A DNA stretch of 32,000 bases from Staphylothermus marinus F1. GTDB lineage: Archaea > Thermoproteota > Thermoprotei_A > Sulfolobales > Desulfurococcaceae. Under the pieces are notes generated by a model, which was given only the letters and a program-made list of their open reading frames with translations, ran no database searches and had not been told where the DNA came from. The stretch covers positions 870,001 to 902,000 of the forward strand of contig NC_009033.1 in NCBI RefSeq assembly GCF_000015945.1, given 5' to 3'. This document shows positions 1 to 32,000 of this stretch, piece by piece. Numbering within the stretch: position 1 is the first letter of the stretch; the number at the start of each line of letters is the position of its first letter. Made by a program: the position numbers and the translations under genes.

Positions 1-2185
1 AATCATAGGTGTAGAACCTGTCGAAAAGAAGTATTTTGGAAGAAAAGTTAGTGCATTAAAAATAATAACGATGATACCGGAATATGTGAGAAAATACAGG
101 GAGAAAATCAAGTCTTTGCCTGAAGTATTAGAAGTTGTTGAGGCAGATATACGTTTTAGTATTAGATACATCATCGATCACGATCTTAGGCCTTGTGGCT
201 GGCATGTAGCAGAAGTGGTGGAAGTACCGAAAAAACCGATATACAGGGTTGATGCAGAATATGAAATAATAGGTGATATAAAGCCTTTAGAGCAAACTCT
301 CCAACCAGATTTAAGAATTATAGCGTTTGATATAGAAGTATATAATAAGTCAGGAACACCTAGACCCCAAACAGATCCTATAATAATTATTGGTATTATG
401 AACAATAATGGTGATATAAAACAGTTCCTAGCAAATAAATACGATGATAAAATTAGTGTTGAAGAGTTCGTGAACTATGTGAAAACATTTGATCCAGACA
501 TTATAGTCGGATATAATACTGACGGATTTGATTGGCCATACCTTATTGAACGATCAAAATATATCGGTGTAAAACTAGATGTAACTAGAAGAGTAGGCGC
601 AACACCTAGAACAAGCACTTACGGACACATCTCTGTGCCTGGAAGACTAAATACAGACCTATATCATTTCGCCGAGGAAATACCGGAAGTTAAAGTTAAA
701 TCTCTCGAGAATGTCGCGGAATACTTGGGAGTTATGAAGAAATCTGAGAGGGTAATTATTGAATACATAGATATCCCCAAGTACTGGGATGATGAAAAAC
801 TTAGACCAAAGCTTCTGCAATACAATATAGATGATGTTAAGTCAACATATGGTTTAGCAGAAAAATTCCTACCATTCGCTATGCAGTTATCAAACATTAC
901 AGGATTACCCCTAGATCAAGTTGGAGCTGCCAGCGTCGGTTTTAGGCTAGAATGGTATCTTATGCGTGAAGCATTCAGGTATGGAGAACTAGTACCTAAC
1001 AGGGTTGAAAGAGCGGCTGAAAGTTATCGTGGCGCAGTTGTGCTTAAACCTGTTAAAGGAGTTCATGAAAACATAGCTGTGCTAGACTTTTCAAGCATGT
1101 ATCCAAACATTATGATCAAATACAATGTTGGTCCAGACACTATTGTTCGCAACGAGAAATGTAATCCAGATAAACATAATATAGCGCCGGAAGTAGGACA
1201 TTGCTTCAGAAAAGAACCTCCTGGATTCTTTAAGAGAGTTCTTGAAACACTTCTAAGATTAAGAAAACAGATCAAGTCTGAAATGAAAAAATATCCTCCC
1301 ACAAGCTATGAGTATAGATTACTCGATGAAAGACAGAAAGCAGTAAAAGTACTAGCTAATGCAACATATGGTTATATGGGATGGATTCATGCTAGATGGT
1401 ATTGCCGAGAATGCGCAGAAGCTGTTACAGCATGGGGTAGACAAACAATAAAGTCAGCAATAGAACTTGCTAGAAAACTAGGTTTAAAAGTAATATACGG
1501 AGATACAGACTCCCTATTTGTAACATACGATAAAGATAAAGTTGAAAAACTCATAGAGCTTATTCAAACAAAGCTTGGATTCGAAATCAAAATTGACAAG
1601 ATCTATAAAAGAGTCTTCTTTACAGAAGCAAAGAAAAGATATGCAGGGCTTCTAGAGGATGGCAGAATAGATATAGTTGGCTTCGAAGCCGTTAGGGGTG
1701 ATTGGGCGGAAATAGCCAAAGAGGTCCAGGAAAAAGTAACAGAGATCCTTTTGAAGGAGAACAGTATTGATAAAGCTATAGAGTACGTGAGACAAGTAAT
1801 TGCTGATCTAAAAGCTGGAAAGATACCATTGGATAAATTAATAATATGGAAAACATTATCGAAGAGAATAGAAGAATACAGTGTGGATGCACCACACGTT
1901 GTGGCCGCGAAAAAACTCATTAAAGCAGGTATTAAGGTCAGTACAAATGATAAGATAGGATATGTAATCCTTAAAGGCGGAGGCAAAATATCTAGTAGGG
2001 CAGAACCATATATCTTCGTAAAGGATCCTAAGCTTATAGATACAGAATACTATGTCGATCACCAAATAGTTCCTGCAGCTCTTAGAATATTAAATTATTT
2101 CGGAGTTACAGAAACGCAGCTGAAGAGAGCAGCTGCTTCTGCTGGTCAAAAAAGCTTGTTTGATTTCTTTGGTGGTAAAAAATAG
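1..2185 (+). CDS. polB: Family B DNA polymerase; the 5' end is cut by the window edge
   Basis: The frame is open from base 2 (IIGVEPVEKKYFGRKVSALKIIT precedes the listed Met at 71). Exo I IAFDIEV, Exo II YNTDGFDWPYL, Exo III YNIDDV. Pol motif A DFSSMYPNIM, motif B KVLANATYGY, motif C YGDTDS. The motifs are contiguous and no intein-like insert is present. Confidence 0.95.
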   Translation, partial: IIGVEPVEKKYFGRKVSALKIITMIPEYVRKYREKIKSLPEVLEVVEADIRFSIRYIIDHDLRPCGWHVAEVVEVPKKPIYRVDAEYEIIGDIKPLEQTLQPDLRIIAFDIEVYNKSGTPRPQTDPIIIIGIMNNNGDIKQFLANKYDDKISVEEFVNYVKTFDPDIIVGYNTDGFDWPYLIERSKYIGVKLDVTRRVGATPRTSTYGHISVPGRLNTDLYHFAEEIPEVKVKSLENVAEYLGVMKKSERVIIEYIDIPKYWDDEKLRPKLLQYNIDDVKSTYGLAEKFLPFAMQLSNITGLPLDQVGAASVGFRLEWYLMREAFRYGELVPNRVERAAESYRGAVVLKPVKGVHENIAVLDFSSMYPNIMIKYNVGPDTIVRNEKCNPDKHNIAPEVGHCFRKEPPGFFKRVLETLLRLRKQIKSEMKKYPPTSYEYRLLDERQKAVKVLANATYGYMGWIHARWYCRECAEAVTAWGRQTIKSAIELARKLGLKVIYGDTDSLFVTYDKDKVEKLIELIQTKLGFEIKIDKIYKRVFFTEAKKRYAGLLEDGRIDIVGFEAVRGDWAEIAKEVQEKVTEILLKENSIDKAIEYVRQVIADLKAGKIPLDKLIIWKTLSKRIEEYSVDAPHVVAAKKLIKAGIKVSTNDKIGYVILKGGGKISSRAEPYIFVKDPKLIDTEYYVDHQIVPAALRILNYFGVTETQLKRAAASAGQKSLFDFFGGKK

Positions 2186-2193
2186 GTTTTATT

Positions 2194-3468
2194 TTACATA
2201 ATATCATTAAAGGTTAGAATCAGTATTTCTGGTGGTTTATAATTTATCCTACCTATTTTTGCCGCTATAATCATCTTTACTTTTTTCTCAGATGCCTTAT
2301 CTATTAATCTCTGCGTTATAATACCATCCATTACTATTGCTTGTACATTGTTTTCATCTAGCTCATCCAGTGTATTTACCAGGTCTCTAACAGGTAATCT
2401 CTTTACAGAATTCCATTCGTTATCATAAAGAATCGCTTCTAACGTTCCATATAGGCTCTTAATATCCTCTCTTATCCTTAAAGGTATAGATACTGCTTCA
2501 ACAACTTCTTCTACAGTCTTAGGGGGTTTAGGAACTGGTTTTTCAACTGGCTTTTTCTCTTCTACTTTGACTTGAGGCTTTATTTGTTCTGCTACTTCTC
2601 TCGCCAGCCTTTCCTGAACCTGTAACAGGTATTGTGCTTCTTTATTTCCTTGCTTGGCAAGTTTTTCTAGGTACTCCCTGGTTGGTACTGCTTTGCTTAG
2701 TGCTTCTCTTATTTCCTTACCTGTTAGTTCTTCTACTTCTCTACCTTCAGGAGCTCTAGCTATAAAGTCTACCTTTATTGTCCTTAATAGTTCCTTTAGG
2801 ATCAGGTCTCCTCCATGGTCCCCATCTAGGAACACTATTACTTTTTTCTTCTTTGCAAGGTTCTTTATTGTATTAGGTACTTTTCTAGCACCACCTAACG
2901 CTATAACGTTTGTGAACCCGTATCTTAGCAGATTGATAACATCTGCCCTTCCCTCAACTATTATTATTGTATCGCTTTCATCGACTCCTGGACCTGCAGG
3001 TAATTGTTCTGGACCATATTTTTGTGGTTCGGGAACTTTGAGTGCTTCCTGCATTTCTTTCAGTATTTCTTTAATATCTGGTGCTTTCTCCTTACTCCAC
3101 TCATGAAGTATTTCTATTGCTCTATCAATTATTTTCTTGATCTTCTCTAGTCTTACATCAATTATATCTACTACTTCTATTCTAGCACTATATGGTCCTA
3201 CCCTATCAACACTCTCTATCATTGCTGCTACAAGTGCTGTTTCTAGTCTGTCTAGGTTGCTGGGTATAATTAATTCGCCAATAGTCTTACCATTATGTAT
3301 CTTAGTCATTACTTGTATTCTTCCTATACGGTTCTTATCCTGCAAAGTTCTTAGATCGAATTGTTCTCCAAATAGTCCCTCAGTTTGCCCAAATATTGCT
3401 CCTATTATGTCGTGTTTCTCAACTACACCGTCAACTTCTACTCTTGCATTTATCAAGTATTTAGCCAT
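2194..3468 (-). CDS. dnaG: Archaeal DnaG primase-like protein (TOPRIM domain)
   Basis: N-terminus MAKYLINARVEVDGVVEKHDIIGAIFGQTEGLFG is typical of archaeal DnaG. TOPRIM residues IIIVEGRADVINLL and FLDGDHGGDLI are present. I start at the ATG at 3468 (MAKYL) rather than the ORF-track Met at 3522. Confidence 0.93.
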   Translation of the reverse strand: MAKYLINARVEVDGVVEKHDIIGAIFGQTEGLFGEQFDLRTLQDKNRIGRIQVMTKIHNGKTIGELIIPSNLDRLETALVAAMIESVDRVGPYSARIEVVDIIDVRLEKIKKIIDRAIEILHEWSKEKAPDIKEILKEMQEALKVPEPQKYGPEQLPAGPGVDESDTIIIVEGRADVINLLRYGFTNVIALGGARKVPNTIKNLAKKKKVIVFLDGDHGGDLILKELLRTIKVDFIARAPEGREVEELTGKEIREALSKAVPTREYLEKLAKQGNKEAQYLLQVQERLAREVAEQIKPQVKVEEKKPVEKPVPKPPKTVEEVVEAVSIPLRIREDIKSLYGTLEAILYDNEWNSVKRLPVRDLVNTLDELDENNVQAIVMDGIITQRLIDKASEKKVKMIIAAKIGRINYKPPEILILTFNDIM

Positions 3469-3844
3469 ATAGATCACCATACTACTACTTGTTATCATAG
3501 TAAATGTGATGTGCGGGAACAACTTTGCTAATTATTAATAAACGTTAATTTGTTGCACACTATATTAAATCTATGCAATTGCCTACGTATTATTTTTTGT
3601 TTATTATGTAATGCAATAATATCTGCGTATAATTTCTTCTCTCAGAGGGGATTATTGGAGCTATGCAAAGACCACAGTTGAGTTCTTCATTTACAATCCT
3701 AAATCAAATCATAAGTATCAATAACATAACATATAGAAAACCACTTAAAGTTTTCAAAAGAACAAAAATACTTAAATCCGTCCTCCTATGTAGGGAAAAC
3801 ATTTTATTCATAGCTGAATAGCTAAATATACAAGTGTTTTAAGA

Positions 3845-4942
3845 TTAACGAGTTATTTTTGTCTTTAACAATGTCTCGAGAATTTCTCTAGCCTCCGGGT
3901 CTGTTCTTAGTTTTTTCCTTATTGGTTCGAGGAGTTTGTTTAGTGCTTCAGCTGTAGCGTTTTTTAGGTCTAGCGGATGTATTTTTCCCTCAACATATAG
4001 TTTCTCTAGTTCATCGTATGATTCAATAGTTATTGGTCCACCATATTTTTCCGGACGATCTATGTATAATTTGAATCCTGGTGTTGCAAATAATAGGTAT
4101 TTATTGATCTCTATTATCGGGTTAAACATTGTTTCGCGTGGAGGACAATATGCTTTTCTGATCTTAGCTCTTATTTCTTCCGGTGGATCATGAACAAATA
4201 TTGCTGTTTCTGGTTTGCTCTTACTCATCTTATGTGTAGCATATACTTCGTCAATCTCTCCAACAATATCCATTCTCCTACCTGGTCCTTTCAAACCAGT
4301 TATTATTGGTGTATGGATAGCAACAGGTTTTTTTCTACCTATTTTCTCAGCAATATCTCTTGCTAACATATGGGCTTTTCTCTGATCAGTTCCTCCCAAC
4401 GCAATATCTAGGTCTAAATAGAATATGTCACTGACTTGCATTAATGGATATATTAGTTTTGAAAAATCAGTTTCTGCTTCTTCACTTTTCCTACCCATTA
4501 TTGTGAGCGCTCTCTTCACTCTAGCTAAACTAACATTTTTAGCTGAACGGACAAGTATTCCCCAATAATCCTTATCCGATACTAGTTCTTCGGCATCAAC
4601 AAACTTTATCTTAGAAACATCTATTCCAAAACCCTCCATTACTTTTCTAACAAGTCTAGCAGCTTTCCGTATAAGATCCATGTCTCCTCCTAGTTTATCA
4701 TTTATGTAAGCATGCCACGTAGCTTCTAATATATAGAAATCAACACCCGCCTCTAACAGGTCTCTAACCTTATTCATCCATACAAGCCATCCAACATGGA
4801 CAAGACCACTGGGTTCGAAACCAATATATCCTCTGGGATGTTCTTTTTCCTCAAAAACTTTCTTTAAATCTTCAAGAGTAATAACTTCAACTGTATTTCT
4901 CGACGCCAACTTAATTTTATCATTTACATCCATCGACGCCAC
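3845..4942 (-). CDS. tyrS: Tyrosyl-tRNA synthetase (archaeal type)
   Basis: Class I signatures GFEPSGLVHVGW (HIGH-like) and KMSKSKPE. There is close colinearity with my recollection of M. jannaschii TyrRS (YIGFEPSG, IYPLMQV, GGTDQRK.HMLARD, PEEIRAKIRKAYCP, HPLDLKNA, LEPIRKKL). Confidence 0.93.
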   Translation of the reverse strand: MASMDVNDKIKLASRNTVEVITLEDLKKVFEEKEHPRGYIGFEPSGLVHVGWLVWMNKVRDLLEAGVDFYILEATWHAYINDKLGGDMDLIRKAARLVRKVMEGFGIDVSKIKFVDAEELVSDKDYWGILVRSAKNVSLARVKRALTIMGRKSEEAETDFSKLIYPLMQVSDIFYLDLDIALGGTDQRKAHMLARDIAEKIGRKKPVAIHTPIITGLKGPGRRMDIVGEIDEVYATHKMSKSKPETAIFVHDPPEEIRAKIRKAYCPPRETMFNPIIEINKYLLFATPGFKLYIDRPEKYGGPITIESYDELEKLYVEGKIHPLDLKNATAEALNKLLEPIRKKLRTDPEAREILETLLKTKITR

Positions 4943-5123
4943 CCATAATGTTGCTTATAAAAACACTCTAACATTCAACATATAGGTGAAGACATATAAA
5001 TATACAGCTTCATAATCTTAGAATCAATATTCGAACACTTATTTACTAGTAATTACTATACCTTATAAAGGTTCAATATATACTTAATCACTTGGAAAAA
5101 ATAGATTTATCAACATTATCTAG

Positions 5124-5149
5124 TTAGAAAACAATCGATTGTTTTCTAA
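5124..5149. repeat. Perfect 26-bp palindrome TTAGAAAACAATC|GATTGTTTTCTAA
   Basis: Read directly from the sequence. The two 13-nt halves are exact reverse complements centred on ATCGAT. It abuts an AAATATAAGAAT TATA-like run (5148-5160) and lies about 30 nt from the GC-rich RNA element. Confidence 0.6.
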
Positions 5150-5190
5150 AATATAAGAATAACTATAGTTTTGTTCTCCGCATAACCCTG

Positions 5191-5306
5191 TTATGTCGGC
5201 CCTTTAGGGAGTGTCCCCCACTACTAACACCCGTAGTCACTGAAGCCATTGATCGGCACATCTCCTACGGGCTCTTAATAGTGGGGGCGGGGCTGCTCCC
5301 CGGGCC
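5191..5306 (-). ncRNA. GC-rich structured small RNA, H/ACA-guide-like (unassigned)
   Basis: This is a sharp GC-rich island in AT-rich intergenic DNA. On the minus strand: P1 CCCCCACUA (5287-5279) pairs with UAGUGGGGG (5223-5215), followed directly by ACA (5214-5212). The internal loop is UUAAGAG (5278-5272) / UGUUAG (5229-5224). P2 CCCGUAG (5271-5265) pairs with CUACGGG (5236-5230). Tandem GA/GA (5264-5263 and 5238-5237) with a 3-nt bulge is K-turn-like. The apical stem is GCC/GGC. Outer stems GGGAG/CUCCC and GGCCC/GGGCC are followed by a second ACA (5196-5194). Strand and ends are inferred. Confidence 0.45.
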
Positions 5307-5354
5307 TATATTAAGTGATGTTGTAAAAAAGGTTTTTATTTAACGCTAACAGTT

Positions 5355-6041
5355 TTATGGATACGTGAATGTTTCGCCTGGTTTTAAAATTACCACTTTT
5401 GTAGGAGTTGTTGATTCTACGAGTTTCTTGAATTCCTCGGGATCAGCTTTTATTGGTGTAAATGTGTTGTAATGCATTGGTATGGCTATTTTTGGCCTTA
5501 TAAGTTGGACTGCTTTAACTGCTTCTTTAACGCCCATAGTATAATGTCCTCCGATTGGTAGCAATGCTATGTCTGGACCATATAGTTCTCCGATCAAGCT
5601 CATCTCCATGAATAATCCTGTGTCACCAGCATGATATATTGTTACATCTTTTCCTCCGACAACAACGCCTGTGGGTGCTCCTCTATTACTGCTATGCCAT
5701 GCAGGTGTTAATACGGCAAAAAGATCTGGTATATTCAGTTTCCCTCCAATATTACCATCAATACTTTGAACACCTTTTTCTCGAGCATATAATGCGATTT
5801 CAAATATTCCAACAATTTTTGCTCCAGTCTCCTTAGCTATCTCAATAGCGTTTCCCAGATGATCACCGTGATCATGTGTTACGAATATATAGTCTATTTT
5901 TCTATTCTTATAATCACTTAGCTTTACAGGACTCAATGGATTCTCTATCCATGGATCAATAAGAATTGTTTTCTCCGCCCCATCAAGGCCTGTCAAGACT
6001 ATTTCGAAGGCTGAATGCCCTAAGTATTTAATGATCGCCAT
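5355..6041 (-). CDS. Metallo-beta-lactamase-fold hydrolase (UPF0173-type metal-dependent hydrolase)
   Basis: MAIIKYLGHSAFEI start, the THDHGDHLG zinc-binding motif, downstream H/D ligands (AWHSS, HAGDTG, PMHYNTF), and a ~228 aa size typical of this family. Confidence 0.85.
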   Translation of the reverse strand: MAIIKYLGHSAFEIVLTGLDGAEKTILIDPWIENPLSPVKLSDYKNRKIDYIFVTHDHGDHLGNAIEIAKETGAKIVGIFEIALYAREKGVQSIDGNIGGKLNIPDLFAVLTPAWHSSNRGAPTGVVVGGKDVTIYHAGDTGLFMEMSLIGELYGPDIALLPIGGHYTMGVKEAVKAVQLIRPKIAIPMHYNTFTPIKADPEEFKKLVESTTPTKVVILKPGETFTYP

Positions 6042-6273
6042 GATAAATTCCTCCCCCCTATAGATTTTTTCTATGATAACATAATGTAAAATGAGGCATT
6101 TATAGCTAAATCATTGATTCATTGAAAAATCCAGAGTTAACTATCCGTTGATCAGGTTGGAGCCTTAGACAATCCTATTTCTCATTCACCAATATATCGA
6201 AAATCTATAAGCTCATATATAGTATTAAATTATACATTAATAAAATCGAACTGGTTGAAGAAACATTGTTGAG

Positions 6274-7191
6274 ATGGGAACAAATATGTCGTTATCAGAA
6301 GAAGCTATATCCAAGCTGTTAAAAGCTGGAGAAATAGCCAAAAAAGTTAGGGAGGAGGCTGCTAGAATAGCTGAGCCTGGCATGAAACTATTTGAACTCG
6401 CAGAATATGTTGAAAGAAGAATAAGAGAACTTGGAGGCGAGCCGGCCTTCCCTGTTAATCTAAGTATTAATGAAGTTGCTGCTCATTATACTCCTGTCGT
6501 GGATGATAATACTATTATACCTGATAATGCTGTTCTCAAAATAGATCTTGGAGTACATATTGATGGATACATAGCTGATACTTCTGTCACCGTTGCCTTT
6601 AACCCTGTATATGAGAGCCTTCTCGAAGCTAGTAGAATGGCGCTTGAAAAAGCGCTTGAAATAGTTGGGCCAGGAATAAGGGTTAATACGATTGGGAAAG
6701 TTATTGAGGAAACAATTACTTCTTATGGATACAAACCTATTAGAAACCTTTCTGGACACAGTATTGATCGCTACCTTATACATGCTGGTAAAAGCATACC
6801 TAACTATAATGATTTATTTACACGTTGGAAACTAGTAGAGGGAGTATATGCTATAGAGCCCTTTGCAACAAACGGTGTTGGGCTTGTGAGGGAAGGACCA
6901 ATAGCTACAATATATTCTCTTACACCACGCAGAAGAACCCATTTAACACTTTATGAGAAGAAATTATTTGATAAAATATGGAGTGAGCGTAGAACACTGC
7001 CATTCTGTGAGAGATGGTATGTTGGATTATTCAATAGTGTTGAAGGTTTAAGGAATACTTTAAGGATGATGCAGAAACATAGAGTAATATATGCTTATCC
7101 AGTTCTTATAGAAAGAGGCGGAGGCTTGGTTTCACAGTTTGAACATACATTCATTATACATGGAAAAGACGTTATTGTTACAACTAAATAA
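6274..7191 (+). CDS. map: Methionine aminopeptidase, type 2
   Basis: AAHYTP, DLGVHIDGYIAD, SGHSIDRY, YAIEPFAT and FEHTFI metal-ligand and pita-bread motifs. An alternative start at Met5 (6286) is possible. Confidence 0.93.
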   Translation: MGTNMSLSEEAISKLLKAGEIAKKVREEAARIAEPGMKLFELAEYVERRIRELGGEPAFPVNLSINEVAAHYTPVVDDNTIIPDNAVLKIDLGVHIDGYIADTSVTVAFNPVYESLLEASRMALEKALEIVGPGIRVNTIGKVIEETITSYGYKPIRNLSGHSIDRYLIHAGKSIPNYNDLFTRWKLVEGVYAIEPFATNGVGLVREGPIATIYSLTPRRRTHLTLYEKKLFDKIWSERRTLPFCERWYVGLFNSVEGLRNTLRMMQKHRVIYAYPVLIERGGGLVSQFEHTFIIHGKDVIVTTK

Positions 7192-7284
7192 ATATTATAG
7201 CCAAATATATATGGGTCTATATAATGTCATGTTTTTTTGATATACTGCAAAAACATATAGGTTGTGTAGGAGGAGAATAATAGG

Positions 7285-8382
7285 TTGCCGGATACTGACT
7301 GGGGAACACTTATAACACAGTTGATCTGGTTGTTGTTCTTTATAATGATATTTACAGGTGCTAATCAGAAGATCCAGATGAAGCTTTGGAGTATTGATAT
7401 AAGAAATAAGCTTTCAATTATTAAGAGATATATTGATGAAGATCATGCACGTATAGAGAATATTTTAAAGAATCTAGGTGTTCAAACCCCTTCAGTACTG
7501 ATTAAGCGTGCAAATAATTTTTTCACAATAGACCCTGTAACTATAGAGCCAACAGACATTATTAAGCGTATGGAGCACTTGATACGAACTAGTGATAAGA
7601 GTTTTAGAAAACTAGTCTCCCTATACTTGCCTAACCTAGATAAACATGAGAGAAGCCTTGTTGAAACAAGTATTTCCATACTTAGTACTTTAAACCTAAT
7701 ATATAAGGTGATCAAACACTACTTGATCAGTAGTGAGAAAGAAAATAACTGGGTTCTACTAATGCAGCTTGAACTAATTATGCCCCAGATAATGAAGCTT
7801 GTTGAAACATATCATGAAGCTCTAGACCCGTTTACCACGGGCAAGCCTATAGGTGATGGAGCAGGCCCATTAATAGCCCATAGAATAATCGAAGATGGAA
7901 GAGTTGTTTCGAAAAAAGTCGTCGAGGATACAAGTATTACTGAGGTTTGGCTAGATGATAGAAGAATATTTGTTATAAAAGCTGAGGGGCCGGGAAGCAA
8001 TGTGGGTAGACCTGGATACATTTTAGCAAAACTTGTCGATGAGTTGAGAGGCAGTGTTGATTTAATAATTACTATTGATGCAGCTCTTAAGCTTGAAAGT
8101 GAGGAGAGAGGTGAAATTGCTGAAGGGGTTGGTGCAGCTATAGGTGATCCAGGACCCGAGAAAATAGCTATTGAAAGAGCCGCAACAAAATATGGAATCC
8201 CATTAAGAGCCTTAGTTGTTAAGATGGATCTCGGAGACGCCATATACACTATGAAGAAGGATATATATGAAGCATGTGAGAGAGCATATGAGTATGTTAG
8301 AAAACTTGTTAAGGAATTGACAACACCTAAATCAACAATAATAATTGCAGGAATAGGAAACACCATGGGTGTGCCTGGATGA
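7285..8382 (+). CDS. Conserved hypothetical protein with an N-terminal TM helix (possibly the archaeal DUF1512 family)
   Basis: Long ORF with a TTG start preceded by GGAGGAG (7269-7275). It has a hydrophobic N-terminus LITQLIWLLFFIMIFTG and a Gly-rich C-terminal domain (GDGAGPLIAHR, AEGPGSNVGRPG, GVGAAIGDPGPEK). The family assignment is from memory only. Confidence 0.7.
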   Translation: MPDTDWGTLITQLIWLLFFIMIFTGANQKIQMKLWSIDIRNKLSIIKRYIDEDHARIENILKNLGVQTPSVLIKRANNFFTIDPVTIEPTDIIKRMEHLIRTSDKSFRKLVSLYLPNLDKHERSLVETSISILSTLNLIYKVIKHYLISSEKENNWVLLMQLELIMPQIMKLVETYHEALDPFTTGKPIGDGAGPLIAHRIIEDGRVVSKKVVEDTSITEVWLDDRRIFVIKAEGPGSNVGRPGYILAKLVDELRGSVDLIITIDAALKLESEERGEIAEGVGAAIGDPGPEKIAIERAATKYGIPLRALVVKMDLGDAIYTMKKDIYEACERAYEYVRKLVKELTTPKSTIIIAGIGNTMGVPG

Positions 8383-8651
8383 ACATGGATATAAATACAA
8401 TACTATACACCACATTAATTGGAGCAATAATTATGGCAATATATCTATATATGGAAGCAAGGAGGAAACCAAAGAAACCAGAATATAAAACAATAGAAAT
8501 ACTAGAATGCACCAAATGTGGCTATAAAATAGAAAAAGAATATGAACCAGGCGACTTCATCGGAATGATCAAAGGAAAATGTCCTAAATGCAACTCACCA
8601 ATGAAGATAAAAGCAATATACGCAGTAGAAAAGACACCAAGTAAAACTTAA
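8379..8651 (+). CDS. Small membrane-anchored C4 zinc-ribbon protein
   Basis: ATGA start/stop overlap with the upstream gene. N-terminal TM helix ILYTTLIGAIIMAIYLYM, then CTKCGY...17 aa...CPKCNS. Confidence 0.7.
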   Translation: MNMDINTILYTTLIGAIIMAIYLYMEARRKPKKPEYKTIEILECTKCGYKIEKEYEPGDFIGMIKGKCPKCNSPMKIKAIYAVEKTPSKT

Positions 8652-8680
8652 AAACACCCATATAATTAAATTATGAAACA

Positions 8681-8812
8681 GCGGCCCGACCCGGCCATAG
8701 TGGCCGGGCAACACCCGGTCTCATATCGAACCCGGAAGTTAAGCCGGCCACGTTGGGGTGGGCCGTGAGGTCCGAGAGGCCTCGCAGCCGCCCCAAGCTG
8801 GGATCGGGCCGC
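8681..8812 (+). rRNA. 5S ribosomal RNA
   Basis: GC-rich island. Helix I is GCGGCCCGA...UCGGGCCGC. Conserved 5S strings are present: CCGGUCUCAUAUCGAACCCGGAAGUUAAGCC and CCAAGCUGGGAU. No 16S or 23S rRNA gene lies within this window. Confidence 0.95.
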
Positions 8813-8833
8813 TACTACTTCTTAGCCCTTGCG

Positions 8834-8838
8834 TTTTT
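8834..8838 (+). terminator. T5 run downstream of the 5S rRNA
   Basis: GCGTTTTTG lies about 22 nt after the 5S 3' end, preceded by a pyrimidine-rich CTACTTCTT. Archaeal terminators are oligo-T tracts. Confidence 0.35.
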
Positions 8839-9047
8839 GACTACAAACATTGTTTCTATGATCTAAATAATCTAAAATACGTGAAGTAAATCAATATATT
8901 TAGATCTTTAGAATATTTCGAATTATATATTCTTCTTTCCTTTTATTTTTCCTTATATAAGGTAAAAACAAATTTCCACCCCGAAAATCTTTATTTTTCA
9001 TACCCTTATTCTCTTCTTTAAACATTAGTTTTGAAAATAGGGTAGAA

Positions 9048-9350
9048 TTAGAAATTGTGAATAGTGTTAAGTTGTCTATGTGTCTTATGAACAATAATCC
9101 ATAAAATGAATACGAATATTATTATGGTTAATATGGATAGTGCTATTAAAACATAGATTATAGATAAGCTAAGATTTCCTGCGGCTATACAGATAGGGAT
9201 GAAGAATAGAACTATACATATAACTCCGCCTCCCTCAACATTGCTAGGTGTAGGTGTTAGGGTTGTTGTTGAGAAAGCTAAGAGTAGGAAACCTATTATT
9301 ATGAGGAGCACACCTATCATAATATATTTCTCGTTAAACACTACTCTCAC
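9048..9350 (-). CDS. Small multi-TM membrane protein, paralogue of the next gene (DUF131/TIGR00304-like)
   Basis: Hydrophobic helices flank NVEGGGVICIVLFFIPICIAAG. This is colinear with the neighbour's NVEAGGVVIIGPIPIVFG. Confidence 0.65.
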   Translation of the reverse strand: MRVVFNEKYIMIGVLLIIIGFLLLAFSTTTLTPTPSNVEGGGVICIVLFFIPICIAAGNLSLSIIYVLIALSILTIIIFVFILWIIVHKTHRQLNTIHNF

Positions 9351-9365
9351 TCTCCTTTCCTGTTT

Positions 9366-9632
9366 TTACTTATTAATTGGTAAGTAGAGTGGGAGTAAAT
9401 AGTATATTAATAGTATTGTTACAAGTATAATTGCCAAAACCAATAAGATAACCGTTATTCTATGTGATGTGCCAAAAACTATTGGTATAGGGCCAATAAT
9501 TACTACTCCACCAGCTTCTACATTCTTCTTAGAGCTTTCTTCCCCACCACCCATTAGTCCGAACAATAAGATTATGAAGCCGATAAGTATTAGTAGCATA
9601 CCTGTAAACCAGATAAGGCTTTGATCAATCAT
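9366..9632 (-). CDS. Small multi-TM membrane protein (DUF131/TIGR00304-like)
   Basis: TM1 FTGMLLILIGFIILLFG, the conserved-looking GGVVIIGPIPIVFG, and a C-terminal TM VILLVLAIILVTILLIYYLL. The family name is from memory. Confidence 0.7.
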   Translation of the reverse strand: MIDQSLIWFTGMLLILIGFIILLFGLMGGGEESSKKNVEAGGVVIIGPIPIVFGTSHRITVILLVLAIILVTILLIYYLLPLYLPINK

Positions 9633-9721
9633 TTTTGCTTCACCGTTTCCCTAGCATAGTAATATAACTTATGTGTGGAATAAATTTAATTATAGAAAAA
9701 CAAATAATTATGTGAACAACC

Positions 9722-10030
9722 ATGAAGACCCCGTACTCAACTATATCAGTAAAAATAATCAATATAGATAATAAAAAACTAGTTGGGATAGAAATAGAAT
9801 TACCTAATGCACCACCACTAATAATTCTTCGCGGAGACAAAGGATTCGTTATGTGTGGATACCTAGACATAAAAGTTGCCGACAAACTCGGACTAGTAGC
9901 TGCACGGGTAACTGGAGTTAGAAGCATTAGTGAAATGTTGGAGAAGGAAATAGTTGAGGTAACAAGTAAAGCATCTGAACACGGAATACTTCCTGGAATG
10001 AAGGTTAAGGATATTATCAGTAAATTATAA
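9722..10030 (+). CDS. DUF1805 (YunC-like) domain protein
   Basis: LPNAPPLIILRGDKGFVMCGYLDIKVADKLGLVAARVTGVRSISEMLE aligns well with my recollection of B. subtilis YunC (LPKTTLLAV..KGYIMCGALDV...AGRAVGVRTIDQLL). The 170-aa antisense ORF at 9640-10152 is rejected. Confidence 0.85.
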   Translation: MKTPYSTISVKIINIDNKKLVGIEIELPNAPPLIILRGDKGFVMCGYLDIKVADKLGLVAARVTGVRSISEMLEKEIVEVTSKASEHGILPGMKVKDIISKL

Positions 10031-10067
10031 CAGTATGAATACATAAATAGTTTAGGGGGCAAAATAC

Positions 10068-10328
10068 ATGGTTTCCAAGGCAACAGGTTTAACATTATTA
10101 TTATCTGCAATACTATTAGTGATAATGTATATTTATGGATTAATAATTGCACCAGACATTATCATTTGGAATATTAAATTAAGCGATCTACTTATAAGAC
10201 TCACTATATTATTTATCGTGTTTACAATATCATTCTTTCTCGGCTACCTGGGATACTCTATTCTAACAACACCAACTCCTAGACCTATAGAAGAAATAGT
10301 TAGGGAATACATGGAAACAACTAAGTAG
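10068..10328 (+). CDS. Small membrane protein with at least two TM helices, unknown function
   Basis: A GGGGG SD-like run lies upstream. Hydrophobic segments LTLLLSAILLVIMYIYGLII and LTILFIVFTISFFLGYLGYSIL. It ends 14 nt before pyk. Confidence 0.6.
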   Translation: MVSKATGLTLLLSAILLVIMYIYGLIIAPDIIIWNIKLSDLLIRLTILFIVFTISFFLGYLGYSILTTPTPRPIEEIVREYMETTK

Positions 10329-10342
10329 ATGGTGTTTGGTTT

Positions 10343-11752
10343 ATGAGAAAAGTTAAGATAATAACTACGATAGGCCCGAGCAGTGGTAAATACGAGGTAT
10401 TGTCAAGACTTATACAGGAAGGGGTAGATGGTTTTAGAATTAATTTCAGCCATGGAAATCCCCATGAATGGGATGAATGGGTTAAAATGGTTAGAGAACT
10501 TGCAGAGAAATATGAACGAGAAATATCTATAATGGGTGATTTACCAGGCCCCCAAGTAAGGATAGGGGAATTACCAGTACAGGAGATTAAGGCTAAACAA
10601 ACCGTTAAGCTTGTATATAAAGATAAGGTTGACGAGGAAAACACTATACCCGTACCTAATAGGAAGGTTTTCGAAATATTAGAGCTTGGAGATATTGTAT
10701 TGATTGATGATGGAAAAATAATTCTTAGAATAATAGACATTGGTGGAAACGAAGCTGAAGCAATAGTGTTGAATGACGCAGTATTGTATCCGCATAAAAC
10801 TCTTGTAGTCTTCGGTAAGGAGATAGACTTGCCTGTTTTAAGCGAGAAAGACGTTGATCTAGTGAACTATAGTGTATCGAGAAAACTAACATATTTAGCC
10901 ATTAGCTTTGTCCGTAGATCAAGTGATATAGTTATTGTTAGAGATATTGTTTCAAGATTGAATGGAGAAATAGGATTAATAGCTAAAATAGAGACTAGAT
11001 CAGCTGTTAAGAACTTAAAGGATATAATGAGTGTATCAGATGCTATCATAATAGCCCGTGGAGATCTAGGTATGCATTACAGCTTAGAAGAACTACCAGG
11101 TCTACAAAGAAAAATAGCTCGCGAAGCAATAATGATTGGAAAACCCAGCATCGTTGCTACACAACTATTAGAATCAATGGTTAACTATCCAAGGCCTAGT
11201 AGGAGCGAAGTAGTTGACGTAGTTAATGCCGTATATGACCTAGTAGATGCCCTACTATTAACTGATGAGACAGCCATAGGTAAATACCCTGTTGAATCAG
11301 TTAAATGGTTGAAGAGAATAATAAGTTCGGCTGAATCAAGCATTGTAGAGAGGAGGATCGAAGATATACGTGAAAAACTAGAACTAAGAGCGTTGAGAGA
11401 AAAATATGCTCTAGGACTAACACTTTTAGCAGAGAAAATAAATGCAAAAATACTAATCTATACAAAAACCTCCACAATACCTCCAGCAATTTCTCGTTTC
11501 AGACCACAGATCCCAGTCTATGTAGGAACTAGTGATAAATTAATAGCGGAAAAACTAACAATATACTACGGCTTAAAACCATTTTATCTAAAACAACTCA
11601 GAAACAAAGATATAGACTACGATCAAGGAGTGAAAACATTATATGAACACTTAAAGAATAAAGAAGAAATAACATATGGTGAAATAATAGCAGAAGCGTA
11701 TGGTAGAAGAGAAACACAAATTCACGAAATAAAAATTAGGCAAGTCATATGA
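10343..11752 (+). CDS. pyk: Pyruvate kinase
   Basis: KIITTIGPSS, DGFRINFSHG, the MGDLPGPQVR stretch, IAKIETRSAV and IIARGDLGM motifs. Confidence 0.93.
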   Translation: MRKVKIITTIGPSSGKYEVLSRLIQEGVDGFRINFSHGNPHEWDEWVKMVRELAEKYEREISIMGDLPGPQVRIGELPVQEIKAKQTVKLVYKDKVDEENTIPVPNRKVFEILELGDIVLIDDGKIILRIIDIGGNEAEAIVLNDAVLYPHKTLVVFGKEIDLPVLSEKDVDLVNYSVSRKLTYLAISFVRRSSDIVIVRDIVSRLNGEIGLIAKIETRSAVKNLKDIMSVSDAIIIARGDLGMHYSLEELPGLQRKIAREAIMIGKPSIVATQLLESMVNYPRPSRSEVVDVVNAVYDLVDALLLTDETAIGKYPVESVKWLKRIISSAESSIVERRIEDIREKLELRALREKYALGLTLLAEKINAKILIYTKTSTIPPAISRFRPQIPVYVGTSDKLIAEKLTIYYGLKPFYLKQLRNKDIDYDQGVKTLYEHLKNKEEITYGEIIAEAYGRRETQIHEIKIRQVI

Positions 11753-11810
11753 TTTTAATTATTTTCAGAATTAAACGCGAAAAAATATATACACACTATT
11801 ATGTTCTTTT

Positions 11811-11830
11811 AAATAGTGATAAATAGTGAT
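11811..11830 (+). repeat. Perfect tandem 10-mer AAATAGTGAT x2 at the csx1-like promoter and start
   Basis: Read directly from the sequence. It overlaps the TTTTAAATA TATA-like box (11807-11815), which is centred about 24 nt upstream of the ATG at 11835. Confidence 0.6.
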
Positions 11831-11834
11831 TATT

Positions 11835-13343
11835 ATGTCTAGTTCCGAATTTAAAGTTCTTCTTATCGCTCCATGGGGTTATCCTCCCAGCTGGAGGGAT
11901 GCAAAATATTGTCTGAAAAGTGTTAAAGTAGGGAACATATCTCTTAAAGGTTGTTGTATTGGATGCAGTAGTTCGATAGCAGTCTACTTAATACTTAAAT
12001 CGCATAAGAAGATCAACAATACACGTTTATTGGTTATTGGCACAGATACAGTAATAGAACCAATTAATGAGGATCTACGAAGTAATGTTAAAGAATGGTT
12101 CAGTACAGTTGGAGAGAAATTATTGAACACTACTAGTTGTGAAGGAGTTATAAAGAATAATGAATGGATCAATGACTTGCATTTTGGCATTGTACCGGGT
12201 ATAGGGGAATATTACGGATACTATTTCAAAGGAGATATATTAAAGATTTTTCTTGAATCATATCGATACATTGCATTGAACATAAAAGATTTTAATCCAA
12301 GCCTCCTAATTCTCGATACAACTCATGGATTAAACATATTAACAATAGCCGTTCTCTACGCCACAGTTGCAGCATCAATTGTATATAACAAACGAATACT
12401 TACTATTAATTCCGAACCCTATCCCTCAGGTAAAGGAACAAAGTATTGTATAGAAGTTAAAAAGAAATCCAATAAGAGCATTACTAAAGAGAATGAGATG
12501 CCGAAGCTAAACATACATGATATATCACATTTACAACAAATAATAGATTTCTTAAGAGCACTAAATTCACTAAGATTTCTCAACGAGAAACAATTAAATA
12601 GACTGCCTAGAAGAAAAATGCAAAACAAATATGTTGAATTAATAGATAAAATAATATGTATGGTTGAAGCATTAAGAACAGGTCTAATAGGCTTACTATT
12701 TGGTAACAGTAAATTATCTAGCGATAAAGGAATTCCGTTTACAATAAATGAAATCTATAAATTTATGGAAAATATTCATAAGTTAAACTATGATATGGAA
12801 TGGTTTAAACCATCACTTGAAAACAATATAGTTAAGTATGAGCCAACTATAGATGAAAACATAATCAAGTATGCTCCTATACTAGACTTTCTTAGAAACT
12901 ATATTGAAGAATATAGTGATTGTTTAAAAACAATAAGCTTAAAAGAATTCGCAAAATGTCTAGAAAATAAATTAGAGAGGAGTGGTTATTGGGATAGAAA
13001 ACAAATTATTATAAATGAAACATCAAACCTTACGGAAATAGCATGTGAAATCAAAAATGATATGGGTATAGAAACAATAGATTCTAATCTCCTACTAGAA
13101 TACTGGTCTAAAAAGAAAGGTTTTGGAAATAGTCAAGGAGAAAAAGATAAACTAGTTAATCCAAGGAACTTTGCAGCACATGCTGCTTTAAACTTTAATA
13201 TATTAAAGAGTATAAAGGTTCAAAATATTAATGGCAAGTGCGAAATTGTAGAAATAATATATGATCAAGATAAATTAGCAAAAATACTTGAAAAAATAGG
13301 TAGAAAGAGCAGACTTTATCACTGCATAGAACACTATACATAG
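11835..13343 (+). CDS. csx1: Csx1-family CRISPR-associated CARF/HEPN protein (DxTHG family); predicted cyclic-oligoadenylate-responsive RNase
   Basis: KVLLIAPWGYPPSWRDAKY, IVPGIGEYYGYYFKGD, the DxTHG motif LILDTTHGLN, and the C-terminal HEPN R-x4-H motif NPRNFAAHAAL. All are colinear with my recollection of P. furiosus Csx1 (KILVVSWG..W...KY, IAPGIGEF, FDSTHGLN, SPRNVLAHAGL). The start is taken at ATG 11835; the ORF track uses GTG 11826. Confidence 0.85.
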   Translation: MSSSEFKVLLIAPWGYPPSWRDAKYCLKSVKVGNISLKGCCIGCSSSIAVYLILKSHKKINNTRLLVIGTDTVIEPINEDLRSNVKEWFSTVGEKLLNTTSCEGVIKNNEWINDLHFGIVPGIGEYYGYYFKGDILKIFLESYRYIALNIKDFNPSLLILDTTHGLNILTIAVLYATVAASIVYNKRILTINSEPYPSGKGTKYCIEVKKKSNKSITKENEMPKLNIHDISHLQQIIDFLRALNSLRFLNEKQLNRLPRRKMQNKYVELIDKIICMVEALRTGLIGLLFGNSKLSSDKGIPFTINEIYKFMENIHKLNYDMEWFKPSLENNIVKYEPTIDENIIKYAPILDFLRNYIEEYSDCLKTISLKEFAKCLENKLERSGYWDRKQIIINETSNLTEIACEIKNDMGIETIDSNLLLEYWSKKKGFGNSQGEKDKLVNPRNFAAHAALNFNILKSIKVQNINGKCEIVEIIYDQDKLAKILEKIGRKSRLYHCIEHYT

Positions 13344-13400
13344 TATCTCGTGAATTACTTATTGAAACAAACCCTACTGGAAGGGATAGGTTTGATTATG

Positions 13401-13502
13401 AGCCGCCGGCGGGATTTGAACCCGCGACCACCGGCTTTCCCGACTCCGGTAATCAAGTACCCGATACGAGGCCGGCGCTCTACCGAGCTGAGCTACGGCG
13501 GC
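13401..13502 (-). tRNA. tRNA-Thr (anticodon CGU) with a 28-nt intron at the canonical 37/38 position
   Basis: Minus-strand read: GCCGCCG-UA-GCUC-AGCUCGGUA-GAGC-G-CCGGC-CU CGU A-[intron 13464-13437, UCGGGUACUUGAUUACCGGAGUCGGGAA]-A-GCCGG-UGGUC-GCGGG-UUCAAAU-CCCGC-CGGCGGC-U. All stems are Watson-Crick, with U33, A37 and discriminator U. Confidence 0.92.
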
Positions 13503-13544
13503 TCCTCTATATACTTAGAGAAGTGATTAGGGTTTATTAAAAAA

Positions 13545-14246
13545 TTATTTTTCTAGAGCTTTTAACCCATTCAGTGCCATATCTTTCATTACTTGGTATG
13601 GATTATCAGATTTAACTATTGCTGATGCTACTAGTACTCCCAATGTTCCAAGTTTTACAGCAGCGTATACATCTTCACCTCTACTAATACCTGCGCCTGT
13701 AAGTATTACTATGTCTTTGTTTACTTTCCTTATCAACTCAACACTTCTCGTTATAACTTCGGGTTTAGCTTTACTTACAGGTATACCTGTTCCTATGAGT
13801 TCTGGAGGCTCTACAGCGACCATATCTGGTTCTAGTACAGCTACTGCTGCACCGGTCTCTGGAACATCTGCACATACTAGTGTTTGTAATCCTAGCTTCT
13901 TGGCTTTCTTGATTAACCAGTTTATATCGGCTAGTTTTAATCTATGCTCGCTATGATTTAGAATTACTCCATGTACACCTAGCTCTTTTAAAGCTTCTAA
14001 TGGGATATATCCTGTTTTAGCACCTGGTTCTACAGGGTCAGCGTGTTGGGCAAATACTTTAATGTCTGTTCCTTCTACTTCTTTTAATACACGGTAAAGC
14101 TCTGTATATGGAGGTGCGAGAATAATATCTACACCTGTCTCCTTCCATACTTTGACAGCGTCTCTAGCTATCCGTAAAGCATGTTCTCCGAAGCTATAAG
14201 GATAATATGCTTTATAATTTACTGCAACAATAGGTTTTAAACTCAT
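13545..14246 (-). CDS. tpiA: Triosephosphate isomerase (archaeal short form)
   Basis: VAVNYKAY, ILNHSEHR, AVEPPELIGTG and ILTGAGIS motifs; 233 aa. Confidence 0.93.
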   Translation of the reverse strand: MSLKPIVAVNYKAYYPYSFGEHALRIARDAVKVWKETGVDIILAPPYTELYRVLKEVEGTDIKVFAQHADPVEPGAKTGYIPLEALKELGVHGVILNHSEHRLKLADINWLIKKAKKLGLQTLVCADVPETGAAVAVLEPDMVAVEPPELIGTGIPVSKAKPEVITRSVELIRKVNKDIVILTGAGISRGEDVYAAVKLGTLGVLVASAIVKSDNPYQVMKDMALNGLKALEK

Positions 14247-14309
14247 ATATTCTCACCTATGTATTTATAGTGGAATTAAGTTGGAGAAAAAATATTTTAA
14301 TTAATTGAT

Positions 14310-15491
14310 TTAATCATGTTCTTCTTCGCTAGTTCCAGATAATAATGCACTATGTCTTTTAATTACGTGGACTTCTTCCGTCTTCACAAATCTATCTTTA
14401 AGCTTCTCCAATACTGCTGGTAGCGTAGTGTATTCCATTTCTTCTGGTCCTAGACGGTGAGGCATGAATGGTCCGTGGCGCCTCATGTATTCTGCTATTT
14501 GTACACCTAGTTTTCTTGTCTCGTCAAATGCCACATCATCGAACAAGTCTACTGGGCCAATAAGTCTGCCTTTAGCAATATTCCAGCCAAGCGCCATTAC
14601 ACGTGGTGGTCCATCAAATCTTGTAACCCTAGCATATCTCTGTGGAACAGGTATTAACGGACCATGATGACTGCCACGCATCCAGCCAGCTACTAGGTGT
14701 GGGAATGAGAATGCTTCAAGTACCTCTCCTACAGCTGGTAATCCATGCTGTGCTCTAACTATAGCTACAGGATCATCTTTACCAACGTATTTTCCAGCGA
14801 TTAAATTCAACCTCTCAACACTTACGACAGCTGCTTGTAAGTTGTCGCTTTTTCTATAAACTCTTCTAACCACATACCTGCTAGGGGTCCCTATTAAAGC
14901 TAGTATATCATACATTTCCTCAGGAGCGCTAAGCTTAACAGATTTACCTTCAAATACGTCGTAGACTTCGAATATGAAGCCTTCATGCATTCTTGGATCA
15001 ATTACTAAACCAGCAGTGTTGAATGGGTCAGCAAATATTCTGAAGATAGGTAAATTAAATGCTCCAGGCTCGGTTTTATCCGCGTGGAATGTAATCACTG
15101 TTTCTGCTTTTCTCTCAACCATCTCAATTTCTGCGACACCTGGACCAAGGCCTCGGACATTTCCTGAGAATGCATCACTTAACAAGTCTTGTCCAGCAGC
15201 ATATAGTTTTAGCTCTTTAGCAACCTTTGCTGCAGCTTGAAAAGCATTCCATGCTAACTCATGTATTTCTGGAGCATCAACTCCTTTTCTATGAGTCATT
15301 ATCAGCTGTATGTCGTCACCAACATGTGTTACATAGAAGTCTATTAACAATCCCTTCTGCTTAGCTTCAGCTAATACCTTAGTGGCTGCTGCTAACTGGT
15401 CAGGATGAGGCATTACATGCCCAGACATTGATCCAACATCTGCTTTAATAATTGATAAAGTTATCTTTTCACCCTCTGACATAGAATCCAC
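14310..15491 (-). CDS. fbp: Fructose-1,6-bisphosphate aldolase/phosphatase (class V FBPase)
   Basis: The ITLSIIKADVGSMSGH N-terminus is characteristic of the archaeal bifunctional FBPA/P. Size is ~390 aa, directly upstream of tpiA on the same strand. The start could be Met4 (15482). Confidence 0.95.
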   Translation of the reverse strand: MDSMSEGEKITLSIIKADVGSMSGHVMPHPDQLAAATKVLAEAKQKGLLIDFYVTHVGDDIQLIMTHRKGVDAPEIHELAWNAFQAAAKVAKELKLYAAGQDLLSDAFSGNVRGLGPGVAEIEMVERKAETVITFHADKTEPGAFNLPIFRIFADPFNTAGLVIDPRMHEGFIFEVYDVFEGKSVKLSAPEEMYDILALIGTPSRYVVRRVYRKSDNLQAAVVSVERLNLIAGKYVGKDDPVAIVRAQHGLPAVGEVLEAFSFPHLVAGWMRGSHHGPLIPVPQRYARVTRFDGPPRVMALGWNIAKGRLIGPVDLFDDVAFDETRKLGVQIAEYMRRHGPFMPHRLGPEEMEYTTLPAVLEKLKDRFVKTEEVHVIKRHSALLSGTSEEEHD

Positions 15492-15646
15492 CTAGAAAAC
15501 CATGCTTTTATATTCTATATTGTCTAAGAGGGGTCTTAAGGATTGTCATCATAAATTTTTCCATGAAAATTTAAATGATTATTTCAAAAATATTGAAGAC
15601 TCGGGATTAGCGATGAGCTAATATTTTTTAATCAATCAAGAAAGTG

Positions 15647-17452
15647 TCAGGGCATATAGTATTGGCCAATAGATTTTTGTTGTCTATCAAGATATGATCC
15701 AGGCTTATTAACTCTAGGTCTACCACTCTGTGGATCTCTTCTGACAGTTATTCCGAGTTCTTTCAGTAATTTATTGAAGCCCTCACGATTACTCATAGGC
15801 TTAGAAGCATATCCCTCAATACCGGGTTTTCCATAGAATACAATAACCTCGTCACTAACATAGTTTTGAAGCATTAAGTCGTGTTCGACGATCATTGCTG
15901 TTTTCCTTTTCTCCTCTATTATCCTTCTTATAACTTTTGCAACAGTAAGTCTCTCCTCTACGTCTAGATAAGCGGATGGCTCGTCTAGTAAGTATAGATC
16001 TGCTTGTTTAGCTAATGCAACTGCCACTGCTAGTTTTTGGAGCTCGCCACCGCTTAGATCAGCTACGTAGCGGTCAAGCATTTTGTTTAGGCCAAGTTTT
16101 CTTATAAGTTCAGCATAGATCCATGATGCAGGATTTAATGTGTTGGGTGAGGCTCTCCTGAGATTAGCAGCTACTGTTTCTTCGGGAAAAATTTTCGGCG
16201 ATAATTCTTGGGGTTTAAAACTAATTGTTTCAACAGATACTAAAACTTCTCCTTCATCAGGTTCGAGTACTCCTCCTAACAATTTGATAAATGTAGTTTT
16301 GCCTATTCCATTGGGACCTATTATTCCCAATACTTCTCCCGGATAAGCTTCACCAGCTTCTATAAATAGTTTGAACCCGCTTGTTCTATATGTTTTAACT
16401 ATATTTGTCCATTTCAAAATAGGGTATTCGCTTTCGGGCTTGACTCTAATGTCTACTTGTATACGGAAATGAATGGGCTCCCTTCTTATCCTCATATTTT
16501 CTGCTGGGAGATAACCTTCTAAGTAATGATTTATACCGGTTCTTACACCATATGGTTTGGAAACTATTCCGTAAACGCCTGGTTCACCATATATTATTGA
16601 AACTTGATCACTTATGTAATCCAGTACCATGAGATCATGTTCTACAACCATGACATATTTCTTAGACACATCTATAAATTCCCGTATTGCCTGAGCCACT
16701 CTTAATCTCTCCTTAACGTCGAGATAACTACATGATTCATCAAAGAAATATGCGTCCGCTTCTTTTACTAGGACTGCTGCTACTAAGAACTTTTGTAGTT
16801 CTCCCCCACTAAGTTCAGATATTTTTCTATCAAGGACATGTTTTATAGCAAGCTTATCTACTACTTCTCTATCAATACCTCTCTCATCAGCTTTCTTTAG
16901 AAGCTCTCCAACTCTCCCTTTTAATCTTCTCTTAACCAATTCGACATATTGGATCTTAACGACAGGTCTTATCTTATTATTTGCTAACTTAGCAAAATAT
17001 GTTTGAAGCTCTGTTCCTCTGAACCTTTTAATTATATTATCCCATTCTAGATCGGCTCCAACCTGTCCTAGGTTTGGTTTAAGAAGGCCTGATAATATCT
17101 TTATACTAGTTGTTTTACCACTACCGTTTCGACCTATAATTCCCATTATATTTCCCAGCCTAGGTATGGGGAGATTATATAGTTTAAACATGTTTTCTCC
17201 ATAACGGTGAACAACATTTTTCTCAAGTTCATCTGGTAAATTAACTATTGATATAGCGTTGAAGGGGCATTTCTTAACACATATTCCACACCCAATACAT
17301 ATATCCTCATATATGACCGCATGTTTACCGTCAGGGGAGAGCTCTATGGCTTTTTTGCGCTTAGTCTTATTTACAGGACAAAACCTTATACATTCTAAGT
17401 TACATTTGTTCGGCTTACAGTATTCACGATCAACAACTGCCACTCTAACCAT
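15647..17452 (-). CDS. abce1: ABCE1 / RNase L inhibitor homologue (ribosome recycling ATPase)
   Basis: N-terminal Fe-S cysteine clusters CKPNKCNLECIRFCP and CIGCGICVKKCP. Two ABC NBDs: GRNGSGKTT / LSGGELQK / FFDESCSYLD and GPNGIGKTT / LSGGELQK / LLDEPSAYLD. The start is taken at ATG 17452 (MVRVAVVD); an upstream TTG at 17467 is possible. Confidence 0.95.
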   Translation of the reverse strand: MVRVAVVDREYCKPNKCNLECIRFCPVNKTKRKKAIELSPDGKHAVIYEDICIGCGICVKKCPFNAISIVNLPDELEKNVVHRYGENMFKLYNLPIPRLGNIMGIIGRNGSGKTTSIKILSGLLKPNLGQVGADLEWDNIIKRFRGTELQTYFAKLANNKIRPVVKIQYVELVKRRLKGRVGELLKKADERGIDREVVDKLAIKHVLDRKISELSGGELQKFLVAAVLVKEADAYFFDESCSYLDVKERLRVAQAIREFIDVSKKYVMVVEHDLMVLDYISDQVSIIYGEPGVYGIVSKPYGVRTGINHYLEGYLPAENMRIRREPIHFRIQVDIRVKPESEYPILKWTNIVKTYRTSGFKLFIEAGEAYPGEVLGIIGPNGIGKTTFIKLLGGVLEPDEGEVLVSVETISFKPQELSPKIFPEETVAANLRRASPNTLNPASWIYAELIRKLGLNKMLDRYVADLSGGELQKLAVAVALAKQADLYLLDEPSAYLDVEERLTVAKVIRRIIEEKRKTAMIVEHDLMLQNYVSDEVIVFYGKPGIEGYASKPMSNREGFNKLLKELGITVRRDPQSGRPRVNKPGSYLDRQQKSIGQYYMP

Positions 17453-17557
17453 TTCATAACTCACCAAAGCATAATTACTTCATTGATTACTTGCTACTTA
17501 TGACACTACATGAATATACATAAATATATTAGTTCTAAACATACATAGGTTATACAG

Positions 17558-17624
17558 ATGATGATTGGTGACGGCTCGGAGAAAATAATCTATTTTCAAT
17601 GAAGAGTAATCGGTGAGGTTCTGA
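17558..17624 (+). ncRNA. Weak candidate C/D box sRNA
   Basis: AUGAUGA (17558-17564), a 12-nt spacer UUGGUGACGGCU, CGGA (degenerate D'), an 18-nt spacer, AUGAAGA (17599-17605, degenerate C'), a 15-nt spacer, then CUGA (17621-17624). Spacer lengths are atypical and there is no good terminal stem. Confidence 0.25.
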
Positions 17625-17626
17625 TC

Positions 17627-17914
17627 TTATTCTTCTCCTCCACCCTCTTCTTCCTGAAAAGTCTCCAAGAATACCTCATAGTATTCTCTGAGAATCTCTC
17701 TTTCCTCAGGAGATAAAGCAAGTTTTTTAGCTTCTGTAGCTTTAGATGTTAATACACGTTTCCCCCTATCAACCTGAAACCTCATCCTATAAAGCTCCGC
17801 TGTCTTTTTATCAGCTTTAATCTCGTATCCACACCTAGCACATTTTAAGTATATGCCATCCTCCTTTTTTACTGGTAACATTGGTCCGCCACATCTTGGA
17901 CAGAATTTAACCAT
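17627..17914 (-). CDS. Zinc-ribbon protein resembling the TFS/RpoM N-terminal ribbon, with a helical middle and an acidic tail
   Basis: MVKFCPRCGGPMLPVKKEDGIYLKCARCGYE (CxxC...CxxC) matches the N-terminal ribbon pattern of TFS/RNAP subunit M. There is no second C-terminal ribbon. It ends QEEEGGGEE. The start is taken at ATG 17914 rather than 17953. Confidence 0.7.
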   Translation of the reverse strand: MVKFCPRCGGPMLPVKKEDGIYLKCARCGYEIKADKKTAELYRMRFQVDRGKRVLTSKATEAKKLALSPEEREILREYYEVFLETFQEEEGGGEE

Positions 17915-18106
17915 TATGTTCACCAGTTTAGAGTTAAATACGCATCTATACATTATTTTGCTAGAGAAAATACTACTTTATCGAGAGTAATAAATTTATC
18001 CTACCTATATATTTAGTAGCGTAGCCATGATCATACTAATTACTTAAATATCTGCATAGAACCAAGAAATATAATAGCATATAAAACTGGTAGCAGGTGA
18101 ACATAG

Positions 18107-18199
18107 ATGATCTGGTTAGAGGAAGAATGGTGGGAGGAAGAAGAGGAAGAAGAATGGGAAGAAGAGGAAGAGTGGTGGGAAGAGGAAGAAGAATGGTAA
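18107..18199 (+). CDS. Candidate micro-ORF encoding a 30-aa Trp/Glu-only peptide, MIWLEEEWWEEEEEEEWEEEEEWWEEEEEW
   Basis: My own translation; the ORF is below the ORF-track size cut-off. ATG is at 18107 and TAA at 18197-18199. Twenty-six consecutive codons are only GAA, GAG or TGG, all in one frame. AGGTGA (18094-18099) lies 7 nt upstream. The TATA-like ATATAAAA (18079-18086) is centred about 24 nt upstream of the ATG. Confidence 0.4.
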   Translation: MIWLEEEWWEEEEEEEWEEEEEWWEEEEEW

Positions 18200-18201
18200 A
18201 A

Positions 18202-18693
18202 CTATAGCATCTCCAAGATTGACTGAATGTTTTTTGCTAGCACTTTAAAGTCATGCTCTTTAAGATCAAAAACTAGATCTGCCGGATCACATTTATTGCT
18301 GATACTTATTTTTTGATTACCAATTATAATCAAATAATAGTTTTTAGAAGAAACAAAACCAGTATTGATTTTATTAATTGTATCTCTTAATTGTCTTTGG
18401 CCAAGTATAAACATTGACAATAATAAACCCTTATTTCGAATTCGTGTATATGTTTTCTCATATACGATATAATGTAGTACTCCTTGTACGAGTTGGTTAA
18501 TTGAATATATAGCGTTAACGGGGATTAACGCATAAACGTTTTTGTCATCTAGTTTGAGATTATCTAGTTCTTCATCAATGTTTTCTCTACTTTTCTTACA
18601 GTAGAAAATATAGAAGTAAATAGTTTTTCCAAGGTAGTTAATCATATAGAATCCTTTTTCAATAGTTTCTAAATTAAATATTTTATTGTCCAA
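18202..18693 (-). CDS. cgi121: Cgi121-like KEOPS complex subunit
   Basis: 163 aa. LLLSMFILGQRQLRDTINKIN resembles the Cgi121 signature I recall from M. jannaschii (MEILVRASGQRQIHEAIKIIG), and YSINQLVQGVLHYI resembles HVLHAINQA. This is a memory-based alignment only. Confidence 0.55.
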   Translation of the reverse strand: MDNKIFNLETIEKGFYMINYLGKTIYFYIFYCKKSRENIDEELDNLKLDDKNVYALIPVNAIYSINQLVQGVLHYIVYEKTYTRIRNKGLLLSMFILGQRQLRDTINKINTGFVSSKNYYLIIIGNQKISISNKCDPADLVFDLKEHDFKVLAKNIQSILEML

Positions 18694-18757
18694 TTATTGT
18701 TCCCGTATATTATTTATAGAAAATACTTTCTTGCCTAATCCATTAATACTTATCTTG

Positions 18758-18964
18758 CTAGGCTTGTATTTGTCTCTTTAATTTTATGCCTACTAGATGC
18801 GTTATATAGCCTGCAATCTGGTTTCTAAGTTTTTTGGATTTGGTTTCTATTAGTTTTGACACTACCTTTTTATTATGTTCGAAATCCCTTGTGAATAGAT
18901 TGGGGTACTTTTCTAATAGTTCCCTAGCTGTTCTCTTAACAATTTTTGTTCTTACTTTTCCCAT
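18758..18964 (-). CDS. rps17e: 30S ribosomal protein S17e
   Basis: MGKVRTKIVKRTARELLEKYPNLFTRDFEHNKKVV is the S17e N-terminal signature; 68 aa. The ORF-track N-terminal extension to 19240 is rejected. Confidence 0.92.
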   Translation of the reverse strand: MGKVRTKIVKRTARELLEKYPNLFTRDFEHNKKVVSKLIETKSKKLRNQIAGYITHLVGIKLKRQIQA

Positions 18965-19148
18965 CCAGTACACCTCACTACTATAAACTCTATGGCAACT
19001 GTATTTCAAACCTATTAATGATATATGTGGGGTTTTTAACTTATCTATTAACCGATCATGGATAAATTTATATAGAAGTGGTTTTATGAGTAAACAATGA
19101 CAAATTATACAGTATAGAACACTAGGTTCTAAATATAAGGTGATGGTT

Positions 19149-20789
19149 ATGGCAGTTGAGCCTATGGGTATACCTGTACTTATACTCAAAGAGGGAACAC
19201 AGAGAACAGCTGGACGCGATGCTTTAAGAACAAATATCATGGCTGCTCGAGCAGTCGCAGAAATGATTAAAACAACCTACGGACCTAAAGGCATGGATAA
19301 AATGCTTGTTGATGCATTAGGAGATGTAACAATCACAAATGATGGAGCAACTATACTGGACAAAGCAGAAATACAGCATCCAGCAGCTAAGATGCTTGTC
19401 CAAATAGCTAAGAGCCAAGATTATGAAGTAGGAGATGGCACGAAGACCGCTGTAATATTTGCTGGAGAACTGCTAAGACATGCTGAGGAACTATTAGACA
19501 AAAATATTCACCCAACAATTATAGTTGGCGGATACAGGAAAGCATTAGAAGAAGCACTTAGCTTCCTATATCAAATCGCTGAACCCATAGACATTAATAA
19601 TGATGAAACCCTCAAAAAAGTGGCTAGAACAGCATTAACAAGCAAAGCAGTACATGAAGCAAGAGACTACTTTGCAGAAATATCGGTAAAAGCAATTAAA
19701 CAAATAGCCGAAAAGAGAGGAGATAAATACTATATAGACCTAGACAATGTCCAGATAATCAAGAAATATGGTGGAAGCCTACTAGACTCACTTCTAGTTT
19801 ATGGTATTGTTCTTGATAAGGAAGTTGTTCATCCTGGAATGCCTAGGAGAGTTGAAAACGCCAAAATAGCATTAATAGACGCACCATTAGAAATAGAGAA
19901 ACCAGAGATCGATGCAGAAATAAGAATAACAGATCCAAGCCAGCTCAGAGCATTTCTAGACCAAGAAGAAGAGATCCTGAAGAAAATGGTTGATAAGATT
20001 GCTGATACTGGTGCTAATGTTGTTATTTGTCAGAAGGGTATTGATGAAGTAGCACAACACTTCCTAGCAAAGAAAGGAATACTAGCAGTAAGAAGAGTAA
20101 AAAGATCAGACATGGAAAAACTAGAAAAAGCAACAGGAGGAAGAATCATAAGCAACATCGATGATCTAAAACCCGAGGATCTGGGAGAAGCCGAGCTCGT
20201 TGAGGAGAGAAAAGTTGGAGAAGACAAAATGGTCTTTGTGGAAGGATGCAAGAACCCCAAGGCTGTAAGCATCGTTATACGTGGAGGATTAGAGAGATTA
20301 GTAGATGAAGCTGAGAGGAGTCTAAGAGACGCATTAGCAGCAACTGCAGATGCTGTGAAAGATGGAAAAATTGTTGCAGGAGGCGGAGCAGTAGAAGTAG
20401 AACTAGCTAAACACTTGAGAAAATACGCTAAAACTGTTGGCGGCAAAGAACAATTGGCTATAGAAGCTTTCGCGAAATCACTAGAGGGACTAGTAATGGC
20501 TCTAGCTGAGAATGCAGGATTAGATCCTATCGAGATCATTATGAAGCTTAGAGCCGCACATGAGAAGGAAGAAGGTAAATGGATAGGCATTAACGTGTTT
20601 ACTGGAGACCTTGCAAACATGATGGAGCTAGGAGTAATCGAGCCTGTAAGTATAAAAGCCAATGCTATAAAGTCTGGTGTTGAAGCAGCAACAATGGTAC
20701 TTAGAATAGATGATGTAATAGCTGCCAGCAAGATAGAGAAGCCTGAGGAAACCGGTAAGAAGGGCGGAGAAGGCGGAGAAGAAGAGTAA
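19149..20789 (+). CDS. ths: Thermosome subunit (group II chaperonin)
   Basis: [54 protein letters not shown] and the [12 protein letters not shown] stretch, with a GGEGGEEE tail. AGGTGA (19138-19143) favours the ATG at 19149; GTG 19140 or ATG 19143 are also possible. Confidence 0.95.
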
Positions 20790-20810
20790 TCTTTTTAGAG
20801 ACAAACCATA

Positions 20811-21866
20811 TTAAAACTCTTTAACTTTTATTATAACTGGTTTTTTAAGTCCTCTCGTATATAGAACAGCTTCTCCCACATCTAGGTATGGTATTATTTT
20901 CTCAATATTTAATGGTAGATATAGAGATTTAGACACTACTTCTAGATCATTCAGTGATTTAATGGAGTGAATTATTTTAGTATTAGTGTTCAGCATTGCT
21001 TCATCAACTAGTTGTGAAGGCGATTGAGAAACAATGACTAAGCCTATGCCAAACTTTCTAATCTCAGACAACATACGGGTAATTATTCCAATATAGTTGT
21101 TCCTACCTAGAACATTTTGTGCTTCTTCTAAGACAACCAGTAATTTGTTATGAGATCCAATTCTTCTTTTAATGGCTTCCCTAAATATTTTCTTCAATAG
21201 TATTGAAACATATATTCTACGAATATAGGGGTCTTGGATTCTTGAGGCATCAATTATTATTGGGTTCTCATAAGTATTTATATATTCTACGAGTTTATCT
21301 CTGCTAGAACCAAATATTTCTCGAAGGCTATCTCTTGTTAATGGACTAATTTTTCTGAGGAGAGATAATCTACTCTCCCTAAACCATGATCCTTCATCTT
21401 CAATGTCTTCTAGAATGTTTTTGAGATCATAAATACTATTGATCATATGGTTTTTGTTCTCAAATATTTTTTCTAGAATAAAAACTTGTGGAGGAGTAAG
21501 ACTTAATGAGTCTTGAAGCAGTTCTATGAAGTCATATATATTGTTTTGTTCAATTATGTTTAGAGGTACTCTTCTTGGCTCAAAATATTCTGCTTTATTG
21601 ATTAGCTTCATGTATTCTCCATGCCAATCAATAATTAACACTCTATACTTACTGGTTTTCCTGATTAATTCATTTACTATTATGGATACTGTATGTGTTT
21701 TTCCGGAGCCTGTTGAACCAACCACTAATGTATGATGAGTTAGTGTATTTACTTGTATTCTAGCTCTGACCGGGATTCTAGAATTAATTACTTCGCCAAT
21801 ATCTATTGTTTCACCACTGAATCTTGCTAAGTATTCTTGTCTAGGATACTTTATTGTTGGCTTCAA
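20811..21866 (-). CDS. HerA/FtsK-superfamily P-loop ATPase, short form (DUF87/COG0433-like)
   Basis: Walker A HTLVVGSTGSGKTH, the HerA-typical LIIDWHGEY, Walker B LLVVLEEAQN, and the sensor-like LVIVSQSPSQL. It has a TTG start, only ~45 aa precede the P-loop, and no HAS-barrel-sized N-domain is present. Confidence 0.8.
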   Translation of the reverse strand: MKPTIKYPRQEYLARFSGETIDIGEVINSRIPVRARIQVNTLTHHTLVVGSTGSGKTHTVSIIVNELIRKTSKYRVLIIDWHGEYMKLINKAEYFEPRRVPLNIIEQNNIYDFIELLQDSLSLTPPQVFILEKIFENKNHMINSIYDLKNILEDIEDEGSWFRESRLSLLRKISPLTRDSLREIFGSSRDKLVEYINTYENPIIIDASRIQDPYIRRIYVSILLKKIFREAIKRRIGSHNKLLVVLEEAQNVLGRNNYIGIITRMLSEIRKFGIGLVIVSQSPSQLVDEAMLNTNTKIIHSIKSLNDLEVVSKSLYLPLNIEKIIPYLDVGEAVLYTRGLKKPVIIKVKEF

Positions 21867-21886
21867 GAAACTAGGTATTATTAATC

Positions 21887-22237
21887 CTATACCGCTTCTT
21901 CTAGTAAAAAATTTCTAAGGCCTGGAATAGGTATTAATTCTATGTTTCTAGGATTTTTTATTTTCTTTGCAGCTAAGGCTTTTAGGCTTGATTCAATATA
22001 ATCAGTTATGATCTCTGCTTCTACATCTATTTTCTCCTTGTCTTTTCCTCTTAGAATGATTAGTCCGTCTACATTGTTTTTTGTAATGAAAGATATCGTG
22101 ATGTATGTTATGTCTTTTTTATTATTTGATCTCTGCTTTATGAATTCTCCTAGCTTCCTTAGATCTTTTTCTATTTCAGTTTCTTCGATGTCCACTACTC
22201 TATATAATCTTATATATTTAACAATGTAGTTTTTCAT
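21887..22237 (-). CDS. Hypothetical 116-aa soluble protein, partner of the HerA-like ATPase
   Basis: The ORF ends 20 nt upstream of the ATPase start on the same strand. It has no TM segment and I recognise no motif. Confidence 0.6.
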   Translation of the reverse strand: MKNYIVKYIRLYRVVDIEETEIEKDLRKLGEFIKQRSNNKKDITYITISFITKNNVDGLIILRGKDKEKIDVEAEIITDYIESSLKALAAKKIKNPRNIELIPIPGLRNFLLEEAV

Positions 22238-22297
22238 TTACCACCCTGTAAAATAAGGCTGTTCTTTTAAGGTGGTGTTTATTGAAAAACTTATAAA

Positions 22298-22663
22298 TTA
22301 TTGTTTTTTAGAAACACCGATGTAGAGTTCATTCATTACTTTGAACGGTGATTTTGGTTGTTCTTTCATCTTTATTACTACTAGGATGCCGGCTATGGAT
22401 ACTACTACTCTATAGGTATTGTCAAGTTTTGTTACAGATACAACATGGCCTTTGCCGCAGAAGTGGTGTTGTAGGCATTCTTTTTTACTAGTCGATATAT
22501 TGATTACCAGATCATCGCCTTCACTTATCTTCATGAGTTTTTCATTCATTTCCAGAGTAATTTCTACACTATCACAATCACTAATCGCTCGATACATTCC
22601 TATATATCTTAGGGGCTCTATACTTCTAACCTTACATTCATAACTAACCATTTCATACACCAT
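22298..22663 (-). CDS. rpo8: RNA polymerase subunit Rpo8 (RpoG), crenarchaeal type
   Basis: HFCGKGHVVSVTKLDNTYRVVVSIAGILVVIKMKE...MNELYIGVSKK parallels my recollection of S. solfataricus Rpo8 (DFCGHGYIVTELKD...RYITIISLFGLLVKIISNKE...MDHVYFCVKK). Confidence 0.6.
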   Translation of the reverse strand: MVYEMVSYECKVRSIEPLRYIGMYRAISDCDSVEITLEMNEKLMKISEGDDLVINISTSKKECLQHHFCGKGHVVSVTKLDNTYRVVVSIAGILVVIKMKEQPKSPFKVMNELYIGVSKKQ

Positions 22664-22758
22664 TCAACTATTCCTTTATCCAACAAACACTTTATTGAAG
22701 AGAAACTTCAATATATCTCTTACTAGATATATGTTTTCCGAGTTAAAAGGTGATAGGA

Positions 22759-23208
22759 ATGGCTTTAATAGATGCATCTAGAAGATTAGCTGCAGAACTA
22801 GCTGGTTTAGTTGATAAAAAAGTAAAAGTTATCTTGGCTGATGGAAGATTTTATGAAGGAATACTAACGGGATTCGATCACCCGTCTCTCAATATATTAT
22901 TGGAGAACGCTGTAGATAATAAAGGGAATAAATATCCTAAGGTGATTATTAAAGGAGAAAGAATCTCGGAAATCCTAACTACCGAAATACCATTATTTGA
23001 TCCAAATGATTTTAGAGAATACATTATTAGGGAAATGAGGCTTCCAGAGCATCTCGTAAAAATTATACCAGAAGCTAGAGTAGTAATTGTTCAGGGTAGA
23101 TATAAAGTTTCGGAGAAAGGAGTGGAAGGGACAGGGCCACTTGCCCAAACACTATACGAGTTCTTCCAGAGATATATTGAAGAAAGAAAGAAGCTTTTGC
23201 AGGGTTAG
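22759..23208 (+). CDS. Sm-like archaeal protein with a C-terminal extension (SmAP3-type)
   Basis: Sm1/Sm2-like VDKKVKVILADGRFYEGILTGFDHPSLNILLENAV...KVIIKGERISEI, followed by an ~80-aa extra domain. The start is taken at ATG 22759; the ORF track uses GTG 22750. Confidence 0.7.
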   Translation: MALIDASRRLAAELAGLVDKKVKVILADGRFYEGILTGFDHPSLNILLENAVDNKGNKYPKVIIKGERISEILTTEIPLFDPNDFREYIIREMRLPEHLVKIIPEARVVIVQGRYKVSEKGVEGTGPLAQTLYEFFQRYIEERKKLLQG

Positions 23209-23214
23209 AGCGTT

Positions 23215-24753
23215 TTGGAATACTATGATCCAAGAGATTATGATTTAGCTGGTAGAATAGCACGTTTAAAAACTAGGCATGGAGTTATTGAAACTCCGTA
23301 TCTTTTTCCAGTAGTAAATCCTCTTCGTCAACAACCAAGCATTGAAAAACTATATGAGTTAGGATTTAATGCATTCATTACTAATGCATACCTCTTCTAT
23401 AGAAGAAATAAGGGAGAGATAAGAAATATTCATGAAGCACTTGGATGGAACCATGTAATAATGACTGATTCTGGAGGATACCAAATACTCGTATACGGTA
23501 GTGTAGAAATTGATAATAAGACAATAGTCGAGTACGAGAAAAAAATTGGAGTAGATATCGGAGTAATACTCGATATACCGACTGGAACCCGGATGAGCTG
23601 GGGAGAAGCGCGAGAAGCAGTATTTGAAACATATAAACGAGCCGTTGAAGCATTACCATTAATAATGGATTCTGACCAATTATGGGTTCTACCTATACAA
23701 GGCTCGCCCTACAAAGACTTACTAATATACTCTTCGATAAAGGCCTGGACACTACCATACCACATACACGCATTGGGTTCTCCAACAGTTCTTCTAGAAA
23801 AATATGATTATGAAAAAATAGTTGAATTAACAGCTATTGCTAGAATACATCTACCACCACATAAGCCTCTCCACGTATTCGGAGTTGGACACCCAATGAT
23901 AATACCTTTCCTAGTTGCTTTAGGCGCAGATTTATTCGATTCTGCAAGCTATATATTGTATGCCAGAGATAATAGGTATATGACAGAAACAGGAACTAAG
24001 AGATTAGAAGAACTACAGTATTTACCATGCAACTGCCCGGTTTGTTCAAGATATAGTGTTAAAGAACTCCTTGAAATGCCTAGGTACAAAAGAATAGAAT
24101 TACTGGCTCTACACAATTTATACATGTTAAAAAAAGAATTGAACAATACAAAACAAGCTATAAAAGAAGGTAGACTATGGGAATACCTAGAATATAAGAG
24201 CAAAGCTCATCCAAGCTTAAGGAAAGCATTTAATATTCTTAAAAAATATCTAGAATACATTAAGAAATATAATCCAGCCACAAAAGGAACAACACTAGCA
24301 CTATTACTCAACGATTCAGACTCACTTATAAATCCGAGACTTTCCCTTACAAAAGAAAATACCAAAGAATATATTCTCAAAAAATACCGTGGTAAACAAA
24401 TATTGTTATTACCAGCTATTGAGAAACCCTTCAACCAGGAAAAGACCTATTTGAGAACAAAGAAACAATATAAAGGCTATGAAATATTATTCTACCACCC
24501 CTTCCTAGGGGTTTTTCCGCCACAATTATCAAATACTTATCCGTTTTTCCAACACGAAGTAGGAGTTATTAATGAAAATGTTATAGAGAATCTTGTGAAT
24601 GAATTAAAAAAAGTTATATTAGAAATTAATCCCGAAAAAATAGTGCTTGTAAAAATAGGTATGAAACCCTATGATGATATTATTGATGAATTATTGAAAG
24701 ATAAGAATCTGGTATCTACATATACATTGGATGTTCTCTCTTTGTCTGCTTAA
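23215..24753 (+). CDS. tgtA: Archaeosine tRNA-guanine transglycosylase (ArcTGT) without a recognisable PUA domain
   Basis: GRIARLKTRHGVIETP, MTDSGGYQ, FGVGHP, LFDSASY, the zinc site CNCPVC, and LALHNLY. TTG start, with no in-frame ATG nearby. The C-terminal ~150 aa do not look PUA-like. Confidence 0.9.
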   Translation: MEYYDPRDYDLAGRIARLKTRHGVIETPYLFPVVNPLRQQPSIEKLYELGFNAFITNAYLFYRRNKGEIRNIHEALGWNHVIMTDSGGYQILVYGSVEIDNKTIVEYEKKIGVDIGVILDIPTGTRMSWGEAREAVFETYKRAVEALPLIMDSDQLWVLPIQGSPYKDLLIYSSIKAWTLPYHIHALGSPTVLLEKYDYEKIVELTAIARIHLPPHKPLHVFGVGHPMIIPFLVALGADLFDSASYILYARDNRYMTETGTKRLEELQYLPCNCPVCSRYSVKELLEMPRYKRIELLALHNLYMLKKELNNTKQAIKEGRLWEYLEYKSKAHPSLRKAFNILKKYLEYIKKYNPATKGTTLALLLNDSDSLINPRLSLTKENTKEYILKKYRGKQILLLPAIEKPFNQEKTYLRTKKQYKGYEILFYHPFLGVFPPQLSNTYPFFQHEVGVINENVIENLVNELKKVILEINPEKIVLVKIGMKPYDDIIDELLKDKNLVSTYTLDVLSLSA

Positions 24754-25489
24754 CTTCTCCCTCTATAGCCTTCATTAATTCTTCCTTCTTTTCCTCAACA
24801 GCCTCTATCTTGCTAGCTTCCTCTAATAATTTACTAGTATCTATTTTTAAACCAAGCATATCAGCAATAACGCTTGTTGCAACAGCACTAGCTCTGGGAT
24901 CAGGTCTATAAAGCTCTGTATAAGCAAAAATAGCTACTCCAGGTATACGATGCGCTTCTACAAACATCATTGTCAATGCTAATGGTCCAATAACATGTTT
25001 TTCTTCTAAGAGGGGGGCGTCGAGTTTTGCTTGGTATCCGCTCAAGGGTATCCATCTATATTTCTCATCTTCTCTCTCCTTAATAGCTGGATCAAGTCCT
25101 CCAACAAGAATTGCTTTAGATACACCTATTTCTTTCAACCATCTCGCAACGAATTCTGCATAACTTGTTCTCTCTCTAACATGGGGAACTCCATGATTTA
25201 CGAGTACAAGAAGTTTCTTACCATCGATTTTTCCGTAGTATAACTCAAACGGGAACACCAAGCCTAGATCTTTCTTGTAAAGTGTTGCCTCTGGAAAATA
25301 GCGTGTTCGTATAAAACCTATTTTTCTAAGTTTTAGCTCTAATGATATATGGCGCGATGTGAGATAACCAACCATTCCAAATCCTTGATAACCAGTAATA
25401 AATACAGAATCTTCCAGTTCCTCCTTAGAAATCTTCTCTAGAAGAAATAATTCTATGCTTTTAACCAATGCTTTACTCCTCCGAAACAC
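24716..25489 (-). CDS. PAC2-family proteasome assembly chaperone / PbaB-like protein with a C-terminal HbYX-type motif
   Basis: ITGYQGFGMVGYLTSRHI is a PAC2-type N-terminal motif; 257 aa. The C-terminus is read codon by codon as ...H-P-M-Y-M-stop (hydrophobic-Tyr-X). Confidence 0.8.
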   Translation of the reverse strand: MFRRSKALVKSIELFLLEKISKEELEDSVFITGYQGFGMVGYLTSRHISLELKLRKIGFIRTRYFPEATLYKKDLGLVFPFELYYGKIDGKKLLVLVNHGVPHVRERTSYAEFVARWLKEIGVSKAILVGGLDPAIKEREDEKYRWIPLSGYQAKLDAPLLEEKHVIGPLALTMMFVEAHRIPGVAIFAYTELYRPDPRASAVATSVIADMLGLKIDTSKLLEEASKIEAVEEKKEELMKAIEGEVKQTKREHPMYM

Positions 25490-25958
25490 CTTCTCTTAAT
25501 CTAACGGCTTCGCCCCAGCTATAATATGTTATTTCCCATCCGGGTTTAATAGCTCTTCCAACACCTAATAATTCATATGAATCGCTATCAACCACTAATA
25601 CTTCATCACCAGGCTTAATATTGGGATCAGCCATTACTACATGCTTACAAAATACGTTTCCACCTGAAGCTATGAACTCACTGTATCTACTATTAACATA
25701 GATTCTTAGATGTGGATGCGGCAATATTTTGTTCAAGACTTTGCCTGCGGAAACATGTAGTATAAACCTATAATCCCCTGCTCTAATTGATAAATATATT
25801 TTATTATTAAGTAGAAGATACCTAATTTTCATTGTTGAAGGACTAATAACCAAGACAATATCATCAGGTATCAGTTGTTCACCGACGCCTCTAAATTCCA
25901 GGTCAGCAATTGCTCTAAGTTCTTCTAGCTCTTCTACTGTAGGCCTACGTTTTATCAA
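25473..25958 (-). CDS. Stand-alone pre-PUA/PUA domain protein (ArcTGT C-terminal-like)
   Basis: NIKPGDEVLVVDSDSYELLGVGRAIKPGWEI is a typical PUA core; 161 aa. Its 3' end overlaps the PAC2 gene start by 17 nt. Confidence 0.75.
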   Translation of the reverse strand: MIKRRPTVEELEELRAIADLEFRGVGEQLIPDDIVLVISPSTMKIRYLLLNNKIYLSIRAGDYRFILHVSAGKVLNKILPHPHLRIYVNSRYSEFIASGGNVFCKHVVMADPNIKPGDEVLVVDSDSYELLGVGRAIKPGWEITYYSWGEAVRLREGVSEE

Positions 25959-26023
25959 AATAGTACACCGTGATAAATAGTAGAGAAGACATGGTATAAA
26001 AATGAGCTCTACATGGCTTTATT

Positions 26024-26057
26024 TATAATTATTTATTGAATATAATTATTTATTGAA
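26024..26057. repeat. Perfect tandem 17-mer TATAATTATTTATTGAA x2 spanning the pan stop codon
   Basis: Read directly from the sequence (26024-26040 and 26041-26057). The second copy contains the last codon and the stop codon of pan on the minus strand. Confidence 0.6.
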
Positions 26058-27258
26058 GCATGTATCTAGAATAATCTTTCTCTAAACGATCCATCAAGTA
26101 CTCCGTATTCTTATCTCTTATTTTCTTCTTGCTCATAACTTTCTTGATTGAATAAATGAAGTCTTCCCTTATAACATATTTCCTATTGTTTCTAATCGCG
26201 TTATATCCGGCTTCTGTAACAATTGATTTTATCTCTGCACCAGTTGCACCCTCAGTTAGCCTCGCTAACTCGTATAGGTCAACATCTCTGCCTAGCTTCA
26301 TTTTTCTTGTATGGACTTTGAATATTTCATATCTTCCGTTTAGGTCTGGTAACGGAACTTCTATTAATCTATCAAATCTTCCCGGCCTCAAAATAGCTGG
26401 GTCTAAAATATCTATACGATTAGTTGCCGCTATGATCTTGACTTTATCGAGTGGTTTAAAACCGTCAATCTCGGCTAGTAACTGCATAAGTGTTCTCTGA
26501 ACCTCTCTCTCACCACTTGTTCCTATATCTAATCTACGAGCAGCTATAGCATCTATTTCATCAATAAACACTATTGCAGGAGCTTTTTTACGAGCATACT
26601 GGAAAACTTCACGTACAATACGTGCTCCTTCACCTATAAATTTTTGAACAAGTTCGCTGCCTACAATACTGATAAATGTTGCACCGGATTCATGAGCTAC
26701 TGCTTTCGCGAGTAGAGTTTTACCACAACCAGGAGGACCATATAATAGTACGCCTTTAGGAGGCTCAATTCCTATTTCTTCGAAAAGCTCTGGATTCTTA
26801 AGTGGTAGCTCAACCACTTCACGCAATTCTCTTATCTGCTCTTTTAATCCACCAATATCCTTGAATGTCACATTTGGTCTTTCAATTATCTCCATGGATT
26901 TAACATAAGGATCCTCGTATTCAGGCAATATATCAACAATAGTTGAGCCTCTATTGTTTAAAGCAACATGTTGTCCTGGTCTAAGCTTTTCTAAAGGTAT
27001 ACTGTTTAAAACCTTAACCACTAAGCTCGGGCCAGTACTGCTTTTAACAACAACTCTTCCATCCTTTAGAACATTTACAACAACTGCTTCTATTAGTGGC
27101 GGAGACAATAGCTTCTCTATTTCTGATTTATAGAATCTAATCTTCATCATTAATTTATCGCGTTCACTCTCTAAGAACCTAATTTTCGATTCAAGCAGTC
27201 TTACATATTCTTCCTCATCAATTTCTGCTTCAAAAACTTTTTTAGCATCACTACTCAT
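26050..27258 (-). CDS. pan: Proteasome-activating nucleotidase (AAA+ ATPase)
   Basis: N-terminal coiled coil ([29 protein letters not shown]), an OB region, Walker A GPPGCGKT, Walker B IVFIDEID, and the second region of homology [20 protein letters not shown]. The C-terminus is ...SRYMLQ. Confidence 0.95.
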
Positions 27259-27349
27259 ATCTTCTCATCTCCAACTATGTATATCTAAGATTAATACCCC
27301 TAAAAACCATAGTAGTTAATAGCACCTTGATTTTATTAAAATATGTAAG

Positions 27350-27871
27350 GTGAACAATATATTGCCGTGTTACTGCGAAATATGTGGTAGAGAAGTGCCT
27401 GATGAGAGAATGTGTAAAACGGTTGTTGTAGACAATGCTGTGCTCCGTGTATGTCCGCAATGTTATAGAAGACTGATGAAACAAGGCAAAGTTAAAGAAG
27501 TGGTTGAACCGATACAGAGGACTGTAAAGAAAACATCTAGAACACAATGGGTAAGAGCAAGAATACCTAGAAGACTATTAGAGGAATCATATGATATCGT
27601 AGAAGATTATGCTGAAAGAATCAGGAGGGCTCGTCAAAGACTTGGATGGACACAAGCTGTTCTCGCCCAGAAGGTTAGGGAAAAAGAAAATGTTATTAAG
27701 AGAATTGAAGCTGGAAGATTAAAGCCCAGCTTAGAACTCGCTAGAAGACTTGAGAAAGTACTTAAGATAACACTTCTAGAACCAATAGTTGAAGAACCTA
27801 TTACTTCAACAGATAATGAAGAAGACTACTACACTATCGGGGATTTCATAAAGATTAAGAAGAAAAAATAG
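27350..27871 (+). CDS. mbf1: Archaeal multiprotein bridging factor 1 (Zn ribbon + Cro/C1 HTH)
   Basis: N-terminal CEICGREV...CPQC ribbon and a C-terminal HTH IRRARQRLGWTQAVLAQKVREKENVIKRIEAGRLKPSLELARRLEKVL. Confidence 0.85.
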   Translation: MNNILPCYCEICGREVPDERMCKTVVVDNAVLRVCPQCYRRLMKQGKVKEVVEPIQRTVKKTSRTQWVRARIPRRLLEESYDIVEDYAERIRRARQRLGWTQAVLAQKVREKENVIKRIEAGRLKPSLELARRLEKVLKITLLEPIVEEPITSTDNEEDYYTIGDFIKIKKKK

Positions 27872-27896
27872 TTGATAATGAAGGGATACAATCGGT

Positions 27897-29003
27897 ATGA
27901 GCGTAGATGTAGTTATACCATATAAATATAGGAAATTCTTAGATGAGGAACTATCTCTGATCAAAACAGTTTATCCAGAAATTAACGAAGTAGTAATGAT
28001 TAGAAAACCAAATTCCAAATATTATTTAACTCTTAACAAAATTGATATAGTAAAGAATTCTTCTTCGCAGAAGATCATATTGATGGATAGAGCTAAGCCT
28101 TCCCAAATAATAAATTTAATGAGGGAGACCCGGAAAGAAATAATTGATCGTATCCTATTAATTCTCGAAATATTCGCGCAACACGCTGGCAGTAAAGAAG
28201 CTAAGCTACAAATAGAATTGGCAAAACTTAAACATCAATTACCATTGATAAAAGAAACTATTAGATATGCAAAACTAGGAGAACTACATGGATTCCTTGG
28301 AGCAGGTAGGTATGGTTATGAAAAATACTATAGAATGATGCGAGAAAGAGAAGCTAGAATTAGGAGAGAATTGGAGAAGTTACGGAGCATACGTAGTAGG
28401 AGAAGGGAACATAGAAGACAAATGGGGTATCCGCATATATCAATTGTAGGATATACATGTGCTGGTAAAACAACTTTGTTCAATAGATTAACACATAACC
28501 TTAAACCAGCTGGTCCAGAACCATTTACAACATTATCTCCAAAATCATCAGCAATAATTATTGATGGTTTAAAAATGATACTAACTGATACAGTAGGTTT
28601 TATCAGAGATCTACCTCATGAAATAATAGAAGCATTCTATGCTACGTTAGAAGAAATAATCGATTCAAACATAATTATCCATGTAATCGATGCATCAAAG
28701 AGTAGTGAAGCAATAATTAAGGAAATGGTTGAGACTAGGAGAATATTTGAGAGAATAGGGGTTCACGGAATACCTATAATAATAGCTCTCAACAAAATAG
28801 ATCTCTTAAATAGCGAAGAAGAAATCATGGATAAAATAAGGCTTGTCGAAAAATATATTGATGGAAACAATGTTATAGTACCTATATCAGCGATTAACGG
28901 TAAAAACATCAGATACCTATTAAATGTTTTAAAAGAAATAATAAGAGGATACAGTATTGAAAATCTACGTTCTAAGATATGGTCACAGACCAGGCAGAGA
29001 TAA
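27897..29003 (+). CDS. hflX: GTPase HflX
   Basis: HflX N-domain with the [10 protein letters not shown] and LPLIKE stretches. G1 [13 protein letters not shown]3 DTVGFI, G4 NKIDL. Confidence 0.9.
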
Positions 29004-29517
29004 AAGAATTACTACTCATGTAGGATTAGTTGCCAGAGCCTTTGGTGCCCACGGATTTATTCTTGGAGATGTTATTGATGAAAAAGTTATAGGATCCATA
29101 AAAAAAGTCATGGAGAGATGGGGAGGCAATCTATATATTGATGCCGGAGTTGATTCTCGTAAATACGTATTGGAGTGGAAACGTAGAGGAGGGATTGTCG
29201 TTCATTTAACAATGTATGGCTTACACATTGATGACGTAATAGATGAGATCAGAGGGCTTAATAAAGATATACTAATAGTTGTAGGCGCCGAAAAAGTACC
29301 ACCCTTCTTTTACGAAGTAGCAGACTATAATGTCGCTATAGGTCATCAACCACACTCAGAAGTTGCTGCCTTAGCTGTGTTTCTCGATAGATTCTATATG
29401 GGTAAAGAACTACATTTATCCTTTCCAAACGCTAAATTAATAATAGTACCATCACCAAGAGGTAAAAAGGTGAAAAAGATTGCCGAGGAAGAAGAAGGAG
29501 AAAGCACTAAAGATTAG
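28957..29517 (+). CDS. trm56: tRNA (cytidine56-2'-O)-methyltransferase, SPOUT class
   Basis: (M)[30 protein letters not shown] matches the aTrm56 N-terminus I recall from P. horikoshii ([28 protein letters not shown]). TTG start with a GAGGA-like string upstream. It overlaps hflX by 47 nt. Confidence 0.88.
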
Positions 29518-30037
29518 TCCTAGAGAAAAATATTATTTAGACATATTAATAGACCTAATAGCAAGAATGTATGGTGAAAAAGCCAAAAAAGTACTACTAC
29601 ACATAATAAGATCAGGTGGAATAGTAGCTGAGGAAACACTCGGAAAAGATATTGGTATGAAATCTAATGAAGCAAGAAAAATACTTCAACAATTAGCCGA
29701 CGAAGCTATCCTGAGATACAAAACTGGCAGAGTAGGTGATAAAACATTGCACTTATGGATACTAAACATTGATCAAATAGAAGGTATTCTTATCGCTAGA
29801 CTAAAGAAAACTAGAGAAAAACTATTGATCAGGCTAAACTATGAGAAAAACAATACTTTCCTAAAATGCCCATTATGTGGTAGAAGATATACATTCGATG
29901 AAGCCTTCGAAAACGATTTCCTGTGTCCATATGACGGCGAACAATTAATAGAATATGATAATAGCGAGGAAATAAGAATTTTAGAAGAAAAGATCAAAGA
30001 GATAACAGATGAACTAAGCAGGATCGGTGCAGCTTAG
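29480..30037 (+). CDS. tfe: Transcription factor E (TFIIE alpha homologue)
   Basis: Winged-helix region plus [38 protein letters not shown], nearly colinear with my recollection of S. solfataricus TFE (LEYEKNNTFFICP...RYSFEEAFENEFKC). TTG is the only possible start after the in-frame TGA at 29471. It overlaps trm56 by 38 nt. Confidence 0.9.
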
Positions 30038-30039
30038 TA

Positions 30040-31011
30040 TTGAAAAACACTTATAAATTCATTGATCTATTTTGTGGTGCAGGAGGTTTTGCTGAAGGAT
30101 TTATCTTAACAAATAGATTTAGATCAGTTCTTGGAATAGATAATTTTAGGCCAGCTGCACAGACATATAAAATTAATTTTCCCGATTCAATTGTTATCAT
30201 GGAGGATATTAAGCGGATAAGAAACGATGACCTAATAGAAATTATTGACCCTGAAGAAATAGATGTTGTCATAGGTAGTCCTCCTTGCGAACCCTTTACT
30301 GGAGCCAATCCCAAGCGTGAGAAAAACCCCATAGATAGACTATATAAGGATCCAGCTGGACAACTAACCCTCCACTATATTAGGATAGTAGGATTTCTTA
30401 AGCCAAGAGTATTTGTGATGGAAAATGTTCCAGCAATAATGGATGATGGATTAGAATATGTTCTGAGAAGAGAATTTGAAAAAATAGGTTATAGAATTTA
30501 TTTTAACATATTGAGAGCAGAAGACTATGGAACACCTAGTCATAGACTAAGAGTTTTCATTTCTAACATACCTATCAAACCTAAGAAACAAAAACATAGA
30601 ATCACTGTAGGAGAAGCTTTCAAGGGTCTCCCCAAACCCGGTACAGGTTATCCACCTAATCATGACCCCTTTCCCCTACCATTAAGAAAACTTAAGAGAA
30701 TCTCTAGGCTCAAATGGGGTCAGGCAATGATATATTATGAAGGAGCACGTAGGAGATTACCCAATCTTATACGTTTAAATCCAAACAAGATAGCGCCCAC
30801 GGTTCTTGGAAGTTCTCGATTTATCCATCCCTATGAAAACAGATTCATAACTGTTAGAGAACAAGCTCGCCTAATGGGTTTCCCAGATACGTTCATATTT
30901 GTTGGGGGACGAGATGAACAATATAATTTAGTTGGAGAAGCAGTTCCAGTTCCCTTAGCAAAAGCTATAGCTGAGTATATTGTTGAAAAACTTGATAGAG
31001 GTGATATATAA
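30040..31011 (+). CDS. C5-cytosine methyltransferase-fold enzyme (orphan; substrate uncertain)
   Basis: Motif I FIDLFCGAGGF, motif IV GSPPCEPFT, motif VI MENVPAI, motif VIII YGTPSHRLRVFI, motif IX FITVREQARLMGFPDTF, motif X GEAVPVPLAKAIA. The TTG start lies 2 nt after the tfe stop codon. Confidence 0.88.
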   Translation: MKNTYKFIDLFCGAGGFAEGFILTNRFRSVLGIDNFRPAAQTYKINFPDSIVIMEDIKRIRNDDLIEIIDPEEIDVVIGSPPCEPFTGANPKREKNPIDRLYKDPAGQLTLHYIRIVGFLKPRVFVMENVPAIMDDGLEYVLRREFEKIGYRIYFNILRAEDYGTPSHRLRVFISNIPIKPKKQKHRITVGEAFKGLPKPGTGYPPNHDPFPLPLRKLKRISRLKWGQAMIYYEGARRRLPNLIRLNPNKIAPTVLGSSRFIHPYENRFITVREQARLMGFPDTFIFVGGRDEQYNLVGEAVPVPLAKAIAEYIVEKLDRGDI

Positions 31012-31013
31012 AC

Positions 31014-31451
31014 ATGAGATTCGTAGCATTATATGCGCCATCAAGTGTGCAGAGAATAATAGACTTCGTTAAAACTGTTTTTCTATTCCATGATTACCAA
31101 CCCATAATAATAAAACCGGTTGGTGCGGCTGCTCAAATAGGTGTTCCTGAAGCATATAAGATAGCGTATAGACAGAAGAAATCCTTGATAGTACTTCCAG
31201 AAATTAATGATATAATAGAGGTTTTAGGAATTAGTGAGGTATACTACCTGGATGAAAGAGGAGAAGAAATAGAAATTAATAATCTGAAAAAAAGCAGTGT
31301 AGCACTAGTTATAAATGGTGGAGACCAAGAACCAAGCAAAAAAGAATTATTAAATACCCGTATTGTCAGAGTAAAAGGTGTTGATTCCTCATTGCCTCCT
31401 GTAGGCTTAACTGCTATTATCTTGTATCTTCTCAGTAGAGATACCATGTAG
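31014..31451 (+). CDS. Hypothetical 145-aa protein, possibly SPOUT/alpha-beta-knot-like
   Basis: It starts 2 nt after the methyltransferase stop codon. The C-terminal VALVINGGDQEPSKKELLNTRIVRVKGVDSSLPPVGLTAIILYLL resembles the SPOUT pattern (lvfG.E..G......d..v.IP....SLN...A.ai.ly), but with non-canonical residues. Weak, by eye only. Confidence 0.35.
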   Translation: MRFVALYAPSSVQRIIDFVKTVFLFHDYQPIIIKPVGAAAQIGVPEAYKIAYRQKKSLIVLPEINDIIEVLGISEVYYLDERGEEIEINNLKKSSVALVINGGDQEPSKKELLNTRIVRVKGVDSSLPPVGLTAIILYLLSRDTM

Positions 31452-32000
31452 CATAAGATATTCTAATACCCTTACTTATTTCATCTAGTAATCTCCAATC
31501 TTCATAGCTAAGTCTCCATCCAACGCTATTAGCATTATCCACTACATGTTCAGGTTTCTTAGCTCCAGGTATTGGTACAATGTTTTTACTGTACATTATC
31601 ATCCAGTTCAACGATATTTGAGCAGGTGATTTATTATATTTCTGAGATAATTGTTTTAACGCATCAATTAGAGGCTGTATTTTTTTGAAGTTTTCCGGAT
31701 GAAAGATTGGATCCCTATGTCTCACATCCTGAAACTCCGGCAAATTATCGAGACTATATTTTCCAGTTAATGCTCCTTTAGATAATGGGCTCCATGGTAG
31801 AAATATCATATTATTCTTCTCCGCATAAGGTATTAGCTCTATTTCTGCTTGTCTTTCAATCAAATTATATCTATACTGCATACTGACAATGTCTGTTTTC
31901 GATAAACAACTCCTAACTTCCTCTAATAACTTAACTGGATAATTACTCACACCTAGGAACCTAACCTTGCCTAAATCAACTAATTTCTCTAAAGCTCTCA
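31432..32000 (-). CDS. Aldo/keto reductase; the N-terminal part lies beyond the window end
   Basis: The frame is open to base 32000 (RALEKLVDLGKVRFLGVSNYP precedes the listed start). IPIPGAKKPEHVVDNA is the AKR C-terminal signature. It overlaps the convergent upstream gene by 20 nt. Confidence 0.85.
   Translation of the reverse strand, partial: RALEKLVDLGKVRFLGVSNYPVKLLEEVRSCLSKTDIVSMQYRYNLIERQAEIELIPYAEKNNMIFLPWSPLSKGALTGKYSLDNLPEFQDVRHRDPIFHPENFKKIQPLIDALKQLSQKYNKSPAQISLNWMIMYSKNIVPIPGAKKPEHVVDNANSVGWRLSYEDWRLLDEISKGIRISYATWYLY

Follow-up and report, generated by a model that had tools for sequence, protein, structure and literature searches.

A GC-rich island between the genes for a metal-dependent hydrolase and tyrosine--tRNA ligase (tyrS) of Staphylothermus marinus F1 encodes, on the minus strand at positions 5198-5306 of the window (the whole 32,000-nucleotide stretch of DNA analyzed here), a real, conserved RNA that carries no annotation. 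By every feature that can be tested on its sequence and those of its relatives, this RNA is very probably a member of the archaeal H/ACA class of guides, aimed at U1921 in helix 69 of the 23S rRNA.

RESULTS

Locus, setting, and strand

The genome of S. marinus F1 comprises 1,570,485 bases on one contig (C1) with 35.7% G+C, the same figures as in PMC2678158. An initial annotation, made from the letters of the window, had described the island as one of three GC islands there, with the 5S rRNA and the tRNA, and had read its RNA from the minus strand; both statements were borne out. Folding gave a z of -5.6 for the minus strand versus -3.5 for the plus strand, and the paired columns of 21 close homologues contain 48 G-U versus 1 A-C, a wobble polarity that fixes the minus strand. 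A plus-strand RNA was rejected, having the weaker fold, the wrong wobble polarity, and none of the conserved motifs. A search of the island against Rfam, as the annotation had proposed, assigned it to no other family: none reached its gathering score, and the only matches were at chance level (E above 2). Two TATA-like stretches upstream of the island may, from their sequence, be promoter elements for its RNA, and the T-run among them could alternatively mark the end of the upstream gene's transcript.

Several other elements were noted along the way. Between the RNA and tyrS, at 5124-5149 of the window, lies a 26-bp perfect palindrome that is absent from the congener and from the other homologous loci and is possibly a species-specific operator. 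The 5S rRNA gene (about 8680-8813) has on its flanks a short additional GC stem lengthening the terminal helix, and a gene with a Csx1-type CARF domain (11826-13343) adjoins pyruvate kinase and a tRNA gene. Elsewhere in the genome, about 20 copies of a GC-rich repeated element (e.g., C1:64306-64428) are responsible for many GC islands other than tRNAs; a second hairpin of canonical H/ACA-like form, ending in an ACA box, is found at C1:274330-274414 on the plus strand, its pocket fitting a 16S rRNA site by eye, and other K-turn-like GC hairpins lie near C1:406560, 543875, 1316632, and 1398811.

Fold and parts of the RNA

The features of the locus are as follows, in window coordinates, all on the minus strand and in the direction of transcription; BHB stands for bulge-helix-bulge.

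5355-6041 (-): upstream neighbor, metal-dependent hydrolase (MBL fold, PRK00685), from sequence and domain match
5323-5343 (-): two TATA-like stretches, one at 5338-5343 and a T-run at 5323-5330 behind a purine-rich BRE-like run, from sequence compared with the tRNA and 5S upstream regions
5198-5306 (-): whole structured RNA of 109 nt, H/ACA hairpin plus outer clamp, from folding and homologues
5302-5306 (-): outer helix, 5' arm, pairing with 5198-5202; homologues show G-C/C-G swaps and have 4-10 bp here
5298-5301 (-): central 4-bp helix of the BHB-like motif, 5' strand GGGG, pairing with 5206-5209
5295-5297 (-): 5'-strand bulge or loop start, AGC
5288-5295 (-): C-rich 5' element CAGCCCCG, conserved and left unpaired by the rod, although pairing of 5293-5294 to 5210-5211 is possible
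5279-5287 (-): lower stem P1, 5' strand, 9 bp, with covariation
5273-5278 (-): 5' pocket strand UUAAGA, complementary to 23S 1923-1928
5265-5272 (-): upper stem P2, 5' strand, a G-U closing pair plus 7 bp, with covariation
5237-5264 (-): K-turn (GA 5263-5264; 3-nt bulge 5239-5241; GA 5237-5238) with apical stem-loop 5242-5262
5229-5236 (-): upper stem P2, 3' strand, with covariation
5224-5228 (-): 3' pocket strand GUUAG, complementary to 23S 1916-1920
5215-5223 (-): lower stem P1, 3' strand, with covariation
5212-5214 (-): ACA box, 14 nt from the pocket top; ACA at that distance in 58/60 homologues, ANA in the other two
5203-5211 (-): 3' side of the BHB-like motif: CU, central helix 5206-5209, and 3-nt bulge AAA 5203-5205
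5198-5202 (-): outer helix, 3' arm
5181-5197 (-): non-conserved tail with a second ACA (5194-5196) and a small hairpin
3845-4942 (-): downstream neighbor, tyrosine--tRNA ligase (tyrS), whose synteny with the RNA holds in most homologous loci

Folding and covariation agree that the core, 5212-5287, is a single-hairpin H/ACA RNA with a lower stem, an internal pocket, and an upper stem. The 9-bp lower stem that runs directly into ACA and the tandem G-A pairs with their 3-nt bulge are found where the initial annotation had put them. It had drawn a 7/6-nt pocket about 15 nt from the ACA; G5272-U5229, a G-U in 59/60 homologues, is the closing pair of the upper stem, which leaves a pocket of 6/5 nt whose top lies 14 nt from the ACA, in line with the 14-15 nt rule for archaeal H/ACA RNAs (PMC4652768). 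The upper stem, with 8 pairs and two G-A pairs, forms the 10-layer GA stem of a K-turn, with an RUGA-type 3' strand in most homologues, and together with the 5-nt 3' guide, the 9-bp lower stem, and the 6-nt 5' guide it makes up the 10/5/9 fold, whose subfamily 65 (6/5 pocket) is the commonest productive form (PMC4652768). The host genome contains a gene for Cbf5. Against the guide reading, the minimum-energy fold shuts part of the pocket.

The annotation had further described two outer stems extending the rod beyond the ACA and a second ACA after them. Both stems are present and conserved, with a 3-nt bulge between them on the 3' strand that had gone unremarked. The second ACA is likewise present, but a two-ACA architecture is unsupported: this ACA and its tail are lost even in the congener, and the tail is probably outside the functional RNA. 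We also rejected a second guide module, or a multi-hairpin H/ACA RNA, as the second ACA is absent in homologues and there is no second K-turn; the outer helix is best read as a clamp or processing stem.

Homologues and covariation

BLAST found the element in 20/36 other genomes of the same family, and a covariance model detected single copies in 49/151 genomes of the order, rising to 61 with a widened model (R2). Compensatory changes, whose absence the annotation would have counted against its reading, were looked for and found in both stems: 9/21 pairs change on both sides in a MAFFT alignment of 21 sequences, and 15/20 do so, with 97.8% of cells paired, among 60 homologues in an alignment fitted to the model. 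Copies with identical pocket strands are present in further classes of the phylum, often likewise next to tyrS, although at phylum level the widened model also catches guides with other pockets (several fitting 1923), and its matches there are not a census. Among such related guides with other helix 69 pockets, L131 (G055) fits U1915 and several of L152-L155 fit U1923. In a set of distant phylum members (L135, L137, and L140-L146), the clamped guide is preceded by a TATA-like box and followed by the tyrS ribosome-binding site, and there it may be the leader of the tyrS transcript.

Target in helix 69 of the 23S rRNA

The target written out in the initial annotation, CUAACA-U-N-CUCUUAA, has zero occurrences in the genome, and the pocket as first drawn reaches at best a site of 9 pairs with two wobbles in rRNA or tRNA; the 3' half of that prediction was right, and the remainder was wrong, its register being off by one base. 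The corrected pocket does fit one 23S site. When every U of the rRNAs and predicted tRNAs was scored (about 1,490 sites), U1921 came out best with 11 pairs, followed by a site with 8, and of 300 shuffled pockets 4 reached 11 pairs. The site, at C1:1121624 in helix 69, is paired by 5+6 bases with one wobble, and this bipartite complementarity leaves U-N unpaired, with at most one wobble in the 5' duplex. That duplex has -6.6 kcal/mol, compared with a published cut-off of -6.0 that was calculated with a different program (PMC4652768). All five pairs to 1916-1920 are intact in 60/60 homologues, 12 of which carry a U-to-C change that turns the wobble into G-C. Variation in the 5' pocket strand of the same homologues is mostly A to G opposite U, and a few distant ones pair more weakly with the target (L130). 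Covariation, geometry, and a matching rRNA target thus support the class that the annotation had named, a minus-strand archaeal H/ACA guide with a K-turn.

The presence of the guide follows the identity of the target base. Among genomes of the order sample with an assembled helix 69, it was found in 28/28 with U1921 versus 1/46 with C1921, a co-distribution whose significance is overstated because kin are not independent and which recurs inside two families, f9 (3/3 with U1921 versus 0/7 with C1921) and f1 (11/11 versus 0/1). There were two matches in C1921 genomes; one, in G050, is weak with a different pocket and was left out, and the other, in G151, was counted. The G151 copy is true-looking but lies on a 3.6-kb contig and resembles copies from another family, so it is possibly a binning error.

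Counting four bases in the 3' direction from the U that corresponds to E. coli 1917 leads to the targeted base, which is therefore position 1921. We take helix 69 to be free of indels between the yeast and E. coli numbering. With yeast 2258 and 2260 corresponding to E. coli 1915 and 1917, yeast 2264 is then 1921, and the equivalent base is a pseudouridine in yeast (2264, snR3) and human (3747) (PMC2794176). In Sulfolobus islandicus, helix 69 carries pseudouridines at the equivalents of 1917 and yeast 2266 and none at 1921 (PMC11077068). The guide therefore predicts a modification known from yeast and human at a position for which we found no archaeal report of pseudouridine in the open-access literature.

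A 56-nt intron interrupts the 23S gene after 1927 (C1:1121631-1121686); it starts with A, so the pairing of the guide fits spliced and unspliced 23S RNA alike. Its splice motif would use the guide's target bases 1919-1925. A second 23S intron, of 54 nt, lies near C1:1122360-1122420; two introns are known in this gene of S. marinus (PMC3608112).

By analogy with its class, L7Ae would bind the K-turn of the RNA, and Cbf5 would bind the lower stem and ACA. The pocket strands would pair with 23S 1916-1920 and 1923-1928, leaving U1921 and C1922 unpaired, and Cbf5 would turn U1921, a base of the helix 69 stem, into pseudouridine. This requires an open helix 69, so modification would probably take place on pre-rRNA, and on the unspliced form the first intron base would complete the pairing. 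The hairpin would sit inside the outer clamp that encloses the ACA, and the clamp may protect or define the ends of a precursor. We also considered a guide for U35 of tRNA-Tyr, prompted by the tyrS linkage and PMC2651775, and rejected it: the pocket does not fit pre-tRNA-Tyr.

The outer clamp and a bulge-helix-bulge motif

Across lineages the RNA comes in three builds: with no clamp, with an unbroken clamp of 8-20 bp that begins at the ACA or at most 2 bases from it, and with a bulged clamp. A clamp surrounds the ACA in many lineages, usually next to tyrS. In the bulged form, which occurs in 17 loci from 9 genera of the same family as S. marinus, the outer helix measures 4-10 bp and is followed by a 4-bp helix; between the two, the 3' strand has a bulge of 3 nt, the last of which is A, and the 5' strand has an A-rich bulge or loop. 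These parts suggest an addition to the guide reading that does not exclude it: the clamp may be a BHB substrate, at which the splicing endonuclease would cut the guide, intron-like, out of a longer transcript of the neighboring genes. We regard this as a real possibility that falls somewhat short of probable. By analogy with the 23S intron, the proposed cuts would fall after the second base of each bulge, at 5296/5295 and 5204/5203, yielding a 92-nt guide (5295-5204), linear or circular.

In favor of such release, the motif has the same orientation as the one that can be drawn around the 23S intron, the sequence of the outer helix varies while the bulge stays at 3 nt in the 17 loci, and shuffling of the 3' arm produces such a motif in only 0.1-4% of trials per locus (probabilities of 0.001-0.04). 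The S. marinus sequence allows a complete motif to be drawn, its inner helix being 2 bp long. The inner helix has 0-1 bp in most others, a relaxed form; the genome encodes two splicing endonuclease subunits, and the two-subunit type accepts and cleaves relaxed motifs (PMC6379350). The inferred 5' cut coincides with the start of conserved sequence and is near the start expected from TATA spacing in clamp-less homologues. The gene context fits as well: in three loci of one genus the upstream stop codon is followed by the clamp at a distance of 2-6 nt, and several genomes have tyrS starting about 20-30 nt past the clamp, which makes it probable that the guide belongs to a longer transcript in these cases.

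Other observations weigh against it. No pair of the central helix changes on both sides, and the helix is located within G/C runs able to slip; the 17 loci form one clade, and most other lineages have an unbroken clamp or none. In S. marinus, the strict motif is less stable by 2.4-4 kcal/mol than an alternative, extended helix of 6 bp, and transcription could begin within the clamp, from the TATA-like run at 5323-5330. A circle junction was sought in public metagenome contigs and none was found, a weak test because these are mostly DNA. The fuller proposal joins two parts, namely that the guide of Staphylothermus and allied genera travels as an intron-like passenger and is cut, possibly as a 92-nt circle, from the spacer of a hydrolase-tyrS transcript at a BHB motif, and that the family is an old, phylum-wide guide for a pseudouridine of helix 69 whose reports to date come from eukaryotes; we offer this combination tentatively, as a hypothesis that is rather doubtful in its entirety.

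The C-rich 5' element

The C-rich element is conserved in three families and absent from short forms and distant homologues. No site in the rRNA regions considered as its partner (the helix 92 region, the P-loop region, and the 3' domain) covaries with it across families. A local hairpin with the upstream G-run, possible in some homologues, was rejected because it is impossible where the G-run is missing. Another idea is that the element lets the lower stem swap register while the next bases capture the displaced 5' strand of helix 69, so that the RNA would also unwind its target. Indeed, in 21/21 close homologues the lower stem's 3' strand is able to base-pair with the element, and 14/21 retain a U-G wobble whose presence would match A1909. 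Directly after the element, five f2 genomes carry 9 nt exactly complementary to 1906-1914 in the 5' strand of helix 69. However, the alternative register has no two-sided changes, S. marinus has C at the wobble position, and neither the forms that do without the element nor its failure to covary with rRNA is what such a role would lead one to expect; we therefore think target unwinding unlikely.

Other readings of the target and of the RNA

Helix 69 contains a 6-nt near-repeat, such that the pocket strands can also pair with 1911-1914 and 1920-1923, and the guide might accordingly be aimed at the loop positions U1915 and U1917 instead of, or besides, U1921. A strict genome scan found no separate 1915/1917 guide in S. 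marinus, two sites can share one guide (PMC7075261, PMC11077068), and Haloferax sR-h45 directs 1915/1917 with four unpaired bases (PMC7075261). Here, though, five unpaired bases would be needed, the 5' duplex would weaken from -6.6 to -3.9 kcal/mol, and the pair to 1912 is broken in 12/60 homologues and that to 1910 in all. Moreover, carriers in f9 have C at 1915, one relative (L131) has a separate guide whose pocket fits 1915, and the guide is absent where 1921 is C although 1917 stays U. It is thus quite improbable that 1915 and 1917 are targets.

That the RNA is no guide at all but a cis-acting terminator, attenuator, or L7Ae-bound leader of tyrS, as its persistent tyrS linkage (sometimes directly before the tyrS ribosome-binding site) might suggest, or else a double-ACA RNA, is most improbable, given that its orientation relative to tyrS flips in several lineages, the conserved parts are the pocket strands and the ACA spacing, its presence tracks U1921, and the second ACA is not conserved.

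DISCUSSION

The H/ACA class itself is well known, and the base case, an H/ACA guide aimed at U1921, is a solid but modest result: it provides a guide family with a sharp rule, being kept where 1921 is U and not found where it is C. A guide for U1921 also bears on the age of the pattern of helix 69 modification seen in eukaryotes. Were the splicing endonuclease to cut the clamp, H/ACA guides and the spacers of protein genes would join the substrates of this enzyme, and the release of a guide wedged between two genes would be explained. Should the guide truly be an intron-like passenger, it would be an archaeal parallel to the intron-encoded snoRNAs in transcripts of protein genes. In the open-access literature we found no description of this guide family, nor of an H/ACA guide released at a BHB from a protein-gene spacer.

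Among described RNAs, the S. marinus RNA most resembles the single-hairpin 10/5/9 guides of subfamily 65 in Pyrococcus (PMC4652768, PMC2377435) and sR115 and sR435 of S. islandicus (PMC11077068), with which it has in common a K-turn-capped 10-layer upper stem, a 6/5-nt pocket, a 9-bp lower stem, an ACA 14 nt from the pocket top, and two unpaired target bases. Unlike these, it targets U1921, has no Rfam match, and carries an extra conserved 5' element and an outer clamp around the ACA that is BHB-like in one clade. Pairing with helix 69 is shared with three archaeal guides, stem-loop 2 of Haloferax sR-h45 (PMC7075261), S. islandicus sR148 (PMC11077068), and motif 3 of Pyrococcus Pab40 (PMC2377435). 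These direct modification of loop positions 1915 and 1917, and sR148 also of the yeast 2266 equivalent, with none reported for 1921; sR148 lacks a lower stem and ACA, and sR-h45 and Pab40 have several hairpins, whereas the S. marinus RNA is a single hairpin. Yeast snR3 (2264; human 3747; PMC2794176) has the same predicted helix 69 stem nucleotide as its target, but it is a eukaryotic snoRNA with further targets, and the likeness is one of target position, for which we claim no homology. RNAs released at BHB motifs include a C/D guide in the tRNA-Trp intron, pre-rRNA stems, and rRNA introns (PMC7714728, PMC12558985, PMC6379350); they share with the S. marinus clamp a 4-bp helix between 3-nt bulges, or its relaxed form, at the base of the RNA, but here the passenger would be an H/ACA guide in a spacer between protein genes, and its cleavage is a prediction. 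What sets this RNA apart from the described H/ACA members is its target and the clamp around its ACA, which is BHB-like in the S. marinus clade.

Follow-up and report, generated by a model that had tools for sequence, protein, structure and literature searches.

A Csx1-family CARF–HEPN gene inserted beside tRNA-Thr in Staphylothermus marinus F1, a probable effector of a remotely encoded type III-A system

The csx1 locus

The DNA analyzed here, referred to below as the window, is a 32-kb stretch of the Staphylothermus marinus F1 genome. It carries the coding sequence of a predicted CARF–HEPN ribonuclease, csx1 (11835–13343, forward strand, 502 aa), flanked on the left by pyruvate kinase (pyk, 10343–11752, forward strand, Pfam PK and PK_C) and on the right by the 3' end of a reverse-strand tRNA-Thr gene with anticodon CGU (13401–13502, Rfam RF00005, 61.8 bits). 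Both flanks agree with the original prediction. The tRNA contains an intron of ~30 nt, because of which ARAGORN calls no tRNA at 13401–13502 and Rfam was used in its place; an orthologous tRNA-Thr is also found in the two closest relatives of S. marinus, L028 and L030. The csx1 reading frame is intact and starts either at GTG 11826 or at ATG 11835 (the gene callers' choice), giving a protein of 505 or 502 residues. A start at 11807, as first proposed, lies 5' of an in-frame stop codon (TAA, 11820–11822) and would therefore place promoter DNA within the gene.

With the exception of a DNA methylase/nuclease pair near its 3' end, the rest of the window consists of housekeeping genes. No cas gene was found in the 32 kb, either by Pfam searches of ORFs of at least 110 aa downstream of csx1 or among the called genes upstream (the small ORFs at 8.9–9.7 kb have no Pfam match on record), and no CRISPR array was detected by TRF or a repeat search, as had been claimed. 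In the flanks of csx1, no cas gene occurs over a minimum of 18.6 kb in one direction and ~41 kb in the other. With cas10 missing from the former stretch and from a 41.9-kb contig that ends at csx1, only a lower bound can be put on the csx1–cas10 distance. A hairpin 3' of csx1 is no better than shuffled sequence (z = -0.9).

Immediately upstream of the gene, TRF and the repeat search identify a perfect tandem duplication of TAAATAGTGA (two copies, 11810–11829, forward strand), 5 bp from the ATG, with a GTGAT in each unit that may be Shine-Dalgarno-like. The duplication is as perfect as originally reported, but cannot count as a fixed element of the promoter: there are two copies of TAAATAGTGA in the window and in L033, and only one in L032, L004 and L005, S. 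marinus assemblies that are ~99% identical to the window. The comparison among assemblies indicates that the duplication is a recent, strain-level polymorphism. Positions 10464 and 26024 of the window also carry perfect tandem duplications of a similar kind.

Family assignment and conserved residues

Profile searches, structural comparison and invariant motifs all uphold the assignment of the csx1 product as a Csx1-type CARF/HEPN protein. It matches the whole of Pfam PF22230 (Csx1_CARF; E = 5.3e-30, model positions 1–163/163), the PADLOC Csx1 profile (E = 1.8e-82) and, over their full length, the CARF + HEPN profiles PDLC01035 and PDLC01961; the latter, named CARF9--CARF_HEPN, scores 1031 bits across positions 1–497/497. 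The match to the NCBIfam equivalog TIGR01897 (cas_MJ1666) spans 1–400 of 417 profile positions and reaches 100.4 bits, under the 110-bit cutoff. The scores place the protein in a divergent subfamily that is not a strict MJ1666 equivalog, within the Makarova CARF9 clade and related to Pyrococcus furiosus (Pfu) Csx1 and MJ1666. csx1 is thus an ordinary Csx1 gene of a subfamily already catalogued (CARF9), a known kind of gene and not a new system. Against PDLC01961, which was apparently drawn from a published census of CARF proteins, there is no architectural difference; only the genomic placement and a decayed in-locus paralogue, described below, are specific to S. marinus. A literature search found no paper joining Staphylothermus and Csx1.

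An AlphaFold2 model of the protein has a pLDDT of 82.9 and a pTM of 0.86, with pLDDT below 50 at residues 431–448, a stretch that leads up to the HEPN motif and covers part of it. Full-length Foldseek matches to this model include Thermococcus onnurineus Csm6 (ToCsm6, 6O6S, E = 2.5e-12), Pfu Csx1 (4EOG, 2e-9) and Sulfolobus Sso1389 (2I71, 2.6e-9).

All three motifs noted earlier (LDTTHGLN, RNFAAH and CLKS...GCCIGC) are present, and we scored their conservation over 53 family members of 18–58% identity. In the CARF domain (residues 12–198, 11868–12428, forward strand, PF22230), the family alignment defines the DxTHG motif as D161-T162-T163-H164-G165 (12315–12329, forward strand); none of the 53 sequences departs from D161, H164, G165 or N167. 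The HEPN catalytic motif R444-N-F-A-A-H449 (13164–13181, forward strand) is defined by the same alignment, with R444 in 52 and H449 in all 53 of the sequences. The N-terminal Cys cluster comprises C26, C40, C41 and C44, of which only part stands as a family feature: C26 and C40 are not conserved, whereas each of the 11 closest homologues has both C41 and C44, which co-vary with C102 and C205 across the 53 members. C41-x-x-C44 (11955–11966, forward strand) directly precedes a Ser-rich loop, S45–S47.

The best structural match, ToCsm6, is a cA4-activated, self-limiting CARF–HEPN RNase in which W14, H132 and N135 have ring-nuclease roles (PMC6754442). H164, N167 and H449 of the csx1 product align with H132, N135 and the HEPN residue H381 of ToCsm6, where the H164 and H449 correspondences were read from the H132A (6o6t) and H381A (6o6z) mutant chains. 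W14 is conserved in 48/53 family sequences and an Asn sits at +3 from H164. The Trp of ToCsm6 follows beta-1, as does a Trp in the csx1 product; an equivalence of the two W14 residues did not emerge when the csx1 N-terminus was aligned to ToCsm6. The two proteins are only 14–17% identical, and relatives of the csx1 product keep separate Crn1-type genes.

Comparison with the crenarchaeal, cA4-activated Sulfolobus Csx1 proteins (Sso1389, 2I71; SisCsx1) gives a similar picture of the ligand pocket. The cA4 contacts of SisCsx1 are Y14, Y19, S51, T154, H155, G156 and N158, and the Sulfolobus enzyme does not cleave cA4 and depends on Crn1 (PMC6754442). The counterparts in the csx1 product are W14, W20, S45–47, T163, H164, G165 and N167, so that position 14 is Trp in place of Tyr, and all of the cA4-contact residues show little or no variation among the 53 family members.

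Pfu Csx1 (PF1127, 4EOG; MJ1666/TIGR01897 family) has the same CARF–linker–HEPN architecture. Its VL(V/I)..WG.P..W...Y (N-terminal), LD(L/T)THG(I/L)N, NSEPYP and RNF(I/A)AH motifs are colinear with those of the csx1 product, H449 aligning with the His of RNFIAH, and the family profile matches 4EOG in three colinear pieces (E = 2.3e-15). Identity in the structural alignment is only ~14%, however, and the S. marinus subfamily adds the four co-varying Cys residues (C41, C44, C102 and C205). The genomic setting differs as well, since Pfu csx1 sits within a cmr locus, whereas the S. marinus gene is remote.

Insertion at the pyk–tRNA-Thr junction

Gene order around pyk and tRNA-Thr is the same in L028 and L030, but csx1 is absent from both. 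In L028, with a pyk 79% identical to that of S. marinus, the tRNA-Thr(CGU) 3' end is reached 4 bp beyond the pyk stop codon, and L030 (pyk 68%) has 1.37 kb of unrelated, decayed DNA at this site. S. hellenicus was left out of the comparison, its pyk not being among the homologues returned. The shared gene order without csx1 identifies the interval from the pyk stop codon to the tRNA 3' end (11753–13400) as a lineage-specific insertion of ~1.65 kb, whose only cargo is csx1 together with DNA of its own on either side of the gene. The site 3' of the tRNA is accordingly polymorphic, being empty in L028, occupied by other DNA in L030 and by csx1 in S. marinus, and the predicted accessory status of the gene is upheld. 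It is this insertion beside a tRNA gene that leaves csx1 far from its CRISPR locus.

An ancient core gene, syntenic in all relatives, could share the host-like codon usage of csx1 and its fixation in every S. marinus assembly seen. That reading is refuted by the csx1-free pyk–tRNA loci, which are otherwise colinear with the window in the two nearest relatives, and the gene neighborhoods of the S. hellenicus and L006 homologues are unrelated ones; we give it almost no weight.

The insertion is shown by this synteny and not by composition. The richness in A/T and in Lys, Asn and Ile remarked on earlier is real, but modest: csx1 has a GC content of 0.304, compared with 0.359 +/- 0.031 in 29 other genes (z = -1.8), and a K+N+I content of 30% versus 23% (z = +1.7), which makes it a mild outlier only. 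Because the composition is only mildly shifted and the gene uses synonymous codons in the way usual for the host, we do not take composition as proof of transfer.

How the DNA arrived is a separate matter. An eroded integrative element, viral or plasmid, that targeted tRNA-Thr and left csx1 as its last remnant would account for an insertion that touches the tRNA 3' end, for a site that is empty in L028 and filled with different decayed DNA in L030, and for the TATGA found at both edges. However, no integrase accompanies the insertion among the ORFs scanned and the called genes of the window. Neither an att repeat duplicating part of the tRNA nor terminal inverted repeats were found around it; the short matches there, a 13-nt inverted repeat at 11719/13344 and the TATGA, are at chance level, and a 5-bp repeat arises easily by chance in AT-rich DNA. 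The insert is also just 1.65 kb long, and searches of IMG/VR, phage and plasmid collections gave no relatives. We consider such an origin, which would bear on the history of the gene only, unlikely.

A distant Csm system and the predicted role of csx1

Although no cas gene adjoins csx1 in the window, the same genome encodes a type III-A (Csm) module. Csm1 (Cas10) of S. marinus F1 (P0141) is encoded on a 1,570,485-bp contig and keeps its HD and SGGDD motifs, with csm2, csm3, csm4 and csm5 as neighbors. The window is tied to this genome in two ways: its pyk is a 100% match to a protein on the 1,570,485-bp contig, and run SRR4046664 yields both the cas10 contig and a contig that is 100.000% identical to positions 343–13429 of the window.

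Directly downstream of S. marinus cas10 lies a truncated, frameshifted CARF pseudogene, its fragments spread over three reading frames; when joined, they match the whole Csx1_CARF model (E = 1.3e-15). A CRISPR array with the repeat CTTTCAATTCTTTCTATGTTGTTAC follows. More distant Csx1 homologues are intact in this same place, directly downstream of cas10. With the in-locus CARF gene decayed, no intact gene of the Csx1 type other than the remote csx1 was found in those parts of the genome that were examined.

Our preferred reading, to which we assign a probability of roughly 80%, is that csx1 encodes a functional Csx1-family CARF–HEPN RNase that acts in trans as an effector of the remotely encoded Csm system. 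By analogy with characterized relatives, binding of target RNA by the Csm complex would switch on the GGDD cyclase of Cas10, whose product would be a cyclic oligoadenylate, most likely cA4, a specificity assumed from those relatives. The CARF pocket of the Csx1 dimer would take up cA4 through W14, W20, S45–47, T163-H164-G165 and N167, and binding would allosterically activate the HEPN site (R444/H449) for non-specific RNA degradation. More tentatively than these steps, cA4 may in addition be cleaved by the CARF domain, which would thereby hold its own activity in check, because W14, H164 and N167 resemble the ring-nuclease triad of ToCsm6; this last suggestion is weakened by relatives that have the same residues and keep an adjacent Crn1-type ring nuclease. 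Historically, csx1 would have come in with the ~1.65-kb insertion at a time when S. marinus had already diverged from the closest of its sequenced relatives, and the CARF gene originally 3' of cas10 would have decayed to the present pseudogene.

The original prediction had offered a remote effector of a distant type III locus and a module used outside CRISPR as two options, and the Cas10/Csm1 of the same genome, with HD and GGDD intact, favors the first. In the second, csx1 would be a cOA- or nucleotide-sensing RNase co-opted to a non-Cas10 signal or to host RNA turnover. The distances free of cas genes given above are what one would expect of such a protein, as is the separate upstream region of csx1, and the three closest family members (56–100% identity) are all away from cas10. 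Beyond this distance the family keeps different company: homologues at 27–48% identity are embedded in cas loci of type III or of type I-A. Among them, P0004 (48%) immediately follows cas10 and RAMP genes and adjoins a Crn1-type gene, P0006 has both a Crn1-type gene and genes of type I-A as neighbors, and P0010 adjoins cmr genes. Even the S. hellenicus copy is next to a gene for a Crn1-type cA4 ring nuclease. Together with the intact cyclase of the Csm module, the conservation of all cA4-contact residues and the vacancy left by the dead in-locus CARF gene, which csx1 fills, these contexts make co-option outside CRISPR highly improbable.

We also considered that csx1 might be a non-functional orphan heading for decay like the pseudogene beside cas10. 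Its remoteness from its system, a nucleotide divergence among strains that exceeds the value for pyk roughly threefold (0.55% versus 0.18%), the polymorphic 10-bp indel right upstream of the start codon and the low model confidence around the HEPN loop could all be read in this way. Yet the 502-aa ORF is intact in 6/6 assemblies, from five runs, every family-invariant residue is kept and codon usage matches the host. Divergent alleles differ from the window at 4 non-synonymous and 4–5 synonymous codons; synonymous changes thus equal or exceed non-synonymous ones even though synonymous sites are ~3-fold fewer, for a dN/dS of roughly 0.3. Judged from these sequences, csx1 is maintained, and decay is a very unlikely description of it.

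A more elaborate version of the trans-acting effector would have Csx1 uncoupled from the cas operon in this Staphylothermus clade as a free-standing, self-limiting cA4 sensor whose CARF domain is a ring nuclease like that of ToCsm6 (W14/H164/N167), with a four-Cys metal or disulfide site, particular to the subfamily, by the ligand loop (C41/C44/C102/C205), a slippage-prone 10-bp repeat at the gene start that tunes expression and displacement of the in-locus paralogue. We regard this combination as speculative and quite improbable as a whole. If it were true, the four-Cys site could make Csx1 activation redox- or metal-dependent, and the remote csx1, beyond simply outliving the in-locus paralogue, would have taken its place.

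The S. marinus locus provides a clean worked example of a type III ancillary effector that has been split from the cas10 operon while its in-locus counterpart decayed, with signaling presumably ongoing in trans. It is a reminder to assess 'orphan' CARF genes in the context of the complete genome, for which a 30-kb neighborhood is no substitute. The csx1 product is also a candidate for asking whether the W/H/N configuration of the CARF domain predicts self-limiting cA4 cleavage in a crenarchaeal Csx1, and what role the co-varying Cys quartet may play.

A Csx1-type effector and its conserved residues

The original prediction of a Csx1-type CARF-HEPN protein between pyruvate kinase and a tRNA gene quoted three motifs, all of which are present: LDTTHGLN (D161 to G165), RNFAAH (R444 to H449) and CLKS..GCCIGC (C26, C40, C41 and C44). 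The csx1 ORF of Staphylothermus marinus F1 runs on the + strand from GTG 11826 or ATG 11835 (the choice of the gene caller) to 13343 and encodes 505 or 502 aa. The start initially placed at 11807 takes in promoter DNA, because an in-frame TAA (11820-11822) lies 3' of it. Pfam Csx1_CARF (PF22230) matches over the full model with an E of 5.3e-30, PADLOC 'Csx1, CAS-III associated signaling' matches with an E of 1.8e-82, and NCBIfam TIGR01897 (Csx1, MJ1666 type) aligns over positions 1-400 of 417 with 100.4 bits, below its 110-bit cutoff. Because PADLOC 'CARF9--CARF_HEPN' matches at full length (1-497/497; 1031 bits), the subfamily is already catalogued. The family is small: of 1.84 billion cluster representatives, 408 belong to it at E <= 1e-3 and 48 at <= 1e-30.

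With 11 homologues as input, AlphaFold2 produced a model (pLDDT 82.9, pTM 0.86) that gave full-length Foldseek matches to Thermococcus onnurineus Csm6 (ToCsm6; 6O6S series, E 2.5e-12), Pyrococcus furiosus Csx1 (4EOG, 2e-9) and Sulfolobus solfataricus Sso1389 (2I71, 2.6e-9). The 4EOG sequence also aligns to the family profile (E 2.3e-15) in three colinear pieces, which cover the N-terminal WG..W..Y motif, the DxTHG/NSEPYP core and RNFxAH. H164 and H449 correspond to ToCsm6 H132 and H381, the residues altered in mutant PDB chains 6o6t (which reads STAGLN) and 6o6z (RNVLAAAG). The ligand and catalytic residues are conserved: across 53 family members with 18-58% identity, G124, D161, H164, G165, N167 and H449 are invariant and W14, G15, W20, Y25, N192, S193, P195, R444 and A448 are nearly so.

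The N-terminal Cys cluster survives only in part, as C41 and C44 are conserved and C26 and C40 are not. In the same 53 sequences, C41, C44, C102 and C205 co-vary; all four are found in 19 and none in 10, C41 and C102 occur without the other two in nine, and C44 accompanies C205 almost without exception. The sequence pattern fits either a structural metal site or two disulfides, adjoining a Ser-rich loop (S45-S47) that should contact cA4 by analogy with S51 of SisCsx1 (PMC6754442).

Insertion at the pyk/tRNA-Thr junction

As predicted, csx1 is flanked by pyruvate kinase (pyk, 10343-11752) upstream and tRNA-Thr (13401-13502, - strand; Rfam 61.8 bits, anticodon CGU, intron of roughly 30 nt) downstream; ARAGORN made no call for this intron-containing tRNA. 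The six short-read S. marinus assemblies all break within the 3' half of this tRNA, at position 13429, probably because this segment is common to other tRNA genes.

In the nearest relative with data (L028, pyk 79% identical), only 4 bp separate the pyk stop from the 3' end of tRNA-Thr, and the gene order is that of the window without csx1, with TIM, FBPase and ABCE1 following the tRNA. A second relative (L030, pyk 68%) is colinear with the window over 21 kb, except that homology is interrupted precisely from the pyk stop codon to the tRNA 3' end. The intervening 1.37 kb (L030 11414-12790) is unrelated DNA whose minus-strand ORFs of 49-80 aa look like the remains of a gene for a protein with a hydrophobic N-terminus. 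The csx1-less junction in L028, the different DNA in L030 and these homology edges together identify 11753-13400 as an insertion specific to this lineage, at a site whose content varies, in agreement with the proposal that csx1 is accessory. We found no integrase among the window genes and no tRNA-derived att repeat around the insertion, and searches of viral, phage and plasmid collections gave no relatives.

The insertion is fixed in S. marinus, and the 502-aa ORF is intact in six of six assemblies, which come from five sequencing runs and match the window at 99.0-100% identity. The ORF is under constraint: divergent alleles differ from the window at 4 non-synonymous and 4-5 synonymous codons (dN/dS roughly 0.3), with nucleotide divergence about three times that of pyk. 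The composition is less distinctive than its A/T- and Lys/Asn/Ile-rich appearance had suggested, with a mild shift (GC z = -1.8, GC3 z = -1.5, K+N+I z = +1.7) but host-like synonymous codons. Upstream of the gene, the perfect tandem 10-mer is confirmed as two copies of TAAATAGTGA at 11810-11829. The identical strain also has two copies, and three further assemblies, about 99% identical, have one; the second copy is a recent slippage-type duplication. It adds 10 bp between the ATG and the A/T-rich boxes 5' of csx1, and the GTGAT in each unit may represent a Shine-Dalgarno-like core. Given other perfect tandem duplications within the window, the repeat is statistically unremarkable.

The other identified window genes are housekeeping genes, except for a methylase/nuclease pair. 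They encode PolB, DnaG, an aminoacyl-tRNA synthetase, a metallo-beta-lactamase-fold protein, methionine aminopeptidase, DUF1512, 5S rRNA, DUF1805, pyruvate kinase, TIM, FBP aldolase/phosphatase, ABCE1, S17e, thermosome, a HerA-like ATPase, RpoG, Lsm, archaeosine TGT, PAC2, PAN, HflX, Trm56, TFE, C5 DNA methylase, DUF2122 nuclease and an aldo-keto reductase. The C5 cytosine DNA methyltransferase (PADLOC MTase_II, E 1e-72) is directly followed by the RecB-family DUF2122 nuclease (together 30040-31451, +), and the two may form a restriction-modification pair. The 5S rRNA gene (8687-8806, +) is solitary, with no 16S or 23S rRNA found within the window, and is syntenic in L028 and L030. A 17-mer (TATAATTATTTATTGAA) is perfectly duplicated in tandem (26024-26057) where the gene for the PAN proteasome ATPase ends. 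A Glu/Trp micro-ORF of 27-30 aa (MIWLEEEWWEEEEEEEWEEEEEWWEEEEEW, 18107-18199, +) overlies a GAA/GAG tandem repeat between a Zn-ribbon gene and an uncharacterised gene of 162-163 aa; its counterparts at L028 7537-7626 and L030 17538-17621 make it syntenic in three lineages, with pyk identity down to 68%.

A distant Csm module and a decayed CARF gene

Tandem-repeat and repeat searches found no CRISPR array in the 32 kb, as stated in the original prediction, and cas10 is absent from the 41.9 kb contig that ends at csx1 and from 18.6 kb on the other side. A search with the cas10 from the locus of P0004, a more distant csx1 homologue, recovered S. marinus F1 Csm1 (P0141, 940 aa), which has intact HD (LLHDIGK) and cyclase (SGGDD) motifs and is encoded beside csm2, csm3, csm4 and csm5. 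In run SRR4046664, the P0141 cas10 is on an 88 kb contig, distinct from the contig that is 100.000% identical to window 343-13429; because both come from this run, csx1 and this cas10 belong to one strain. Of the two original proposals, a remote effector of a distant type III locus is favoured.

Within about 1 kb directly downstream of the S. marinus cas10, at the position that P0004 occupies in its own locus, Csx1-like pieces are spread over three reading frames: the first has MSSNESPSRVLLVAAWGNPYT..W..V.Y, the second has a middle piece, and ..VILDTTHGINY.. falls in the third. The joined pieces match the complete Csx1_CARF model (E 1.3e-15), with none of the HEPN part left. This truncated, frameshifted, dead pseudogene (12873-13555 of the cas10 contig L034; also in L035) is followed after about 280 bp by a CRISPR array (13832-14256; repeat CTTTCAATTCTTTCTATGTTGTTAC, 64-68 bp spacing). 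The remnant is in the same state in a second strain, the contigs being 99.93% identical over 8,964 bp (three mismatches, one gap). Around the DxTHG motif it resembles P0004 (41%) more than the window protein (30%), which rules out the remote csx1 as a recent duplicate of the cas10-adjacent gene.

The contexts of more distant relatives put the Csx1 family in cas loci. P0004 (48%) immediately follows RAMP-RAMP-RAMP-cas10 and adjoins a Cas_APE2256 gene, P0006 (46%) adjoins Cas_APE2256 and a type I-A cassette, and P0010 (27%) adjoins cmr genes. The neighbouring Cas_APE2256 genes encode ring nucleases of the Crn1 type; the one from S. hellenicus matches Sso1393 (3QYF, E 8e-15) as well as chains 7PQ2, 7PQ6 and 7PQA, which were deposited under the name 'CRISPR-associated protein, APE2256 family'. 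In one metagenome-assembled genome (L024), type I-D-like csc1 and csc2 with cas6 (14686-17262) adjoin a type III module and a Crn1-type gene, and the csx1 homologue comes after cas10. The three closest csx1 copies, those of the window, S. hellenicus and the metagenome-assembled locus L006, all lie away from cas10. In L006 (58%), csx1 is found among nucleotidyltransferase, PaREP1, NurA, HerA-like and PIN genes. The S. hellenicus gene (56%) lies between housekeeping genes, together with a Crn1-type gene and, between the two, a gene for a 429-aa protein (L001 8594-9883). This protein has no Pfam or PADLOC match and could be the product of an undescribed type III ancillary gene.

Proposed signalling and its limits

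P. furiosus Csx1 is cA4-responsive. For S. marinus, characterised relatives (PMC8284326, PMC6754442) suggest that target RNA binding would switch on Cas10, and that activated Cas10 would produce cOA. The CARF dimer would bind this messenger, probably cA4 as for ToCsm6 and Sulfolobus Csx1 proteins, and RNA would then be degraded by the HEPN site. ToCsm6 also cuts cA4 via W14, H132 and N135, and the W+H pair is present in only about 5% of Csx1 proteins (PMC6754442). Because its family retains W14, H164 and N167, the window protein may, more tentatively, limit its own activity through cA4 cleavage, although an N-terminal alignment did not establish its W14 as the equivalent of that in ToCsm6. The separate Crn1-type genes kept by relatives argue against self-limitation.

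The csx1 finding is real and its main interpretation is right. It is not new for a type III ancillary effector to be encoded apart from its operon, and the window Csx1, a member of a catalogued subfamily in a published genome, is of a kind already known. The local details are tidy and incremental: the pyk/tRNA-Thr insertion, a decayed paralogue beside cas10, four co-varying Cys residues and the W/H/N configuration.

What the first reader, a model, noticed from the sequence alone, without database searches (positions are those of the whole stretch)
18079..18199. Micro-ORF encoding a 30-residue peptide made almost entirely of Trp and Glu
After M-I-W-L, 26 consecutive codons are only GAA/GAG (Glu) or TGG (Trp), giving MIWLEEEWWEEEEEEEWEEEEEWWEEEEEW: 8 Trp, 20 Glu, net charge about -20. 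Every TGG stays in the same frame across ~80 nt, and the frame closes with TAA. The ORF has both an SD-like AGGTGA 7 nt upstream and a TATA-like ATATAAAA centred about 24 nt upstream of the ATG, the same spacing as the csx1-like promoter in this window. This looks like an expressed unit rather than random purine-rich DNA. At the DNA level the plus strand is a C-free G/A/T tract, so a polypurine/triplex-prone or slippage-prone repeat is the competing explanation. Its stop codon lies 2 nt from the stop codon of the convergent Cgi121-like gene. Either transcript running on would therefore be antisense to the other, and the minus-strand copy is a CU-rich tract in the cgi121 3' region. I know of no described family like this. 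Possible roles (all speculative) are a polyanionic nucleic-acid mimic, a Trp- or Glu-tRNA-sensing translated element, or an antisense regulator of cgi121. Having no Lys or Arg, it would be invisible to tryptic proteomics. At under 60 codons it falls below the apparent ~60-codon floor of the supplied ORF track.
Basis: partly seen in the sequence, partly recalled or inferred. Interest (0 to 1): 0.75.

Follow-up and report, generated by a model that had tools for sequence, protein, structure and literature searches.

The report
Conserved Glu/Trp microprotein gene beside ABCE1
The 30-codon Glu/Trp reading frame appears to be a real, unannotated gene for a tiny, extremely acidic peptide ending in EEEEW; it is conserved across many heat-loving and sediment archaea, almost always next to the ribosome-recycling ATPase ABCE1, and belongs to no described protein family.

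Summary
Window 18107-18199 (+) in Staphylothermus marinus F1 encodes MIWLEEEWWEEEEEEEWEEEEEWWEEEEEW (7 Trp, not 8; 20 Glu). It is not a chance purine tract.

- **Spread:** a DNA-pattern scan found the same kind of ORF in at least 118 archaeal species, nearly all Thermoproteota: Desulfurococcales, Sulfolobales, Bathyarchaeia, Brockarchaeota, Methanomethylicota.
- **Gene signals:** the ORFs are 19-55 codons long, usually with an SD-like motif (71%), an ATG start (86%) and an oligo-T run after the stop (77%).
- **Linkage:** in 74 loci the next gene on the same strand is ABCE1 (median gap 136 nt). In an independent sample of 80 ABCE1 loci, 31 carry such an ORF just upstream.
- **Conserved end:** in sequences not selected by the pattern, the C-terminus is E-E-E-E-W (W in 28 of 32, F in 3).
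- **Coding constraint:** variation falls mainly on third codon positions, and Asp-rich variants keep the charge while breaking the purine tract.
- **This clade:** in the Staphylothermus clade only the micro-ORF is flipped. The abutment to cgi121 is therefore incidental.
- **Novelty:** no Pfam, NCBIfam, PDB or literature match.

Best reading: a trans-acting polyanionic microprotein tied to ABCE1 and ribosome recycling. This mechanism is inferred, by analogy with the acidic-Trp motif of eIF3j and the aP1 stalk tail. A cis-acting leader peptide is the main rival.

The parts
18107..18199 (+). Micro-ORF (30 codons) encoding MIWLEEEWWEEEEEEEWEEEEEWWEEEEEW; member of a conserved Glu/Trp microprotein family ending in EEEEW
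   Evidence: Orthologues kept in frame in S. hellenicus, L007 and L008. Family found in at least 118 archaeal species.
18095..18100 (+). Shine-Dalgarno-like AGGTGA, 6 nt before the ATG
   Evidence: An SD-like tetramer lies at -16..-4 in 84 of 118 family members, against 13% background. GGAGGTGA is conserved in Bathyarchaeia.
18069..18086 (+). A/T-rich TATA-like boxes (TATAATA 18070-76; ATATAAAA 18079-86): candidate archaeal promoter of the micro-ORF, lying in the 153-nt divergent region shared with the Zn-ribbon/ABCE1 genes
   Evidence: TATA-like hexamers lie at -48..-18 in 38 of 118 members, against 8% background. Function is inferred; there are no TSS data.
18230..18235 (+). T6 run 31 nt after the stop: archaeal-type oligo-T terminator candidate, lying inside the 3' end of the convergent cgi121 gene
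   Evidence: Invariant in S. marinus, S. hellenicus and L008, and present in L007. T5+ occurs within 60 nt of the stop in 91 of 118 members, against 9% background.
18202..18693 (-). Smar_0905, a divergent Cgi121 (KEOPS subunit), convergent with the micro-ORF in this clade only
   Evidence: Identified as Smar_0905. No Pfam hit. hhalign against the Cgi121 cluster gives E 1.8e-4, probability 48%. AF2 model has pLDDT 79 and its top 14 PDB fold matches are all Cgi121/TPRKB. Positional orthology.
17627..17953 (-). Zn-ribbon protein: TFS/Rpb9 N-terminal ribbon only, with an acidic tail. It is divergent from the micro-ORF here. In several lineages it lies between the micro-ORF and ABCE1.
   Evidence: Pfam PF02150. 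TIGR01384 scores below its cut-off. Sources name it 'RNA polymerase subunit M'. Synteny. It starts 4-10 nt after the micro-ORF stop in L011 and L016.
15647..17467 (-). ABCE1/RLI ribosome-recycling ATPase (likely start at 17452); the gene to which the micro-ORF is linked across Thermoproteota
   Evidence: Pfam Fer4_RLI + 2x ABC_tran on the same gene in L001. ABCE1 lies immediately downstream on the same strand in 74 loci. 31 of 80 ABCE1-anchored loci carry the micro-ORF upstream.
18758..18967 (-). Ribosomal protein S17e; conserved upstream member of the S17e-Cgi121-microORF-(Zn-ribbon)-ABCE1 neighbourhood
   Evidence: Pfam PF00833, E 1.9e-20. Synteny.

Best explanation
The ORF is a genuine, translated, free-standing microprotein gene. 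It belongs to a previously undescribed family that is widespread in Thermoproteota (TACK archaea).

**What is shown**
- The product is a 19-55-residue polyanion: about 55-66% Glu, plus Asp, with net charge about -17 to -23.
- Trp residues stud it every 4-8 positions, and it ends in a conserved E-E-E-E-W carboxy terminus.
- The gene has its own SD/start and usually its own oligo-T stop signal.
- It is kept beside ABCE1, the Fe-S ABC ATPase that splits ribosomes.

**What is inferred**
- The peptide probably acts in trans as a disordered acidic ligand.
- Its Trp side chains, especially the C-terminal Trp with its free carboxylate, would dock into hydrophobic pockets ringed by basic residues.
- The target would be ABCE1 or an ABCE1-associated ribosomal surface, modulating ABCE1 recruitment or ATPase activity.
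- This would resemble two known ABCE1 ligands that bind one patch on NBD1: the N-terminus of eIF3j/Hcr1, which carries an acidic, Trp-centred motif, and the acidic/hydrophobic C-terminal tail of stalk protein aP1.

**In S. marinus**
- Only the micro-ORF has been inverted. It is now transcribed divergently from the Zn-ribbon/ABCE1 pair and ends against cgi121.
- Its survival in that orientation argues that the product matters, not its position on the ABCE1 mRNA.
For: **Coding**
- The ORF is kept from ATG to stop in S. hellenicus. Five substitutions all fall at third positions, four of them synonymous, and there is one 3-nt indel. It is also kept in L008, whose neighbouring protein is 39% identical and whose upstream DNA does not align.
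- At least 118 species carry it.
- 84 of 118 have an SD-like motif (13% background), 102 of 118 start with ATG, and 91 of 118 have T5+ after the stop (9% background).
- Variable columns fall 32/9/6 on codon positions 3/2/1 in the sample not selected by pattern, and 158/9/16 in the pattern set.
- Asp-rich variants keep charge but break the purine tract.
- The alternative same-strand frames are interrupted in many members (M. sedula).
- The C-terminal profile in 32 unselected peptides is W 28 / F 3 at -1, and E in 27-29 at each of -2 to -5.

**Linkage to ABCE1**
- 74 pattern-found loci have ABCE1 next downstream on the same strand, median gap 136 nt.
- 31 of 80 ABCE1-anchored metagenome loci have the ORF 43-381 nt upstream. 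No acidic-Trp ORF was found anywhere else in those loci.
- It is present in the cultured S. acidocaldarius, M. sedula and H. butylicus.

**Trans rather than cis**
- In 20 loci plus this window the ORF is inverted yet intact.
- A Bathyarchaeia subfamily is unlinked from ABCE1.
- Where both are recognisable, the T-run precedes a separate ABCE1 TATA box in 25 of 26 loci (sequences).

**Analogy**
- The eIF3j acidic motif is centred on a Trp held in a hydrophobic pocket, with basic residues placing the acidic peptide (PMC2824034).
- The eIF3j N-terminal sequence was verified in PDB 6YBW/6ZVJ.
- The eIF3j N-terminus sits on ABCE1 where the aP1 tail binds (PMC7780240; PMC6125642).
Against: - There is no direct evidence of transcription, translation or a stable peptide in any organism.
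- A run of acidic residues beginning at codon 3-5 is exactly what triggers intrinsic ribosome destabilisation in bacteria and eukaryotes (PMC12673854). Full-length product could therefore be scarce.
- The layout promoter-SD-short ORF-oligo-T-ABCE1 also fits an attenuator. About half of the same-strand loci lack a recognisable separate ABCE1 TATA box.
- Some Thermoproteota ABCE1 loci lack the ORF: S. shibatae, I. islandicus and several Bathyarchaeia.
- There is no sequence homology to eIF3j, aP1, DSS1 or Lto1. Binding to ABCE1 is untested.
- The very low complexity and variable length mean that any interaction must be fuzzy.
Confidence: 0.5

Rival explanations
1. Cis-acting regulatory leader ORF. 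The act of translating a hard-to-translate sequence matters, not the peptide. The sequence is an N-terminal poly-acidic run prone to intrinsic ribosome destabilisation, and it has many rare Trp codons. Ribosome behaviour on it would set whether RNA polymerase stops at the oligo-T just downstream or reads into ABCE1. This would couple ABCE1 supply to ribosome stalling or splitting, as stall-sensing leader peptides do upstream of bacterial ABC-F ribosome-rescue genes and as MgtL does.
For: - The ORF lies immediately upstream on the same strand in 74 loci, and T5+ occurs in 53 of 60 unique intergenic regions.
- Composition, rather than exact sequence, is conserved.
- IRD is defined by at least 7 D/E in a 10-residue window within the first 40 residues (PMC12673854). 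Every family member exceeds this.
- About half of the same-strand loci show no obvious separate ABCE1 TATA box.
Against: - The ORF is conserved intact when inverted and transcribed away from ABCE1: this window plus 20 loci.
- It is also conserved when unlinked from ABCE1.
- The T-run precedes a distinct ABCE1 TATA box in 25 of 26 loci where both are seen. That TATA box is strongly conserved in Bathyarchaeia.
- The strict C-terminal EEEEW and the regular Trp residues are not needed for an IRD sensor.
- IRD and leader-peptide attenuation have not been shown in archaea (own knowledge).
Confidence: 0.2
2. Fe-S maturation helper for ABCE1. The peptide's acidic C-terminal Trp would act like the C-terminal Trp of Lto1, or like the [LIM]-[DES]-[WF] targeting tripeptide of eukaryotic CIA clients. 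It would recruit a cluster-delivery factor to apo-ABCE1, or bind iron.
For: - In yeast, Rli1/ABCE1 needs the dedicated Yae1-Lto1 adaptor. Lto1's conserved C-terminal Trp (Phe in some species) is essential for it (PMC4523923).
- The TCR motif is described in PMC10245660.
- This family has C-terminal W in 28 of 32 and F in 3 of 32, with an acidic residue at -2, and it is linked to ABCE1.
Against: - Position -3 is Glu in 28 of 32, not Leu/Ile/Met.
- There is no deca-GX3 motif and no Pfam hit.
- As far as I know, archaea lack the Cia1 and Met18 components of the CIA targeting complex.
- No Cys or His residues are present for metal handling.
Confidence: 0.1
3. Non-coding element. Options are a slippage-prone polypurine/polypyrimidine (triplex-prone) tract, a CU-rich 3' region or terminator of cgi121, an antisense regulator of cgi121, or a purine-rich RNA carrying SD-like repeats. 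On this view the open frame is a by-product.
For: - The tract is C-free with GC skew +0.91, and TRF reports imperfect repeats.
- The number of Glu codons between Trp codons varies among species, as slippage would produce.
- All six frames are nearly open across the tract.
Against: - Every indel among about 150 sequences preserves the frame.
- T occurs only in TGG. Pyrimidines otherwise appear at third positions, as GAT/GAC.
- Asp-rich members are not polypurine at all.
- A conserved ATG and SD lie upstream, and a stop falls directly after the last Trp.
- The orientation relative to cgi121 differs between clades.
Confidence: 0.05
4. The real gene is in another frame or on the other strand. Candidates are the Arg/Gly-rich -1 frame (18097-18207, GTG start), the Lys-rich frame, or a Phe/Leu/Pro-rich peptide on the minus strand.
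For: - The RG frame is open in S. marinus (36 aa), and a gene finder called it in L006.
- The Lys-rich frame has an ATG in S. acidocaldarius.
- Minus-strand frames are open in most members.
Against: - The RG frame has TGA in L008, and both alternative frames are stopped in M. sedula.
- Frames +1 and +2 are uninterrupted in only 14 and 2 of 30 unselected members.
- The most variable positions would be codon position 1 of the minus-strand frame.
- W-to-F and E-to-D changes would become radical changes in that frame.
- No start, SD or stop is conserved for these frames.
Confidence: 0.02

Closest known systems
N-terminal acidic motif (NTA) of eIF3j/Hcr1, the eukaryotic accessory partner of ABCE1
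   Same: - Both have Trp residues embedded in Asp/Glu clusters. Human eIF3j has DSW-DAD, DRW-EGEDEDED and DNW-DDDDDE, verified in PDB 6YBW/6ZVJ.
- The eIF3j Trp fills a hydrophobic pocket, while the acidic residues pair with lysines (PMC2824034).
- The eIF3j N-terminus contacts ABCE1 near NBD1 (PMC7780240).
- Both are associated with ABCE1: here through gene neighbourhood.
   Different: - There is no detectable homology.
- eIF3j is a 258-residue protein with a helical dimerisation region and a KERR motif. The archaeal product is only the acidic-Trp part.
- The archaeal peptide uses Glu rather than Asp, and has a conserved C-terminal EEEEW that eIF3j lacks.
- Binding is untested.
C-terminal tail of the archaeal ribosomal stalk protein aP1
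   Same: Both are acidic stretches ending in hydrophobic or aromatic residues near a free C-terminus. The aP1 tail binds NBD1 of archaeal ABCE1 and is crucial for activating its ATPase on the ribosome (PMC6125642). eIF3j occupies the same patch.
   Different: - The aP1 tail is part of a ribosomal protein and, from my own knowledge, ends in Leu/Phe/Gly, with no Trp.
- The micro-ORF product is free-standing and would more likely compete with the tail or mimic it.
Lto1 C-terminal Trp and the CIA targeting tripeptide [LIM]-[DES]-[WF]-COO-
   Same: Both have a C-terminal Trp (Phe in some) preceded by an acidic residue, and both have a dedicated link to ABCE1/Rli1 (PMC4523923; PMC10245660).
   Different: Position -3 is Glu, not a hydrophobic residue. 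There is no deca-GX3 domain. The receptor complex is not known in archaea.
DSS1/Sem1
   Same: Both are small, intrinsically disordered, highly acidic proteins with conserved Trp residues. SEM1 was the only other PDB chain that resembled the eIF3j acidic-Trp stretch.
   Different: There is no Pfam DSS1 hit. DSS1 is about 70 residues long (own knowledge). The partners are different.
Regulatory leader peptides (MgtL-type IRD sensors; leaders of ABC-F resistance genes; trpL)
   Same: All are very short ORFs with biased codon content, followed by a terminator, directly upstream of the regulated gene. N-terminal acidic runs destabilise ribosomes.
   Different: The micro-ORF persists when inverted or unlinked. 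ABCE1 usually has its own promoter after the T-run. The conserved C-terminal motif points to a product.

Membership tests
eIF3j/Hcr1 | Sequence homology to eIF3j (Pfam eIF3_subunit family) | tested here: not met
   No Pfam hit at E<=10 for 10 family members. BLASTP of a member against the eIF3j N-terminus gives E=33.
eIF3j/Hcr1 | Trp centred in an acidic cluster (NTA motif) | tested here: met
   There are 3-8 such Trp residues per peptide. The eIF3j motif was verified.
eIF3j/Hcr1 | Physical binding to ABCE1 and the small ribosomal subunit | not testable with these tools
   Only gene neighbourhood is available. I did not submit a fused ABCE1-peptide sequence, because structure prediction only accepts window or search-returned sequences.
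CIA targeting-complex recognition tripeptide / Lto1 | [WF] at the C-terminus | tested here: met
   W in 28 of 32 and F in 3 of 32 peptides not selected by pattern.
CIA targeting-complex recognition tripeptide / Lto1 | [LIM] at position -3 and [DES] at -2 | tested here: not met
   Position -2 is E in 29, S in 2 and D in 1, which fits. Position -3 is E in 28, D in 3 and G in 1, never L, I or M.
CIA targeting-complex recognition tripeptide / Lto1 | deca-GX3 motif (Yae1/Lto1) | tested here: not met
   The peptides contain almost no Gly and give no Pfam hit.
DSS1/SEM1 | Match to the DSS1_SEM1 Pfam family | tested here: not met
   No Pfam hit.
Leader-peptide attenuator of the downstream gene | Short ORF on the same strand, directly upstream of the regulated gene, with a terminator between them | tested here: inconclusive
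   Met in 74 loci, with T5+ in 53 of 60 unique intergenic regions. Not met in this window or in 20 other loci, where the ORF is inverted.
Leader-peptide attenuator of the downstream gene | The regulated gene has no promoter of its own downstream of the terminator | tested here: not met
   A TATA-like box lies 15-60 nt before the ABCE1 start in 27 of 60 loci, and it follows the T-run in 25 of 26. It is conserved as catatttataa in Bathyarchaeia. The remaining loci are ambiguous.
Non-coding simple repeat / polypurine tract | No reading-frame constraint on indels and substitutions | tested here: not met
   All indels are in frame. Third-position bias is 32/9/6 and 158/9/16. Asp-rich, non-purine variants exist.
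Cgi121 (for the neighbour Smar_0905) | Pfam CGI-121 (PF08617) match | tested here: not met
   There is no hit for Smar_0905 itself. The positional counterpart in other lineages hits at E 1.6e-18.
Cgi121 (for the neighbour Smar_0905) | Cgi121 fold | tested here: met
   The AF2 model has pLDDT 79 and pTM 0.79. The top 14 Foldseek PDB matches are all Cgi121/TPRKB, with probability 0.94-1.00 and TM 0.42-0.54. hhalign gives E 1.8e-4.

The most novel reading that the evidence does not exclude
TACK archaea encode a free-standing peptide regulator of ribosome recycling. The EEEEW-ended Glu/Trp microprotein would bind the same NBD1 patch of ABCE1 that the aP1 stalk tail uses and, in eukaryotes, the acidic-Trp N-terminus of eIF3j. 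It would tune ABCE1 ATPase activity and its release from the 30S subunit. On this reading it is an archaeal functional counterpart, and conceivably an evolutionary forerunner, of the eIF3j acidic motif.
Probability: 0.25. Interest if true: 0.9.

Novelty: categorically new. Interest (0 to 1): 0.82.

Why it matters
**A missed gene next to an essential factor.** ABCE1 is one of the most conserved and essential translation factors in archaea and eukaryotes. No archaeal accessory factor comparable to eIF3j or Yae1-Lto1 is known. This gene is conserved across a phylum, sits beside ABCE1, is about 80% Glu plus Trp, and is missed by annotation. Most members fall under the 30-codon floor of gene finders, and they have no Lys or Arg for tryptic proteomics.

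**It is testable now.** The ORF exists in the genetically tractable S. acidocaldarius and in M. sedula. Archaeal ABCE1 splitting assays are established.

**It poses a translation puzzle.** It is unclear how a ribosome gets through about 20 acidic residues starting at codon 3-5, which is the strongest known trigger of intrinsic ribosome destabilisation.

**It is a lesson for annotation.** Conserved low-complexity microproteins can be filtered out by every standard homology tool, yet recovered with a degenerate DNA pattern.

Tried and rejected
**Searches that found nothing**
- Protein homology: Pfam and NCBIfam at E<=10.
- Full HMMER scan of 1.84 billion representatives: 0 hits.
- PDB sequence search: 0 hits.
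- Exact look-up of 10 peptides in the 15-billion-protein collection: none present.
- Rfam: nothing on the tract.
- Literature: string searches for WEEEEW and similar, and keyword searches, found no description.
- Pattern control: the DNA pattern has 0 hits in IMG/VR viral contigs. The one bacterial hit (L040) is not in frame.

- The sigma-70 promoter and hairpin-terminator scan is irrelevant to archaea and found nothing at the locus.
- I did not attempt a structure prediction of a fused ABCE1-peptide, because structure prediction only accepts window or search-returned sequences.

**Readings considered and rejected**
- Antisense regulator of cgi121: the arrangement is clade-specific.
- RG-rich or K-rich alternative frames and minus-strand coding.
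- N- or C-terminal extension of a neighbouring gene: the upstream neighbours differ between lineages (Cgi121, asparaginase, others), and a stop, a T-run and a promoter separate the ORF from ABCE1.
- Homology to eIF3j.

**Left aside**
- The Thermococcus, Woesearchaeota and Nanopusillus acidic-Trp ORFs have other contexts and may be unrelated.
Full report
**Observation.** The window is from Staphylothermus marinus F1. The 163-aa minus-strand ORF at 18202-18693 is 100% identical to Smar_0905. The reported ORF is real: 18107-18199 (+), ATG to TAA, MIWLEEEWWEEEEEEEWEEEEEWWEEEEEW.
- AGGTGA lies 6 nt before the ATG.
- ATATAAAA lies at 18079-18086.
- The TAA is 2 nt from the stop of the convergent gene.
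- The tract is C-free, with GC skew +0.91, and TRF scores it as an imperfect 9/18/21-nt repeat.
- A W-E3...W-E2 DNA pattern is found only here in the window (2 matches against 0.00 in shuffles).

**Conservation by synteny.** I fetched the contigs that encode relatives of Smar_0905.
- S. hellenicus has the same ORF in the same place: MIWFEEEWWEEEEEEEWEEEEEEWWEEEEEW. Compared with S. marinus there are five substitutions, all at third codon positions (four GAA/GAG, one Leu to Phe), and one 3-nt insertion.
- A metagenomic relative whose Smar_0905 homologue is 60% identical ends ...EWWEEEEEW-stop.
- One at only 39% identity has MLWFEEEWEEEWEEEEWEEEEWEEEEW. Its upstream DNA cannot be aligned apart from a GG(T)G before the ATG, and a T6 run about 30 nt after the stop is conserved.
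- In that sequence the Arg/Gly-rich -1 frame, which a gene finder had called in one assembly, is closed by TGA.

**A large family.** I scanned one genome per GTDB species for TGGGARGARGAR-N(0-12)-TGGGARGARGAR-N(0-12)-TGGTAR.
- By record title, 119 hits are archaeal: 44 Bathyarchaeia, 44 Desulfurococcales in the broad sense (Thermogladius, Desulfurococcus, Ignisphaera, Pyrodictium, Fervidicoccaceae), 3 Sulfolobales, 13 unassigned Thermoprotei/Thermoproteota, plus Thermofilaceae, Methanomethylicota and Brockarchaeota, and a few DPANN and Thermococcus.
- The single bacterial hit is out of frame. The same pattern has no hit in 2.9 million viral contigs.
- In almost every locus the match is the 3' end of a tiny free-standing ORF of the form M-x(1-4)-(F/L)-EEEW...EEEEW-stop. 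There are 96 distinct peptides, median 28 aa, 66% Glu and 17% Trp.

**Linkage to ABCE1.** The pattern says nothing about neighbouring genes.
- ABCE1/RLI is nevertheless the next gene downstream on the same strand in 74 loci, with a median gap of 136 nt.
- Genuine Cgi121 (PF08617, E 1.6e-18) lies upstream on the same strand in 41 loci, with S17e beyond it. In Bathyarchaeia an asparaginase is the upstream neighbour.
- In several Thermoprotei lineages the Rpb9/TFS-like Zn-ribbon gene sits between the micro-ORF and ABCE1, and it starts 4-10 nt after the micro-ORF stop.
- The ancestral order is therefore S17e - Cgi121 - micro-ORF - (Zn-ribbon) - ABCE1, all on one strand.
- In the Staphylothermus/Thermogladius/Desulfurococcus clade (20 loci plus this window) only the micro-ORF is flipped.

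**Independent, unbiased test.** I fetched 80 ABCE1 loci from metagenomes using an ABCE1 alignment. I then searched all six frames for acidic, Trp-containing ORFs.
- 31 loci have one 43-381 nt upstream of ABCE1 on the same strand. One more has it on the opposite strand 644 nt upstream, as in Staphylothermus.
- No such ORF occurs anywhere else in these loci.
- All positives have ABCE1 at least 56% identical to labelled Thermoproteota or Bathyarchaeia. None of the loci with more distant ABCE1 has one.
- Some Bathyarchaeia ABCE1 loci also lack it.
- Cultured species that carry it upstream of ABCE1: Sulfolobus acidocaldarius (VFEEDWEEEFEEFEEEEDWEEEEDWEEEW, 50 nt upstream), Metallosphaera sedula (MEEEWEDIEEEEWEDIEEEEDWEEDEW) and Hyperthermus butylicus (36 aa, 148 nt upstream).
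- Saccharolobus shibatae and Ignicoccus islandicus lack it at that position.

**Coding evidence.**
- In 32 distinct peptides not selected by the pattern, the C-terminus is W in 28, F in 3 and E in 1. Positions -2 to -5 are Glu in 27-29 each, which gives a conserved EEEEW-COOH.
- Variable alignment columns fall 32/9/6 on codon positions 3/2/1 in the unselected groups. In the pattern set the split is 158/9/16, but that figure is partly forced by the pattern.
- Asp-rich members such as LSEDENWDDGEEDDWTDDEWGEDDGWGEDEEW keep charge and Trp but are not polypurine. Selection therefore acts on the peptide, not on the DNA or RNA tract.
- An SD-like tetramer lies at -16..-4 in 84 of 118 loci (13% background). 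Bathyarchaeia conserve GGAGGTGA.
- The start codon is ATG in 102 of 118.
- T5+ follows within 60 nt of the stop in 91 of 118 loci (9% background).
- The alternative same-strand frames are interrupted in many members. In the unselected set only 14 and 2 of 30 are open. Both are stopped in M. sedula.
- Minus-strand frames are open, but they lack conserved starts and stops, and the variable sites would fall on their first codon position.

**Cis or trans.** The layout SD - short ORF - oligo-T - ABCE1 looks like an attenuator. N-terminal acidic clusters are the defining trigger of intrinsic ribosome destabilisation (PMC12673854). Three findings favour a trans-acting product.
- The ORF survives inversion (this window and 20 loci). 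It also survives loss of linkage: a second Bathyarchaeia subfamily, MS(K/R)(K/R)KTPPK-E(8-10)...EEEEEEW, sits near TFB-like genes.
- Where both signals are recognisable, the T-run comes before a separate TATA box placed 15-60 nt ahead of the ABCE1 start in 25 of 26 loci. In Bathyarchaeia that box (catatttataa) is strongly conserved.
- The strict EEEEW end and the regular Trp spacing are features of a ligand, not of a stall sequence.

The cis model stays a live rival, because about half of the same-strand loci show no obvious ABCE1 promoter.

**Mechanism (inferred).** Three published facts suggest how an acidic-Trp peptide could act on ABCE1.
- eIF3j/Hcr1 is a eukaryotic ABCE1 partner. It has an N-terminal acidic motif centred on a conserved Trp that inserts into a hydrophobic pocket while the acidic residues pair with lysines (PMC2824034). 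I verified the human sequence ...DRWEGEDEDEDVKDNWDDDDDE... and SDSWDAD in PDB 6YBW/6ZMW/6ZVJ.
- In native complexes the eIF3j N-terminus sits on ABCE1 near NBD1. This is similar to where the C-terminal 18-mer of archaeal stalk protein aP1 binds, which the authors call a multivalent interaction patch (PMC7780240).
- The aP1 tail binding is needed to activate archaeal ABCE1 ATPase on the ribosome (PMC6125642).

The micro-ORF product could be a third, free ligand of that patch. A second analogy is Lto1, the dedicated Fe-S maturation adaptor of Rli1/ABCE1, whose C-terminal Trp (Phe in some species) is essential (PMC4523923). However, position -3 here is Glu rather than Leu/Ile/Met, and there is no deca-GX3 motif. 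None of these is homology: Pfam, NCBIfam, HMMER, PDB and BLAST all give nothing.

**Neighbour identity.** Smar_0905 has no Pfam hit. Its family aligns to the Cgi121 cluster at hhalign E 1.8e-4. An AF2 model (pLDDT 79) has Cgi121/TPRKB as its top 14 PDB fold matches. The Zn-ribbon protein matches only the N-terminal ribbon of TFS/Rpb9, and sources name it 'RNA polymerase subunit M'.

**Novelty and limits.**
- The peptides are absent from the protein collections, although one gene finder called the 30-codon ORFs in Logan assemblies of S. marinus and of S. acidocaldarius.
- No paper in the searchable library mentions such sequences.
- Everything here is comparative. There is no transcript, footprint or peptide evidence, and no binding data.
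- The genome scan was limited by rows, so prevalence within Thermoproteota is unknown.
- The pattern forced a W-stop in the first set. I corrected for this with the ABCE1-anchored set.

Noticed in passing
window 17555-17628 (+); also L005, L017, L024, L025, L029, L032, L056, L063, L076, L091, L119, L121, L126, L130: A conserved C/D-box-sRNA-like element lies antisense in the spacer before ABCE1. It has a C box ATGATGA, an invariant 11-nt guide G(T/A)(T/G)GGTGACGGC, a C'-like ATGAAGA and a D box CTGA. In S. marinus it abuts the stop of the Zn-ribbon gene. No Rfam family matches at gathering threshold, and the target was not identified.
   Followed up: partly
window 17627-17953 (-): The Zn-ribbon protein has only the N-terminal ribbon of TFS/Rpb9 (TIGR01384 31.9 bits, below the 64.75 cut-off) plus an acidic tail. 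Sources call it 'RNA polymerase subunit M'. In several Thermoprotei lineages it is wedged between the micro-ORF and ABCE1 and starts 4-10 nt after the micro-ORF stop, which suggests an operon.
   Followed up: partly
window 18097-18207 (+); L006 986-1102: An overlapping Arg/Gly-rich ORF lies in the -1 frame (GTG start, 36 aa). A gene finder called this frame instead of the Glu/Trp frame in one S. hellenicus-like assembly. It is interrupted in more distant relatives.
   Followed up: yes
L070, L077, L092, L099, L105, L106, L113, L116, L122: A second Bathyarchaeia subfamily has a basic N-terminus: MS(K/R)(K/R)KTPPK, then 8-10 Glu, WEDWG...EEEEEEW. It is not next to ABCE1. It lies downstream of a TFB-like gene and a gene I read, from its sequence alone, as a helix-hairpin-helix glycosylase.
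   Followed up: partly
L068 6342-6494 (Thermococcus MAG); L114 (Woesearchaeota); L128 (Nanopusillus): Acidic Trp-containing small ORFs ending in W occur outside Thermoproteota. They are longer and more mixed in sequence, and lie in unrelated contexts (MoeA and SerRS in the Thermococcus locus). They may be unrelated or distant cousins.
   Followed up: partly
window 13401-13502 (-): The tRNA hit spans 102 nt for a 71-position model, so it is probably an intron-containing tRNA gene.
   Followed up: no
window 8687-8806 (+): A stand-alone 5S rRNA gene (Rfam, 64 bits).
   Followed up: no
L209 5802-6056, L210 5741-5992, L211 5828-6073: In Sulfolobales the order is micro-ORF - ABCE1 - FBP aldolase/phosphatase - S17e - a small Urm1/ThiS-like protein. 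S17e and ABCE1 stay neighbours, although the arrangement differs from that in Desulfurococcales.
   Followed up: no
L210 1-1709 (Saccharolobus shibatae): Virus-like genes (WHD_F93, VirArc_Nuclease) lie upstream of ABCE1 where the micro-ORF would be expected. An integrated element may have displaced it.
   Followed up: no
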